Positions 1-64,000 are shown, counted from the stretch's first letter. The stretch is 64,000 bases of DNA from an uncultured Verrucomicrobiae bacterium (GCA_963707025.1 CAVPOM010000004.1:416001-480000), one strand, 5' to 3'. Notes: generated by a model from the letters alone, not told the origin. Numbers and translations: made by a program.

Positions 1-1
1 G

Positions 2-490
2 ACAACCTATCCCAGTTGGGGCTACATGATTGCAAAAGGAGCCACCACCATGTGGGAGCTCTGGAATGGCGATACCGCAGGATCCGGGATGAATTCCCGC
101 AACATCGTCATGCTCACGGGCGATCTCAACATCTGGCTGCACGAATATTTGGGCGGCATCCGTCCCGATCCTGAAGCTCCGGGTTTCAAAAAGATCATTA
201 TCAAGCCCGAACCGGTCGGCGACCTCACCTGGGTCAAAGCCGGTTATGACTCCGTTCACGGCCGCATCAGCAGCGAATGGCACAAATCCGCCGGGCAATT
301 TGATTTGCAAATCACCATTCCCGCGAACACCATGGCCAGGGTGTACCTGCCGGCGAAAAATATTCAATCCATCACCGAAAATGGACGGGATCCAACAAAG
401 AGCGCGGGCGTCAAATCAGCTAGAATGGAAGCCGGCCGCGCGGTGTTGGAGATCGGCTCCGGCGGTTATCATTTTGTGTCGAACTGGTAA
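2..490 (+). CDS. alpha-L-rhamnosidase (GH78) C-terminal part, truncated by window edge
   Basis: TTYPSWGYMIAKGATTMWELWN and GIRPDPEAPGFKKIIIKP...GRISSEW...ITIPANT motifs typical of GH78 catalytic end and C-terminal domain. Confidence 0.8.
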   Translation, partial: TTYPSWGYMIAKGATTMWELWNGDTAGSGMNSRNIVMLTGDLNIWLHEYLGGIRPDPEAPGFKKIIIKPEPVGDLTWVKAGYDSVHGRISSEWHKSAGQFDLQITIPANTMARVYLPAKNIQSITENGRDPTKSAGVKSARMEAGRAVLEIGSGGYHFVSNW

Positions 491-694
491 TCGCGAAAAA
501 AAGGAATCATCCCGGATTGCAAGACGACCCAGCCGCCGCCTCCCAAACCATGGGCGTTATGAATGCTACCCATCCACTCACGCAGGAATTCGCCCGCGAA
601 ATTGGCGCCGACGATTACGCGGCGGATGCGGGCAGGGCGGGGGATACCGCGTTGGAATTATTGCAAGGCAAAGCCGGGGAAGGAAATTGACACC

Positions 695-1832
695 ATGACT
701 CCGCGCGAACGCATTCTAGCCATCCTCCACCGCCGACCGGTGGACCGCCTGCCGGTGGACCTCTGGCACACGCCTGAAATCGGCGCGCTCTTGCGGCAGC
801 ATTGCGGCGTCGCGGATGACCTGGCGATGTATCAGGCGCTGGGCCTGGACAAGATTGTCTGGGTGTTCCTGGATTACCAGACCGCCGCCGGGGAACGCGC
901 CGGGGGGCAATCCGGCGCCGGCGCCGAGGACGGCGGCAGTCGCACCGTGTGGGGCGCGCCGCTCAGGGATATTCAGGCCGGCGCCGCGCGTTACGCCGAG
1001 TTTGGCGCCGCGCCGTTGGCGGGTTACGACACTCCCGAGTCATTGGCCGATTATCCCTGGTGGCCCAGCGTGGAGCGTTTCGATTACGACGGCGCGGTGG
1101 CAAAGGCGCGGCAGGCAGCGCAACATTTTGCCGTGATCGGGCCTTGGGTGTCGTTTTTTGAAATATACTGCCAGTTGCGCGGATTGGAACAGTCGCTGAT
1201 GGATCTGTTGGAAGCCCCGGAACTGGTGGAAGCGATTCTTGACCGCGTGGAGTCCATCCAGGCCGAAATGATGCGCCGTTTTTTAGCCCGTGCCTGGCAA
1301 GTCGCTCGATCTGGTTTTTATCAGTGACGACATTGCCGGACAGACCTCGCTCTTGATGTCGCCCGCCCTGTGGAAACGCCATTTGCGACCGCGGCTGCGG
1401 CGCTGGTGTGAGTTGATTCATGCCCATGGCTTGCGGGTTTTTTACCACACCGACGGCGCGGCGCGTCCTCTGCTGGGGCCGATTCTCGATTGCGGCGTGG
1501 ATGTGCTTAACCCGATTCAGCACGCCTGTCCGGGAATGGAAATGGAGGAACTCAAACGCGAGTTCGGCCAGCGGGTCGTTTTTCACGGCGGGGTGGACAA
1601 TCAGTTTGCCCTGCCGCGCGGCACTGCGGAGGACGTGTGCCGCGAGACTCGTCACTGCCTGGAAACCTTGGGCGCCGGTCGCGAGGGTTTCATTTGTTGT
1701 TCCTGCCACAACGTGCAGGCCGGCACCCCGCTGGGGAACATCCTCGCCATGATTAAAACTGTGCAAGACGCCTCCGTCCCCCAAAAGGCAAAGCCAAATG
1801 CTGGCGTCTTCCTCCGGACGAATACGCTTTGA
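695..1832 (+). CDS. uroporphyrinogen decarboxylase-fold (URO-D/MtaA-CmuA-like) protein, one frameshift near 1290
   Basis: MTPRERILAILHRRPVDRLPV N-terminus, LRGLEQSLMDL; second frame continues SDDIAGQTSLLMSP...FYHTDG...GVDVLNPIQ...FHGGVDNQ..LPRGT...SCHNVQAGTP. Confidence 0.8.
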
Positions 1833-2002
1833 AATGAATCGCGCGTCTGACTGCGGATCAGATCTCCATCAGGTGATTTTGCTCCAAGCCAATTATTCCA
1901 TGAAGCCGGCCCAGAGATCGAGCCGACCCGGATTAACCCTGGTGTTTTCCGTTGCTCTTTCATACAAATCGAGCTTGACTGGTGTTTATCTACAAGAGAG
2001 CC

Positions 2003-3012
2003 ATGATGCAGACCAAAGCTTCTTCGCCGCCCAAGCTCATGAGAGGGATGATTCCTATCCTGGCTTTTCTCCTTTGGCTTTGCCCCCGCGGTGCCTGGGC
2101 CGGTTCCAAATCCGCCGCTGATTCGGGGGGGCATTCAAAGTCAGTTTTTTGGAGTTGGAGTCGTCGCTGGAGGACACCTGCCGGATATTGACGAGGAGCG
2201 GCTTTCCCGATGCGACGGTCACGATCTTCAGGAAGCTCGTGAGGTTTCATAACCAGAACGGCAATCGGGTTGACCGGGCCAAGTTTCCACAGGCCCGCGG
2301 CGGCTATTATGAATTTCAAAATTTCGATGATTTTACCAACCGCTTGCAGTGCCCTTTGAGCAGGACGCCGGCAACCAATTCCATCCGGCAGAATACGTTA
2401 CAGTGTTTTGAAATGGTCTGCCTGCTGCTGCACGACGCGGGCTATGGAGTGCCGGCCCTGAAACAGGATTTCGAGTCAAAAGGCATCATGCTCCTGCGCA
2501 CGAACGGTTTGCTGGTTTCAGTTTCATATGAGGCGTGGTCTGGAGGTTTCCGATGGGTTCTGCCCTCTGAAAAGGATTATGAGTTTTTAGTTGGCCGGAC
2601 AATGAGCGAATCAGAGAGCCTCCTGAACCTGGGTTTTCGCGCCGCCCGGCGGACCGGCGATGCCGGACCGGATAACGGGGAAATATTCAGCAAATCATTT
2701 CCGGTTTTTGTCAGCGGGTTGCAACGGAGCGGCTTCGTCTTTCCGACGAAATTCAAGGTGGGCTTTGTGTTCGTCGCGCAGCCGTTTCATAATTATGTCT
2801 GGGCCGATCACGCATTCCTTTGTTTTTCCCAAGACGGAAAGTTGATTTGTCTCGAAAAGGCCGGCAGCCGCGGTCCCTATGTTCGGGCGGAATTCGGCTG
2901 CGCAGAAGATTTGGGGCACTTCGTATGTGAGGATTATTTAAGTGAACCCCGGAAATCCTCCTTGGCCGTCTCGCTTAATGACCGATTGATTGGCCTTTGG
3001 TCGCGCCAGTAG
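2003..3012 (+). CDS. hypothetical exported protein, probable frameshift at T-homopolymer near 2145-2150
   Basis: Signal-peptide-like MIPILAFLLWLCPRGAWA in one frame joins the 287-aa ORF 2149..3012; no recognisable family. Confidence 0.5.
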
Positions 3013-3176
3013 AAGTCTCGCTGCGAGCCGCCAAGCCAAAACGAAGAAGCGGCATCCCGCCTGGGTCCTCACGATTTCAACTGATTGAGAGTGGCGGACT
3101 TTGCGGCAGGCCAACAGAGGCCGCTAAAACCACATTGCCCTTGCGATCGCGTTCGCGCAACATCCCCCCAACTTAT

Positions 3177-5288
3177 ATGCGCTCATACAATCCATTTCGT
3201 CCCGGCCTCTTCGTGACCCTGGTGTTCGCCGCCGGAGTTGCCCTCGCGCAAGAGGCCAATCCATTTGGCGCTCCCAGCATCTTGCCGCTCCAGGCCCCCA
3301 GGTTTGATCAGATCAAAGACACCGACTACATGCCCGCGTTCGATGAAGGGATGAAACAACAACTGGCCGAGATAGATCGCATCGCCAACGATCCGGCGGC
3401 GCCGACCTTCGAGAATACGATCGTTGCCATCGAAACCTCCGGCCGCATGCTGGATCGCGTCTCCGAGACTTTCTCCGCTATTTACCAGGCCAACACCAGC
3501 GACACGTTGGACCATACCCAGACGGTGGAAGCGCCCAAACTTGCCGCCCAGCAGGATGCCATCTTCCTGAACGCCAGGCTCTTTGCCCGCGTCAAGGCCG
3601 TGTATCAAAGCCGCGAAAAGAAAAAGCTCGATCCGGAATCACAGAAACTCCTCAACGTCTATTACCTGCAATTCCTCCACGCCGGCGCCAACCTCCCCGG
3701 CGCGGACCAGGCCAAACTCCGCGAAATCAATCAACAAGCCGCCACGCTGGAAACCGCCTTCGAACAAAAATTGCTGGCCGCGGCAAAAGCGGGCGCGCTG
3801 ATTGTTGACACCAAATCCGCGCTCGCCGGCCTGACCGACGAGGAAATCGCCGCGGCCGCGCACACCGCCGAAACCCGCGGCCTGACCAACCAGTATTTGA
3901 TTCCGCTCCAAAATACCACCCAGCAGCCTTCCCTCACCGGGCTTTCCGACCGCGCCACCCGCGAGCTGCTCTTCCACCACTCATGGACCCGTGCCGAAAA
4001 GGGCGATACCAACGACACTCGCGAAACCATTCTCCAACTCGCCCGCTTGCGCGCCCAGAAAGCCCATCTGCTCGGCTATGGCAATTACGCTGAATATGTC
4101 CTCTACGACCAAATGGTAAAATCGCCCAAAGCGGTGGACAAATTCATCGGGCAACTCGTCCGTCCCACCGCCCTCAAGGCCGCCGACGAAGCCCGCCAAA
4201 TTCGGGCCATGATTGACAAGTCCGGCGCCCACTTTGACCTCAAGCCCTGGGATTGGAAACGCTATTCGGAAGCGGTCCGCAAAGAGAAGTATGACCTCGA
4301 CCAGGACGAACTGAAGCCTTACTTCGTCCTGGACAAAGTGCTGCAGGATGGCGTGTTCTACGCCGCCAATCAGCTTTACGGCATCACCTTGAAGGAACGC
4401 CACGACCTGCCCGTTTATCAGCCGGATGTCCGCGTTTTCGACGTCTTCGACCAGGACGGCGCGCAACTGGGTCTCATCTATTTCGATTACTTCAAGCGGG
4501 ACAACAAATCCGGCGGCGCGTGGATGAACAATCTCGTCCAGCAATCCCATTTGCTGGGAACCAAACCGGTGGTCTGCAACGTCGCCAATTTCCCCCAGCC
4601 TGCCCCCGGCCAGCCGGCCTTGCTGACTTTTGATGACGTCACCACCATGTTTCACGAGTTCGGCCATGCGCTCCACGGCCTTTTTGCCAGCGGGCAATAT
4701 CCCAGCCTCTCCGGCGCAAATACCGCCCGGGACTGGGTCGAGTTTCCATCCCAATTCAACGAGCATTGGGCGCTCTATCCCGCCGTCCTCAAACATTATG
4801 CCGTCAACTATAAGACCGGCGAGCCGATTTCCCAGGCCCTGGTGGACAAGATCAAGAAATCCCGGACCTGGGGACAAGGTTACGATCTGGGCGAACTTCT
4901 CGCGGCCTCCGAACTGGACATGCAATGGCATGAGATCGGCGCTGCCACGGCGGTGGGCGACGTTGATGCTTTTGAGCAGCAAGCCCTGGCACGCACCCAT
5001 ACCGACTTCCCCGACATCCCCTCCCGCTACCGCTCCAGTTATTTCCTGCACATTTGGGCCAATGGATATGCCGCCGGATATTACGCCTACCAATGGACCG
5101 TCATGCTCGATGACGATGCCTTTGCCTGGTTCACGGCGCATGGCGGCATGACCCGCGCCAACGGCCAGCGCTTCCGCGACCTGATCCTCTCGCGCGGCCA
5201 GACCCAGGACTACAGCGCCATGTTCCGCGCCTTCTATGGCAAGAATCCCGACATCGGTCCCATGCTGCAAGACCGCGGCCTCAAATGA
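3177..5288 (+). CDS. dcp: M3 family metallopeptidase (peptidyl-dipeptidase Dcp-like), signal peptide
   Basis: TMFHEFGHALH zinc motif, KSGGAWM, DWVEFPSQFNEHW, GYAAGYYAYQW. Confidence 0.9.
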   Translation: MRSYNPFRPGLFVTLVFAAGVALAQEANPFGAPSILPLQAPRFDQIKDTDYMPAFDEGMKQQLAEIDRIANDPAAPTFENTIVAIETSGRMLDRVSETFSAIYQANTSDTLDHTQTVEAPKLAAQQDAIFLNARLFARVKAVYQSREKKKLDPESQKLLNVYYLQFLHAGANLPGADQAKLREINQQAATLETAFEQKLLAAAKAGALIVDTKSALAGLTDEEIAAAAHTAETRGLTNQYLIPLQNTTQQPSLTGLSDRATRELLFHHSWTRAEKGDTNDTRETILQLARLRAQKAHLLGYGNYAEYVLYDQMVKSPKAVDKFIGQLVRPTALKAADEARQIRAMIDKSGAHFDLKPWDWKRYSEAVRKEKYDLDQDELKPYFVLDKVLQDGVFYAANQLYGITLKERHDLPVYQPDVRVFDVFDQDGAQLGLIYFDYFKRDNKSGGAWMNNLVQQSHLLGTKPVVCNVANFPQPAPGQPALLTFDDVTTMFHEFGHALHGLFASGQYPSLSGANTARDWVEFPSQFNEHWALYPAVLKHYAVNYKTGEPISQALVDKIKKSRTWGQGYDLGELLAASELDMQWHEIGAATAVGDVDAFEQQALARTHTDFPDIPSRYRSSYFLHIWANGYAAGYYAYQWTVMLDDDAFAWFTAHGGMTRANGQRFRDLILSRGQTQDYSAMFRAFYGKNPDIGPMLQDRGLK

Positions 5289-5463
5289 GCAATGGCTTGG
5301 CAGCCTTCCCCGTCGAGGTGGAGGGCCGGTTCTTTGCCGGCGCAAGCCGCGCCCCGCGAACGGATAACCCCGCACAAAGCGAACCTTCGAGCGGCGGCGG
5401 GCCTGGCTCTAACGTGCTCGCGGGCTTTCTGACCACAGGATGGCAGGATGCGGCGCGCCACAC

Positions 5464-5542
5464 CCGTTACACCGTTACACTCGTTGGCTTTGAGGGACTT
5501 ACGCAATTCATGCCCGTTACATGGCCGTTACACTCCGTTACA
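5464..5542. repeat. cluster of five CCGTTACA (TGTAACGG) motifs
   Basis: CCGTTACA at 5464, 5472, 5514, 5525, 5535; reverse-complement relative of repeats at 51973..52180. Confidence 0.75.
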
Positions 5543-5572
5543 GTGGCTGCGCTTGGCCGCATCCAGGCAGAG

Positions 5573-5606
5573 GAGAACCGCTGATGAACACGGATGGACA
5601 CGGATT
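5573..5606 (+). repeat. ACACGGATG-type 9-mer repeat unit, copy 1
   Basis: GAGAACCGCTGATGAACACGGATGGACACGGATT, 31/34 identical to 12123..12156. Confidence 0.7.
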
Positions 5607-5725
5607 CCAAGGCGCAGAAAAGGAGATTTCCCGTGCTCCTTTCGCTCAGGATTTGGCAGCTCTGCCCAGCCCCAGGAAAAAGCCCGTCATCGCCTTGCCT
5701 TATCCGTGTCAATGCAGTAGGAATT

Positions 5726-5876
5726 GGGGAGCGCACGCGCCCCCGCGTGCAGCCAACCGGCGCCGTCGCCGGTTGGTCTTGCGTTTCCGGTTGGACGGAA
5801 GGGTGGGGAGAATTTGAGCGGTGGGCTGTCGTTGGCGAGGCGCCAACCACCGCACGCGAGGGCGCGTGCGCTCCCC
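5726..5876. repeat. REP/REPIN-like inverted repeat element between convergent genes
   Basis: GGGGAGCGCACGCGCCCCCGCGTGC (5726..5750) pairs 24/25 with 5852..5876; internal hairpins. Confidence 0.75.
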
Positions 5877-5956
5877 GCGCAACTGCATCGTTCCGGCTTG
5901 GGTGGCCGCCAGGAATTGCCGGTGAATCTGAGCAACGAGGTTATTCGAGCCACCTT

Positions 5957-6910
5957 TTAACGGGGGGGGCCACCGGGCGGGCCGGATGAATTGGGCTTGA
6001 GCGACTGGCTCTGGTTGAACTGATCCATCACCTGGCGGATGGCGCGCGTATGTTCGGCGGTGCTGCCGCAGCAGGAACCGACAATCATCGCCCCCGCCGC
6101 CAGAACGCCGGGCAAGGCAATGACCATGTCGGCGGGAGATTGTTTGTAAACGGCTTTCCCGCGTTCCAGAACCGGCAGGCCGGCGTTGGGCTGCACCATC
6201 GCCGGCAGTTGGCAGTGCGCGCGATAAATCCCCGCCACCATGGCCGCGCCCGTCATGTCCATGCCTGTCCCGCAATTCAAGGCCGCAAAGTGCGCGCCTT
6301 TTTCCTCCGTGAATTCGGCGGCTCTTTCTGGCAACACTCCCATCATCGTCACGTAAAATGTCTTGTCCGCCGACAAATCATAAGCCAGCGAAGCAATGAT
6401 GCTGCGCGCTCCGGCAGCTTTGGCGGCGTCAATGGCCAGGCCCAGTTCCTCCAGCGAGGTCTGCGTTTCGATAATGATCGCATCCACGCCGCCCTCAACC
6501 AGCGCCGAAGCTTGTTCCTCCAGGGCAAGCTGTGCTTCCGCTTGTGAAAGCTCGCCGTACGGTTCCAAAATGGCGCCGACCGGCCCGATGTCGCCGAGCA
6601 CATATCCCGCGCGCCCGCCAAAGGCCTCCCGCGCGATGCGGGCAGCGGCTTGGTTGATGGCGCGCGCGTCCCTGGCCGCGCCATGCCGTTGCAGAGAAAT
6701 GCGGCTGCCGCCGAAAGTGTTGGTGATGAGGCAATCCGCCCCCGCCTCCGCATAGCGCCGCTGAATGGCCAGGACCCGTTCCGGCTGGGTGAGATTCCAA
6801 AGCTCGCCGCATTGGCCGCTCTCCAAGCCGGCCAGCATCAATTGCGTGCCCATCGCCCCATCGCAGACAAGCCGGCGCTCGCGCACCATTTCATGAAGCA
6901 GTTTTTGCAT
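5957..6910 (-). CDS. stand-alone homocysteine S-methyltransferase (MetH Hcy-binding domain)
   Basis: DGAMGTQL, EAGADCLITNTFG, IIIETQ, AALNCG, QPNAGLP, VGSCCGSTAEHTRAI (Zn-binding Cys triad). Confidence 0.9.
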   Translation of the reverse strand: MQKLLHEMVRERRLVCDGAMGTQLMLAGLESGQCGELWNLTQPERVLAIQRRYAEAGADCLITNTFGGSRISLQRHGAARDARAINQAAARIAREAFGGRAGYVLGDIGPVGAILEPYGELSQAEAQLALEEQASALVEGGVDAIIIETQTSLEELGLAIDAAKAAGARSIIASLAYDLSADKTFYVTMMGVLPERAAEFTEEKGAHFAALNCGTGMDMTGAAMVAGIYRAHCQLPAMVQPNAGLPVLERGKAVYKQSPADMVIALPGVLAAGAMIVGSCCGSTAEHTRAIRQVMDQFNQSQSLKPNSSGPPGGPPR

Positions 6911-7040
6911 GGTCAGCAACGCATTATTTCCCGCCAGTTGACCTCGCCGCAACAGGGAGGTCAGCCACAGAGTAGATAGGGTTTTGCCGCCCCCGGCACA
7001 AGCCCCAACTTCCCAAAATCCCCAAATCAGGCGGGCTGGC

Positions 7041-7298
7041 TGAGGGTACCTCGATTTGACGGACAGAGAATCGGGTGAACAATGAAAGGAAAAGCCCATG
7101 AAAGAAGCATCTGTCCCAGAGCGCCGGAAATTCGACCAAACATTCAAACGCGAAGCGGTTCTGAACTGGCTCCCTAGGGGCAAGTCCGCGACGGTGGTGG
7201 GGGAGGAGCTGGGCATCACCGCCAACCTGCTTTACGCTTGGAGATATTCAGCCCGTTTATTTGCCGGAAATGGTTGTCAGTGTGGCAATTGTGGCTGA
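7041..7298 (+). mobile_element. IS3-family remnant: left end plus truncated OrfA (7098..7298)
   Basis: Starts TG (TGAGGGTACCTCGATTTGACGGACA); RRKFDQTFKREAV...VGEELGITANLLYAWR HTH; no OrfB integrase-core ORF follows. Confidence 0.7.
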
Positions 7299-7440
7299 TC
7301 CGAGAAATCATCCGATTTCCTTTGACTTGGCTCCCAAACTCTCGTAAATTCATTTGATGGAAGAGACGCGCAGTCGGTGGGCGCATTGATCTCGGCACCA
7401 TTGTTTATGCTGCGTCAGCATACGCCGATAATATGGTGTA

Positions 7441-7689
7441 ATGGCGAGAGAAAAGAATATGAAAATCACTTTTGACAAAAGCGCGCGCGCTTTCGTCCTG
7501 GATGCTTTTGGCAAAACGGCCAAAGACGGGTTTGTTGTTGAAAAATCCAATACCGCACAAAAAGTTCTTACCCCAAGAGGCGAGGAGATCCCGGTGCAGG
7601 AATTTGCGGGTGTGCGGAAGGGTTCCGCCATATTCGTCAAATCTGACATTGTTTCATTGGTTGAAGCTGCTGAATCCATGAAGCCGTGA
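7441..7689 (+). CDS. small hypothetical protein (82 aa), AT-richer cassette gene 1
   Basis: Clean ORF 10 bp upstream of 7700 ORF; atypical codon usage. Confidence 0.65.
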   Translation: MAREKNMKITFDKSARAFVLDAFGKTAKDGFVVEKSNTAQKVLTPRGEEIPVQEFAGVRKGSAIFVKSDIVSLVEAAESMKP

Positions 7690-7699
7690 CCAGCCCCTG

Positions 7700-8518
7700 A
7701 TGAATATTTTGGAAAAGCTGAAGGCCGTTGGACTTTATTTTCCAAAACTCAAGAGTGTTTCCCTTTTCAAACTGTCCCTCAATATTGACAAGTCAATTCA
7801 TGTTGAGCGGTCAACAGTCACAATTAACCCTAAGAAGCTAAATGGTAAACAAAAGCGGGCGTTAATGGAAATCATTCGCGGCGAGGCTTTGGATTCTGCG
7901 GGTTTGATTTTGGATGAGGAAAAAGCGCCAACGGTTGAGCAGGTCATTCATGCTTTACAGGGCATCCATGAAGTAGAAGATAAATTTAAGCCTATCATTC
8001 CTTCTTCTGATATTCCCCTCCTAAAGGCCTGTGTCTATCTGCGCCTTAAATTTGAGCAAGGCGAATGTGTGGACGCACTGAAGGCGCAAATCATGCGTGT
8101 ATATGGGACGCGGGGCGGAAATTTTGCAAATTTGTGCTCTGCTGGATATTTGGAAACCTGGTTCCTGCCGCTTTACGATGAACTGCTGCGAGCCAATCCT
8201 GATAATCCCCTTTTGGCAAAGGCTAAATTTGTTTCGCTTTACAATAACATCTTGAGTGAATTGCCCTGGACCGAATTTGTATCTGCCCGTGCGAGTGCAG
8301 CCAAGATTACCGCCCACATCGTTGAAAAAATGAATCGCAATATTGCTAATGGCGTTCGCTTCTTAAACATTCACGGTCTTGGCGAGGGGAATGTGGAGAA
8401 AATACGTGGTCTGCTTTTTGATCTCCAAAGGCAGACTGGAGCTTTGGCTGTTCAGGTTGATAGGGACCGTTATCGGATTTTTGTTCGACTGGAAATTCCT
8501 CCTCAAATTACAAATTGA
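7700..8518 (+). CDS. hypothetical protein (272 aa), AT-richer cassette gene 2
   Basis: Long ORF in AT-richer DNA; C-terminal FLNIHGLGEGNV segment. Confidence 0.75.
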   Translation: MNILEKLKAVGLYFPKLKSVSLFKLSLNIDKSIHVERSTVTINPKKLNGKQKRALMEIIRGEALDSAGLILDEEKAPTVEQVIHALQGIHEVEDKFKPIIPSSDIPLLKACVYLRLKFEQGECVDALKAQIMRVYGTRGGNFANLCSAGYLETWFLPLYDELLRANPDNPLLAKAKFVSLYNNILSELPWTEFVSARASAAKITAHIVEKMNRNIANGVRFLNIHGLGEGNVEKIRGLLFDLQRQTGALAVQVDRDRYRIFVRLEIPPQITN

Positions 8519-8794
8519 CCTTTTATCTTAGGGCCAGCCGCCGTGGTTTCGGATATCCACTTGGCTACGACTGTATTTTGGAGTGGCCCAAGCCATTTCC
8601 CCACTAGATTTCCAATGGAAGATTTCATCAAGCATAGATTTTATGAATTGAGGCGGGAGGGCATAAAGCACCTTGCTTGCCAACTTTGTGAAAGACCTGA
8701 ATTTATCTCAAATTAGGCCACTACCCAAAGTTGCGTGCAGGAGCGGGTTGAGCCATGATGTTCGAGGCCCGAACTAAATGACACCAGCAGTTGC

Positions 8795-10462
8795 ATGAGC
8801 GTCGAGTTGCATTTCAATCAACAGCACACGTGTGTTGCGCCCGGGCCGTCGCTGTTCGACTGCGCCGAAGCGCTCGGCATCAAGGTCCCCACTTCCTGCC
8901 GCAAGCAGGGCAAATGCAAGGAATGTCTGGTGGAAATCACCGAGGGAATGGAGTTCCTTTCGGGCAAAGGGCCGGAGGAAAAGCATCTCCGGGAAAACTT
9001 CCGTCTCTCCTGCCGCTGCCACATGGTCAAGGATTGTGGCGCGGTGCGATGCCATACCCTGCGGCGGGGCGACATGCGCATCGAACGCCACGCCCTGCAA
9101 CTTCCCACCACCGGCCAAAAGTTGCCGCTTGATCCCGCCGTCACCCGCGACGGTGAGCGCATTCTGCTGGACGGAATGGAAATTGATCGTGGCGGCGGAC
9201 CGATCCACGGGCTGGCCATGGACCTGGGAACCACCACCGTCGTCCTGCGCCTGCTCAACTTGGAAACCGGCGAAATCGTGGCGGACGCATCCTTCGAAAA
9301 TCCGCAACGCTTCGGCGGCTCCGATGTGATGTCGCGCATCCATTACGACACGGAGGACGGCAGCAAATTGCTGCAGCGCACTCTGGCCGGTTACATCACC
9401 CATGCCATCGAGGACTTTCCGGCGGACCCGAAATCCATCTACGAAGTGGTCGTCGCCGCCAATTCCACCATGCGCGATCTTTACTTTGGATTGAATGTCC
9501 ATTCCATCGGGCAAAGCCCCTATCAATCCATCACCGAGTTGGAAATGGGGCAAGGCCGGCGGACCACGACCAGTCTGGCCGCGCCGGCCGGGCGATTGTG
9601 GCTGCCGATTCATCCCAAGGCGCGCGTTTATGGGTTGCCCGTCATTAGCGGCCATGTCGGCGCCGACGCCGCCGCCTGCCTGCTGGCGGTGGATCTGGCC
9701 AACGAAGAACGGCTCGTGGCCCTCATGGACATCGGCACCAATACGGAACTGATCCTCGGCAACCGGCACAAAATCCTGGCGGCGTCCTGTCCCGCCGGCC
9801 CGGCCTTCGAAGGCGGCAAAATTGCCTGCGGCATGCCGGGTCTGCCGGGCGCCATTGAAAAAGTGGCGATTGACCCGGACGGCTCCCTGCGGGCACAAGT
9901 CATCGGGGGCGGCGCGGCGGAAGGGATTTGCGGTTCGGGGCTGATAGATCTCTTGAGCGAACTGCTCAAGACCGGGCGCATGAACTCGCTGGGGCGTTTT
10001 GAGGCCGGCGGGGAACCGTTTGTGCTGGAGGCCGGGAGCGAGCGACCGATTTGCCTGACGGAGGGCGACGTCAACGAACTGGCCCAGGCCAAGGGCGCCA
10101 ACGCGGCCGGGCTGCACGTTATGTTTGACAGATACGGCATTCGCTTCGACGACCTGGCCGTTTTCTACCTGGCGGGCGGTTTTGGCCGGCATCTCAGCCT
10201 GGCGGCCTCCAAACGCATCGGGCTGATACCCGACCTTGACGAGGCAAAAATCCTGCAAGTGGGCAACGCCTCCATTGAAGGCGCCAGTCTGGCGCTGCTG
10301 TCGCGCGCCAAACGCGCGGAGTTGGAGAAGCTGGTCAAACGTGTCACCCACTGCCGCCTGGAAACGCACCCTGACTTTTTCCATTACTTTGTGGAGGGGT
10401 GCCAGTTCAACCCCATCACCTCGCTGGCGGCGCCAAACCCGCCCGTCTTGAATGCGATTTGA
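8795..10462 (+). CDS. ASKHA-type ATP-dependent reductive activator of corrinoid proteins (RACo/DUF4445) with N-terminal 2Fe-2S domain
   Basis: CRKQGKCKEC...RLSC ferredoxin; DLGTTT, DIGTNTE, CPAGPAFEG, GICGSG, YLAGGFG motifs. Confidence 0.9.
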   Translation: MSVELHFNQQHTCVAPGPSLFDCAEALGIKVPTSCRKQGKCKECLVEITEGMEFLSGKGPEEKHLRENFRLSCRCHMVKDCGAVRCHTLRRGDMRIERHALQLPTTGQKLPLDPAVTRDGERILLDGMEIDRGGGPIHGLAMDLGTTTVVLRLLNLETGEIVADASFENPQRFGGSDVMSRIHYDTEDGSKLLQRTLAGYITHAIEDFPADPKSIYEVVVAANSTMRDLYFGLNVHSIGQSPYQSITELEMGQGRRTTTSLAAPAGRLWLPIHPKARVYGLPVISGHVGADAAACLLAVDLANEERLVALMDIGTNTELILGNRHKILAASCPAGPAFEGGKIACGMPGLPGAIEKVAIDPDGSLRAQVIGGGAAEGICGSGLIDLLSELLKTGRMNSLGRFEAGGEPFVLEAGSERPICLTEGDVNELAQAKGANAAGLHVMFDRYGIRFDDLAVFYLAGGFGRHLSLAASKRIGLIPDLDEAKILQVGNASIEGASLALLSRAKRAELEKLVKRVTHCRLETHPDFFHYFVEGCQFNPITSLAAPNPPVLNAI

Positions 10463-11764
10463 CATGCTGGAACTGTTCGACACCCACCCGGACTGCCAGG
10501 TGCAGGAATCCGAATTCAAACGCCTGCTGGGCTATCCGCCGCGTCATAATCTGGAGGGACGCGCCCGCGAAATCGCGGAGGCGAGCCGGCAGTGGTATGT
10601 CCAATTCGGCCGGCCATGGATTTACGCGCGGCAGGCGGAAGGGCTGGAACTGTCCGGCAGCCAGATTAAAATCAACGGCGCCGCCTTCTCCTCCGCCCCG
10701 CTGCACGAGCAATTCCACACGGCGCAAGTTCACAGCGCGCTGCTGCTGGCCGTGAGCGCCGGCCCGCAATGCGAAGAAAAAGCGCGGGCCTTTTGGCAGG
10801 AAGGAAAGCCCGACGAATACTTCTTCATGGAAATGTTCGGCTCGGCCGTGGTGGAGCATTTGGTCGCGGTCGCCAACGGCCGCCTGTGCGCCTGGGCGGA
10901 CCAACAAGGGATGGTCGCGCTGCCCCATTACAGTCCGGGTTATTCGCGGTGGGATGTCCGCGAGCAAACCAAATTGTGGGACCTGATCCGCCCGGAGGCG
11001 GGCGGCAAATTTGCCGGCCAGCTCGAGGTGTTGGACACCGGCATGCTCCGGCCCAAAAAGTCGCTTTTGGCCGTCGTCGGCCTGACGCGCCACTTGGACA
11101 AGGTGCGGTCCTACGCCAGGCTGGTGCCGTGCGAAAACTGCTCCTTGTCCGGCTGCCAGGTACCCGGCGCGCGCCCTTCGAGCATTTTCCGCCGCAAATT
11201 GAAGAGGTCGTCCGGCTCCAGCCCGGCGGTGAGGAAGCTTTATCCCCGCCCAACGGCAAGGTCCTGGCGTTGAACCATCAGGCCAAGTATTCCATTAACG
11301 GCAAAGCCTTGCGCAAATGGTCGCAGGAGCGCCTGCAATTAAAGTCCTTGCCAGACGGCGCCGTTGAGGCGCGGTTCCGCTACGAAGGCACCACTTGCTC
11401 AAACCTGGGCCGCCTCCTTGAATTCGACTATCTGGTGCTGCTGGCGCCGGGACACGACCGCTATAAAATTGTGGCGGCCTCGTGCGTCCCTGCGCCCGGC
11501 GACACCGGCCACACCTGGCAATGCGAATATCTGGAGGACCCCGCCTCCTTCCTGCGCGCCATCGCTGAGGAAAGGCCGCTGCTGGGCCGCCCGCTCGACG
11601 ATGTCCTGGCCTGGGAGCGCGCCTGGCGCCCGTCGGGCTGCTACTGCGACGCCGAGCGGCGCTTCCATAAATGGGGCCTGGTCTTTGAGGTGATTCACTA
11701 CGCCCTGGTGGAGCGCGAGAAAGCCGCGGCCAATCCTCGACAGCCGGACCGGGTTTTGGAATAA
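10452..11764 (+). CDS. B12-dependent methionine synthase activation-domain-like protein with Cys-rich C-terminal extension; frameshift near 11160
   Basis: HYSPGYSRWDVREQ and GMLRPKKSL resemble the SPGY and M-x-P-x-KS motifs; CENCSLSGC, CSNLG, QCEY, GCYC downstream. Confidence 0.7.
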
Positions 11765-11778
11765 ATAATCCATCCTTT

Positions 11779-12105
11779 ATGACTCAATTGTGCAGCATTG
11801 ACACGACGGCGCTACAAAAACTGCCGCCCGCTTTCCCGGAAAAATCCGGCATTGGCGCGCATTACACCGACGCCTTCATCAAACCGATGAACACCAAACT
11901 GGCGGATGGCACGCGCGTTTCCTGCAAGCGCAAAGGCTTGAAGATAATCCTGGTGGTCGGCGCAAAAAAAGGCGAAGGGTTGATGCGCCGGCTGGAGGTG
12001 AGCCGGGACCCGGTGGTGATGTTAAAGGCCGCCTTGCAGGAGGCGGCCAAAGCCGCCGGCGTTGAGTTGCAAATCACCGGCAGCGAAATCCTGGTCGCCC
12101 CCTGA
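11779..12105 (+). CDS. hypothetical protein (108 aa) in RACo operon
   Basis: ORF 14 bp after the previous stop, host-like codon usage. Confidence 0.65.
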   Translation: MTQLCSIDTTALQKLPPAFPEKSGIGAHYTDAFIKPMNTKLADGTRVSCKRKGLKIILVVGAKKGEGLMRRLEVSRDPVVMLKAALQEAAKAAGVELQITGSEILVAP

Positions 12106-12122
12106 GCCGCAGCCATGGGGAA

Positions 12123-12156
12123 GAGAACCACGGATGAACGCGGATGGACACGGATT
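12123..12156 (+). repeat. ACACGGATG-type 9-mer repeat unit, copy 2
   Basis: 31/34 identical to 5573..5606; again between convergent genes. Confidence 0.7.
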
Positions 12157-12333
12157 TACCGGCACAGAAGAGCGGGTTTTACGTTGTTTTACAAGAACGA
12201 GCCTTCAATTACTTTTGGCTGCATCGCCGGCGCGCAGCCACTGACCACATGATAGAGCGCCGGGATGTCTCCCACATTGCGCCAAGCCGGCATCTTTCAA
12301 ACCGCTCGCCGCGGCGTCCGAAAAATCCAGCCG

Positions 12334-13317
12334 TCAGGGAAACCTCGCCTCCATCTCATTTTTGACAGCGGCGGCGACTTCGGCGGGCGTGCCGGGACGC
12401 TCGGCTTCTTGGCCCCAGCGCAAGTGCGCCATGTAAGAGTCGGCCTGGATCAATCCTTGTTTCTGCGCCGAGAGATCAATGTGTTCGGCGAAACGGTTGT
12501 CGAGATTGAGCTTGATTTCGTCGAAGTCATCCCAGGCTTTGACTTGCGAGGGGATGTCCTGCCAGTAGAGCACTTGATATTTCGATTTGGCGCCGGGCGG
12601 ACGCGCCGCCCGCGCTTCTGCCCGTGCGGCCATGACCGGGGCCAGCGCTGCCATTTTGGTTTTATGGACTGGAGCGGCGCCTTTGCCGACAAAATACAGA
12701 AACAGATCCACCGCGCTGGAAGCGTCCGCCCCGTAGCCGTCGGCGCCGATTTCGTCCGCATACATCTGGCTGATGGGCGCGCCGCCGATGGCCATTTTGA
12801 TGTGGCCGAGGCCTTTCGCCTCAAAGCCGTCAATCACCACCTTCATATAAGTCATCGTCGTGGTCAGCAACGCGCTCATGCCGATGATGTCCGGCCGGTG
12901 CCGCTCGGCGGCGGCGAGGAATTTATCGAGGCTCTGATCCGCCCCGATGTCATGCACCTGGAAACCGGCGCCCTCGGCCATCATGCAAACCAGATTTTTT
13001 CCAATGTCATGCAAATCGCCGCGCACTGTTCCCATGAGCACCGTTCCGGCCGACGAACTGGCGGCGCCCCGGGCGGTCAGGAGCGGCTTGAGCACGGCCA
13101 TGCCGGCCTTCATGGCGCGGGCCGCGATGAGCACTTCGGGCACGTAAAGCACATTATATTTGAAATCCTCCCCCACCACGCTCATGCCGGCGATCAGCCC
13201 TTCGCTCAGGATTTCCTGCGCGCTCCGGCCCTCGGCCAACGCGTCGCGGGTCATTTGTTCGACCTGCACGGCCTTGCCCTCGTAAACGCACTGATTCATT
13301 AAAGCGTAGTCCGGCAT
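12334..13317 (-). CDS. corrinoid (cobalamin-binding) protein with cap domain, fused to C-terminal Virulence_fact-like domain
   Basis: YVPEVLIAARAM cap, GDLHDIGKNLV (DxHxxG), SALLTTT, IGGAP..IGADGY; C-terminal YWQDIPSQV...RFAEHIDLSA. Confidence 0.9.
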   Translation of the reverse strand: MPDYALMNQCVYEGKAVQVEQMTRDALAEGRSAQEILSEGLIAGMSVVGEDFKYNVLYVPEVLIAARAMKAGMAVLKPLLTARGAASSSAGTVLMGTVRGDLHDIGKNLVCMMAEGAGFQVHDIGADQSLDKFLAAAERHRPDIIGMSALLTTTMTYMKVVIDGFEAKGLGHIKMAIGGAPISQMYADEIGADGYGADASSAVDLFLYFVGKGAAPVHKTKMAALAPVMAARAEARAARPPGAKSKYQVLYWQDIPSQVKAWDDFDEIKLNLDNRFAEHIDLSAQKQGLIQADSYMAHLRWGQEAERPGTPAEVAAAVKNEMEARFP

Positions 13318-13341
13318 GGGTGCTTGCTTTTCCGAAACGGG

Positions 13342-14388
13342 TCAGCGTTTGGAATTAAATTCCTCCAGAGCTTGCAGCATCGCCCGGATGTTCTCGCGCG
13401 GCATGCCCGGACTCGTGCCGCCGCCGACGGACAGCACGATCCCCTCGCCGCCGCTTTTTTCCAGAACGTCCAGGGTGGCCGCGCGCACTTCCCCGGGCGT
13501 GCCGCGCACGCCCACTTCCAGCGGATTCACATTTCCCATCAGGCACATGCGGCCGCCGACGCGCGCCTTCACTTCGGCGTAATCGGTTTGCTTTCCCCAG
13601 TTCAGCATGTTGAACCCGGCGTCCGGCAGATGATCCAGGCAGGCCCCGACCTCCGCGTCGTTGTGATAGAGCTTGACCCAGTCCTTGGGAAAGGCGTCGC
13701 AGATTTTTTTCAGGCGGGGATGGGCGAATTCCAGGTAGTGCTCCTCGTTGACGAAGCCAACAATGTCGTCGAGAATGAAAATGCCCTCCACCGTGCCGCC
13801 CATGGCTTTTTGCTGGGCCTTGAGCCAGTCAATAATGAGATTGGTGCAAAGGTCGAGCAGTTTGTGCGCCCACTCCGGTTTTTCCACCAGATCAATCATG
13901 AAATCGGTCGTGCTGCGGACGAAGCCGGCGGTACACATCGGGCCGCGCGAGGTGACCAGGGGCAGAATCTCACCGGTGTCCAGGATGCGCTGGCGCTGCA
14001 TGCGGATGCGGTGCAGGGTCATGGCCATGAAGGCGTCGTTTTCCACCTCGTATTCCGGGAACCTCTCGATGTCCTCAATATGAAAGAGGGTGTGGTATTC
14101 GCTGGGCGTGTTGTCCTGCCAGAATTTGATCTTGGCGCCCAGAGCCGACGGTTCCGCCGCCATGCCGTATTCCATCCACCAGGAAGGGACAAAGATGATG
14201 TCGGGGAATTCCCGGTGAATTTTCAAGTGCGACTGGAACCACAATTCCGGGTCGAGGTAGAAATCCATGTGCTTAAGGCCGAGATAACCGGGAATCCACG
14301 GACTGTCCACGATCAGGGCCATCGGCACCTTGTCCAATTTCTCCAGGCGCGAGGCCCGTTTAAATATGTCCCATTGTTCAGGTCTCAT
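13342..14388 (-). CDS. URO-D/MtaA-CmuA-fold methylcobamide methyltransferase candidate
   Basis: ILDDIVG, LYHNDA, CLMGNVNPL..RGTPGEV, SVGGGTSPGMPRENIRAM; directly upstream of corrinoid gene. Confidence 0.85.
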   Translation of the reverse strand: MRPEQWDIFKRASRLEKLDKVPMALIVDSPWIPGYLGLKHMDFYLDPELWFQSHLKIHREFPDIIFVPSWWMEYGMAAEPSALGAKIKFWQDNTPSEYHTLFHIEDIERFPEYEVENDAFMAMTLHRIRMQRQRILDTGEILPLVTSRGPMCTAGFVRSTTDFMIDLVEKPEWAHKLLDLCTNLIIDWLKAQQKAMGGTVEGIFILDDIVGFVNEEHYLEFAHPRLKKICDAFPKDWVKLYHNDAEVGACLDHLPDAGFNMLNWGKQTDYAEVKARVGGRMCLMGNVNPLEVGVRGTPGEVRAATLDVLEKSGGEGIVLSVGGGTSPGMPRENIRAMLQALEEFNSKR

Positions 14389-14476
14389 AGCAATTGACTG
14401 GCAAAGGCGTCGCTGTGACGCCGGCCATTTTCGCGCCTTCCGGCCCTCGCATTTCAAGCAGAAAGCGCCGGCTCGT

Positions 14477-14509
14477 AGGATTGTCCATTCAAATCATAAC
14501 ATTGTCCAT
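14477..14509 (+). promoter_or_regulatory. tandem ATTGTCCAT repeat with 21-bp period (AraC-type site candidate)
   Basis: ATTGTCCAT at 14480 and 14501; homologous to 25468..25500 and 45540..45572. Confidence 0.6.
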
Positions 14510-14560
14510 GCGTAGGAGAGAGAGGACAGGCCGCATGGAGAATGCTATGATGGAGTTTGC

Positions 14561-14657
14561 CTGGACACCAGCAAGAGTTACGCGGTGGAACCGGGAGCAT
14601 ACGAAATCCTGGCTGGCAGCGCATCCAACAAGCTGCGCGAGGGATTGAAGCCCGTCG
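14561..14657 (+). pseudogene. relic of GH3 glycosidase C-terminus (Fn3-like tail)
   Basis: Translates LDTSKSYAVEPGAYEILAGSASNKLR, resembling [19 protein letters not shown] of the GH3 at ~43100. Confidence 0.55.
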
Positions 14658-14675
14658 TGCAGCGAAACCTCTTGC

Positions 14676-15533
14676 TCATACCACAGCCACGGTGTTTTGC
14701 AGGACGCCGATTCCGGTGATTTCGATGCCGACCACATCCCCGACTTGCAAGGTGAAGGCGGCTGGGGGGACGATGCCGGTTCCCGTCAATAACACTGCCC
14801 CATGGGGAAATCTCTGGCAGCGAAAGAGGAAGGAGGCCAGTTCCTCGAAACGGCGTTTGATCTGGGCCACGGAAGTTTCGCCCGCGAAAACAGGCTGTCC
14901 GTCGCGGCGGATTTCCAGCCGAATGGTCCACTGTCGCGCCTCGGCTTCGGTCGCGCCAAGCGTAATCCACGGACCCAGGGCACAGGAACGGTGGTAGGTT
15001 TTGGCCTGGGGCAAATACAACAGATTCTCCCCTTCGATGTCCCGCGAACTCATGTCGTTGCCTATGGTGTAACCGGCGATCTTCCCCTTGGAGTTGAGCA
15101 CCAGGGCCAGTTCCGGTTCCGGCACATTCCAGCGGGCGTCGCTGCGGATGCCCACTTCATCGCCGGTGGCGGCCACTTTTTCGGCCAGCGATTTGAAGAA
15201 GATTTCCGGGCGTTCCGCCGAATAGACCTTGTCATAGGCGGAGGCGCTGAAATCGGATTCCTCCATGCGCGCGGTTTTGCTGCGGAGGTAAGTAACGCCG
15301 GCAGCCCAGACTTCCTGCCGTTCGACCGGCGCGCATAATTGAACCTCAGAAAGCGAAACGTGGGGAAGAGGCGCGTACTTTGCGAGAAGCGGCGGCAGAT
15401 CAGGATTGTCCAGTTCCAGCAATGGTTGCAGTTGGGTGACACCGGCTGGAGTCAAGTCGAGCACCGTCGCATCCTCGTTGACCAATCCCACCTTGATCTC
15501 CCCGGCTTGGTTTTTAAAGCGGCAGATTTTCAT
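14676..15533 (-). CDS. fumarylacetoacetate hydrolase family protein, 2-keto-3-deoxy-pentonate dehydratase (XylX)-like
   Basis: QEVWAAGVTYLRS, ERPEIFFK, WNVPEPEL, GNDMSSRDIEGENLLYLPQAK, LLTGTGIVP. Confidence 0.85.
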   Translation of the reverse strand: MKICRFKNQAGEIKVGLVNEDATVLDLTPAGVTQLQPLLELDNPDLPPLLAKYAPLPHVSLSEVQLCAPVERQEVWAAGVTYLRSKTARMEESDFSASAYDKVYSAERPEIFFKSLAEKVAATGDEVGIRSDARWNVPEPELALVLNSKGKIAGYTIGNDMSSRDIEGENLLYLPQAKTYHRSCALGPWITLGATEAEARQWTIRLEIRRDGQPVFAGETSVAQIKRRFEELASFLFRCQRFPHGAVLLTGTGIVPPAAFTLQVGDVVGIEITGIGVLQNTVAVV

Positions 15534-15541
15534 AATTTTCT

Positions 15542-16819
15542 TCACGGCGCCATCGCCACGGGCGGACTGGCGGGATGCTTTTGTTTCGGCAGCAAAAAGG
15601 CAAGCCCGACGCACACCAGCATCCCCGCGCCCAGCGCGTCGAAGGCGATGGCCGTGCTGTTATATTGCCTGACCAACCAGCCCACCACATAAGGTCCGGC
15701 GAAGCCGCCCAGGTTGCCGAAAGCATTGACCAGTCCCGTGACCGATCCCATGACGTTGGCGGGCAGGGTCTCGCTGACAATGGCCCAAAAGGGAGCCATG
15801 CCGGCAAAGGGTCCCGGTATGGCCAGGCAGAGGAAAGCGTAGGAAACCCAAAAATGCCCGCGCAAGGCGACGCTGAGAATCAGGCTCAGGCCGCTCATGG
15901 CATACATGGCCGCAACGTGGGTTCGGCGCTCCTGGGTTTTGTCGGAGTGCCAGGAGTTGAGGATCATCACCAGGGCGGTCACGACGTAGGGAACGGCGAA
16001 CAGAATTCCGTACTGCGTGGCGCTGTAACCCCGGTCCTGCAGGCGGTCGGTGAAGAAGGTCATGCATCCGTACGCGGCGCAATTGTGCAGAAAATAAAGC
16101 GCAATCATGACGAAGATGGACGGCTCGAAGAATCTTTTCCAGGCCGGTGTTTTTCGCGGAGGCTCCACTGCGGCCGCTTCCTTTTGCAGCGTCGTTTCCA
16201 GAAAATTCCGTTCTTCCGGCGAAATCCAATGTGCCTCGGCGGGATGATCTCGAATGACCATCCACCAGAGTGGAAGCCAGAGAAACGGCAGGATGCCCTC
16301 GGCCATAAGCATGGTCTGCCAGCCATAAGCTCCGAGCAGCCATCCGGTCACCGGCGCCGAACCGGCCACGGCCAGGGGCTGGCAAAGCTGCCACGCGGCG
16401 TTGGCCCGCGCCCGTTCGGCGCGTGGAAACCAATTGGCCAGCAGGACGAGCGTCGCCGGAAAAACGGCGCTTTCCGCCACACCGAGCAAAAAGCGCATGG
16501 CCTCAAATTGCCGGAAGGTCCGGGCCAGCCCGCAGCCCATGGCGCAAAGGCCCCAACTGACCAGGCAGAGGCTGACGACCTTGCGAGCGCTCCAGCGCGA
16601 CGCGAGCCAGCCGCCGGGAATTTGCAGCAGGAGGTAACCGAAGAAGAATATGCCCGCCGCTTCTCCTTTCATGGCGGCATCCATGTGCAGGTCCCGCAGC
16701 ATGGTGGAGACGTGAGGATCAGGATCCAGGGAGAGGGAGATGTTGGTGCGGTCCACATAGGAGATGGTGTACATGATCAGCGCGACGGGAATGATGCGCA
16801 GCCAGCGTTGTTGCTTCAT
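15542..16819 (-). CDS. MFS transporter (ACS family, sugar-acid type)
   Basis: ISYVDRTNI, FFFGYLLLQIPGG, RFLLGVAES, WFPRAERARA; multiple TM helices. Confidence 0.9.
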   Translation of the reverse strand: MKQQRWLRIIPVALIMYTISYVDRTNISLSLDPDPHVSTMLRDLHMDAAMKGEAAGIFFFGYLLLQIPGGWLASRWSARKVVSLCLVSWGLCAMGCGLARTFRQFEAMRFLLGVAESAVFPATLVLLANWFPRAERARANAAWQLCQPLAVAGSAPVTGWLLGAYGWQTMLMAEGILPFLWLPLWWMVIRDHPAEAHWISPEERNFLETTLQKEAAAVEPPRKTPAWKRFFEPSIFVMIALYFLHNCAAYGCMTFFTDRLQDRGYSATQYGILFAVPYVVTALVMILNSWHSDKTQERRTHVAAMYAMSGLSLILSVALRGHFWVSYAFLCLAIPGPFAGMAPFWAIVSETLPANVMGSVTGLVNAFGNLGGFAGPYVVGWLVRQYNSTAIAFDALGAGMLVCVGLAFLLPKQKHPASPPVAMAP

Positions 16820-17172
16820 AGAGGCGCGAAGGCGATGCCAAACTTCCCTGTCAAATCCCCGCCAGGCCCGTCAAGGCCGTCAACTTGGCGGGCGGGCGGC
16901 GGACCGCGTTGTATTCGGCGCTGTAAATCAACCGGGGACCTGCGAAACGCAGGGTGATCGTGGCGGTGAGTAATGAGAGCCAGAGGATGAATTTCATGTT
17001 CATAATGTCGCGACGGATGGGAACGCGCTCCTTTTTACTCGATGGCACTTCCGACGCCAGCTTTTTTATACCGGGAGGATTTCCGGGCTGGCCCCGAGCG
17101 GTTTTTCGTCCCTACCTGAACCTATCTGAACAGTTACGGTTTTTCTTTGTCCCGCGGCGGCTTGCTGGTTCA

Positions 17173-19152
17173 ATGGCTTTCATGAGTTCCACTGACGAAG
17201 TTTTTGATTCGGCGGCGCCGGAGATTTATCAAATCAAAACCCAGGCACCCGGCCCGGCGGGGAGTTTGCCGATCACGGAGGAGATGCTGCTCAACCGGCC
17301 CAGCGGTGATCTTTTCGGTTTATCGCTCAATGTGGGAATGGGGTGGAACCCGGCGGAGGCGGGACGAAAGCAGTTTCTGATTTTGAGCACCCAAGGGGGG
17401 TTGCGCGCGCCGGATGGAAAACCGGTGGCGCTGGGCTATCATACCGGGCATTGGGAAATCGGGCTGCTGGTGCAGGCGGCGGCGGAAGAATTGACCCGGC
17501 GGCAGACCATTCCGTTCGCCGGGTTTTGCTCCGATCCGTGCGACGGGCGGACCCAAGGGACGACGGGTATGTTTGACAGTCTGCCCTATCGGAACGACGC
17601 GGCGGTGATATTCCGCCGGCTGGCGCGCTCCCTGCCGTTGCGGGCCGGCGTGCTCGGGGTGGCCACCTGCGACAAGGGATTGCCGGCCATGATGATGGCG
17701 GTGGCGGGCTTGCGCGATCTGCCCTGCGTGGTGGTTCCCGGCGGAGTGACGCTGCCCGCCACGGGGGGCGAGGACGCGGGGACGGTGCAGACGCTGGGGG
17801 TTCGTTTCGCGCACGGACTGGTTTCACTGGCGGAGGCCGCCGACCTGGGATGCCGCGCCTGCGGGTCGCCGGGAGGAGGCTGCCAATTCCTGGGCACGGC
17901 GGCGACTTCCCAAGTGGTGGGAGAAGCGCTGGGCCTTTGCCTGCCGCACGCCGCGCTCGCCCCTTCGGGCCAGCCGGTGTGGCTGGACCTGGCCCGGCGC
18001 TCGGCCCGCGCCCTGATTGGATTGGAAAAACGCGGGCTGACCATGCGGGAATTGATGACGGCGGAGAGCATAGAAAATGCGATGGTCGTTCACGCGGCCT
18101 TTGGCGGTTCCACCAATTTGTTGCTGCACATTCCCGCCATTGCCCATGCCGCCGGGTTGAAAGCTCCGGCGGTGGAGGATTGGATTTCGGTCAATCGCCG
18201 GACGCCCCGCCTGGTGAGCGTGCTGCCCAACGGCCCCGTCGCCCATCCGACGGTGCGCGTTTTTCTGGCGGGAGGAGTGCCGGAAGTGATGCTGCACTTG
18301 CGGCAACTGGGGTTGCTGCATTTGAACGCGCTGACGGTTTCCGGAAAGACGCTGGGCGAAAATCTCCAGTGGTGGGAAGGTTCCGAACGCCGCCGGCGGT
18401 TCAAGGAATTGTTGCGCCAGAAGGACGGAGTGGACGCCGGCGAGGTGATCTTCGCGCCGGAGCGGGCGCAAGCCAGGGGCCTGACCAGCACGATGGTTTT
18501 CCCGCGCGGCAACCTGGCCCCGGAAGGTTCGGTGGTCAAAAGCACAGCCATTGATCCAGCCGTGGTGGAGGCCGATGGCGTTTACCGCAAGGAGGGGCCG
18601 GCGCGGGTCTTTGTCAACGAGAAAGATGTCATGGCGGCCCTGAAACAAGGGCGCATCAAGGCGGGGGATGTGCTGGTCTTGACCGGCGTCGGGCCGCGGG
18701 GAACCGGCATGGAGGAAACCTACCAAGTGACCGCGGCGCTGAAACATCTTCCCTTCGGCCGGCAGGTGGCGCTGCTGACCGATGCGCGTTTTTCCGGGGT
18801 ATCCACCGGCGCGTGCATCGGCCACATCGGCCCGGAAGGGCTGGCAGGAGGGCCGATCGGGAAGGTTTTGGACGGGGATGTCATCAGAATTCTAATTGAC
18901 CGCCATAACCTGGAGGGAACGGTGGATTTGGTGGGAGAGGGAACGCGCCGCTTCACGCCGGAGGAAGGCGCCCGGGTCCTGGCCGGCCGCGCGCCGCGGC
19001 CTGACCTGGCGCCGCATGCCGCCCTGCCTGAGGACACACGGCTTTGGGCCGCCTTGCAATCCGCCGGCGGCGGGACTTGGGCCGGGTGTGTTTACGATGC
19101 CGACAAAATCATCGCCGCCCTCGAAGCGGGACGGGCCGCCGTGGCTGGCTGA
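17173..19152 (+). CDS. YjhG/YagF-family D-xylonate dehydratase (IlvD/Edd family)
   Basis: [56 protein letters not shown]. Confidence 0.9.
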
Positions 19153-19317
19153 GGGAGGCAAGGGCCGGGGGTTGCCGACCGGCCGCATCTCGGCACAACC
19201 GCCGTGGATACCAAGCCCCCGCTGACTTTCTCCCCGTTGCCAGGCGCATCTTGACACTGCTACCGGAGTCAGGCGCAAGAAGGCTACAGGAGTGCGCCCG
19301 TCCTCGGGGAATGGCGC

Positions 19318-19665
19318 TTAAATAAGACCTAAAACTTTCTTACCCAGCCTCTTACGACGCGGGGGATGCGGGATGGTTTCAAACAAGACCTGACGGCTCA
19401 AGCGTTGCATGGCTTTGATGGTGGCTTGCACCTCCCGCCACTCGGCAATGGCGTCATGGAGCCACTCATATTGTTCTTTGGAGAGAGCGACACTGACCGT
19501 TTTGCCTTTGACCTTGCGGGTCCACTGATAACAAGGGCCGCCTGCTCCGGGGCCGCGGTCTTGCACGTAGCCCTCGCTGATCCAGCCGGTTCTGGCCAGC
19601 CGGTCGCGTAATTGGGCGTATTGGGCCTGCCATTGGGCTGGCCGGGTTGTTTTGTGAGTCGGCAT
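19318..19665 (-). CDS. IS-associated small basic protein (DUF6788-like), divergent from transposase
   Basis: GPCYQWTRKVKGKTVSVALS motif; stop codon lies in left IR. Confidence 0.7.
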   Translation of the reverse strand: MPTHKTTRPAQWQAQYAQLRDRLARTGWISEGYVQDRGPGAGGPCYQWTRKVKGKTVSVALSKEQYEWLHDAIAEWREVQATIKAMQRLSRQVLFETIPHPPRRKRLGKKVLGLI

Positions 19666-19714
19666 AAAGAAAAGAGTAGCAGACGTGTCAATAAGGCGGT
19701 ATATATACCGCCTT

Positions 19715-21202
19715 ATGCCCGACACCCCCTTCTTCCCGGCCTGGCGGCCCCGTCTGGCGGCGGCGGGCCGCCGCTGTGCCCACAGCCTGGCGCGCCTCCG
19801 TCACGCCACCTTGAGTCAGATCGAGGACCGCCTGGCTCCCGCCTTGCCCACCGACCTCCTGCGAAAACCGGCCGCCGGCGACTACTCCCGCGAGCAGGTT
19901 TACACTCTGGTTCGCACCTGGTGGTGCTGGGTCTGGCCAGTCTTCCAAGCCAACACTTCCTGCCGCCACGTCGTCCTTCAGGTGCAGGCCCTGCTGGCCT
20001 TGGTCCAAGGCCCGGAACCGGAGCCGGACAGCAGCGCCTATTGCCAGGCCCGCGCCAAACTCCCCCTGGCCTTGCTGGAGCAAGCCTTCGCGGCCAGCGC
20101 CGACAGCGCCGAAAAGCGCGCCCCGGCCAGTACGCTGCTACAGGGCCGCCCGTTGAAAGCGGTCGATGGCAGCGGCACCCACCTGCCCGACACCCCGGCC
20201 AATCGGGCGGCCTTTCCCCCCAGCCAAAGCCTGCAGCCCGGCGGCGGCTTTCCCCACCTGCGCGTGGTGGCTCTGTTCTCCGCCGCCAGCGGCGCCCTTT
20301 TGGCCAAAGCCACCGGCAGCCTGCGCTCCTCCGAACTGGCTCTGTTTCTCCACGGCTTGCGCTCGGCTTTGCACCCCGGCGACATCCTCTTGGGCGACCG
20401 CGCCTATGGGGTTTATATTATCGCCGCCGTCCTCCAACTCCTGGGCGTGGATTTGCTCGCGCGGGTCTCCGTGCGCAACCGCAAGGTGGATTTCCGCCAG
20501 GCCCGCCAACGCCTGGGTCACTGGGACGCGCTCTTTACCTGGTCCAAACCCGGCCGGCCTTCGCCCCTGCTTTCGTTCCTGGAATGGCTCGGACTGCCGC
20601 CGCAGATCACGGTGCGGGTGCTGCGCGCGCGCCTGAGCCGGGCCGGCTTCCGCACCCGCCACCTGACCCTGGTCACGACCCTGTTGGATGCGGCGCTTTT
20701 TCCAGCGGAGGAACTGGCGGCCGCTTATGCCCGGCGCTGGCGCATGGAACTGTGCCTGGATGATCTCAAAACCACCCTGGGCATGCAGAGCCTGCATTGC
20801 CTCTGTCCCCGCATGGTGGAGAAAGAACTCCTGCTCTTCCTCACCGCCCATAATTTCCTGCGCTGGATCATGGCCGAAGCCGCGCAAAGCCAGAACGTGG
20901 ACTTGGATCGGATCAGTTTCAAAGGCAGCCTGGACGCCTTCCGGCAATGGACGCAGGCACTGGCACAACTCGGACACGCCCGGAACAAAGGGGGACGGCG
21001 CCGCCAATTATGGCAGCGGCTGCTCCGAAGGCTGGCGACCGATCTGGTGCCCAGGCGTCCGGGAAGAGCGGAGCCGCGCGCTGTCAAGAAACGATCCAAA
21101 TACCCCCATTTGAACAAATCGCGGCATCAATACCGCCAGCCCTGGAGCCGCAATAAACGCCGCCGTCTGGCCCGGGCCAAAAGAAAGGCTTCCCTTATTT
21201 AA
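19715..21202 (+). CDS. IS4 family DDE transposase
   Basis: AVDGS, LGDRAY, YARRWRMELCLDDLK (Y-R-E-K), PRRPGRAEPRAVKKR. Confidence 0.92.
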   Translation: MPDTPFFPAWRPRLAAAGRRCAHSLARLRHATLSQIEDRLAPALPTDLLRKPAAGDYSREQVYTLVRTWWCWVWPVFQANTSCRHVVLQVQALLALVQGPEPEPDSSAYCQARAKLPLALLEQAFAASADSAEKRAPASTLLQGRPLKAVDGSGTHLPDTPANRAAFPPSQSLQPGGGFPHLRVVALFSAASGALLAKATGSLRSSELALFLHGLRSALHPGDILLGDRAYGVYIIAAVLQLLGVDLLARVSVRNRKVDFRQARQRLGHWDALFTWSKPGRPSPLLSFLEWLGLPPQITVRVLRARLSRAGFRTRHLTLVTTLLDAALFPAEELAAAYARRWRMELCLDDLKTTLGMQSLHCLCPRMVEKELLLFLTAHNFLRWIMAEAAQSQNVDLDRISFKGSLDAFRQWTQALAQLGHARNKGGRRRQLWQRLLRRLATDLVPRRPGRAEPRAVKKRSKYPHLNKSRHQYRQPWSRNKRRRLARAKRKASLI

Positions 21203-21446
21203 GCGCCATTCCCCGTCCTCGGGCGCAGCAGCGCGGGAAACACGGCGCGCCGGTAATCTTCCTGCGCACCCAAAAAATCCCCGGCTTGCTGCCGCCGGGG
21301 ACGGCCGCACTCCGCCAGCAACAGTGTCAAGCTGCGCCCCCCGCTGCGCGGGGAGAAAGCAGATTGGCTTGCTCATCGGGTTATTTCTTGAAAAGAGAAG
21401 AGATAGCGCGCATCCATCCTTTTGCACCGCCTCATATATGACGCAA

Positions 21447-22518
21447 ATGAAACTTGGCCTGGGTTTATATCGTCACGCCCTTACCCGCGATAATTTTCAG
21501 TTTGCGCGCCAGGCGGGGGCCACGCATATCGTCGCCCATCTGGTGGATTACTTTCACGGTGGCGGGCAGAACCCGCGCGACAATCAACCCACCGGCACCG
21601 AACAGGGCTGGGGGCGGGCGGGCGACCCCAATCGTCTCTGGTCTCTGGAGGAATTGGTGTCGTTGCGCCAGGAAATCCAGGCTGCCGGCCTGGAGCTGGA
21701 GGCCATCGAGAATTTTGACCCCGCTCACTGGCACGACATCCTGCTCGACGGCCCCAGGAAGAAGCAACAGATGGAGAACGTCAAAACGATTATCCGGCGT
21801 CTCGGCCAGGCCGGCATCCCGATCATGGGCTACAATTTCAGCATCGCCGGAGTTTGCGGGCGCACGAGCGCGCCTTACGCGCGGGGCGGCGCGGAATCCG
21901 TCGGCATGGAAGGCCCGCTCGACACGCCGATGCCCAAAGGGATGGTTTGGAACATGATTTATGACCCGGATGCGCCGGAGGGCTGCGTGCCCGCTGTTAG
22001 TCCGGAGGAACTTTGGCGGAGATTCAGCGAGTTTTTGCGTGAAATCACCCCCATCGCCGCCGAGTCCGGCGTCCGGCTGGCGGCGCATCCCGATGATCCC
22101 CCCTTGCCGACCCTGCGCGGCCAGCCCCGCCTGGTTTATCAGCCGCAGCATTATCAGCGTTTGCTGGACCTGGTGCCCAGCCCGGCCAACGCGCTGGAGT
22201 TCTGCCTTGGCTCGCTGGCGGAAATGACGGAGGGCGACCTTTACGAAACGGTGGATCGCTGCAGCCGGCAAGGGCGCATTGCCTACGTCCATTTCCGCAA
22301 TGTCCGCGGCAAAGCGCCGTTCTATCGGGAAACTTTTGTGGATGAGGGTGATGTGGATATGTTGCGGGTGCTGCGCATCCTGAAGAACAACCAATATGAC
22401 GGTGTGCTCATACCCGACCATACTCCGCAAATGCGGTGTGGCGCGCCCTGGCATGCCCGGCATGGCCTTCGCGCTGGGCTATATGCGCGCCGGCTTGCAG
22501 TGGATTGGCCGGGAATAG
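21447..22518 (+). CDS. uxuA: mannonate dehydratase; frameshift near 22460 (true end GMAFALGYMRA...)
   Basis: IMGYNFS, RLAAHPDDPP, EFCLGS, YVHFRNVRG, ETFVDEGDVDM, LIPDHTP. Confidence 0.85.
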
Positions 22519-22643
22519 ATTGGGCGCGCGCCATTTCCGGAATTTACCCGAAATCGCCAAAAATATGTTATTGATAACCAGCAGGTTACATCAATTCTAA
22601 TCCCCCTGAAGATATTTTTACTGGACATTTTGTGCGATCTCAT

Positions 22644-22664
22644 TTAGTTTTGCCTCCGAACTAA
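22644..22664. promoter_or_regulatory. ROK-type operator candidate
   Basis: TTAGTT-N9-AACTAA palindrome upstream of ROK gene. Confidence 0.6.
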
Positions 22665-22696
22665 TCCACAGCGAAAAAAATGCTCACGGCATTGTC

Positions 22697-23908
22697 ATGC
22701 GCAAAATTGATCTAAACAATTTTCAGGTGGCGACCAGTGAAACGATTCGCGACATCAACAGCCGCATCGTTCTCAACTTGGTGCGCAAACATCAACCGGT
22801 TTCGCGGGCGGATTTGATGCGCTTCTCCGGTTTGCAGCGCAGCACTGTTTCGGCCATCGCCGAGCGGCTTCTGGCTGACAATTGGTTGAAGGAAGGGGCC
22901 CTGGGTGATTTGCCGCGGGGCCGCAAACCGACTTATCTGCACCTCAACGCCGAGCGCTGCGGGGTGATTGGCGTGGACGTGCAGCCGGCGGCCACGACCA
23001 TGGCCGTGGCCAGCACGGAGGCGGAGTTGTTGGCCCAGGAATCCATGCCGACGCCCAAAGATCCTGCCGAGTTTATTTCCCGTTTAAGCCGCCGGGTGAA
23101 GGATTTGATCCGGGCCCATCCCAAAAGCTCCTACGAAGGGGTCGGAGTCAGCCTGCCCGGGCGGATAGACGCGATGACCGACCGGCTGATTTTTGCCCCG
23201 ACCCTGGGGTGGAATGACCTGAACCTGAAAACGCCGCTCGAACAGGCCATCGGACTGCCGGTGAAACTGGAAAACTCCGCCAACGCCTGCGCGCTGGCTG
23301 AATTATGGTCGGGGCGGCTGACGGAGGGCGCGGGCAATGTGGTGGCGGTGACCGTTTCGGATGACATCGGAGTGGGCATGATCATGAACGGCCAACTGAT
23401 CCGCGGCTCGACGGGCATGGCCGGGGAGTTTGGGCATGTGGCGCAAATGCCGGGCGGCCCCAAGTGCAGTTGCGGCAACAGCGGATGCTGGGAAGCGCTG
23501 GCCTCCAACGCCGCCGCGGTGCGCTATTACGCGGAGGCCACTTCCGTTCCCAAAGGCGAGATCGGCTCCAAAAGCGACATGGCGCGGGTCCCCTTCGCGG
23601 ACATTCTGCGGCTGGTCGAACAAGGGGACCCCAAAGCTGGCCGGGCCTTGCACCGCATGGCGCACCATTTGGGCGTCGGCATTGCCATGCTGGCGACCGG
23701 TCTGGCGCCCGATGTGCTGGTCGTGGTGGGAGAAGTGACGCGGGCCTGGGAAAAGGTTGAGCCGGTCGTGGCGGCGGCGGTGCGGCGGCGGCTGTCGGCG
23801 CGCGCCTCCATCCGGATTGTGGCGGGCGATGCGGAGTTGCAGCCGCGGCTGCGGGGCACCATCGCGCTGGTTCTACAGCAACACTTTGTCGCTCCTTCCA
23901 TCGCATGA
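22697..23908 (+). CDS. ROK family transcriptional regulator (XylR/NagC-like)
   Basis: N-terminal HTH VSRADLMRFSGLQRSTVS, GRKP, ENSANACALAE, AGEFGH, CSCGNSGCWE. Confidence 0.92.
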   Translation: MRKIDLNNFQVATSETIRDINSRIVLNLVRKHQPVSRADLMRFSGLQRSTVSAIAERLLADNWLKEGALGDLPRGRKPTYLHLNAERCGVIGVDVQPAATTMAVASTEAELLAQESMPTPKDPAEFISRLSRRVKDLIRAHPKSSYEGVGVSLPGRIDAMTDRLIFAPTLGWNDLNLKTPLEQAIGLPVKLENSANACALAELWSGRLTEGAGNVVAVTVSDDIGVGMIMNGQLIRGSTGMAGEFGHVAQMPGGPKCSCGNSGCWEALASNAAAVRYYAEATSVPKGEIGSKSDMARVPFADILRLVEQGDPKAGRALHRMAHHLGVGIAMLATGLAPDVLVVVGEVTRAWEKVEPVVAAAVRRRLSARASIRIVAGDAELQPRLRGTIALVLQQHFVAPSIA

Positions 23909-23946
23909 TCACAACAAGACAAACTAATGCTGCGGCATGTGCAGAT

Positions 23947-23967
23947 ATAGTTCGCAAACCGAACTAA
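23947..23967. promoter_or_regulatory. ROK-type operator candidate
   Basis: TAGTTCG-N5-CGAACTA palindrome upstream of AraC gene. Confidence 0.65.
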
Positions 23968-23986
23968 TTCACTTTGAGGACATCCG

Positions 23987-24598
23987 ATGAAGAATGACGC
24001 CATAGGATACGCCGGCACGGACCTTCCCAGCCTGACCGTGCTGGCCGCCCTGGGCGCCGGGCGGCGTCAGGAGGAAGATGAGCGGAGGCCAACCCGGGCC
24101 AGATCGGCAGGCGCGCGCAAAATCGAGCAGAGCATTGATTACATGATGCAGCACCTCAACCAGCCGCTGCAAGTGGCCGAGTTGGCGGAAGCGGCCCACA
24201 CCTCCCCGTCCCATTTCTTCGTGCTCTTCAAGCGCTGGGCCGGGCTTTCACCCATTGACTATTTCATCCGCTTGCGCATGCGGCAGGCCTGCCACTTGCT
24301 GGCGGCCACGCCCATGAGCGTCAAGGAGGTGGCGGCGGTTCTGGGTTACGACGATCCTTTTTATTTCTCCCGCCTCTTCAAATCCGTCAACGGCACGCCT
24401 CCCACCGATTACCGGCTGCGGATGGAAATATCGGACCCGGGGCAAAACCCGGGCGGGAGGCCGCGAGCAGTGGAAGAGGTGTCGTTGCCCCGGCTTCCGC
24501 TGGCACAACATTTCCCACAAAATGGCGGCGGTGTGGAGACGGCGCACGAAGATCAAGGCAAGCTCCAGCCCGCCCGCAGGATGGTGTCATTGCGTTGA
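23987..24598 (+). CDS. AraC family regulator, essentially DNA-binding domain only
   Basis: LQVAELAEAAHTSPSHF...SVKEVAAVLGYDDPFYFSRLFK...PPTDYR. Confidence 0.88.
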   Translation: MKNDAIGYAGTDLPSLTVLAALGAGRRQEEDERRPTRARSAGARKIEQSIDYMMQHLNQPLQVAELAEAAHTSPSHFFVLFKRWAGLSPIDYFIRLRMRQACHLLAATPMSVKEVAAVLGYDDPFYFSRLFKSVNGTPPTDYRLRMEISDPGQNPGGRPRAVEEVSLPRLPLAQHFPQNGGGVETAHEDQGKLQPARRMVSLR

Positions 24599-24617
24599 GG
24601 AAAACCCATAAAATAAC

Positions 24618-25442
24618 ATGAAAGCTATGAACCGAATCTCATCCCCACTGCAAAAAAACAGGCGCGGTGGTTTCACCCTGATCGAATTGCTGGTGGTCAT
24701 TGCCATCATTGCCATTTTGGCCGCGCTGCTCCTGCCGGCCCTGGCCAAGGCCAAGGTCATGGCCAATCGCACCACCTGCAAGAGCAACGAGAAACAACAA
24801 GTCCTGGCGCTGAACATGTACGCAGGAGAGAACCGCGACAACCTTCCCATCAGCGACGCGGGCTATTGGGCGCATGACATGAGCAGCAACATCTGTCAGG
24901 CCATGAACGCCAATGGCGCCACCTACAAGATTTGGTATGATCCCACCGACCGCGGGGATTCGTCCGCCAATCTCCTGCAGGAATGGACCAACTGGGAATT
25001 CCTCGGTTATGCGCAGGTGGGCTATGCTCAAACTTTCCCCGGCACGGCTTCCTACTCCCAATACGGGAATTGGAAATTTCAGACCAATCTGAATTTTAAA
25101 CTGGGTGCCAGTTCGATTACCATCCCGTCGGGAGTGATGAGTCCTCCGAGTCTTACCTTCCCAATTTCCGCCGCCAGCCGCCCGCAGGTGGCGTGCGAAA
25201 TGCTCACCACCGCGAATGGCAGCCCTCCCCCCAGTGTCATAACCCCAACTGTTTTGAACAGCTACCCTTGGATTGGGCTTATTGGGCAGTACACATATAC
25301 CACTTCCCACATGGCCAATGCGACTACTCCCGCCGGCATCAATATCGGAATGCTGGACGGCCACGTCGAATGGCGCTCTTTTAGTTCCATAAACATTCAG
25401 CCCCGGGCGGGCGATGGCACGGCGCCGGTGTACTTTTACTGA
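24618..25442 (+). CDS. prepilin-type N-terminal cleavage/methylation protein with H-X-DG C-terminal motif
   Basis: [29 protein letters not shown]...[13 protein letters not shown]. Confidence 0.9.
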
Positions 25443-25467
25443 CGGCGGATGTGGCCCAGGCCATCAG

Positions 25468-25500
25468 AGGATTCTCCATGAAAACAATAGTTTTGTCCAT
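25468..25500 (+). promoter_or_regulatory. 21-bp-period tandem repeat (AraC-type site candidate)
   Basis: ATTCTCCAT at 25471 and TTTGTCCAT at 25492. Confidence 0.55.
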
Positions 25501-25606
25501 TCCATTGCCACCCGTTTATTGGCAGAATTAGAGCAATCAACATTCCACTGGCAACGGTTGCGGCGCTTTGCTGTCGCCCCATGCCCTCGAAAAAATAGCT
25601 GATGAT

Positions 25607-25627
25607 TTTGTTCGCGGCCAAAACTAA
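25607..25627. promoter_or_regulatory. ROK-type operator candidate
   Basis: TTTGTTCGCGGCCAAAACTAA, near match to the two other sites. Confidence 0.5.
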
Positions 25628-25780
25628 TCGGCTGACCGAAAAACGAAAACCCGGACAGTCTAAATATTGAGACCACCACCAAAGATGAAACACCCGGATC
25701 AATTTTGGCCATGAAACGATTTTGAAGGACAGCCCCTCTCCTCCAGCCTGCAACCAAATAAAAAAGCAAATAAAATCCCT

Positions 25781-28360
25781 ATGAAAAAGCAAATCATGCA
25801 GTGTCTGTCGTTCGCCCTGACAGCCCTGGGCATAATGTTGATGGGCGCCGCGGCGCGAGCCGACATCAACGGAAGCAGTACGACACAAACGACCAACGCT
25901 TGGCCGAGCGAGGCGAATCCAATCATTTACAGCACAGCGCCGCTGGCGACGTTTGCCGGCACCACCAGCCTGACCGCGGACGGAACACCCACGCCCGCAA
26001 CGGGGGCGCTGGCAAACGCGTTGGGCGAGCTAATCACCATATCCAACACCGCGGGGACTTTGGGAGGCATTGCGGGACCCGGCGCCGGGACCAACTATGT
26101 CCTGACGGGCATTGCCATGCTGGTTTCGGGCTACAGCGCGACCGTGCCATGCACCCTGCATATTTACGACGTGACCAGCAATTTGACCGCCAGCAGCGGG
26201 AACCCGCTTCAGGTCGCCTCCGGCAGTTTCAAAGCGGCGACGCCATTGCCGGTGGGGGATCTTTTGGGCGAGAATCAGGGATTGGAATTCACCAATGCGG
26301 CCGCCGCAGGGGCGGAACATATCCTTTATTTGGGCCTGATGAACGGGCCGAACACGTATGGCGACGAAGTGATACTCGCATCCAACCACACCTACGCCAT
26401 AGTCGTGTCGGTGCCAACCGCAGCCGCTCCGGGCGGCGCGGGTGGATTTGATTGGTTCAAGAGCGCCACGGCGGACCTCGGCGGGCAGGCGATGGGCAGC
26501 GTGGACGCGCTGAATCCAAACCAGGCCTACCAGACCATCAACGCTTTGGGCCAGGCGGGCGGCGCACCCCGCACCTTCGCCCTGGCCCTTTACGGGGTGC
26601 CGGCGGCGACCAATCAGGCGCCCTCAGTCAATAACTCCACCAATGTGGTGGCGACGACGAATTACTGGATTGACCAGTTCAACGCCCTCTCCGTCTTGCC
26701 GGGAAACCCCTATTACACCAATGCGGCCAATCCCGCGGGGGTTGACTACAGCGCCGGTAACATCAGCGCCATCTGGGGGAATTGGTTCGGCCAAGCCGTG
26801 ACTTTTACGTGGGACAACACCCAGGATGCCCAAGGCAACCTGAACGGCGGGCTGGGCGGCTCGATGGTCGTTCAAACCACCTTCACCCAGGGCTCGCAGT
26901 TGGAGGCCTGGGATGGCGCCAGCGGCATCACTCCCAACTTGAATGGCGCGGCTCTTGGATTCACCACCTTCGAGTGTGATGTGATGTTTGACTCCAGCTC
27001 CGCCACTCAGACCAATTACACGACGGGCCTGGTGTATTTCGGCAACCTGCAGTTCGGACAACGCACGGCCCCGGCCTTTGGCCAGGATTATTTTCCGGGC
27101 GTCGTTCTCGTTCCCCAGGCCATGTCCAACCAGTGGGTTCACGTCAAGCTGAATCTCAACACGAGCGATCCGGCCTTAACCGACATCGCCGACATCCTCG
27201 TTCACATTTATGGGCCTTTTGGAAATGGAGGCACCAATGCCGATGATTTAATCGGGCCGGCCATGTTCTGGGTGGACAACATGAAGTTTAAAGGCCCGCT
27301 CGCCATTCCCCTGATCCCGCCCCCCTCGGTGAAAATCGCCAACACCACGCCGGGCGCGGCGCGGTTTTTCGCAGTGGCTCCACAATACACCCGCGTCATC
27401 CTTGCGACGACGGACACCAGCCAGTCCTGGATCGGCAGCAAAACCGACACGGGCGATCCCACGGCCCCATTTGCCTCTCCCGTGAGTTATTCTTTCACCC
27501 TCAGCCACATTGCCACCCAGCCCGGCGTTCAAACCGGCATTTGGCTGGTGCAAAACGACACCGGAACCTACAACGGACAAGATTACAGCGGGCCCACCGA
27601 ACTCTGGCTTGAGATTCTGGGCAACGGCGCCAACGGCGTCACAGGCAACGTGGCCTGGAAAGCCAACGATCCCGGCGCCAATCCCACCAACACCGTGCTC
27701 AATTTTACCAACACGGTTGGCGCAGGCACCTGGACGCTGACGTTCACCGGGGAAACCAACGGCACACTCATGGCCCCGGGTTGGACGACCGCCTCCAACT
27801 TCACCATCCCTGATCCCACTGTCGCGACCGATTTCGCCAATCCCTTGACGGCTGTTTTTGGAATGCAAGACAATAATGGCGCCGCCGTCGGGGCTTGGGA
27901 CGACTTCACGCAAATCAGCGTCACCAATGTGACCGGCGTGAACGAGCTGGACGTGTTCTCCCTGGACACGGCCATTGATTTGACGAACCAATGGACGGGT
28001 AAATACAACACCGGCACACCCACCGGCTATTATCAGATCACTAATGCCGCCGCCAATGGCGGGGCTGGTTTTACTTCGGCTTATCCCGCCAATCTGGCAA
28101 CCCCCATCGTCCTGGTGACGACCAACACCCCGTTCTGGATTACGTGGAATGTCACGACCAATGGGTACGGCTTGGCGGAAAGCACCAACGGCGTGTTGCC
28201 GATCACGTCACTGGTTTCGCCAGCCTCGCTCAGCGGATACATAGATGTGCAGCCACAACTTGTCCAGGCCGGCACGAACTGGGCCTTGATTCCGCTGGAT
28301 TGTCTCCCCGCGACAAACCAGGCTTTTTTCCGCGTGGTCAATCCGCCTCCACAGAATTAG
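25781..28360 (+). CDS. large secreted non-catalytic protein with putative carbohydrate-binding module
   Basis: Signal peptide; central domain homologous to N-terminus of adjacent GH30; C-terminal AFFRV motif. Confidence 0.8.
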   Translation: MKKQIMQCLSFALTALGIMLMGAAARADINGSSTTQTTNAWPSEANPIIYSTAPLATFAGTTSLTADGTPTPATGALANALGELITISNTAGTLGGIAGPGAGTNYVLTGIAMLVSGYSATVPCTLHIYDVTSNLTASSGNPLQVASGSFKAATPLPVGDLLGENQGLEFTNAAAAGAEHILYLGLMNGPNTYGDEVILASNHTYAIVVSVPTAAAPGGAGGFDWFKSATADLGGQAMGSVDALNPNQAYQTINALGQAGGAPRTFALALYGVPAATNQAPSVNNSTNVVATTNYWIDQFNALSVLPGNPYYTNAANPAGVDYSAGNISAIWGNWFGQAVTFTWDNTQDAQGNLNGGLGGSMVVQTTFTQGSQLEAWDGASGITPNLNGAALGFTTFECDVMFDSSSATQTNYTTGLVYFGNLQFGQRTAPAFGQDYFPGVVLVPQAMSNQWVHVKLNLNTSDPALTDIADILVHIYGPFGNGGTNADDLIGPAMFWVDNMKFKGPLAIPLIPPPSVKIANTTPGAARFFAVAPQYTRVILATTDTSQSWIGSKTDTGDPTAPFASPVSYSFTLSHIATQPGVQTGIWLVQNDTGTYNGQDYSGPTELWLEILGNGANGVTGNVAWKANDPGANPTNTVLNFTNTVGAGTWTLTFTGETNGTLMAPGWTTASNFTIPDPTVATDFANPLTAVFGMQDNNGAAVGAWDDFTQISVTNVTGVNELDVFSLDTAIDLTNQWTGKYNTGTPTGYYQITNAAANGGAGFTSAYPANLATPIVLVTTNTPFWITWNVTTNGYGLAESTNGVLPITSLVSPASLSGYIDVQPQLVQAGTNWALIPLDCLPATNQAFFRVVNPPPQN

Positions 28361-28385
28361 GGTAGGATTGGCTGAAAGGTTCCAG

Positions 28386-28417
28386 GAAGGCGTCGGGAAA
28401 CCGGCGCCTTCTTTTTT
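28386..28417 (+). terminator. intrinsic terminator
   Basis: GAAGGCGTCGG-GAAA-CCGGCGCCTTC hairpin followed by T6. Confidence 0.75.
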
Positions 28418-28443
28418 CGGTCGCGGTGTAAAGCAGAAAACTA

Positions 28444-30897
28444 ATGAAGGTGATTAGAGCTAATTCCGGTTCGGACCGGTGGCGGCGCAAGACCGCCAGG
28501 GCGGCGCTGGCTGCCGCATGGATGTTGGGCGTGTGCAGCCCCGAACTGCGCGCCCAGGCGGTGACCAACTTTATTGACCAGTTCAATCCAGGCGGCACGG
28601 GCGGCTACAGCTATGCCGCGGGGCAGATCACCAACGTCTGGAACAACTGGTTCGGAGGCGCCTTTCAATCGCTTGTCTGGGACCCCGGTAATGACGCCAA
28701 CAACAATCCGGAGTCAGGCTCCATGAAGGTCACCGCCGATTATCAGTCCACCAATAACCAGATCGAAATCTGGGACGAGGGACAAATCAATCCGCCGTTG
28801 AACGGCTACTTGCTGACCAATTTCTCCTGCAACGTCATGTTCGCCTCCGGCTCGGCCACGACCGTCAACGGGAGCGGGCAAACCATTTACGGCCATCTGC
28901 AGTTTGGCACGAGAACCAACGGTTACGGCCAGGACTACTTCGGGAGCGTCGAGGTCCCGGCCGGTGACAACGGCTGGACGCATGTGAACGTTCCGATCAA
29001 CGTCAGTGCCGACCCGGGCCTGGCGGCCATCGTGGATGTGCTGGTTCACATTTACGGGCCTTATTATTCCGGTTCGCCGCTCAACGGGCCGTCAACCTTC
29101 TGGGTGGACAACATCGCCTTTTCCGGCGCGGCGCCGCCGCCCTTGTCCACCAACTGTTACATTGACTATAGCAACGTCTTTCAACGCATAGACGGCTTTG
29201 GGGCGTCCTCGGCGTGGAATGGCGGCATCACCGCCACCCAGGGCAATCTGCTCTTCTCCACCAACACCAACATCGTTTACACGGACAACCTGGGCGCCAA
29301 GACCACCAACCATGGCATCGGCCTTTCCCTCCTGCGCAGCCGCATCGCCCCCGGAGGCACCACGGTTGAAAACGGCATCATGCAACAGGCCCAGTCACTC
29401 GGGGCCAGGGTTTGGAGCACGCCGTGGAGTCCGGCCGCCAATTTCAAGAGCAACACGAATGTCAACGGCGGCAGCTTCGTCGGCACCAGCAACAACTACT
29501 ACGCCTACGCCAGCCAGATGGCCGGTTATGTCGCTTCCATCAAGCGCAACTACGGTATCAACCTTTATGCCATATCCGTCCAAAACGAGCCGGACGCCAA
29601 CGTCACCACTTACGAATCCTGCAACTGGACAGCGCAACAGATTCATGACTATGTGCCTTTCCTTTACAACGCACTGGCTGCCAGCAATGTCAGCGCCACC
29701 AAAATCATTCTCCCCGAATCGGAGAATTGGCAGGATTATTCAAGCCTCATGGGCATCGCCATGAACGACGCAACTGTGGCCGCGGACGTGGCCATCATTG
29801 CCGACCACAACTACGATGGCGCCAACGGGCCGGCGGTCCTGGCCAAGACGACCTACGGCAAGGCCCTCTGGGAAACGGAGGTTTCCATTCTCAGCGGCAG
29901 CGACAGCAGCATCACCAACGGCGTCTATTACGCGCAGCGCATTTACCTTTTCATGACCCAGGCCCAGGCCAGCGCCTGGCATTATTGGTGGCTCATCAGT
30001 GGCGACAGCACCGGCAACGAGGGACTCCTGGACAACAACGCCGCCCTCACCAAACGCCTCTTCACCCTGGGCAACTACAGCCGCTTTGTGCGCCCCAACT
30101 ATTATCGCATCGGCGTCAGCAACACCAGCGCCGCCTTGATCAGCGCCTACAAGGACTCCGCTTCCCCAAACTTCGCCATCGTGGCTGTCAACACCAATGC
30201 CACGGCGAACCAGCCGCAAACCTTCATCCTCACCAACTTCATCACCACCGGCTCGGTCACTCCGTGGATCACTTCAGCCGCCATGTCCCTCAGCAACCAG
30301 CCTCCCGTGGCGGCCAGCGGCAACTCGTTCAGCTACTCGCTGCCGCCACTCAGCGTCGTCACCTTCGTCGGCCAGGCCAGCACTAATACCGCCCCCGTCC
30401 TGGCGCACATCGCCGACCAAACCATCAACGCCGGCGTTATCCTCATGCTGACCAACGAGGCGGCGGACGCGGAATCCCCGCCGCAGACTCTCGCCTTCAG
30501 CCTGTTGGCCGCGCCTTCCAACGCCACCCTCGACAGCGCCAGCGGTCTTTTCACCTGGCGCCCGCTCGTGGCCCGGGCGGGCACGACCAACCCGGTGACC
30601 GTGGTTGTGACCGATAACGGCTTGCCGCCCCTCAGTGCGGCCAACAGCTTCAACGTCATCGTCAATCCGCTCACTCCCGTCCTCCTCGGCCCCATCGGGT
30701 CGGACGCCGGCGGCGGGGTCAGCATCCCGGTGACCGGGCCGCGCGGGCCGGACTATACTTTGCTGATGGCCACCAATCTGCCCGCCGCCCATTGGCAGCC
30801 ATTATTCACCACCAATTCGCCGGTGCTGCCGGTGACACTGGTGGACACAAACCACGCCAACACCGCGCGGTTCTACCGAATCCAGATCGGGCCATGA
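28444..30897 (+). CDS. secreted GH30 (glucurono)xylanase with N-terminal putative CBM and Ig/cadherin-like domain
   Basis: [44 protein letters not shown]-terminal RFYRI. Confidence 0.85.
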
Positions 30898-31766
30898 AGG
30901 ACGCAAATCAAACGGGGAGAACACCCCATACAACTATGAACAATAATTTTACTCCAAGCCGGCCGGCGCCGGAGGTCCGCCGCCTTGCTTGGCCGGCGGG
31001 ATTGGCAACATCAGGGAAAACCCGGCGGTGGCGCGGCTTTACCTTGATCGAGCTTCTCGTGGTCATTGCCATCATCGCCATTCTCGCCTCGCTGCTGCTC
31101 CCCGTCCTGGCGCTGGCCAAGGAGAAGGGGAGACGGACCCAGTGCCTGAGCAACTTGCGCATTGTCTTGCTCGGCTGTTCCATGTATGCCACCGACAACC
31201 ATGAGATGTTCTTCAATGCGCGGGACAACGAGGTCCAGATCTGCCTGGATCCTCCGGAGGGCATCACCTCCACCGAAGCGGGCTTGCTCGTCAAATCCAA
31301 CACCCCCAGCGTCTGGACCTGCCCGAACCGGCCGGGATTTCCCTATTATGATGCCGGCAATGTGCAGTGGGCCATCGGTTACCAGTATTTCGGCGGCATC
31401 AGCAATTGGCTCAATCCGCATGGAACCTTCCTCTCCCGCAGCCCCATTAAACAGTCCGTCGCCCAGCCCTACTGGGTTCTGGCCTCCGACACCACCCTGA
31501 AAATTGACGGAGCTTGGGGCGGGGGCGGGGTGGATGCCGATGGATTCGACTTCCGCTACATGCCCTCCCATCTTCCCAACAAAGTCCCGGAAGGAGGCAA
31601 TGAAGTCTTCATGGATGGCTCCGCCCGCTGGGTTACCTTCAGGACCATGTATTACTTGACCACTTGGAACGCGGATGGGTCCCGCATCGCCTACTTTTAC
31701 CAAAGTCCTGTTGATTTTGACCCAAAACTGGTAAATGTGCTGAGCCAATTGGCCGCCACGCCCTGA
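30894..31766 (+). CDS. second prepilin-type N-terminal cleavage/methylation protein
   Basis: [25 protein letters not shown]...[13 protein letters not shown]. Confidence 0.88.
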
Positions 31767-31860
31767 CCGATTAGCCTTGGCAATGGGCGGTTCTTGCCAT
31801 TTCATCACCTCATAAATCTGTCATGATTGGACGATGATAAACCCCCGGACTTGAAGAGAT

Positions 31861-33213
31861 ATGCCTGCCATCAAAAGCTCACATCCTGTTCCGCCGCCTG
31901 TTGGATCGTTCTGCCGCATGGCCTTGCCGGCGCTGCTCCTGTTGTTCCTGGCGTCGCCCAGTCTGGCGCAGCGGTTGACGCTGACGCCGCACAACAAGAC
32001 TGGCATATACAACCTTGGCGAAAAAGCCGGCTGGACCCTCACCCTGCCCGAGGGCGCGCCGGCTCCTTCCGGCAAATACTCCTACACGGTCAAGAAGAAC
32101 AATCAGGAAGAAATCAGGTCCGGCGAGCTGGACCTTTCCTCCGGCTCGGCCAGCATTGACATCACACTGGATGAGCCGGCCATGCTCTACGCGCAGGTCA
32201 CACCGCCGCCGGGTGGGGGCGGGCGCGGCGGTGTGGTGGCTGGCGCAGCCATCGCTCCGGCCAAGCTGCAACCCTCCGCGCCGCGTCCGGCGGACTTCGA
32301 CTCTTTCTGGGAATCGAAGATCAAGCTGCTCAAGGAAATTCCCGAAAACGCGGTCCTCGCCCCCGGCGACAGCGGCCGGCCCGGCGTCGAATACTTCACC
32401 ATCACGATGGATCACATCAAAGGCGCGCACGTTCACGGCCAGCTTGCCAAACCAAAAAAAGAGGGAAAGTTCCCGGCGTTGCTCATTCTGCAATGGGCCA
32501 GTCCGCCCTATCCCCTGCAAAAGCCCTGGGTTACCGACCGCGCCGCCCAAGGCTGGCTCACCCTGAATATCGAACCCCACGACGTGCTCCCCGACCAGCC
32601 CCAGTCCTATTACGATGCCCTCCCGCGGGAAATCAAGCAATACCAGGCCATTGGCCGGGAGGACCGCGACAAATGTTATTTTCTCCAAATGTATCTCGCC
32701 GACTACCGTGCGGTGGATTATCTGGCCGGCCGGCCCGATTGGGACGGCAAAACCCTCGTGGTCATGGGCACCAGCATGGGCGGCCAGCAGAGCCTGTGCG
32801 TCGCGGGGCTTCATCCGAAAGTCACGCATGTCATTGTCAACGAGCCGTCCGGCTGCGACGCCAACGGGCCGCTTCATGGCCGCGCCTCAGGCTATCCCAA
32901 CTGGCCCTCCAGCAATCCCAAGATCATGGCAACCGCGCCCTATTTTGACACGGTGAATTTCGCTTCCCATGTCAAAGCGACGGCGCTGGTCGCCATGGGT
33001 TTCATAGATACAACCGCCCCGCCGGTCGGCATCTGGACAGCCTTCAATCAAATCCAAGGGCCCAAGGAAGCCGCCCCAATGTTGGATTCTCCGCACAACA
33101 ATCTGGCCACCCCGGCCCAACAGCGGCCCTACACCCAGCGTTCGGCCGAGTGGCTTGATATTCTGGTCAAGGGCGGCGAAATAAACCCCCACGCAAGCGC
33201 AGGCAACCCATGA
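31861..33213 (+). CDS. acetyl xylan esterase (CE7/AXE1-like), secreted
   Basis: PADFDSFWE, RAVDYL, GTSMGG nucleophile elbow, YFDTVNFA. Confidence 0.85.
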   Translation: MPAIKSSHPVPPPVGSFCRMALPALLLLFLASPSLAQRLTLTPHNKTGIYNLGEKAGWTLTLPEGAPAPSGKYSYTVKKNNQEEIRSGELDLSSGSASIDITLDEPAMLYAQVTPPPGGGGRGGVVAGAAIAPAKLQPSAPRPADFDSFWESKIKLLKEIPENAVLAPGDSGRPGVEYFTITMDHIKGAHVHGQLAKPKKEGKFPALLILQWASPPYPLQKPWVTDRAAQGWLTLNIEPHDVLPDQPQSYYDALPREIKQYQAIGREDRDKCYFLQMYLADYRAVDYLAGRPDWDGKTLVVMGTSMGGQQSLCVAGLHPKVTHVIVNEPSGCDANGPLHGRASGYPNWPSSNPKIMATAPYFDTVNFASHVKATALVAMGFIDTTAPPVGIWTAFNQIQGPKEAAPMLDSPHNNLATPAQQRPYTQRSAEWLDILVKGGEINPHASAGNP

Positions 33214-33256
33214 ACAAGCCAAAATCCATATCTCAACTTCTAAAGGGTAATTGGTT

Positions 33257-35692
<2,436 letters not shown>

Positions 35693-35708
35693 CGGCCCCG
35701 GCACGAAA

Positions 35709-38639
35709 ATGAAAACCCGCCTCAGCCTCCTGTTGCTGGGACTGTGCCTTTGCTCTTGCACCTTCCCAAGGACCGGACCCGGCCCGGCGCCGTTCTGCGG
35801 AACAGTCAAGACCAAAGACAGTTTCGCCATCGTGCAGGACAATGCGGCCGCGCCGCTTTGGGTGGAGGCCGGCGATTTTCCCGGCGTCCTGCGCGCGGCC
35901 AACGACCTGCGCCGGGATGTCGGGCGCGTGACCGGCCGGACGCCGTTGGTCATCCAGGAAGAAAACGCCCCCGCGGCGAACGTCATCCTCATTGGAACCA
36001 TCGGCAAAAATCCTGTAATTGACAGAATGATTCGGGAAAACAAGCTGGATGTCACGGGCATCGCCGGCCAGTGGGAATCGTTTCTCATCCAGGCGGTGCC
36101 CGACCCGCTGCCCGGCGTGAGCGCCGCCCTGGTCATCGCCGGGAGCGACAAACGGGGAACCATTTACGGCATTTACGAGCTTTCCGGGCAGATCGGCGTT
36201 TCGCCCTGGTATTATTGGGCGGACGTGCCGGTGGAGCACAAAGCGGCTCTCTTTGTCAAAGCCGGCCCCTGCAAACAGGGGCCGCCGTCGGTCAAATATC
36301 GCGGCCTTTTTTTGAATGACGAGAATCCCGACCTGACCCAGTGGGTGCGGGAGAAATTCGGCACGGTGCCGGTGCCCGGCGGTGAGCCCACGGCCAATTA
36401 CGGGCGGGGATTCTACACCAATCTGTTTGAATTGATTCTGCGGCTCAAGGGCAACTTCCTTTGGCCGGCCATGTGGAACAACCGCTTCAACGAAGACGAT
36501 CCGGAAAACCCCCGGCTGGCCGACCAATACGGCATCGTCATGGGCACCTCCCACCAGGAGCCGATGCTGCGGGCGCAAAAGGAATGGGACTGGGGAACCA
36601 ATTACGGCAGAATCTATGGCAACTGGAATTATGCCGCGGCCCGGCAGCAGCCGGTGCTCCAGCAATTCTGGCGGGAAGGGGTCCGGCGCAACCGGAATTT
36701 CGAGAGCATCTTCACCATGGGCCTGCGGGCCGAGAACGACAGCGCCGCGCCCATCGGCCGGGACCTGACCGGGGAAATCGTCAACGAGCAGCGCAAAATT
36801 CTGGCCGAAGAAGTCAATCCGGATTTGACCCGGGTGCCGCAGGCCTGGTGCCTCTACAAGGAGGTGCAGGACTATTACAACGAGGGGCTGCATCCGCCTG
36901 AGGATGTTACGCTGCTCTGGGCGGAGGACAACTGGGGCAACCTTCGCCGCTTGCCCACCGCCGGCGAACGCCAGCGCCCCGGCGGCGCGGGAATTTATTA
37001 TCACTTTGATTACCACGGCGGACCGCGCAGCTACCAGTGGATCAACACCAGTCCCATTGCGAAAATCTGGGACCAGATGTCGCTGGCCAAACAGTATGGG
37101 GCGGACCGGATTTGGATCGTCAACGTCGGGCACTTCAAAGGCTGCGAGTTCCCCCTGGAATACTTCCTGAGCCTGGCCTGGGACACCAGCCGGTGGACCA
37201 ACAACAACCTCAATGAGTTCACCCGGCTTTGGGCGGCCCGGCAATTTGGGCCGGCCTGCGCGGCGGAGATCGCCGACATCCTGGCCAAATACAGCAAGTA
37301 CAATGGCCGGCGCAAACCCGAATTGCTCGAGCCCGGCACCTACAGCCTCGAACACTACCAGGAGGCCGAGCGCGTGGTGGCGGATTTCCTGGCCATCTCA
37401 GGCAAGGCGGAGAAAATTTACCAGCAATTGCCGCGGGAAAAACAGGACGCCTTCTATGAGCTGGTGCTGTTTCCCGCCAAAGCCAGCGCGCAGTTGAACG
37501 AGATGTACCTCGCCGCCAACCAGAACGCGGTCTATGCGCGCCAGGGCCGCGCCAGCGCCAACGACAAGGCGGCCGAGTGCCGCGCCCTGTTCCAGCGGGA
37601 AACGAATTTGATGGCTTACTACAACCACACCTTCGCCGGCGGGAAATGGGATCACTTCATGGATCAGCCCTTTATCGGTTACACCACCTGGGCCGAACCG
37701 CGCCAGGGAAATAATCTGGGCGCCATCAGGCTCAAGGAACTTCCCGTGCCGGACGCGGCGGAGATGGGCCTGGCGCTGGAAGGCGGCGGCGACGCCCTGC
37801 CGCGCTTCGACGCTTTTAACCAACAGCGCCATTACTTGGAGGTGTTCAACAAGGGAAAAACGCCGTTTGCCTTCACCGCGGCGGCCAGCGATTCCTGGAT
37901 CACCCTGAGCGAAACCCAGGGGACGGTTGGCAAGGACCAACGGCTGTGGGTCGGGGTGGATTGGGGCAAGGCCCCCAAGGGGACGGCCGCCGGCACGGTG
38001 CGCCTGGCCGGCCTCAACACCAATTTCACCGTGAAGGTGGAGGCCCTCAATCCCGTGGAAGTGACGCGCCGTTCCCTTCAGGGCTTTGTGGAAGGCGATG
38101 GCGTCGTTGCCATCGAACCGGAGCACTGGACAAAAATAATTGACTCCGGGGCCGGGCGCTGGATCAAAATCCAGGATTACGGACGCACCTTGTCCGGGAT
38201 GAGGGCGGCGGGGCCGGTGGATGCCCCGCCCGCCGCGCCGGGAAAGGATGCGCCCTGCCTGGAATACCGGATGTATCTGTTCAGCGCGGGCGAGGCGGAA
38301 GTCACCACCATCACCGGCCCAACCTTGAATTTCGTTCCTGGGCGCGACCTTCGGTTCGCCCTCGCCTTCGACGACGCGCCGCCGCAGACCGTCCCCCTCG
38401 TGCCGGGGAATTACAGCGCGCAGAACGGCAACCGCGACTGGGAGACCTCGGTGAAGGACAGCGCGCGCATGGTCAAGACGAAATTCACGCTGGCCCGGCC
38501 CGGCTATCATACCTTGAAGCTCTGGATGGTTGATCCGGGCGTGGTCGTGCAGAAACTCGTGGTGGACCTGGGCGGCCTGAAACCGAGTTATCTCGGACCG
38601 CCGGAGAGTTATCGCGGCGCTCAAAATGCGCCCAGATGA
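35709..38639 (+). CDS. GH115 alpha-(4-O-methyl)glucuronidase
   Basis: GSDKRGTIYG, IGVSPWYYWADVP, YRGLFLNDE, NFLWPAMW, MGTSHQEP, GIYYHFDYHGGPRSYQW. Confidence 0.92.
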   Translation: MKTRLSLLLLGLCLCSCTFPRTGPGPAPFCGTVKTKDSFAIVQDNAAAPLWVEAGDFPGVLRAANDLRRDVGRVTGRTPLVIQEENAPAANVILIGTIGKNPVIDRMIRENKLDVTGIAGQWESFLIQAVPDPLPGVSAALVIAGSDKRGTIYGIYELSGQIGVSPWYYWADVPVEHKAALFVKAGPCKQGPPSVKYRGLFLNDENPDLTQWVREKFGTVPVPGGEPTANYGRGFYTNLFELILRLKGNFLWPAMWNNRFNEDDPENPRLADQYGIVMGTSHQEPMLRAQKEWDWGTNYGRIYGNWNYAAARQQPVLQQFWREGVRRNRNFESIFTMGLRAENDSAAPIGRDLTGEIVNEQRKILAEEVNPDLTRVPQAWCLYKEVQDYYNEGLHPPEDVTLLWAEDNWGNLRRLPTAGERQRPGGAGIYYHFDYHGGPRSYQWINTSPIAKIWDQMSLAKQYGADRIWIVNVGHFKGCEFPLEYFLSLAWDTSRWTNNNLNEFTRLWAARQFGPACAAEIADILAKYSKYNGRRKPELLEPGTYSLEHYQEAERVVADFLAISGKAEKIYQQLPREKQDAFYELVLFPAKASAQLNEMYLAANQNAVYARQGRASANDKAAECRALFQRETNLMAYYNHTFAGGKWDHFMDQPFIGYTTWAEPRQGNNLGAIRLKELPVPDAAEMGLALEGGGDALPRFDAFNQQRHYLEVFNKGKTPFAFTAAASDSWITLSETQGTVGKDQRLWVGVDWGKAPKGTAAGTVRLAGLNTNFTVKVEALNPVEVTRRSLQGFVEGDGVVAIEPEHWTKIIDSGAGRWIKIQDYGRTLSGMRAAGPVDAPPAAPGKDAPCLEYRMYLFSAGEAEVTTITGPTLNFVPGRDLRFALAFDDAPPQTVPLVPGNYSAQNGNRDWETSVKDSARMVKTKFTLARPGYHTLKLWMVDPGVVVQKLVVDLGGLKPSYLGPPESYRGAQNAPR

Positions 38640-39943
38640 TGATGCCACTTCGCGCCGATAGATTGCCGAAGATCCGGACACCGCTCTGGAACGGGGCGGG
38701 TTTAATTCTGATTTTGTTTTTGGCCGGCTGCCGCAGCCCGGCCCGCCCAAGGAACGGGGCCGATGGCGGCGGTGCTTATGCGACGGGACACTACCGCAAT
38801 CTGTTTGTTGAGGCGGGCCATCCGGCCGGGGAAGTGAGACGGAAGGTGGAGGTGGCTTTTGCCCAGTTGTTCCACGGCAACCCAACCAACCAGGCGGTCT
38901 ATTTCGAGGCCGGCCGCAATGCCAACGGGCCGCTCGCCTGCATCACCGATATCAAACACCACGACGTCCGCACCGAAGGACTCTCTTACGGCATGATCAT
39001 TGCCGCGGAATTGGACAAAAAGGCCGAGTTCGATGCGCTCTGGAATTGGTCCCTCACCTGCCTCTACAATCCGGCAACGAACCATTTCTCCTATGGATTC
39101 TTCTCGTGGCAGGCGAGGACCAACGGGGCGCGCCTGAGCGAATTTGTGGCGCCGGACGGCGAAGAATACTATGTGATGGCCCTTTATTTTGCCGCCGGAC
39201 GATGGGGCAGCGGCCAGGGCATTTACAACTACCGCGCCCAAGCCGACGCCTTGCTGTCCCGCATGCTCCACCGCGCCGTCATCACCGGCCCCTCCGCGCG
39301 GGGAGGCCAGGTCACCGCCGGTCCGCTGTTTGATGCGGAGCACAAAATGGTTCTCTTTTCACCCAGTTCCGAACGCAATCGTTTCACCGATCCGTCCTAT
39401 CATTTGCCCGCCTTTTACGAGCTTTGGTCCCGCTGGGGTCCGGCGCAAGACCGCCCCTTCTGGGCAGCGGCGGCTGCCGCCAGCCGTGATTTTTTTCAGA
39501 GCACGGTCAATCCCATCACCGCGCTTAACCCCAATTATGCGAACTTCGACGGCACGCCCGCCGGTCGCGCCACCAACTTTTCTTACGACGCCTTCCGCAC
39601 CGCCGGGAACTGGTCGGTGGATTGGTCCTGGTGGGGAAAGGATGTCCGGGAACGGGAACTCAGCGACCGTCTGCAGGCCTTTTTCGAATCCAAAGGCATG
39701 GCTGATTACGGCTGTCAGTTCACCCTGGATGGCCGGCAACTCGAAGCGCGCCACGCCCAGGGTCTGGTCGCGGTCAACGCCGTCGCCAGCCTCGCCGCCA
39801 CTCAACCCCGCGCCAGGGAATTCGTCCAGGCCTTGTGGAATACGCCTGTCCCGGAGGGACTGGAACGCTATTACGAAGGCTTGCTCTATCTGATGGCCCT
39901 GTTGCATTGCAGCGGCGAGTTCCGCATCTGGCCGCCGCGATGA
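38636..39943 (+). CDS. GH8 reducing-end xylose-releasing exo-oligoxylanase (Rex-like), lipoprotein
   Basis: LAGC lipobox, DVRTEGLSYGM, APDGEEY, FTDPSYHLPAFYELW, SYDAFRT, YYEGLLY. Confidence 0.88.
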   Translation: MMMPLRADRLPKIRTPLWNGAGLILILFLAGCRSPARPRNGADGGGAYATGHYRNLFVEAGHPAGEVRRKVEVAFAQLFHGNPTNQAVYFEAGRNANGPLACITDIKHHDVRTEGLSYGMIIAAELDKKAEFDALWNWSLTCLYNPATNHFSYGFFSWQARTNGARLSEFVAPDGEEYYVMALYFAAGRWGSGQGIYNYRAQADALLSRMLHRAVITGPSARGGQVTAGPLFDAEHKMVLFSPSSERNRFTDPSYHLPAFYELWSRWGPAQDRPFWAAAAAASRDFFQSTVNPITALNPNYANFDGTPAGRATNFSYDAFRTAGNWSVDWSWWGKDVRERELSDRLQAFFESKGMADYGCQFTLDGRQLEARHAQGLVAVNAVASLAATQPRAREFVQALWNTPVPEGLERYYEGLLYLMALLHCSGEFRIWPPR

Positions 39944-40022
39944 TGGCGCGACGATTCCTGCGTCCCGAAACAAGTATGCCAATTCCAAGACATGTCTTCC
40001 AGGCGGTTTCCACCTTGTCAAT

Positions 40023-40331
40023 TTGCCAGTGGACTCCCACGAACTCATCGCCCTCTGCGCGCCGCGACCGCTATTTGTGACCGGCGGCACGGAAGATCTC
40101 TGGTCGGACCCGGTCGGAGAATTCAAGGCCTGCGTTGGAGCAGGCCCCGTCTATCGCCTCCTCGGCCAGCGCGACCTCGGCACGACCGGGATGCCCGCTC
40201 CCGATGTGGCTCTGATTGACGGTGACATCGCCTTCCGGGAGCACACGGGCGGCCATACCGATGCTCCCGACTGGCCGGCCTTCCTCAAGTTCGCCGACAA
40301 GTACTTCACTGCTTCCGCCCCGGCGAAGTAA
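40023..40331 (+). pseudogene. C-terminal fragment of a second CE15 esterase
   Basis: PVDSHELIALCAPRP...REHTGGHTD matches the CE15 at ~34510-34790; no N-terminal part or nucleophile. Confidence 0.75.
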
Positions 40332-40361
40332 CGTCCGCGCTTGGCTGATGGCCGGCGGGAA

Positions 40362-41492
40362 TTAAGGACCCGCCGCTTTGATCACGGCGTCAAAGGCGGG
40401 TTTTGGCCGGCCATTCCTGTCAAACAACAGCGGGTTGCCGCGCGACCGCCAGGAATCAGCATCCGTCACGCCCCAAAAAGTCACGAGCTTGATGTCTTTT
40501 TTATGTTTCAGGAAAACTCTGAAAAGTTCGGAATAACGCGCGGCCAATTGTTGCTGGAGGGCATCAGACAGGCCGCCGTTGGAGGGAGCCGCCCCGCTTT
40601 GGGCCTGGGCGTTGGCCGCGACATCGGCGGTGGTGGTTCGCTGGCCGCCACGGGAACAGTCAATGTCCAGCTCGGTGATCATCACCTGCAGGTTTAGCCT
40701 GGCGAAGGCGGCAATGGTGGCGTCCTCCTGTTCCGCGGTGGGAAAACTCAAATTGCCGTGCCCCTGCAAGCCGATGGAGGTGACGGGCACTCCCTGGGCC
40801 TGAAGTTTTTTGATGAGGGCGATGGCGCCGTTGCGTTTGGGTTCGTTTTCCAGGGAATAATCGTTGTAACGCAGCACCGCTTTGGGATCGGCTTCGTGCG
40901 CGTATTGAAAGGCCTTGGCAATGTAATCCTCGCCTATGATCCTCAACCAGGGCGATTGGCGCAGGGTGCCGTCCTCGTTCAGCGCCTCGTTGACCACGTC
41001 CCAAACCCGGATGCGGCCCTTGTAGCGGCCGACCACGGTATGAATGTGGTCGTGCATGCGCTGGAGCAGAGTTTCGCGATCGCAAGGCTGGCCGTTGCTT
41101 CCCTGGAAAACCCAGCGCGGCGTCTGGCTGTGCCAAATCAGCGTGTGGCCCACCACCAGCATGTGGTTGCTCTCGCCGAAGCCGGCGTACTGGTCCGGCC
41201 CCTCGAACGCGTAGCCATCCGCGCGGGGATGGACGGATTCCCACTTCAAAACATTTTCCGGGGAGATGGAGTTGAAATTGGCGGCGATGATCGGGTTGCC
41301 GCGGGCGTCCTGGCCGGAAAATTGCTTTTGGTTGACAGCCACACCAATGAGGAAGTCCTTTTTGTAGGCGAGCTTCAGGGTGGGCGGTCCCGGCGGAGCG
41401 GTGGTGCAACTGGTCATGGTCAAAAGGCCGGCGCTGGCAAGTCCCCAAAGCAGGGCGCGGACGGCCGGAGTGAAGAGGAGAGCCGTTTTCAT
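40362..41492 (-). CDS. GH10 endo-1,4-beta-xylanase
   Basis: SPENVLKW, GHTLIWHSQTP, WDVVNEA, YNDY, IGLQGH, ITELDI, VTFWG. Confidence 0.93.
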   Translation of the reverse strand: MKTALLFTPAVRALLWGLASAGLLTMTSCTTAPPGPPTLKLAYKKDFLIGVAVNQKQFSGQDARGNPIIAANFNSISPENVLKWESVHPRADGYAFEGPDQYAGFGESNHMLVVGHTLIWHSQTPRWVFQGSNGQPCDRETLLQRMHDHIHTVVGRYKGRIRVWDVVNEALNEDGTLRQSPWLRIIGEDYIAKAFQYAHEADPKAVLRYNDYSLENEPKRNGAIALIKKLQAQGVPVTSIGLQGHGNLSFPTAEQEDATIAAFARLNLQVMITELDIDCSRGGQRTTTADVAANAQAQSGAAPSNGGLSDALQQQLAARYSELFRVFLKHKKDIKLVTFWGVTDADSWRSRGNPLLFDRNGRPKPAFDAVIKAAGP

Positions 41493-41504
41493 CGCAGATT
41501 TGGT

Positions 41505-43007
41505 TTAGGCGGGTCCCGCGCCGGACTTTAAGCGGCGTTCCGCCAGTTCGTTGGAGATCTGGATCGTGAGACTTTTGTTGATAGGGTAAGCGATGAGCAA
41601 AATGGTGCAGATGACAAAAAGGACGCCGACATAAATGCTGGACAAAGCGCGGAAGCCCTGCAAGTTCTCCGGCGTCGGAGCCACTTTGGCATCGTAGCCA
41701 TAAAACCCGGCCAGGATCCACAGGCCCGCAGCGGCGCCGAGGCTCAGGCCCAATTTAAGGGCAAAACAAATCGTGGCGAAAACCATGCCGGTGGCGCGCC
41801 GCCCGGTTTTCCATTCGGAATAATCCGCCACGTCAGCGTAAATGGCCCAGACCAGGCTGATAGTCGGGGCATAGACGATGGCGACGAAAACGGTCACGGC
41901 GATCATTCCCCAGATGTTGGTCGGTGAGAGAAAATAAAATGCCAGCGTGCCGAGGCTGGCCAACCCGAACCCGGCCACGGCCACGGCCTTCTTGCCAAAT
42001 CGCTTCGCCAACGAAGGGGAGAGGAGGATGACGATGATGGTAACGCCAGTCCCGATCATATTGACAATACTGTAGGCCACACCGGCCACATTGGATTTAT
42101 CCGGCAGAACGATGTAGCCCAGCCAGTTCAAAATGCCGCCCGGCGGTGCGGAACCAGCCGGCACAGTCAGACCCAGCCACTGCAACCAATCGTAGAGGGC
42201 GGCCTTGTCCGCATAATTCATGTAGTAATTGTACAATGCGCCCCCCCGCAGCGCCAGAATCGTGAAGTGGGTGAAGGTCATGCAGAACATGATCTTCCAC
42301 GGAAAATTGCTGAACAGATCGGCAAAATCCTGGCGGGGCGGCGTTTTTTCCCTGGAGATGGGCTCGATGCGCTCTTTGGTGGTCAGAAACGTGATCAGGA
42401 ACAGCGCCAGGCAAAGTATCGCCCAAAGCCCCATGGTCATCTGCCAGCCGTATTGCTTGTCGTGGCCCAGGGCGAATTTCGCCACCAGCGGCAGCGTGAA
42501 GCCGCCGACGATAAATTGCGCGGCGTTGACGGAAACGAAACGGTAGGAATTGAGTTTGGCGCGCTCCAGGACATCACCGGTCATGACACCGCCCAAGCGC
42601 CGCATAGGGCATGTTGTTCGTCGAGTAAAGCGTCATCAACAGGATGTTGGTCACGAACGGCATAGGCGATTTTCAGCTGTGCTGCCGAAATGCGGCGTGG
42701 TGTAGGCCAGAACCATGACCACCGCCCAGGGCACCGAGGTCCAGAGCACCCAGGGACGAAACTGGCCCCAGCGCGTTTGCGTGCGGTCGGCCAGAACGCC
42801 CATAATCGGGTCAAAGAACGCGTCCCACAATCGCGAAACCAGCAGGAGCGTCGCCGCCAGACCGGCGCTCAGGCCGAACACGTCCGTGTAGAAATTCGCC
42901 TGGAACAGAATCATCGTCATGAAGACGAAATTCGCGGCCGCGTCTCCGCGCGCTGTAGCCCGCCTTTTCGACGAACGAAAGTTTCTGGTGGAAGTGTGCT
43001 CGGCCAT
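41505..43007 (-). CDS. glycoside-pentoside-hexuronide:cation symporter (GPH/MFS_2), several frameshifts
   Basis: GDAAANFVF, FYTDVFGL, RLWDAFFDPIMGVLADRT..RWGQFRPW, ADYSEWKTGRRATG. Confidence 0.85.
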
Positions 43008-43017
43008 ATTAACGGGT

Positions 43018-45409
43018 TTACTTCGCACCGTCAAAATCACTTTTTGCAGATCGCTGTCCCGCGAGGAATTGCCGACCATGATTTCGAACTCGCCCGGCTC
43101 GACGACGTATTTCATGTTGATGTCATAAAATGCCAGCGATTCGGGGGTGATGTCCAGCGCGACGGTCTGGGTTTCGTCCGGGAGGCAGTGAAACTTTTTT
43201 GAAGCCCTTTAATTCCTTGACGGGCCGGGTGACGGAGCTGACCAGGTCGCGGATATACATTTGCACGACTTCCGTCCCGGCGCGTTTGCCGGTGTTGGTC
43301 ACGTCCACTAGAATCTTGTGTTGACGCCGTCACGCCTGATTCTTTTTCTTTGCCAGCCGGAGGTTCTTGCAAGGCGAACGTCGTGTAGCTCAGACCGAAA
43401 CCGAAAGGGATAGAGCGGCGACGCCTCGTCGAACAAATAGCCGCGGCGGGCCGGAAGGTTTGTAATTGTAGAAAGCCGGGCAGGTGTCCTGCCGAACGGG
43501 GAATGGTAATGGGCAGTTTCCCGCCTGGATTGAATCGCCGAATAGAACTTCGGCGACCGCATGGCCGGTTTCCTGGCCGAGATACCAGCACTCAAAAATC
43601 GACCGGCACGTTTTCACTCAAGATACTGGATGGAAAGCGGGCTGCCGTTGAACAGAAAGACGATGACCGGTTTGCCGGTCGAAAGCATGGCGGTGACCAG
43701 TTCCTGTTGCTGCCCGACCAACTCCAGGCGCGTCCGGTCGCCCATGTGCTTAAGCGACCAGGCTTCGCGCGAAGTCTGCTCGTTGCCGCCGATGGCCAGC
43801 ACGATCACGTCCGCATTCCGGGCGACCTTGACCGCTTCCTGGATTTGTTTGCGGTCATCCTCCGGATGGCTGGGCGTGACCAAATCCTGGTTCCACGAGC
43901 CGCCGACGCGTAATCTTGCAGCCTTCCCAATAAGGCACTTGCACCCGGTCACCCACTTTCGCGCGGATGCCTTCCAGCAGCAGAGATGAAAGAATTTGGG
44001 TTTGCCGCTGTAGCCGCCCAGCAGTTCGCGGTCCGCGTTCGGTCCGATGACCGCGATGGATTTAATTTTGCGCGGATTCAGCGGCACCAGATTGTTCTCG
44101 TTTTTCAGCAGCGTGATGGTTTCCCGCGCGGCCTGCAGCGCCAGCTTGCGGTTGGCTTCGCAGCCGACAATTCCGCTCGGCTTCGTCCGGGATCCACGTA
44201 ACGGATCGTCGAACAAGCCCAGTCTTGAATTTCCAGTACAGCATGGGCGCGACCAGTTCGTCCAGGTGCGGATTCCTTGAGCACGCCTGTTGCGGACCAG
44301 TTCGACCAGATGCAAATAACAATCCGGCTCCGGCAATTCGATGTTGACTCCCGCGCGGACGGCCAGCAGCGCAGGCTTCCCTTTTGTCCTTGGCCACCCA
44401 ATGGCCGTGCGTGTCGGGGCGATGGCTCAATTCCCAGATCGCGTAGTAATCGGAAACGACGAAGCCTTTGAAGCCCCATTCCTGGCGCAGCACGTCGCGC
44501 AGCAGCCATCGCTGGCGTGCGACGGCACGCCGTCAATTTCATTGTACGACGGCCATCACGCTGATGGCGCCCGGCCTTTTGAATGCACTCCTTGAACGGA
44601 CGCAAAAAAGTTTCGCGCAGCACGCGCATGGAGACATTGGCCGGCGCGCAATTCATGCCCGATTCCGGCTGGCCGTGGGCGGCAAAATGTTTCAGCGTGG
44701 CGATGACATGCTTTTTGTCCTTGAACGAAGCGTCGCCCTGAAATCCCCGCACCGCGGCCATGCCCAGTTGCGTCACCAGGTAAGGGTCTTCGCCGAAGGT
44801 TTCCTCCACGCGTCCCCAGCGCGGCTCCCGCGCCACATCCACCACCGGCGTCAGCGCCTGATGCGTCGCCGCGGGCGCGCGCTTCTTCCGCCGCCATGGT
44901 GTAAAGCGCCTCCACCAATTCGGGATTGAAAGTCGCGGCCAGGCCGATGGGTTGCGAAAAACTGGTCGCATCCTTGGCGGCGTGGCCGTGCAGACATTCC
45001 TCGTGGAACATCACCGGGATGCCCAGCCGGCTGTTCTCGATGAAGAATTTCTGAATGGCGTTGGTCAACTCGGCCGTCGCTTTGCGCGTCCTTCCCCCCG
45101 CCGGCGTCGCTCGGGCCGCCCAACCTGGCCCAAGCCATGCCCCTTTTTGAAACTGGCTTTGGCCTTCTGCAGATCGAAATTGCCCGCCGCATCCAGCAAG
45201 GTTTCGGATTTCTTCTGCCAGACGCACATCATTTGCGCGGCCTTTTCCTCCAGCGTCATCCGCCGGAGCAGGTCTTGCACCCGCTCCGCCACGGGCAGAC
45301 CCGCCTTCTTGTACGGAGCTTCGGCCCCGGGTCGTTTTCCAGTGGAAGCAGAACGCGTATCGGACAGGGGAACACTTCGTTTGGTCCAAGTCGGCCGTTG
45401 CTGTTTCAT
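43018..45409 (-). CDS. GH3 beta-glucosidase/beta-xylosidase, many frameshifts
   Basis: [88 protein letters not shown] across frames. Confidence 0.85.
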
Positions 45410-45539
45410 GAATTCCTGTTGCGCGCCGGCCATCACAATGGCCGGTCGCGGGCTGGTAGATTACCCGGCCGCTTTTGGGTCGTCCAGTCTGCGGTTTGAA
45501 ATCATGGCCGGAGTATTTCAGGCAGAACACCCCGGCGGA

Positions 45540-45572
45540 ATGGAGGATATTATGATTTGCATGGACAATCCT
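45540..45572 (-). promoter_or_regulatory. 21-bp-period tandem repeat (AraC-type site candidate) upstream of GH3 operon
   Basis: Minus strand AGGATTGTCCATGCAAATCATAATATCCTCCAT, closely matching 14477..14509. Confidence 0.6.
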
Positions 45573-45766
45573 CTGGCCAGACCGCTTCTCTGCGGCGCCA
45601 TTGGATTTATCATGCCAGGAGAATTGCCTGGCCCATTTCAACTGCCTGGCGCCTGGTCTGCTCTTTGAAGAGGGCGCGCACTCCGTGGGCGCCGCGTCGG
45701 ACAATTCCGGCCTGGCGGGACCCTGCCGCGTAATGCGGCTGCAGTATATGTGAAACCGCTCTAAAA

Positions 45767-45850
45767 TGGTGCGCGAGAGAGGATTCGAACCTCCACCCCT
45801 TGCGGGACCAGATCCTAAGTCTGGCGTGTCTGCCATTCCACCACTCGCGC
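45767..45850 (-). tRNA. tRNA-Leu (anticodon TAG)
   Basis: GCGCGAG acceptor stem, TGGAATGGCAGAC D-arm, CCAGA-CTTAGGA-TCTGG anticodon arm, long variable arm, GGTTCGAATCC, encoded CCA. Confidence 0.95.
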
Positions 45851-45979
45851 CGCGGACGTTCCGGCTGACCATACCCCATTCCCGCCGCCACTGGCAAGTT
45901 TTCGGCGAAGAGGGTAGTGCCTTAATTTCATTGTTGTAGTGTCGGCGCGACACGGGAACGTGTGGCGGACAAAATCTGC

Positions 45980-46165
45980 TTACGGCACTGGTATGCCCAG
46001 ATCGCGGCAAATTTTCCGGGCAAGAAACTTGTTGATCTCCTAGTGCCGCGGCACGGCGGAGCGCCGATTTGAAGCCGGGTTGCCCTACCATGAGTGGTCG
46101 CTGCCTTCGCGGATGAAAACGCACCCGTGGGCCGTGAGATGGCGGATTAGTTCCCGCCGTTTCAC
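45980..46165 (-). pseudogene. hicA: HicA-family toxin with two in-frame TAG stops
   Basis: VKRRELIRHLTAHGCVFIREGSDHSW*GNPASNRRSAVPRH*EINKFLARKICRDLGIP; overlaps hicB stop (GTGA). Confidence 0.8.
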
Positions 46166-46374
46166 AGAACGATGGCTTCCTCCTGGTACCCTTCCTGCGC
46201 GGCGGCGAGGGCATCCTCGCGATTAAACTCCAACGCCTCTTTTAATGCGGAGCGCAAGTTCTTCAGAAGCTCGGCGTGGGTTTTGCCCTGGCAATTGACC
46301 CCGGGAATTTCCTGCACCCAGCCAATCCACCACCCACCGTCCTGTTTGATAACTGCCGTAAAATGCCGATTCAT
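46162..46374 (-). CDS. hicB: HicB-family antitoxin
   Basis: FTAVIKQDGGWWIGWVQEIPGVNCQGKT..ELLKNLRSAL. Confidence 0.85.
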   Translation of the reverse strand: MNRHFTAVIKQDGGWWIGWVQEIPGVNCQGKTHAELLKNLRSALKEALEFNREDALAAAQEGYQEEAIVL

Positions 46375-46384
46375 GTTTCAAAAG

Positions 46385-47835
46385 CACAGCCATCCCACAG
46401 GAAATTGGAAAAGAGTGTTGGCTTGACCATTTGAACCTGCCACAAGGCAGGCATGAAAAACAAAAAAATCAAACCAACACGGTCCCGGTTTAACGTTTTG
46501 CGCCAGATTTGCAATCTCATTCCTGCGCATGAAGTCTCCAAAATAGCGCGGGAGACCGGGGCTCTGGATAAGTCGCGCACCTTCAGTCCGTGGAGTCACA
46601 CGGTCAGTTTGCTGGACGCGCAACTCACCCATTGCATCGGACTCAACGATCTGTGCGACTCGCTGCAATTGCATTCCGGGCCGCTGTCCACTTTGCGCGG
46701 CGCCAGCGCCCCCAGCCGCAACGGCCTCTCCCACGCCAACCGGGAGCGTCCGGCCCAGATGGCCGAACAACTCTTCTGGCGGGTCCTGGAGCATTTGAAA
46801 GCACAGACGCCCGGCTTTGCCGCGGGCCAGCGCCGTGGCCCCGCCTTCCGTTTCAAGATGCCCATCCATGTGATTGATAGCACGACCATGGAACTGGTGG
46901 CCAACTGCCTGGACTGGGCCAAGCACCGCCGGCGCAAGGCCGCCGCCAAAACCCATATGCGGTTGAATCTGCAGAATCTTTTGCCCGGTTTTGTCATTGT
47001 GGACACTGCCGCCGAGCACGACAACCGACGGGCGCGGGAACTGTGCGCCGACTTGAAGAGCGGCGAAATCGCCTTGTTCGACAAGGGTTATGTGGACTTC
47101 GGCCACTTGCGGGATTTGGACGGGCGCGGGGTCTTTTGGGTGACGCGGGCCAAGGAGAACATGGGCTATGAGGTGGTGCGGAAAATGCCCGCCTCCAGAG
47201 ACCCGAAGATTTTGCGCGACGAAGTGATCGTCCTGAGCAACGAGAACAAACCCGCGCCGGAGTTGATGCGCCGGGTGGTGGCGCTGGTCGAGATTGATGG
47301 AGAGGAACGGGAAATGACCTTCCTGACCAACAACCTGGAGTGGAGTCCGCGCAGCGTGGCCGACCTTTACCGCTGCCGCTGGCAGATCGAAGTCTTCTTC
47401 AAACAAATCAAGCAGACCTTGCAGTTGGCGGATTTTCTGGGCCACAACGCCAACGCCGTGCGCTGGCAGGTGTGGACGGCGCTGTTGACCTACGTGCTGT
47501 TGCGCTACCTCAGTCACCTCTCCAACTGGGCGCACAGCTTCACCCGGCTGTTCACGATTTTGCGGGCGGCGCTCTGGGAGAAATATGATCTGCTCAATTT
47601 GCTGGCGTGCTATGGGACAGCAGGCGGCAGCTTTCGCCACTTGGCGCGGCCCGAGCAGGCGTATTTCCCCGGCTTCCAATAAAGCTATGGGACAGCACAC
47701 GCGCCCAAACAGGCGCATACCAAACCCAAAAGCCAAACTCGGAAAAATCAAAATCTCATTTTACCCCGAAGACCAATTAAACCCTTGCAAATGAACAGGT
47801 CAGCACCAGACTTTTCCCCTTATGAGACGGGTGTG
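46385..47835 (+). mobile_element. IS4-family element (DUF4372-type), imperfect IRs, no target duplication seen
   Basis: CACAGCCATCCCACAGG vs reverse complement CACACCCGTCTCATAAG (12/17). Confidence 0.7.
46453..47682 (+). CDS. IS4 family transposase
   Basis: IDSTT, FDKGYVDF, LYRCRWQIEVFFKQIKQ, GHNANAVRWQVWTAL. Confidence 0.92.
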   Translation: MKNKKIKPTRSRFNVLRQICNLIPAHEVSKIARETGALDKSRTFSPWSHTVSLLDAQLTHCIGLNDLCDSLQLHSGPLSTLRGASAPSRNGLSHANRERPAQMAEQLFWRVLEHLKAQTPGFAAGQRRGPAFRFKMPIHVIDSTTMELVANCLDWAKHRRRKAAAKTHMRLNLQNLLPGFVIVDTAAEHDNRRARELCADLKSGEIALFDKGYVDFGHLRDLDGRGVFWVTRAKENMGYEVVRKMPASRDPKILRDEVIVLSNENKPAPELMRRVVALVEIDGEEREMTFLTNNLEWSPRSVADLYRCRWQIEVFFKQIKQTLQLADFLGHNANAVRWQVWTALLTYVLLRYLSHLSNWAHSFTRLFTILRAALWEKYDLLNLLACYGTAGGSFRHLARPEQAYFPGFQ

Positions 47836-48759
47836 TTTTATTTCGTAGTCTTTGCCGTTTGCAGTGGCCTTCCGCAATGACTCATAAAACGGAGTGCCTT
47901 TGATCTTAGTCAGCGTGGATGCCTTTATTAAGTACGGCTTTACGGCTTTGCCCCACCAATCGGAAACTGTATTTTTGTTGAAAGGCGGTAGCTGGCGGTA
48001 AACGAACACCTCGGGATTGTGAGGGTAGTGGTCTCGAATCCAATCTTCAAGGGTGACATTACGATATTTCTCCCATTCGCTGCCTGGGTGCTCTTTGGCG
48101 AGTTCTTGCATTTGCTGCAATGACCCTTCATCCCATTTTATTCTTCGCTGCCAAGACGCAATTTCCTCAAGAATTTCAGCAACAAGTCGCGTCGCTGGCT
48201 TATCCAACTGGTGCATGGCGCTTGAATCCATGTTCACGATGGAGGCTTGGGACAATCCGATAGCTTTCGAAACGGCTTCGAAGTCATGCGTGAAAGTCTT
48301 CGACTTTGCACGCAGCGACGGGAGAAACAGGGCATCGCTCGCCAATAATTTTAGGCTTTCAGGTTTCGAGAGGGCGACGTGATGTATGACCTCCGCGAAC
48401 AGTTGTCCTCCGCACCACGCACAAATAAGCGCGGAAGGCTCGCCAGCGCGGGCAAACACCGCCACTTTTTCGCTTATCCAATTTGCGCGTGTGCAAAGGC
48501 AACTTATCGCATCGTCATGAAAACGATCATCCGTTGCGTCCGTGTAATTTGCCTTGTAAAAGAACGCTTTCGACTCAACTATCTTCAAAAGCATTTCTAC
48601 TCCATAATCTATTGCCTGATGAGCTTCAGTCATGGCCGCTCGCGGGTCTGCCTTTACGTGTGCGGCAATGCGCTTCTTCTGTTTTTGGTATCGCTCAATC
48701 AATTCTTGCCACTCGGTGTTGGCAACTTTAGCTTTATGGGTATTAACTCTCATTCTCAT
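47800..48759 (-). CDS. hypothetical protein, 3' end truncated by IS4
   Basis: 319-aa ORF whose last codons (HTRLIRGKVWC) come from the IS end. Confidence 0.65.
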   Translation of the reverse strand: MRMRVNTHKAKVANTEWQELIERYQKQKKRIAAHVKADPRAAMTEAHQAIDYGVEMLLKIVESKAFFYKANYTDATDDRFHDDAISCLCTRANWISEKVAVFARAGEPSALICAWCGGQLFAEVIHHVALSKPESLKLLASDALFLPSLRAKSKTFTHDFEAVSKAIGLSQASIVNMDSSAMHQLDKPATRLVAEILEEIASWQRRIKWDEGSLQQMQELAKEHPGSEWEKYRNVTLEDWIRDHYPHNPEVFVYRQLPPFNKNTVSDWWGKAVKPYLIKASTLTKIKGTPFYESLRKATANGKDYEIKHTRLIRGKVWC

Positions 48760-49211
48760 TTGGCGGGGCGCTTGAAGTAAAGGATGATGTAGGCGGTGCG
48801 CGTATTAACAAAGGCCATTTTGCCGATTTGCGCGGGGTCCGGGCTAAGAGTTTCGACCTGGGGTACGGCGGCGACAAGTTCCCACCCATGTTCTCCGGCA
48901 ATGTTCGGTTCTGTGTCCAGGTCAACAAAGTTGCCGGGCATGGCTTCAATCAGCGCAACGGTCGTGCGGTCGGGTTTCGGCTTATCCTGCTCTTTCGCCA
49001 GCGCCCTGGTTTCCACGTTGGTTTCGATGACGACTTTGTATTCCCAATTGGTCATGCGCGGAGGTTCTGGGGACGGTGCCGGAGCTGGGGCTTCCACAAT
49101 GGCTGCCTGGGCGGGAGCCGGTGGCTGCTGAATGGGTCGTGCGGTGGGTTTACAGGCACAGATTGATGAGAGGATAAACAGGGAGACTGGGATTGACAGG
49201 ATGGGTTTCAT
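48756..49211 (-). CDS. putative lipoprotein with DUF4177-like motifs
   Basis: Hydrophobic leader ending ICAC; WEYKVV...GEHGWELVAA...YFKRP. Confidence 0.7.
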   Translation of the reverse strand: MKPILSIPVSLFILSSICACKPTARPIQQPPAPAQAAIVEAPAPAPSPEPPRMTNWEYKVVIETNVETRALAKEQDKPKPDRTTVALIEAMPGNFVDLDTEPNIAGEHGWELVAAVPQVETLSPDPAQIGKMAFVNTRTAYIILYFKRPAK

Positions 49212-49254
49212 GGCTTCATTTTTCGGTGTTGGCGCGGAGGAGCGAGAGGGTGTG

Positions 49255-50247
49255 CTACTGCTCTTTGATTTCGGCAGTTGTTTCGTTGGTCTTATTTACT
49301 TGGAATAGGAGTTGACGGTCTAGTGCTTTAATTCGCCGTTTCAGAGGCAAATGCGGGTTCAGTTCTAGGGCGCGTTTCAGGCACGCCAGTTCATCCGCTG
49401 GAACACCTATGGCACCATACATCGTTGCAGAGGCTGCCCAAGCCCGAGCTCGCCATTTCGGGTATCGATCAAAATACTGGGTTGTCGTCAGCTTTGCCAG
49501 CGAATCACAAAGCCAATTCCAGCGCCCTTCGTCACGTACGAGAGGCGTTTCGCCAAGCGAACTCTCCACTTCCTCAAGCAAACGAAATGTGGTGTCCTTC
49601 TCTGCTCGCTCCTGGGCGACCTGCTGGTTTCGCCTCTCGTAATCTGCCTTTGCCTGCTCCGCTTGTTCGCGCTGCTGGTGGCGTTTGTGAGCCACACGCT
49701 CTTCCCGCGTTGCTCCCGGCCTAGGACCGCCGTGTCGGTAGATGGCCTCTTCCAACTCGCGCTTGGTTTCAAGCAAAAGCTCCATAGGTGGTCCCTTTCC
49801 GTCCTGCCACAAACTCGGGCCCTTAGGCAGTTCGGCCAATTTGGCGTCCAATTCCGCCTCACTGACAACACCCATGACGATGGCCTCATCTTGATCTATC
49901 CAACGCCAAGACGCACAACTGCTCTGCGCATAAGGCGGATACGGGTTGCCCAAGCCGTCGTCAAACGTGCCACTTAACCGATCCCAGATGGCATCCCACT
50001 TTGCTGCAATCATTCGACCTTCATAAAGTGTTCCGCCACAGCGTGCCCAACGAGCGTGCCATTCGTTTGTGTTTTCCTCCCAAAACAACGACAGGGTGAG
50101 TTCCCACGCCGGCCAAGTGCGCAAAGAAATCCTATCATTCCGGCGCTCCCAATCGGCGCGGCCGGATCGCTGGCTCTCGACGATGCGCTGGGCAAGGCGT
50201 TCTTGACCCCAGTGTTCAAGCCACTCCTCGAATGTCAAAAGATTCAT
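49255..50247 (-). CDS. hypothetical protein with phage MuF/head-morphogenesis-like N-domain and C-terminal TPR-like helix
   Basis: WPAWEL...WHARWARCGGTLYEGRMIAAKWDAIW...GNPYPPY; CLKRALELNP. Confidence 0.55.
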   Translation of the reverse strand: MNLLTFEEWLEHWGQERLAQRIVESQRSGRADWERRNDRISLRTWPAWELTLSLFWEENTNEWHARWARCGGTLYEGRMIAAKWDAIWDRLSGTFDDGLGNPYPPYAQSSCASWRWIDQDEAIVMGVVSEAELDAKLAELPKGPSLWQDGKGPPMELLLETKRELEEAIYRHGGPRPGATREERVAHKRHQQREQAEQAKADYERRNQQVAQERAEKDTTFRLLEEVESSLGETPLVRDEGRWNWLCDSLAKLTTTQYFDRYPKWRARAWAASATMYGAIGVPADELACLKRALELNPHLPLKRRIKALDRQLLFQVNKTNETTAEIKEQ

Positions 50248-50579
50248 TTCCTGGGTGAAAACTAGAGCCACGGTTCCCGTAGGTAAAGTGGAAATTGGTG
50301 GCGTGGCGCGATTCCATGTGATAGCGCGGAGTGGATGTTTGCCAAAAGGCGCTCGCTCTATCGAAGGTGATTGCGAACGGCGAAGCCCTGCCCTGGTGGT
50401 GACGGCATTGGCCGCAGTGTTGCGAGGGCAGCCGGGGCGCAATCCTGCGGACAATGACGACACGACCAGGCACTTGTCGGGGCGGAGCGTTCGCGTGTTG
50501 GCATTCGGCTTGGCCTTCCTGCCTTTAGCAAGCCGGATGACGACACGGGAACGAGCCGCGGGGAAATCCCCTGTTTCAA

Positions 50580-50603
50580 TTTGTGCCACTTTTTGTGCCA
50601 CTT
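50580..50603. repeat. tandem 12-bp repeat, integrase arm-site candidate
   Basis: TTTGTGCCACTT x2, about 120 bp inside the island end. Confidence 0.6.
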
Positions 50604-50723
50604 TCATGGTTTTCTCGAACCTCCCCGGCAGTGTGGCGAAAAGTGAGTTTTCCCCTTTAAAATCAAGGGGTTTGACGTGGTTTAAGCAATGGAAAGAATT
50701 GACATAAAATGGCTATTTCTCGA

Positions 50724-50817
50724 ATCCTAAGTCTGGCGTGTCTGCCATTCCACCACTCGCGCCGCGGACGTTGCGGCTGACAATACCCCGTTTCCGCCGC
50801 CACTGGCAAGTTTTCGG
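50724..50817 (-). repeat. duplicated tRNA-Leu 5' half plus promoter (att site)
   Basis: 49 bp identical to 45812..45860, 90/94 over full length; breaks just after the anticodon loop. Confidence 0.85.
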
Positions 50818-50915
50818 GAAAGTGAGCAGCTTTCTAATTTGTTGTAGCGTCGAGCCTGTGGGTCGAAATCGGCGCACAGCGCCGACACTACAACAAGCTT
50901 GGGAGCGACGAGAGT

Positions 50916-51653
50916 TCAGGGAAACACCAGCCGAATTCCATTCGTCCCCGGGAAATTAGTCCCGGCCTGCGCATTTATCAGCCAGTTCTGTCTCAGACTC
51001 GCCGACGACATCACTTGCCCGCTTCCGTCGCCCAGCAAAATATTTCCAGAGCCTGCTGGATCCCCGTGCGAATGCATCTTCAACGACCAGGAGACAGGGG
51101 TGTTGGTGAAGAGGACGACATTATTGCCTTGTCCATTCGTGGGCGAATAGCCGTAATTGGGATCGGGGACGGTGCCGGGACCGAGGTTGCGATCCCCACC
51201 TGCTATGGCCTGCGGATAGACGTCGCTGGTGTCCATTCCCACAAAATAAGAGACGTGGGTGTTATCGAAGCCATTGGTGAAAGTTTTGGCGGGCTTCCGT
51301 TCGTCGGCGGGGCAAACCACAATCGCCGGCGATTCGCCCAACTCCTTCCGGAGGATCGCGTAGTTTGTCCACAAGTACTTGCCAGCCTTGGAATTCGTCA
51401 GAAGCTCGCTCCAACCGCCGGTGGTAATGGAGGTCTGCCATGGCACGAGATCGCCATGATCCCCCGCCCAAAGGCGATAGGCGGTGCCAATACACATCAT
51501 GTTGTTCAGGCAATAGATACGCCAAGCCTTCTGGCGCGCTTTTTGCACGGCGGGCACAATGATCATCGCCAGCAACGCAACAACCACCAGGATTACCACC
51601 ACCAAATCCCGTCGCGTGAACCCTCCTTTCGCTTGTTGTGTCAAGCGTTTCAT
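50916..51653 (-). CDS. pilin/pseudopilin-like protein with degenerate cleavage motif
   Basis: GG|FTRRDLVVVILVVVALLAM; CLNNM, CPAD, H...GNILLGDGS. Confidence 0.8.
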   Translation of the reverse strand: MKRLTQQAKGGFTRRDLVVVILVVVALLAMIIVPAVQKARQKAWRIYCLNNMMCIGTAYRLWAGDHGDLVPWQTSITTGGWSELLTNSKAGKYLWTNYAILRKELGESPAIVVCPADERKPAKTFTNGFDNTHVSYFVGMDTSDVYPQAIAGGDRNLGPGTVPDPNYGYSPTNGQGNNVVLFTNTPVSWSLKMHSHGDPAGSGNILLGDGSGQVMSSASLRQNWLINAQAGTNFPGTNGIRLVFP

Positions 51654-51972
51654 AAGGCAATACTCGGGCCATTGCGCCGCCAAGTCAAGCAAAAATCGGC
51701 GGGAAAAAGCCGGGCCTCAATCATTAGCGACTTTTTCGGGGAGCGCGGTCGTCTCGACCGCATCCGTCGGCGTCCCGCCGGCGGAATCTCTCGTCCGAAA
51801 TCGGCGCACCTTTTGGATGCGTCTGCAAGCACATCGCTAATGATCCCGGAGCAGAGGGCAGTCACGGATGGCAGGCCGAAACTCCGTCGAGCAGATCATG
51901 GAGAGCATCGAAGGGGCGAACCATAGGGAGCAACTTATCGAAGACCTGACCGATCTGATGAAGGGCGGTAAG

Positions 51973-52180
51973 TTGGATGTAACAAAATGTAACGGGGGCA
52001 ATTTTCGCAAACCGTTGATAATCAACAACGGTAACGGTGTAACGGTCGTCGCCCTTCTCACCCTGCCTGCATTGGATGTAACAAAATGTAACGGGGTGTA
52101 ACGGGGGCAGTTTTCGTAAACCGTTGATAATCAACAACTGTAACGGTGTAACGGCTGTAATGCACCTCACCCTGCCTGCA
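51973..52180. repeat. two tandem ~100-bp repeats rich in TGTAACGG
   Basis: Copies 51973..52071 and 52072..52180 share TTGGATGTAACAAAATGTAACGG...AAACCGTTGATAATCAACAAC..GTAACGGTGTAACGG...CTCACCCTGCCTGCA. Confidence 0.85.
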
Positions 52181-52257
52181 AGAGTGGGCGTCGAACAAGT
52201 CGCTGCCCACACTTGCAGGCCCCCCATTACGGTGAAGAAACAATAATCCCGTCCCGC

Positions 52258-53076
52258 TCAAAACTCCGCCGGCCATTTCCCCGTCTCCAATACTTTGGCC
52301 GCGATGTGTTGTGCATCGCTGTCGTCCAAGTCGAACGGCGCAAAGGCGGCGCACGCTTTCAATTCCCCGGTCATCAATTTCTTCTGGCCGACGATGTGAT
52401 AGACGTGCGCCAGTTGCAGATGGTGAATGACGCGGTTGGGAGCCAGTTCGATGGCCTTCTTGAAATTCTGGATGGCCATTTCGTTGCTCGCTTTTGGCAG
52501 GCCCCCATATACCAGTTTCACCAAAGCCGTCAGGAACAGGTTCATATTGGCCACCTCGCAATTCCACCGTCCCAGCATGTGATAGGACAGATCGAATTTC
52601 GGGTCCAGCACTATGGCCTTTTCCGCCTCCGCCTTGATCTGCCGCGAATAGTTGACCTTGGTTTGATTATCCAACCAGGGAAAATTCTTGGCATAGCAGA
52701 CCGCGACGCAGACGTGGGCTTTGGCGCTCTGCGCGTCCTCCGCCGCCGCCTTCCGCCCGCAAGCCAGCGCTTGGGCGGCCAGCTCCTTCTGCTCCGTCCT
52801 GGATTTTGCCAGATGCATCAAGTCGCAATACGCTTCCGCCATTTTGATTTGAACCTCCGCCTTGCCGGGAAACAACTTTTCGGCCTGAAGAAAAACTTGC
52901 AGCGCCGCCCTGGTCTCATGCTGCTGGCTGAGAACATCCCCCCGGGCCACCAGATTGGTCAGCGACAAATCCTCCGCCTGGACCGCCGCGCCCTGGCACA
53001 ACAGCCAGCAAAGCGCCAGCCGCGCGCCGCGGAAAACGCGCGCGGCAAAACCGGGCCTGGACTCAGCAGCGATCAC
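52258..53076 (-). CDS. exported TPR protein (RMDN-like)
   Basis: Signal peptide; AEKAIVLDP..SYHMLGRW..EVA, FKKAIELAP. Confidence 0.75.
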   Translation of the reverse strand: MIAAESRPGFAARVFRGARLALCWLLCQGAAVQAEDLSLTNLVARGDVLSQQHETRAALQVFLQAEKLFPGKAEVQIKMAEAYCDLMHLAKSRTEQKELAAQALACGRKAAAEDAQSAKAHVCVAVCYAKNFPWLDNQTKVNYSRQIKAEAEKAIVLDPKFDLSYHMLGRWNCEVANMNLFLTALVKLVYGGLPKASNEMAIQNFKKAIELAPNRVIHHLQLAHVYHIVGQKKLMTGELKACAAFAPFDLDDSDAQHIAAKVLETGKWPAEF

Positions 53077-53365
53077 GCGCGGAATCTAGCCATCCCCGTC
53101 CCCAATAGCCAACGAAAAGCGGCCTCCCAGCCGCCCGGCTGCCGGGGAGCGCGACCTTCCCGGTCGGCTCCGTCGGCCTCCCGCCGGCGGGATCCAATTT
53201 GCAGCAGGGCGAGACTCCATAGCGCCGTCGAATTTCCCTCGCCCCGCGAAGATGTCCCGCCATAATTCTTTTCTTTCCCCACACGTTGCGCAGGCTTGCG
53301 GGGCAGGGGAGTTGGGTTTTAAATGGGGGCATGGCTGTGGCGGAAAACCAGCCGGAAAAAACCGC

Positions 53366-54478
53366 ATGAGTCTCATTGCTTCATTTGACGAGTTTGTGCC
53401 GCAATTGCGCGCGTTTATGACGCGGGCGCAAGAGGCGTCTGTTCCAGACGCCGGCCTGGACGCGGAGTTCAACCGGCTGGCGGCGGCGCTGTTCGCGCTG
53501 CAAAAGGAGGCGGTGCCGATCTATGGGGAGCTTTGCCGGAAACGAAACATTTCCGCGGTTGACGACTGGCGCGACATTCCGGCGCTGCCCTCTTCCACCT
53601 TCAAGGAGTATGAGGTCACCAGCCTGCCGGCCGCGCAACGAACCCATGTCTTCCATTCCAGCGGCACCACCCAACACCGGCCCGGCCGCCATTTTCACAA
53701 TGCCCAATCTCTCCAGGTTTATGAGGAGTCGCTGCGCCCGTGGTTCCGGCGCCATTTTCTCCCTCCGCCCTCCTCCCTCCTCCATTCTCCTTTGCTCATC
53801 TTGACTCCTCCTGCCGCCGCGGCGCCGCACTCGTCGCTGGCTTATATGTTTGAGACGGTGCGGGGGGAATTTGGCCATTCGATTTTCACCGGACGGATTG
53901 ACGGGGAAGGAGCCTGGGCGCTGGACTTGGAGCAAACGATGGCGGCGCTGCAACAAGCGCAGTCCGACCGCCAGCCGGCGGCGCTGCTCGGCACCGCCTT
54001 CTCTTTTGTGCATTTGCTGGATCATTGCCGCTCCAGCCAGGCGCGCTTCCGGCTGGCGGCTGGCTCACGCGCGCTGGAAACCGGCGGCTATAAAGGGCGG
54101 GGGCGGATGGCGTCCAAAGCGGAGTTGCGGCAGATGATGACGCGCTGGCTGGGGATTCCCGAATCGCACATTGTGGCCGAATACGGCATGAGCGAATTGA
54201 GTTCGCAGGCTTACGACCGCGTCCTGCCCGAAGCAACGGGCGTGGGTTTCCGCTTTCCGCCCTGGGCGCGGGCCCAGATCATTTCGCCGGAAACCGGACG
54301 CGAAGCGGAGGAGGGGGAAACCGGCCTGCTCCGGGTTTTTGACCTGGCCAATGTCCGCTCGGCCCTGGCCGTGCAGACGGAGGACCTGGCGGTCCGCCGC
54401 GGGGAGGGATTTGAGCTGGCGGGGCGGGCGGCGCGGGCGGCGGCGCGCGGCTGTTCGCTGCTGCCCCAACAATTATGA
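53366..54478 (+). CDS. LuxE-family acyl-protein synthetase
   Basis: IPALPSSTFK, FHSSGTT, ETGGYKGR, EYGMSELSSQAY, QTEDLA, GR...RGCS. Confidence 0.85.
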   Translation: MSLIASFDEFVPQLRAFMTRAQEASVPDAGLDAEFNRLAAALFALQKEAVPIYGELCRKRNISAVDDWRDIPALPSSTFKEYEVTSLPAAQRTHVFHSSGTTQHRPGRHFHNAQSLQVYEESLRPWFRRHFLPPPSSLLHSPLLILTPPAAAAPHSSLAYMFETVRGEFGHSIFTGRIDGEGAWALDLEQTMAALQQAQSDRQPAALLGTAFSFVHLLDHCRSSQARFRLAAGSRALETGGYKGRGRMASKAELRQMMTRWLGIPESHIVAEYGMSELSSQAYDRVLPEATGVGFRFPPWARAQIISPETGREAEEGETGLLRVFDLANVRSALAVQTEDLAVRRGEGFELAGRAARAAARGCSLLPQQL

Positions 54479-55852
54479 TTGACCATCCGTTGAACCTGCC
54501 GAATTATTTCCTGGCCGACCTGCCGCCCGAGGCGGCGCTGACGCCCGGGTTGATCACCGAAGCCTGCCAGACGCTGAAACGCAACCGCGCGCGCTATCTG
54601 GAGGGGCGCACCACCGAGAGCCTCATCCAATGCCTGGACGGCATCGGGCGCGACTGGCTGGAAGCCGATTATCCCTTCCGCCGGGCATGCCCTGGAAGCC
54701 GGGCCGGCGGCGACCGGTTTTTCCGCGGCGGTGTTGGCGGCGGGGCTGGACAGTTTTTTCCAGCAACTGACGGCGGAGAATTTGGAGGGTTTGCTGCGGC
54801 AGGAGCTGGGGCATCCGCACCGCCTGGACGATTTTTTTCCGGGTGATCACGAACGGGCCTCCAACCGCGTGGCGCTGGCGCGCGGGCCGCAGTTGCTGGC
54901 GCACATCGCGCCCGGCAACATCCCCAGCGCGGTCATGCAGGGCTTGGTGCTGGGTTTGCTGGCGCGGTCGGCCCAATTTGTCAAATGCGCCACCGGCCAG
55001 GCCTTCCTGGCGCGCCTGTTCGCCCATTCCCTTTACGAGGCGGAGGCCAAACTGGGCGCCTGCCTGGAGGTGGCCGAATGGCCGGGCGGGACGGAGAACC
55101 TGGAGGCGGCGCTCTTTGCCGAGGCGGATTGCGTGGCGGCGACGGGCAGCGACGAAACGCTCGCGGCCATCCGCAGGACGTTGCCGGGGCAGGTGCGCTT
55201 CGTCGGTTATGGCACGCGGGTCAGTTTCGGCTTTGTGGCCAGGGACGCGCTGAGCGGACGCCACCCGGAAACCATCGCGGCGCAGGCGGCGCAGGATGTG
55301 GCGGCGTGGAACCAGCTTGGGTGCCTTTCGCCGCATGTCATTTATGTGGAGCAGGGCGGGAGGATTGGGGCGGAAGGCTTTGCCGACTTGCTCGCCGGAG
55401 CGCTGGAGGCGCTGGAAAAAACCCATCCGCGCGGCCGGCTGGCGGCGCGGGAAGCGGCCGGGATCGCGGCGCGGCGCTCCTTTTACGAGGTGCGCGCCGC
55501 CCATTCCCCGGACACGAAAATGTGGGCCAGTTCGGAATCCACCGCCTGGACGGTGGTGTTGGAGACGGAGGCGCAGTTCCAAGTGTCGTGTTTGAACCGG
55601 TTTGTTTATGTCAAGGCGGTCAACGATGTGAGGGAGGCCTTGCAGGCGGCGGACCCGGTGCGGGAAAACATTTCCACGGTGGGCCTGGCCAGCAGCGGAG
55701 CGCGGGCGGCGGAACTGGCGCAGCAATTCGCCCGCTGGGGCGCGCGGCGGATTTGCCCGCTGGGCCAGATGCAGAACCCGCCCCTGGGCTGGCGCCACGA
55801 CGGCCGCCCGGCGCTGGGGGATTTGCTGACCTGGAGCGAGTGGGAGAAGTAA
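54475..55852 (+). CDS. LuxC-family acyl-CoA reductase; frameshift near 54685
   Basis: [48 protein letters not shown]. Confidence 0.82.
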
Positions 55853-55854
55853 GA

Positions 55855-55935
55855 AAATGCAGAATGCAGAACGCAAAAGGCAGAATGAGAAATGGAAAAG
55901 GCAGAATGAGAAACGCAAAAGGAGAAAAACTAAAA
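55855..55935 (+). repeat. degenerate purine-rich heptamer tandem array
   Basis: AAATGCA GAATGCA GAACGCA AAAGGCA GAATGAG AAATGGA AAAGGCA GAATGAG AAACGCA AAAGGAG. Confidence 0.75.
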
Positions 55936-56289
55936 ATGGAGTTGCGAAAAACATTTCAATTTGAAGCGGCGCATTTGCTGCCCCATCTGCCCAAATCCCA
56001 CAAATGCCGCCGCTTGCACGGGCACAGCTTCAAGGTCGAGGTGGCCGTCTCCGGCCCGTGCCATCCCAAGCTGGGCTGGGTGATGGATTACGCGGAAATC
56101 GCGGAGGCCTTCCAGCCGATTTGGCAGCAACTGGATCATAATTATTTGAATGACATCCGCGGCCTGGAAAATCCGACCAGCGAAAACCTCGCCCTCTGGA
56201 TTTGGCAAAGATTGAAGCCGCGCCTGCCATTGTTGACAGAGGTGGTGGTGGCCGAGACCTGCACCGCCCGCTGTGTTTACCGGGGTTAA
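55936..56289 (+). CDS. queD: 6-carboxy-5,6,7,8-tetrahydropterin synthase
   Basis: [34 protein letters not shown]. Confidence 0.93.
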
Positions 56290-56386
56290 TGAAACCTTTG
56301 GCTCGGGCGCGGCGTCTGTGTTGGCATTGAATCCAATCTTGACCGCACGCCGGCTTCGCCTGATTATTTAACGGGGATAACCATAT

Positions 56387-59300
56387 ATGAATTTGCCAAA
56401 AAACCTCCTCTCCGTCCGCAGCCTCGCCGCCGCCGCGATGGCCGCCATCATTCCAGCCAGCCTGGGCGCGTTCGTGCCGCCGACGGGAATCAGTTTGTCG
56501 AGCCTCTATTCCTTCGCCAACGCCGCCAACCCGGTGGCCAGCCTGGTGCAGGGCACGAATGGAAATTTCTACGGCACAATGGAGGGATCAGGAACAAACT
56601 TCCTGGGCGCGGTGTTCGTGCTCACGCCGTCCGGCGCTTTTACCGATCTGGTTTTGTTTAACGGCGCCAACGGCTCCACGCCCGCCTGCCCTTTGTTTTT
56701 GTCCACGGATGGCAATTTCTACGGCACCACGGCAAAGGGAGGGACCGGCAACCAAGGCATTCTTTTTAAAATGTCGCCCTCGGGCAGCTTCACCATTCTG
56801 GCGCGATTTCAGGGAGCCAATGGGGCCAATCCCATAGGCGGCCTGGTGCGGGGTGCGAAGGGATATTTTTACGGCACGACCTGGGCCGGGGGATCCAACG
56901 GGGTGGGGGAGGTCTTTGCGTGGTCCCCGGCCATCGGCGTGAGCAATCTGTATTCGTTTAACGGCACCGATGGCGCCAATCCGCCGGGCGGGTTGGTGGC
57001 CGGTTTGGACGGCAACTTGTATGGCACCACTTACCTGGGCGGGGCGAATGGATTGGGCACGGTCTTTCAACTCACTCCGTCGAACACGCTGAACACGCTG
57101 GTTTCATTTTCGCTGACCAACGGCGCGTTTCCATTGGGGCTGGTGCGGGCGCCCAATGGCCTGATGTATGGCGCGGCCTTTGCCGGCGGGACTAATAATT
57201 TTGGCTCGGTTTTCGAGGTGACAACGACGGGCGGTCTCACCACGCTGGCCTCCTTCGGCATCGGCAACGGGGCCAATCCCCAGGCTTCCGTCATCCTGGG
57301 CGCCGACGGCTTCCTCTATGGCACGACGGTGCAAGGCGGTGCGGACGGCAAAGGCGTCATTTTCCGGGTGTCCACCAATGCCACCGTTGGCAGCGGCCGT
57401 GGCGGCGGCCGGGGCGGCGGCCGGGGGTCAGGCGGGTCGGGGACCAGCTCGGCGGTCTTGACCAATCTGGTTTTCTTTTCCGGCTTCAACGGCGCTTTTC
57501 CACAGGGAGGACTGATGCAGGCCGGCGACGGCAATATTTACGGCACAACGACGAGCGGCAGCGCGAATGGCTTTGGCAATATCTTTGAGCTGTCCGGTTT
57601 TCCGCCAACCATCTTCGCCCAACCTGCCAGTGAGGACTTCGCGGTCAAAGCGACCAACCACTTTACGGTGGGGGCCACCGGCTCGGCCCCGTTGAGTTAT
57701 CAATGGGTCATGGCGGGGACTAATCTGACCGACGGCGGGAACATTTCCGGCGCGACCAACAGCGAGCTGACCCTGGCGCCCGCCGTGCTGTCCGATGCGG
57801 GAAGTTATGTGGTGGTGGTGGCCAACGCTTTTGGCTCGGTCACGAGCGCGGTGGCGACGTTGACGGTCCCGCCCCCGGCTCTGACGATCAAGTCGCCCGG
57901 CTCGAGTGTGCCGGGCCTGTCGCTGACCATGCACGGAAGCGCTTCGGGCAAATTCGGGGTGGCCAATGTGCAATATCAACTCAACGGCGGGGCGTGGAGT
58001 CCGGCCGCGACGACCAACCAATGGACCAATTGGTCGGCCCTGGTGTTCTTGCCGCCCGGAACCAACAGTTTCCAGGCTTACAGCGTGGACCCTGTTGGCA
58101 ATCACTCGCCCACCAACAGCGTGACCTTTTTTTGCGTGATAAAGAGTCCGCTGACCTTGTTGACCAATGGTTTTGGAACGATCAGCCGCAGTTTCTCCGG
58201 GACCAATCTGGTGCTGGACACCAACTATACCGTCACGGCTGTGCCGAACTCAAAGAATCTGTTTTCCAACTGGACCGGGACGATTACGGCGACAAACAAT
58301 CCGCTGAAGTTTCTGATGGTGTCGAATATGACCTTGACGGCCAACTTTGTGACCAATTCTTTCCTGCGCGCGGCCGGAACCTACAACGGACTGTTTTATG
58401 TTGACGGCGCCGTGGGCGCGGAAAGCTCCGGTTTGCTGGGCGGCTTGACGGTGGGAACGCAGGGAGTTTACACGGGCAAACTTTATATCGGCGGAAGCAA
58501 CTACGGGGTGCGCGGCAATTTCGATCTGGCGGGCGACGCGAGCAATCAGATCCCGCGGGCGGCCAAATTAGGACCGGTGTTGCTGGCGATGCATTTGGAC
58601 TGGAACAGCACGCCGCCGCAAATAACCGGCACGGTGCAGGGGACCAACGGCGGCGCGTGGACGGCTGCATTGACCAACGAACTGGCGGGAAGCAACCTGC
58701 CTTCCGCCGAATACACGATGCTGATACCGCCTGGACCGGGCGCTTTGGTGCCACCGCCCTCCGGCGTGGCACCGTCGCCCCCCGGCGATGGCTACGCTTT
58801 AATCACCAACCATCTCGGCGCTGTCAGCGTGACGGGTGCTTTGGCCGATGGCACAACTTTCAGCCAGAACATCGCGGAATCGGAAGCCCTGCACCTGCCG
58901 TTTTATGCCACTCCTTACACCAACGGCGGATTGCTGCTGGGCTGGCTGGACCTGGGCAGCGGCGCCCCCGCAGGCAGTCTGACCTGGATTCGCCCAACGG
59001 CGACAAGCGGCTTGTTCACCAATGGCTACACCAACACCGTCACTGTGCAAAGCTCGGCCTGGACCGATCCGGCGGCCAACACGAATATTGTCCAGCCTTT
59101 GCTCCATCATCAAACGGGTGGATCTTTTGTAATGCTGATCCTCGATCAATTGGATATTTCAGGCGGTTTTCTGGAGGCCCCGATTGTCTTCAACGTCTCC
59201 GTGGAATACGCTGGCGGAGAATTAGGGGTGGATGCTGGCGGTGCCACCAATTCGTTGAGCAGCAAGATCGCTCCCAAGACCGGTTTGTTGACCATCACCT

Positions 59301-59428
59301 TCGGCAACGGCCAAGGCACCAACACCACCAGCGCGACCGGGGCGATCCTGCAAAATCACGCGCTGGGCGGCGGCTTTTTCACCACCAAGACCAACGCGGG
59401 AGCGTTCACGCTGATCCCAACCCTATAA
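56387..59428 (+). CDS. surface protein with Gloeo/Verruco (GloVer) repeats, Ig-like and B-repeat-like domains
   Basis: Repeated F-x-G-x-NGA-x-P...L...DG-x-(F/L)YGTT..GG..G.G.VF units; GSAPLSYQW Ig domain; FSNWTG. Confidence 0.85.
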   Translation: MNLPKNLLSVRSLAAAAMAAIIPASLGAFVPPTGISLSSLYSFANAANPVASLVQGTNGNFYGTMEGSGTNFLGAVFVLTPSGAFTDLVLFNGANGSTPACPLFLSTDGNFYGTTAKGGTGNQGILFKMSPSGSFTILARFQGANGANPIGGLVRGAKGYFYGTTWAGGSNGVGEVFAWSPAIGVSNLYSFNGTDGANPPGGLVAGLDGNLYGTTYLGGANGLGTVFQLTPSNTLNTLVSFSLTNGAFPLGLVRAPNGLMYGAAFAGGTNNFGSVFEVTTTGGLTTLASFGIGNGANPQASVILGADGFLYGTTVQGGADGKGVIFRVSTNATVGSGRGGGRGGGRGSGGSGTSSAVLTNLVFFSGFNGAFPQGGLMQAGDGNIYGTTTSGSANGFGNIFELSGFPPTIFAQPASEDFAVKATNHFTVGATGSAPLSYQWVMAGTNLTDGGNISGATNSELTLAPAVLSDAGSYVVVVANAFGSVTSAVATLTVPPPALTIKSPGSSVPGLSLTMHGSASGKFGVANVQYQLNGGAWSPAATTNQWTNWSALVFLPPGTNSFQAYSVDPVGNHSPTNSVTFFCVIKSPLTLLTNGFGTISRSFSGTNLVLDTNYTVTAVPNSKNLFSNWTGTITATNNPLKFLMVSNMTLTANFVTNSFLRAAGTYNGLFYVDGAVGAESSGLLGGLTVGTQGVYTGKLYIGGSNYGVRGNFDLAGDASNQIPRAAKLGPVLLAMHLDWNSTPPQITGTVQGTNGGAWTAALTNELAGSNLPSAEYTMLIPPGPGALVPPPSGVAPSPPGDGYALITNHLGAVSVTGALADGTTFSQNIAESEALHLPFYATPYTNGGLLLGWLDLGSGAPAGSLTWIRPTATSGLFTNGYTNTVTVQSSAWTDPAANTNIVQPLLHHQTGGSFVMLILDQLDISGGFLEAPIVFNVSVEYAGGELGVDAGGATNSLSSKIAPKTGLLTITFGNGQGTNTTSATGAILQNHALGGGFFTTKTNAGAFTLIPTL

Positions 59429-59468
59429 CAATAGTTTTGACACAGCCGCCGGCGCGGCCCCCCAAGCC

Positions 59469-60032
59469 ATGACCGTTTATTCGCCACAGATCATCGGTTC
59501 GCTTTGGGGCGCGTCCGAATTCTGCCTGCTGCTCTTCAAGCGATCCAAGTCAGGCGCCGTCTCCAAGGACCGCCATTCCTTGGCCGTCATCTGGCTGGTG
59601 ATCCTGGCGGCTATCGCCCTGAGCCTGGTCGCCGCTTACCAACTCCCATCCTGCCGGCTGGCCGCTTCCAAGCTTGTCACTTCGATCTCCTGCGGACTCC
59701 TGATTTTTGGCGTTGCTCTGCGCTGGTATGCGATTCTGTATCTTGGGCGCTTCTTCACCGCCAACGTCGCGATCCACGCCGGCCACCAGGTGGTGGATTC
59801 CGGGCCCTATCGTTTCATTCGCCATCCCAGTTATACCGGATGCCTTCTGGCCGCGGCGGGTTACGCGATGACTTTGCACAACTGGGCCTCATTGGTGATA
59901 ATCGTCCTGCCGTGCGTCGCCGTGATGCTCTGGCGCATCCACATCGAGGAACAAGCCTTGCGCGAGGCGCTGGGCGAACGGTATTCCAGTTACATGCGGC
60001 GCACGCGGCGCCTGATTCCCTTCCTTTATTAA
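59469..60032 (+). CDS. isoprenylcysteine carboxyl methyltransferase family membrane protein
   Basis: LGRFF, GPYRFIRHPSYTG, RIHIEEQAL, Y..YMRRTRRLIP. Confidence 0.88.
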   Translation: MTVYSPQIIGSLWGASEFCLLLFKRSKSGAVSKDRHSLAVIWLVILAAIALSLVAAYQLPSCRLAASKLVTSISCGLLIFGVALRWYAILYLGRFFTANVAIHAGHQVVDSGPYRFIRHPSYTGCLLAAAGYAMTLHNWASLVIIVLPCVAVMLWRIHIEEQALREALGERYSSYMRRTRRLIPFLY

Positions 60033-60057
60033 AGGCAAAAACGTCCGTTTCACTCCC

Positions 60058-60157
60058 AAAGCGGCACTGGCCTTCCGCACTCCACGAGCCTTCGCGTTCA
60101 CCGGGCGCGACCGAATCGCCGGCAGGTCTTGGAGTGCGGGCGCGCCGGCGCCGTTTT
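60058..60157. repeat. REP-like inverted repeat between convergent genes
   Basis: CCGCACTCCA (60075) ... TGGAGTGCGG (60130). Confidence 0.65.
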
Positions 60158-60223
60158 CCCGCTGCGGGCACAGGAATCAGTCTCGATCGCAAGTCGCGTT
60201 GGCGGGCAGGAGGCAAAGGGGGA

Positions 60224-61245
60224 TCACTCCCCAAAATTGCGCAAAATGTTTTGGGCGGAGCGCTTGACGCTTTCGCTCAGTTCCGGCGGCTGGAGGACGC
60301 GGGCATGGCCGGCCCAGCCGAGAATCCAGCGCTCCACCTCGGCCAGGCTGGAAAGTTTCATGCGCAGCTCCACGCCGCCGTCGGGCAATTCGCGCAGTTG
60401 CTGCGATTCGTGCCATTTCTTCTCGCGAATGTAATCGGCAACCATTTCCTGAAACGGATGACCACCTCGAACTCGCCCTGGCCGGATTGCACGCCAAAGC
60501 TGTCGCGCAGCCGTTTTTCCAGGGAGAACTTTTGCGGGCGCTCAAAGGTTTTGCCGGTGAGCCGGACGGCCTGGATGCGGGCGGGCACGAAGGTGCGGAT
60601 GTCCTTGCGCAGATGATCGAAGGCGAAGAGAAACCATTCGCCGTTGATGTTGGCCAGGTGATAGGGGTCCACCAGGCGCTGCTCGGTCTCGCGGCTGGCC
60701 GGGCTTGCGGTAGGTCAGTTCGCAGTTGCTGGCGCCGCGGCGGTGGCTTTGGCCAGGGCGTCGAAGATCTCCAGATTCAGAATCGGCTCGGCGCGGGTGC
60801 GGAAGGAGATGGTCTGCTCCCAGTCGGCCAGGTTGAGCGAAATGGTGTCGGGCAGGGACTGCTCCATTTTTTTGAAGGCGCTGAGCAGGGGCCTCTCGAA
60901 GCTGGTGCCGCGATATTGCTGCAGGGCCTTCTCCGCCACGACCAGCGCGAACAATTCGCCTTCGGTAATCTGCAGGGTGGGGAAGGCGCTGACTTCCTCG
61001 GTGTAATGGTAGCCGTGGTGCGCGGCGCATCGAACTCCAGCGGCAGCTCCAGCCGGTCGCGCATGAATTCCAGGTCGCGGTGAATGGATCTTGGTGCTGA
61101 CTTCCAGTTCGCGGGCCAGGGAGGCGGCGTTGGGGTATTTGCCCGATTGAATGGCCTGATGAATCCGCAGCATCCGCTCCAACGGCGGGCGCGGAATGAA
61201 GCAGAGCGTGACTTTACCTGGCTTTGAGGCACGCGTCAGGTTCAA
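60224..61245 (-). CDS. HTH-WYL domain transcriptional regulator, several frameshifts
   Basis: PNAASLARELEVS..IHRDLEFMRD; DPYHLANINGEWFLFAFDHLRKDIRTFVPARI; WILGWAGHARVLQPPEL. Confidence 0.85.
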
Positions 61246-62394
61246 GCTTCAAACCTTACCAGCTTGGCGAGCAATTCGTCGTTGGTCTTGTGCTTCTTGA
61301 GCGCGGCGGTGAGCGTTTCCATCGCTTCGATGGGATTCAAGTCCACCATCATGCGGCGCAGTTTGCGGATGGCTTCGATTGTTCTTGGCGGGAAAAAGTT
61401 TCTCCTCCTTGCGCGTGCCGCTCTTGGGAATGTCAATGGCCGGGAACAGGCGGCGGTCGGAAAGCTTGCGGTCCAGAATCAGCTCCATGTTGCCCGTGCC
61501 TTTGAACTCCTGGAAAATCAGTTCGTCCATGCGCGAGCCGGTGTCCACCAGCGCCGTGGCCAGGATGGTCAGCGAGCCGCCTTCTCGATCTTGCGCGCCG
61601 AGGCGAACATCTTGCGCGGGAATTTCCAGCGCGCGCGCGTCCACGCCGCCGGTCATCGTGCGGCCGCTGCCGCCGTGCACGCTGTTGTAGGCGCGGGCAA
61701 TGCGCGTGAGCGAATCCAGCAGCACAAAAACGTCCTTGCCGGCTCTCCACCATGCGCCGGCAGCGCTCGATCATGAAGCGCGAGAGGCGGACGTGCGTTT
61801 CCAGATCCTGGTCGTTGGAGGAGGCCACGACCTCGGCCTTGACCGAGCGCTGGAAATCGGTGACTTCCTCCGGGCCGCTCGTCAATCAGCAGCACCATGG
61901 CGTGGACTTCGGGATGATTGGTGGTGATGGCGTTGCAGATCTGCTTGAGGATGGTGGTCTTGCCGGTGCGCGGCGGGGCGACAATCAGGCCGCGCGTGCC
62001 CTTGCCGATCGGCGTGACCAGGTCAATGACGCGCGTCTCGATCAGGTCGGGGCTGGTTTCCAGCTTGAACTTTTCAATGGGGTCAATGGTCGTCAGATTT
62101 TCGAAGCGGACGGCCTTGGTATAGTCCTCGAAGGGCATGTCGTTGACCTTGTTCGACGGCCTTGAGCTGCGGGCTGGTGCCGCGATGCGGCGGCTGGGTT
62201 GGGCCGGCGACGAGGCTGCCTTCGCGCAGGAAGCTGCGCCGGATGGTGTCCGGCGTGACAAAGATGTCGCGTCGGCTTGGGGTGGAAATGGTTTTGCGCG
62301 GTGCGCAGGAAACCGAAGCCCTTTTCGGAAATTTCCAGATAGCCGGAGCCGTAGTCCGGCGATGTTGTCGCCGTTGTTGTTGTGCGTTGCTCAT
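61242..62394 (-). CDS. rho: transcription termination factor Rho (short N-terminus), several frameshifts
   Basis: [80 protein letters not shown]. Confidence 0.9.
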
Positions 62395-62666
62395 AAATGT
62401 GTTTGTAATGTGCGAAGGCCTAAAGAATTATCCCGAAAACTCGGTATTGAACTTTGAATTTTTGGAGAACTGACCGTGGCGGCTCACTCCACTGCACATC
62501 TCGCCCAACGCGACAGTCGCATCAAACCTTCGACATGCCTATTTATTACCGGCGCAAACCCGGCCGCGCAACCGCCTAACACAGTTTTCTTGCCGGAATA
62601 CAATTGGCACAATGGCCGGATCTCCATCGATTCCATCGCTCAAATCCGCCGTCAACTCAACGGCTT

Positions 62667-63656
62667 TCAACCGCCCACCGCCGCGCGCGCCTCCGCCGCC
62701 AGCGGCGTGCTCAAATAGCGTTCGCCGGTGGAACAGGCGATGGTGACGATCAGTTTGCCCTTGTTTTCCGGGCGTTTGGCCACTTCGATGGCCGCCACGA
62801 CGTTGGCGCCGGACGAGATGCCGCACCAGAATGCCTTCTTCCTTCGCCAGCCGCCGCGCCATGGCAAACGCGTCGTCGTTGGTAACCTGAATGCATTCGG
62901 CGATCTGCGGATTGCCCTTGCTGTCCTTCAAATGCAGGTTTTTGGGGATGAAACCCGGCGCCGAGTGCCCTGAATCTTGTGCGGGCCGGGCTTGAGCGGC
63001 TGGCCGGCCAAGCGTCTGGGAAATCACCGGCGAATCCTTCGGCTCCACCGCAATGGCCGTGAAACGACGGCTTGCGCGGCTTGATGACTTCGACGCAACC
63101 GGTGATGGTGCCGCCGGTCCCGACCGCCGCGACCAGAATGTCCACCTTGCCGTCGGTGTCGGCCCAGATTTCCTCGGCCGTGGTCTTGCGATGAATTTCA
63201 GGATTGGCCGGATTGTCGAACTGCTGCGGAATCCAGGAGTTCGGCGTTTCCTTGGCCAACTGCTCGGCCTTGGCGATGGCGCCTTTCATGCCTTCGGCGC
63301 CGGGCGTCAAAACCAGCTTCGCGCCCAGCATCGCCAGCAGCGTGCGCCGTTCCAGCGACATGGTTTCGGGCATGGTCAGAATGAGCTTGTAACCCTTGGC
63401 CGCGGCGACGAACGCCAGCGCGATGCCGGTGTTGCCGCTGGTCGGCTCGATGATCACCGTGTCCTTCTTCAGAACGCCGCGCTTTTCGGCGTCTTCAATC
63501 ATGGACATGCCGATGCGGTCCTTGACGCTGCCGAGCGGATTGAAAAACTCGCACTTGAGCAGAATGGTGGCGTGCAGCGCCGGCGGTGACTTTGTTCAGT
63601 TTGACCAGCGGCGTGTGCCCGACGGTTTCGACGATGTTATTGTAGATGCGTCCCAT
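62667..63656 (-). CDS. cysK: cysteine synthase A, several frameshifts
   Basis: [67 protein letters not shown]. Confidence 0.9.
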
Positions 63657-64000
63657 AAGAATCAATCGGGTTAATATTCTTGCAACTTTTACTTTCGACG
63701 CTGCATTTTGGCGCAACGTTCGATCAGGGCAAGCGTTTTTTTGGGGTTTTTGGGTTCCCCCGCGGCCGATTTATGAAGTTCCTGGTGTTCTTATGGTCCA
63801 GGGTCAAGATGCAAAAAAAAGATGAACCCGAGCCAGTCCAGCGACCCGGGCCAGTTCTGCCTGCGCGGCGTCGCAAGTAATGAACATTTTTCAATTTTCA
63901 CCGTCGTCGTCGTTGCCGTTCCTGCAATACCGGGTTGGGAACACGATCTCTGGATTTAACGCTCTTTTGCGCGCGCCAGACTTCGGCCATGAGGTCAGGC

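Follow-up and report, generated by a model that had tools for sequence, protein, structure and literature searches.

Does a set of genes for corrinoid-dependent methyl transfer, lying close to genes for glucuronoxylan degradation, act on the methyl group that decorates this polysaccharide? The question is raised by a stretch of 64,000 nucleotides from an uncultured Verrucomicrobiae bacterium (the window), for which an initial annotation had proposed a folate-free module that moves the methyl ether of methylglucuronate, or of another O-methyl sugar, to cobalamin and then to homocysteine. Methylglucuronate decorates much of plant xylan. A full-text literature search, with most subscription journals outside it, returned no enzyme that takes off this methyl group and no paper describing corrinoid-dependent demethylation of methylglucuronate or of any other methylated sugar; passages of two reports (PMC5217386, PMC12076931) contain nothing on what becomes of the methyl group.

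The real unit consists of six genes between positions 5,957 and 14,388 (Table 1) and is a vitamin-B12-dependent methyl-transfer cassette kept in bacteria of several phyla. It contains the corrinoid protein, RACo, MetH-activation-like protein and stand-alone homocysteine methyltransferase named in the initial annotation, which had missed the PF13769 domain at the C-terminus of the corrinoid protein and the conserved 108-aa gene. Of the two URO-D proteins assigned to the module, only the one adjoining the corrinoid gene belongs there. A low-GC insert (7,014–8,768) lies inside the cassette span. The surroundings also differ from the first description: an FAA-hydrolase gene separates the cassette from the MFS gene said to abut it; YjhG and UxuA genes are both present, but with an insertion sequence in between and a divergent "UxuA"; and the order from the module is GH30 (14 kb), CE15 (19 kb) and GH115 (21 kb), not the reverse. 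An Rfam search of positions 1–46,000 returned only a tRNA, with no cobalamin riboswitch at the gathering score, and promoter and terminator counts were at chance level.

Table 1 Features of the cassette and its context
Feature	Position	Strand	Basis
URO-D/MtaA-fold protein, 348 aa, predicted substrate:corrinoid methyltransferase (MT1)	13342..14388	-	PF01208 E 5e-39
Corrinoid protein, cap and B12-binding domains, fused PF13769	12334..13317	-	domain profiles
108-aa conserved protein without known family	11779..12105	+	57/80 loci; 63-82% identity in 30 aligned copies
MetH-activation-like protein with cysteine-rich C-terminal domain	10452..11764	+	TM0269 (1j6r) match; 54/80 loci
RACo ATP-dependent corrinoid reductive activator, N-terminal 2Fe-2S domain	8795..10462	+	PF14574, PF17651, PF00111; 52/80 loci
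Stand-alone homocysteine methyltransferase, cobalamin-dependent MetH type	5957..6910	-	PF02574; NCG and CC motifs present
FAA-hydrolase-family protein (context), same strand as URO-D, upstream	14676..15533	-	PF01557; 4/80 loci
Sugar-acid-type MFS transporter (context)	15542..16819	-	best NCBIfam match TIGR00893, under cut-off
YjhG/YagF xylonate dehydratase (context)	17182..19152	+	TIGR03432 above cut-off; 6/80 loci
Divergent UxuA-like dehydratase (context)	21438..22574	+	PF03786; 10/80 loci
CE15 glucuronoyl esterase, GDSL domain fused (context)	33251..35692	+	PF22244, PF13472
GH115 alpha-glucuronidase (context)	35565..38639	+	PF15979 E 1e-139
Second URO-D paralogue (H-T-D, S-C-H-N), separate unit, downstream of GH78	695..1832	+	frameshifted near 1,300

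The cassette URO-D is 82–93% identical across several phyla, and its model lies nearest to MtaA of Methanosarcina mazei (4ay7; Z 32.7, rmsd 2.9 A over 328 residues, 23% identity), the closest solved fold. H242-N-D244 and G-G-G align with H-I-C and G-C-G of MtaA, placing a glycine (G322) where MtaA has its last cysteine. The predicted metal site thereby shows what is described for O-methyltransferases of the superfamily, in which one or both cysteines are swapped for carboxylates or non-ligands (PMC10418091), and the His-x-Asp site fits an O-methyltransferase. The H-T-D and H-N-D motifs were correctly read at the outset, and the same source supports the view that H-x-D points to a substrate other than a thiol. 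Type 1 mlp clusters likewise combine URO-D, corrinoid protein and RACo without a THF methylase; however, MtaA and type 1 Mlps have a His-Cys-Cys site, act on thiols or selenols and come with two or three Mlps per cluster, whereas the cassette has His-Asp-Gly and one URO-D (PMC10418091). Assignment to these S-methyltransferases, with at least two Mlps per cluster, is not supported, and TIGR01463 gives 99 of 235.4 bits. Nor does the protein class as HemE uroporphyrinogen decarboxylase (TIGR01464, 59.3 of 302.95 bits; G-G-G aligned with the C-terminal G-H-G), and a much stronger PF01208 match lies on another contig (C5) of the same genome. MtaB (PF12176) gave no match in this genome or in the 80 cassette loci.

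In the predicted complex, the URO-D sits against the cobalamin face of the corrinoid protein. As proposed at the outset, the complex of the two proteins was modeled and scored 0.75, compared with 0.00 for the best of three controls; the mark for a pass was reached by 116 of 157 solved pairs and 2 of 215 mismatched pairs, and the pass here may reflect likeness to already solved complexes. The runs share at least 84% of contacts, with a partner pLDDT of at least 91 and corrinoid residues 103–105 among the contacts. The corrinoid protein has the DxHxxG motif as D101-x-H103-x-x-G106 and scores 182.6 on NF047996, under the cut-off of 370.

RACo gave one tblastn match in the genome, the only copy found there. 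A frameshift near 11,150 interrupts the activation-like gene, which has two extra bases compared with two relatives; most relatives encode a single protein of 407–458 aa. The protein has no Pfam match, nor has any of 39 members; its assignment comes from the model of an intact relative, residues 1–208 of which match TM0269 (1j6r; Z 20.0, rmsd 2.2 A, 194 residues, E 3.6e-9), while the C-terminal domain, searched as part of the whole model, gave only Z 6.6 or less. The 108-aa protein has no Pfam, NCBIfam, PDB or Atlas assignment. The best solved match of the homocysteine enzyme is Thermotoga maritima MetH (E 2.7e-40; MmuM 7e-9, BHMT 5.5e-7), and an orthologue is present in 15/17 genomes carrying the cassette and 2/84 others. 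The cassette thus resembles the split MetH of T. maritima (1q7m, 1j6r) in these two best matches; in the Thermotoga protein, however, the folate domain is fused, whereas the cassette lacks this domain and has a further cysteine-rich one on its activation-like protein.

Among the 80 cassette loci, the corrinoid gene adjoins the URO-D in 79 and the homocysteine enzyme is present in 43. A pterin-binding gene is absent from the window, as first stated, and the three PF00809 matches of the genome lie on other contigs. A cassette-type pterin-binding MT2, which would pass the methyl to THF, gave no match in this 88%-complete genome; a pterin-binding protein on contig C15 was rejected as the missing MT2 because its best match is DHPS, with none to the cassette MT2. 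The label "folate-free" therefore holds for this genome but not for the kind, because 30/80 loci have a pterin-binding methyltransferase and 31/80 MTHFR. Pterin and homocysteine modules occur together in 16/80 loci, and the cassette pterin enzyme is absent from 14/17 carriers. Judged from its gene content, homocysteine would be the acceptor in this genome, in line with the original proposal. A full MetH lies on contig C6 and is kept in 16/17 carriers; the cassette is therefore not a MetH substitute. The host encodes haem-copper oxidases. CobS was not found in the 88%-complete genome and, therefore, B12 is likely imported.

The cassette often adjoins genes that release methylglucuronic acid from xylan. 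GH115, GH67 or CE15 lies within 10 kb in 21/80 cassette loci (GH115/GH67 in 11, CE15 in 15; UxuA/UxaC in 15), compared with 0/80 paralogue loci and 1.5% of 6,588 windows of the same genomes; restricting both sets of loci to those of at least 10 kb gives 20/68 and 0/31. A conservative count of 13 leaves out eight CE15-only loci with GH28, mostly a CE15-GH28 pair, in two subtrees, and one GH67 match (L066) is not a full called gene. By our count on a quick tree, the GH115/GH67 loci sit in six separate parts, and GH115, GH67, xylanases and uronate catabolism recur as neighbors over separate subtrees. GH115 is present in 14/17 carrier genomes compared with 14/84 others, a comparison in which p-values overstate the case because a single collection supplied both sets and related genomes are not independent. 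Thus, the check for co-occurrence and synteny proposed in the initial annotation turned out in its favor. Neither GH115 nor GH67 is present in 3/17 carriers, and 59/80 loci, many of them short, have none of the three families in the available DNA. In several loci a UxuA-like gene immediately precedes the gene for the URO-D or for RACo, and 16 of 17 relatives with this UxuA-like gene also have GH115 or GH67. The UxuA-like protein scores 115 of 199.55 bits, under the NCBIfam cut-off; that it is a specialist duplicate was rejected, no canonical UxuA being found in 101 relatives.

From this context we suggest, giving the proposal about an even chance, that the cassette URO-D takes the 4-O-methyl from methylglucuronate, or from the first product made of it inside the cell, for transfer to cobalamin and on to homocysteine. 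By analogy with known families, a metal held by His242/Asp244 would activate the ether oxygen, Co(I) of the corrinoid protein would take the methyl, the MetH-type enzyme would hand it to homocysteine to give methionine, and RACo, using ATP, would restore oxidized cobalt together with the activation-like protein. Because the methyl is traceable only to methionine in this genome, the role is likely methyl salvage; the further claim that demethylation frees the sugar for catabolism is doubtful here because methionine can absorb little methyl and a close URO-D orthologue is missing from 14 of 28 relatives with GH115. Where a relative also has a methyl-THF transferase and MTHFR, and sometimes PurU, the methyl would be oxidized in bulk. 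Against demethylation of a sugar ether, aliphatic ethers donate methyl groups poorly, B12 would probably have to be imported, and two genes are frameshifted in the assembly (near 1,300 and 11,150), at sites not among the indels listed for four DNA runs.

Four-component O-demethylases of anaerobes act on aryl methyl ethers, with THF as acceptor. The cassette shares their stand-alone DxHxxG corrinoid protein and RACo, as well as the carboxylate-substituted UroD MT1 of OdmB/VdmB systems from Acetobacterium dehalogenans and related bacteria (PMC10418091), supporting the O-demethylase-like architecture; a pterin MT2, as in these systems, occurs in 30/80 homologous loci. It differs in the homocysteine acceptor, a host with haem-copper oxidases and an inferred aliphatic sugar ether substrate. 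A second parallel is MtgBCDE of Ruegeria pomeroyi and Phaeobacter inhibens, described as a glycine-betaine demethylase and split methionine synthase that drains to THF (MtgD, MetF2) or homocysteine (MtgE) (PMC12478193). There too an aerobe has a single corrinoid hub, loaded by a substrate-specific methyltransferase and served by a RamA-type activator, and separate corrinoid, homocysteine and RamA-type modules are all present in the cassette. In contrast to MtgBCDE, the MT1 is of URO-D fold and not PF06253 (none among 47 window proteins scanned), DUF1638 is absent from the 80 loci, activation-like and 108-aa proteins are added, carriers keep MetH, this genome has no pterin module and the context is glucuronoxylan, not betaine (PMC12478193).

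The main rival, which we consider unlikely, is that the URO-D is a new methanol:corrinoid methyltransferase, salvaging methanol set free by the UxuA-like enzyme from 3-O-methyl-mannonate or by esterases. On chemical grounds, elimination in the dehydratase step could release the 4-O-methyl, positioned beta to the carboxylate, as methanol, which also counts against a sugar-ether substrate, and Enterobacter asburiae JDR-1 reportedly sets methanol free from methylglucuronate. The position of the UxuA-like gene and its tracking of alpha-glucuronidases agree with this, while the CE15-GH28 pair and GH28 in 11/80 loci point to pectin methyl esters. However, UxuA of either type was not seen in 10/17 carriers, and no pectinesterase (PF01095) was found among the neighbors scanned (102 of 189 single-occurrence proteins of the 80 loci, and cluster representatives). 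Moreover, in one relative (G020) methanol use goes with canonical MtaB and the same homocysteine enzyme, which favors the sugar ether, and a methanol enzyme has no reason to favor xylan over pectin loci. It is less probable still that the methyl comes from some other methylated fragment of the plant wall, for example the methyl ester of a uronic acid or a different O-methyl sugar, or that the enzyme takes several donors. As a leaving group a carboxylate would far surpass a sugar alkoxide, and CE15-GH28 pairs, GDSL/SASA esterases, apiosidase-like and arabinofuranosidase genes recur; yet the neighbors shared by separate subtrees are those of xylan and uronate breakdown, with GH28 in two subtrees only and rhamnosidases in 0/80 loci.

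We see little prospect for an aryl-methyl-ether O-demethylase whose substrates (ferulate, vanillate or pieces of lignin) would be released from xylan by CE15 and feruloyl esterases. CE15 cleaves lignin-carbohydrate esters, and one BD-FAE gene adjoins GH115 in locus L107. Characterized URO-D-fold O-demethylases, OdmB and VdmB, use phenolic ethers (PMC10418091). However, aromatic-catabolism or aromatic-transport clusters do not recur among annotated neighbors, which are sugar-acid transporters and dehydratases. Slightly more improbable again is an ordinary split methionine synthase in which the URO-D has a different role and lies near xylan genes by chance, the outcome named at the outset as refuting. 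Homocysteine, corrinoid and activation modules are all MetH-like, some loci pair pterin and homocysteine modules, and split synthases are known (PMC12478193). Against this, carriers keep full MetH, unlike most MtgBCD genomes (PMC12478193), and most lack the cassette pterin enzyme. In addition, no other gene is as conserved as the URO-D, for which docking on the corrinoid protein is predicted, and the association with xylan genes is a feature of this URO-D subfamily specifically.

The cassette is a concrete, purifiable candidate for methylglucuronate demethylation with a short substrate list. If the proposal is true, corrinoid O-demethylation extends from aryl to sugar ethers, the decay of plant walls in soils and peat becomes linked to the demand for B12 and the supply of methionine, and a large family now mislabeled "uroporphyrinogen decarboxylase" (2,419 clusters at E 1e-50 or better) gains a function. 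A methanol donor would still define a new methanol methyltransferase family. The genome has two orphan URO-D paralogues, one by a rhamnosidase and one by pectin lyases. The former, at 695, reads in two frames compared with an intact 359-aa relative, and an M3 peptidase and a hypothetical gene lie between it and the cassette. None of the 16 relatives' loci contains this paralogue, nor does any of the 80 cassette loci; the loci of its own relatives have RACo, the homocysteine enzyme or GH115/GH67/CE15 in 0/80, and GH78/GH106 in 11. It is a separate, rhamnosidase-linked paralogue outside the cassette. For the latter (C16), a conserved pectin link was rejected, its 43–58% identical relatives lying in mixed contexts. 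With somewhat less confidence than in the proposal for this genome, we suggest that the cassette may be a cobalamin-dependent, oxygen-independent demethylase for the glucuronoxylan 4-O-methyl in soil, peat and freshwater bacteria of several phyla, feeding methionine or folate pools, and that the rhamnosidase- and pectin-lyase-linked orphans may be interchangeable MT1 modules for other methylated wall sugars, sharing the single RACo.

The cassette is a six-gene unit comprising a homocysteine methyltransferase, RACo, a MetH-activation-like protein, a 108-aa protein, a corrinoid protein, and a URO-D-fold protein, the predicted MT1. Each of the module parts named in the initial annotation was present in the window. 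By scanning species-representative genomes, we obtained at least 592 relatives of the cassette URO-D among 599 stretches and kept the best 80 (82-93% identity; 44 of these loci are at least 19 kb), in which genes were counted by tblastn at fixed score thresholds. Across the best 80 of at least 592 loci, the other cassette genes were detected as follows: corrinoid protein, 79 loci; 108-aa protein, 57; activation-like protein, 54; RACo, 52; homocysteine methyltransferase, 43. The first URO-D, GH78, and the peptidase had no match in any of these loci, and we therefore no longer place both URO-D proteins in one module as had been proposed. The loci bear the labels Verrucomicrobiota, Bacteroidota, Ignavibacteria, Gemmatimonadales, KSB1, and Acidobacteriota, some of which are possibly binning errors. 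Among 101 related genomes, 17 (hereafter, carriers) contain an orthologue of at least 79% identity, the next-best match lying at 50%; these genomes and the 80 loci share one source collection and are not independent sets.

Features of the window, from the ORF listing and family scans
Feature	Position (nt)	Strand	Remarks
GH78	ends 490
First URO-D-fold gene	695-1,832		after GH78; split over two frames
Hypothetical gene, then M3 peptidase			between first URO-D and homocysteine methyltransferase
Homocysteine methyltransferase	5,957-6,910	minus
Insert	7,014-8,768		between homocysteine enzyme and RACo; its ORF 44% GC; missing from a same-genus relative; bridged by one contig
272-aa ORF	7,700-8,518		within the low-GC insert; no Pfam family
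RACo, activation-like, and 108-aa genes	8,795-12,105	plus
Cys-rich C-terminal domain of activation-like protein	11,150-11,764
108-aa gene	11,779-12,105	plus
Corrinoid gene	12,334-13,317	minus	converges on RACo/activation-like/108-aa genes
Cassette URO-D	13,342-14,388	minus	converges on RACo/activation-like/108-aa genes
FAA hydrolase, MFS, YjhG, insertion sequence, divergent UxuA, regulators			upstream of cassette URO-D
DDE transposase (PF01609) with DUF6788 gene	19,318-21,202		between YjhG and UxuA-like gene; absent from a same-genus relative
Divergent UxuA-like gene	21,438-22,574
Two prepilin N-methylation genes flanking an 859-aa protein and GH30	24,618-25,442, 25,781-28,360, 30,792-31,766		859-aa protein: no Pfam family, shares a domain with GH30 (45% by BLASTP)
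GH30, acetyl xylan esterase, CE15, GH115, GH8, GH10, GPH symporter, GH3	14-31 kb off
GH3	43,023-45,259		broken into several frames; one of many assembly breaks
DDE transposase (PF01609)	46,453-47,682

In structural comparison, the model of the cassette URO-D (pLDDT 88) has MtaA as its nearest match (Z 32.7, rmsd 2.9 A over 328 residues), followed by a HemE (Z 31.0). Alignment of H-I-C and G-C-G of MtaA with H242-N-D244 and G-G-G, respectively, demonstrated the replacement of H-x-C by H-x-D first read from the sequence, and D207, D208, H242, and D244 are invariant across 20 orthologues. As outlined by Kountz and Balskus (PMC10418091), S-methyltransferases of the UroD superfamily have His-Cys-Cys while in O-methyltransferases one or both Cys are replaced. 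The predicted complex of the URO-D with the corrinoid domain (residues 1-212) scored 0.75 vs 0.00 for the best of three controls; 116 of the 157 solved pairs and 2 of the 215 mismatched ones reach the mark for this score. The value of 0.75 may stem from likeness to solved complexes. With contact agreement of at least 84% between runs, partner pLDDT of at least 91, and predicted contacts that include corrinoid residues 103-105, at the cobalamin histidine, the prediction supports binding of the URO-D to the corrinoid domain. The homocysteine enzyme belongs with the cobalamin-dependent, MetH-type methyltransferases, and the activation-like protein resembles TM0269 in its N-domain. Its Cys-rich C-domain (also at locus L031:2099-3397), with invariant C311, C353, C392, C394, and H411, is missing in a same-genus relative and some others, gave no clear match in a fold comparison, and is possibly a metal or iron-sulfur site. 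The Lys/Arg-rich 108-aa protein, nearly constant in length and with invariant Cys5, His28, and Cys49, is mostly encoded directly 3' of the activation-like gene, and a family look-up found none.

The window's genome has three PF00809 matches (on contig C18, in a full MetH on C6, and in a DHPS-like protein on C15), none of which fits the cassette-type MT2, the pterin-binding methyl-THF transferase, or MTHFR; MTHFR-family genes other than the cassette type are present. The window thus holds a version of the cassette without the folate branch, and the description of the module as folate-free stands for this genome but not as a general trait: in the best 80 of at least 592 loci, MT2 was found in 30, MTHFR in 31, the amidohydrolase in 23, and PurU in 5, with the homocysteine enzyme present without MT2/MTHFR in 26 and with MT2 in 16. 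Because MT2, MTHFR, PurU, and the homocysteine enzyme vary over these loci, we regard the acceptor side as modular, as it likewise is in MtgBCDE (PMC12478193). By genome, the homocysteine enzyme was found in 15/17 carriers vs 2/84 others, and cassette MT2 in 3/17 carriers. The cassette does not replace MetH, which is present in 16/17 carriers, the lone exception being a genome 64% complete. Neither MetE nor CobS was found in the window's genome (88% complete), which encodes haem-copper oxidases. The amidohydrolase follows MTHFR and MT2 in its 23 loci (e.g. the L061:13985-15271 region and L075:6794-8107). At L003:1381-3405, a gene for a DHPS-like pterin-binding protein and one for an EgtD-like methyltransferase converge, each scoring below its NCBIfam cut-off.

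The anticipated co-occurrence of the cassette with the alpha-glucuronidases GH115/GH67 and the glucuronoyl esterase CE15 was borne out. GH115 or GH67 was found in 11 of the 80 cassette loci, CE15 in 15, and either in 21, compared with 1.5% of 6,588 overlapping 21-kb windows of the window's own genome; dropping eight CE15-only loci that also have GH28 leaves 13/80. As a second control, loci of the first URO-D's relatives (best 80 of 197 metagenome relatives) had no GH115/GH67/CE15 and no UxuA/UxaC; these are shorter in total (0.68 Mb vs 1.33 Mb), and among loci of at least 10 kb the counts are 0/31 vs 20/68 for the cassette. UxuA or UxaC occurs in 15/80 and xylanases in 11/80 cassette loci, and rhamnosidases in 11/80 control vs 0/80 cassette loci. 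GH115 was present in 14/17 carriers vs 14/84 others and, inside the window's family, in 13/14 vs 6/17, all co-occurrence tests being inflated by related genomes. Neither GH115 nor GH67 was seen in 3/17 carriers, and half of the GH115-positive genomes are without a close cassette URO-D orthologue. In a quick tree, the GH115/GH67 loci fall in six separate parts by our count, with three or four phylum labels. UxaC of the window's genome (L210:7017-12145; G000:C18, about 623,000-626,400) adjoins an MFS-DUF805 transporter, an orthologue of which flanks the cassette in two relatives.

GH115 frees methylglucuronate, the 4-O-methylglucuronate of xylan, and sugar-acid transporters import sugar acids. 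We suggest that methylglucuronate released by GH115 would be taken in by such a transporter and held by the URO-D at an oxygen-preferring metal site, that its methyl group would pass to Co(I) of the corrinoid protein and on to homocysteine via the MetH-type enzyme, and that RACo and the activation-like protein would restore oxidised cobalt, which would be relevant in an aerobe. Whether methylglucuronate is the substrate we judge about evenly balanced. The cassette operates like MtgBCDE and the four-component O-demethylases but lacks a defining feature of each; a full-text literature search returned no description of it and none of a methylglucuronate demethylase, and we conclude that the cassette is a genuine and widespread variation on a known design, so far undescribed and directly testable. 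Hardwood xylan has ~1 methylglucuronate per ten xyloses, and a gram of cells needs about 0.15 mmol methionine and about 14 mmol xylose. Because the methyl supply exceeds the methionine sink several-fold in a rough balance of these general values, we prefer methyl salvage over a gate to glucuronate catabolism as the reading of the cassette in this genome, in place of the earlier idea that demethylation frees the sugar. Versions with MT2, MTHFR, and PurU could support bulk flux.

We also considered that the cassette could collect methanol. Because the methyl ether is beta to the carboxylate, a dehydratase could expel the methyl group as methanol, and the UxuA-like gene tracks alpha-glucuronidases closely, with GH115 or GH67 in 16/17 relatives having a copy of at least 63% identity; yet UxuA of either kind was unseen in 10/17 carriers, a pectinesterase search of the scanned neighbour proteins returned none, and a relative pairing the same homocysteine enzyme with methanol has canonical MtaB. 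A uronate methyl ester or an aryl ether is a possible donor with less contextual support than the methyl ether of methylglucuronate. The UxuA-like clade is a candidate for eliminating methanol from 3-O-methyl-mannonate, and none of the 101 relatives yielded a canonical UxuA. Canonical MtaB and a corrinoid protein are encoded in Verrucomicrobiota genomes at loci L211:9908-15099 and L187:12599-13978; in L211 they adjoin the same homocysteine methyltransferase, a gene pairing that suggests methanol-to-methionine transfer.

Intact relatives of the first URO-D are about 355-360 aa, and 3 of their 80 loci (best 80 of 197) have a corrinoid gene, one as a corrinoid-URO-D fusion. The first URO-D is probably an enzyme of its own, MT1-like and acting on a rhamnose-linked methyl group, that would use a corrinoid protein and the single RACo in trans. 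Similar breaks affect UxaC and CE8 genes in other parts of this assembly as well as the GH3 of the window, so the frameshifts in this gene and in the activation-like gene suggest sequencing errors. Elsewhere in the window's genome (L050:9616-11082; G000:C16, about 147,600-149,100), a second corrinoid gene and a URO-D gene with H-x-C and G-C-E motifs face each other. This pair, without its own RACo, has a pectate lyase, a GDSL esterase, and GH28 as neighbours and a CE8 fragment some 10 kb off, and relatives of its URO-D lie in mixed gene contexts.
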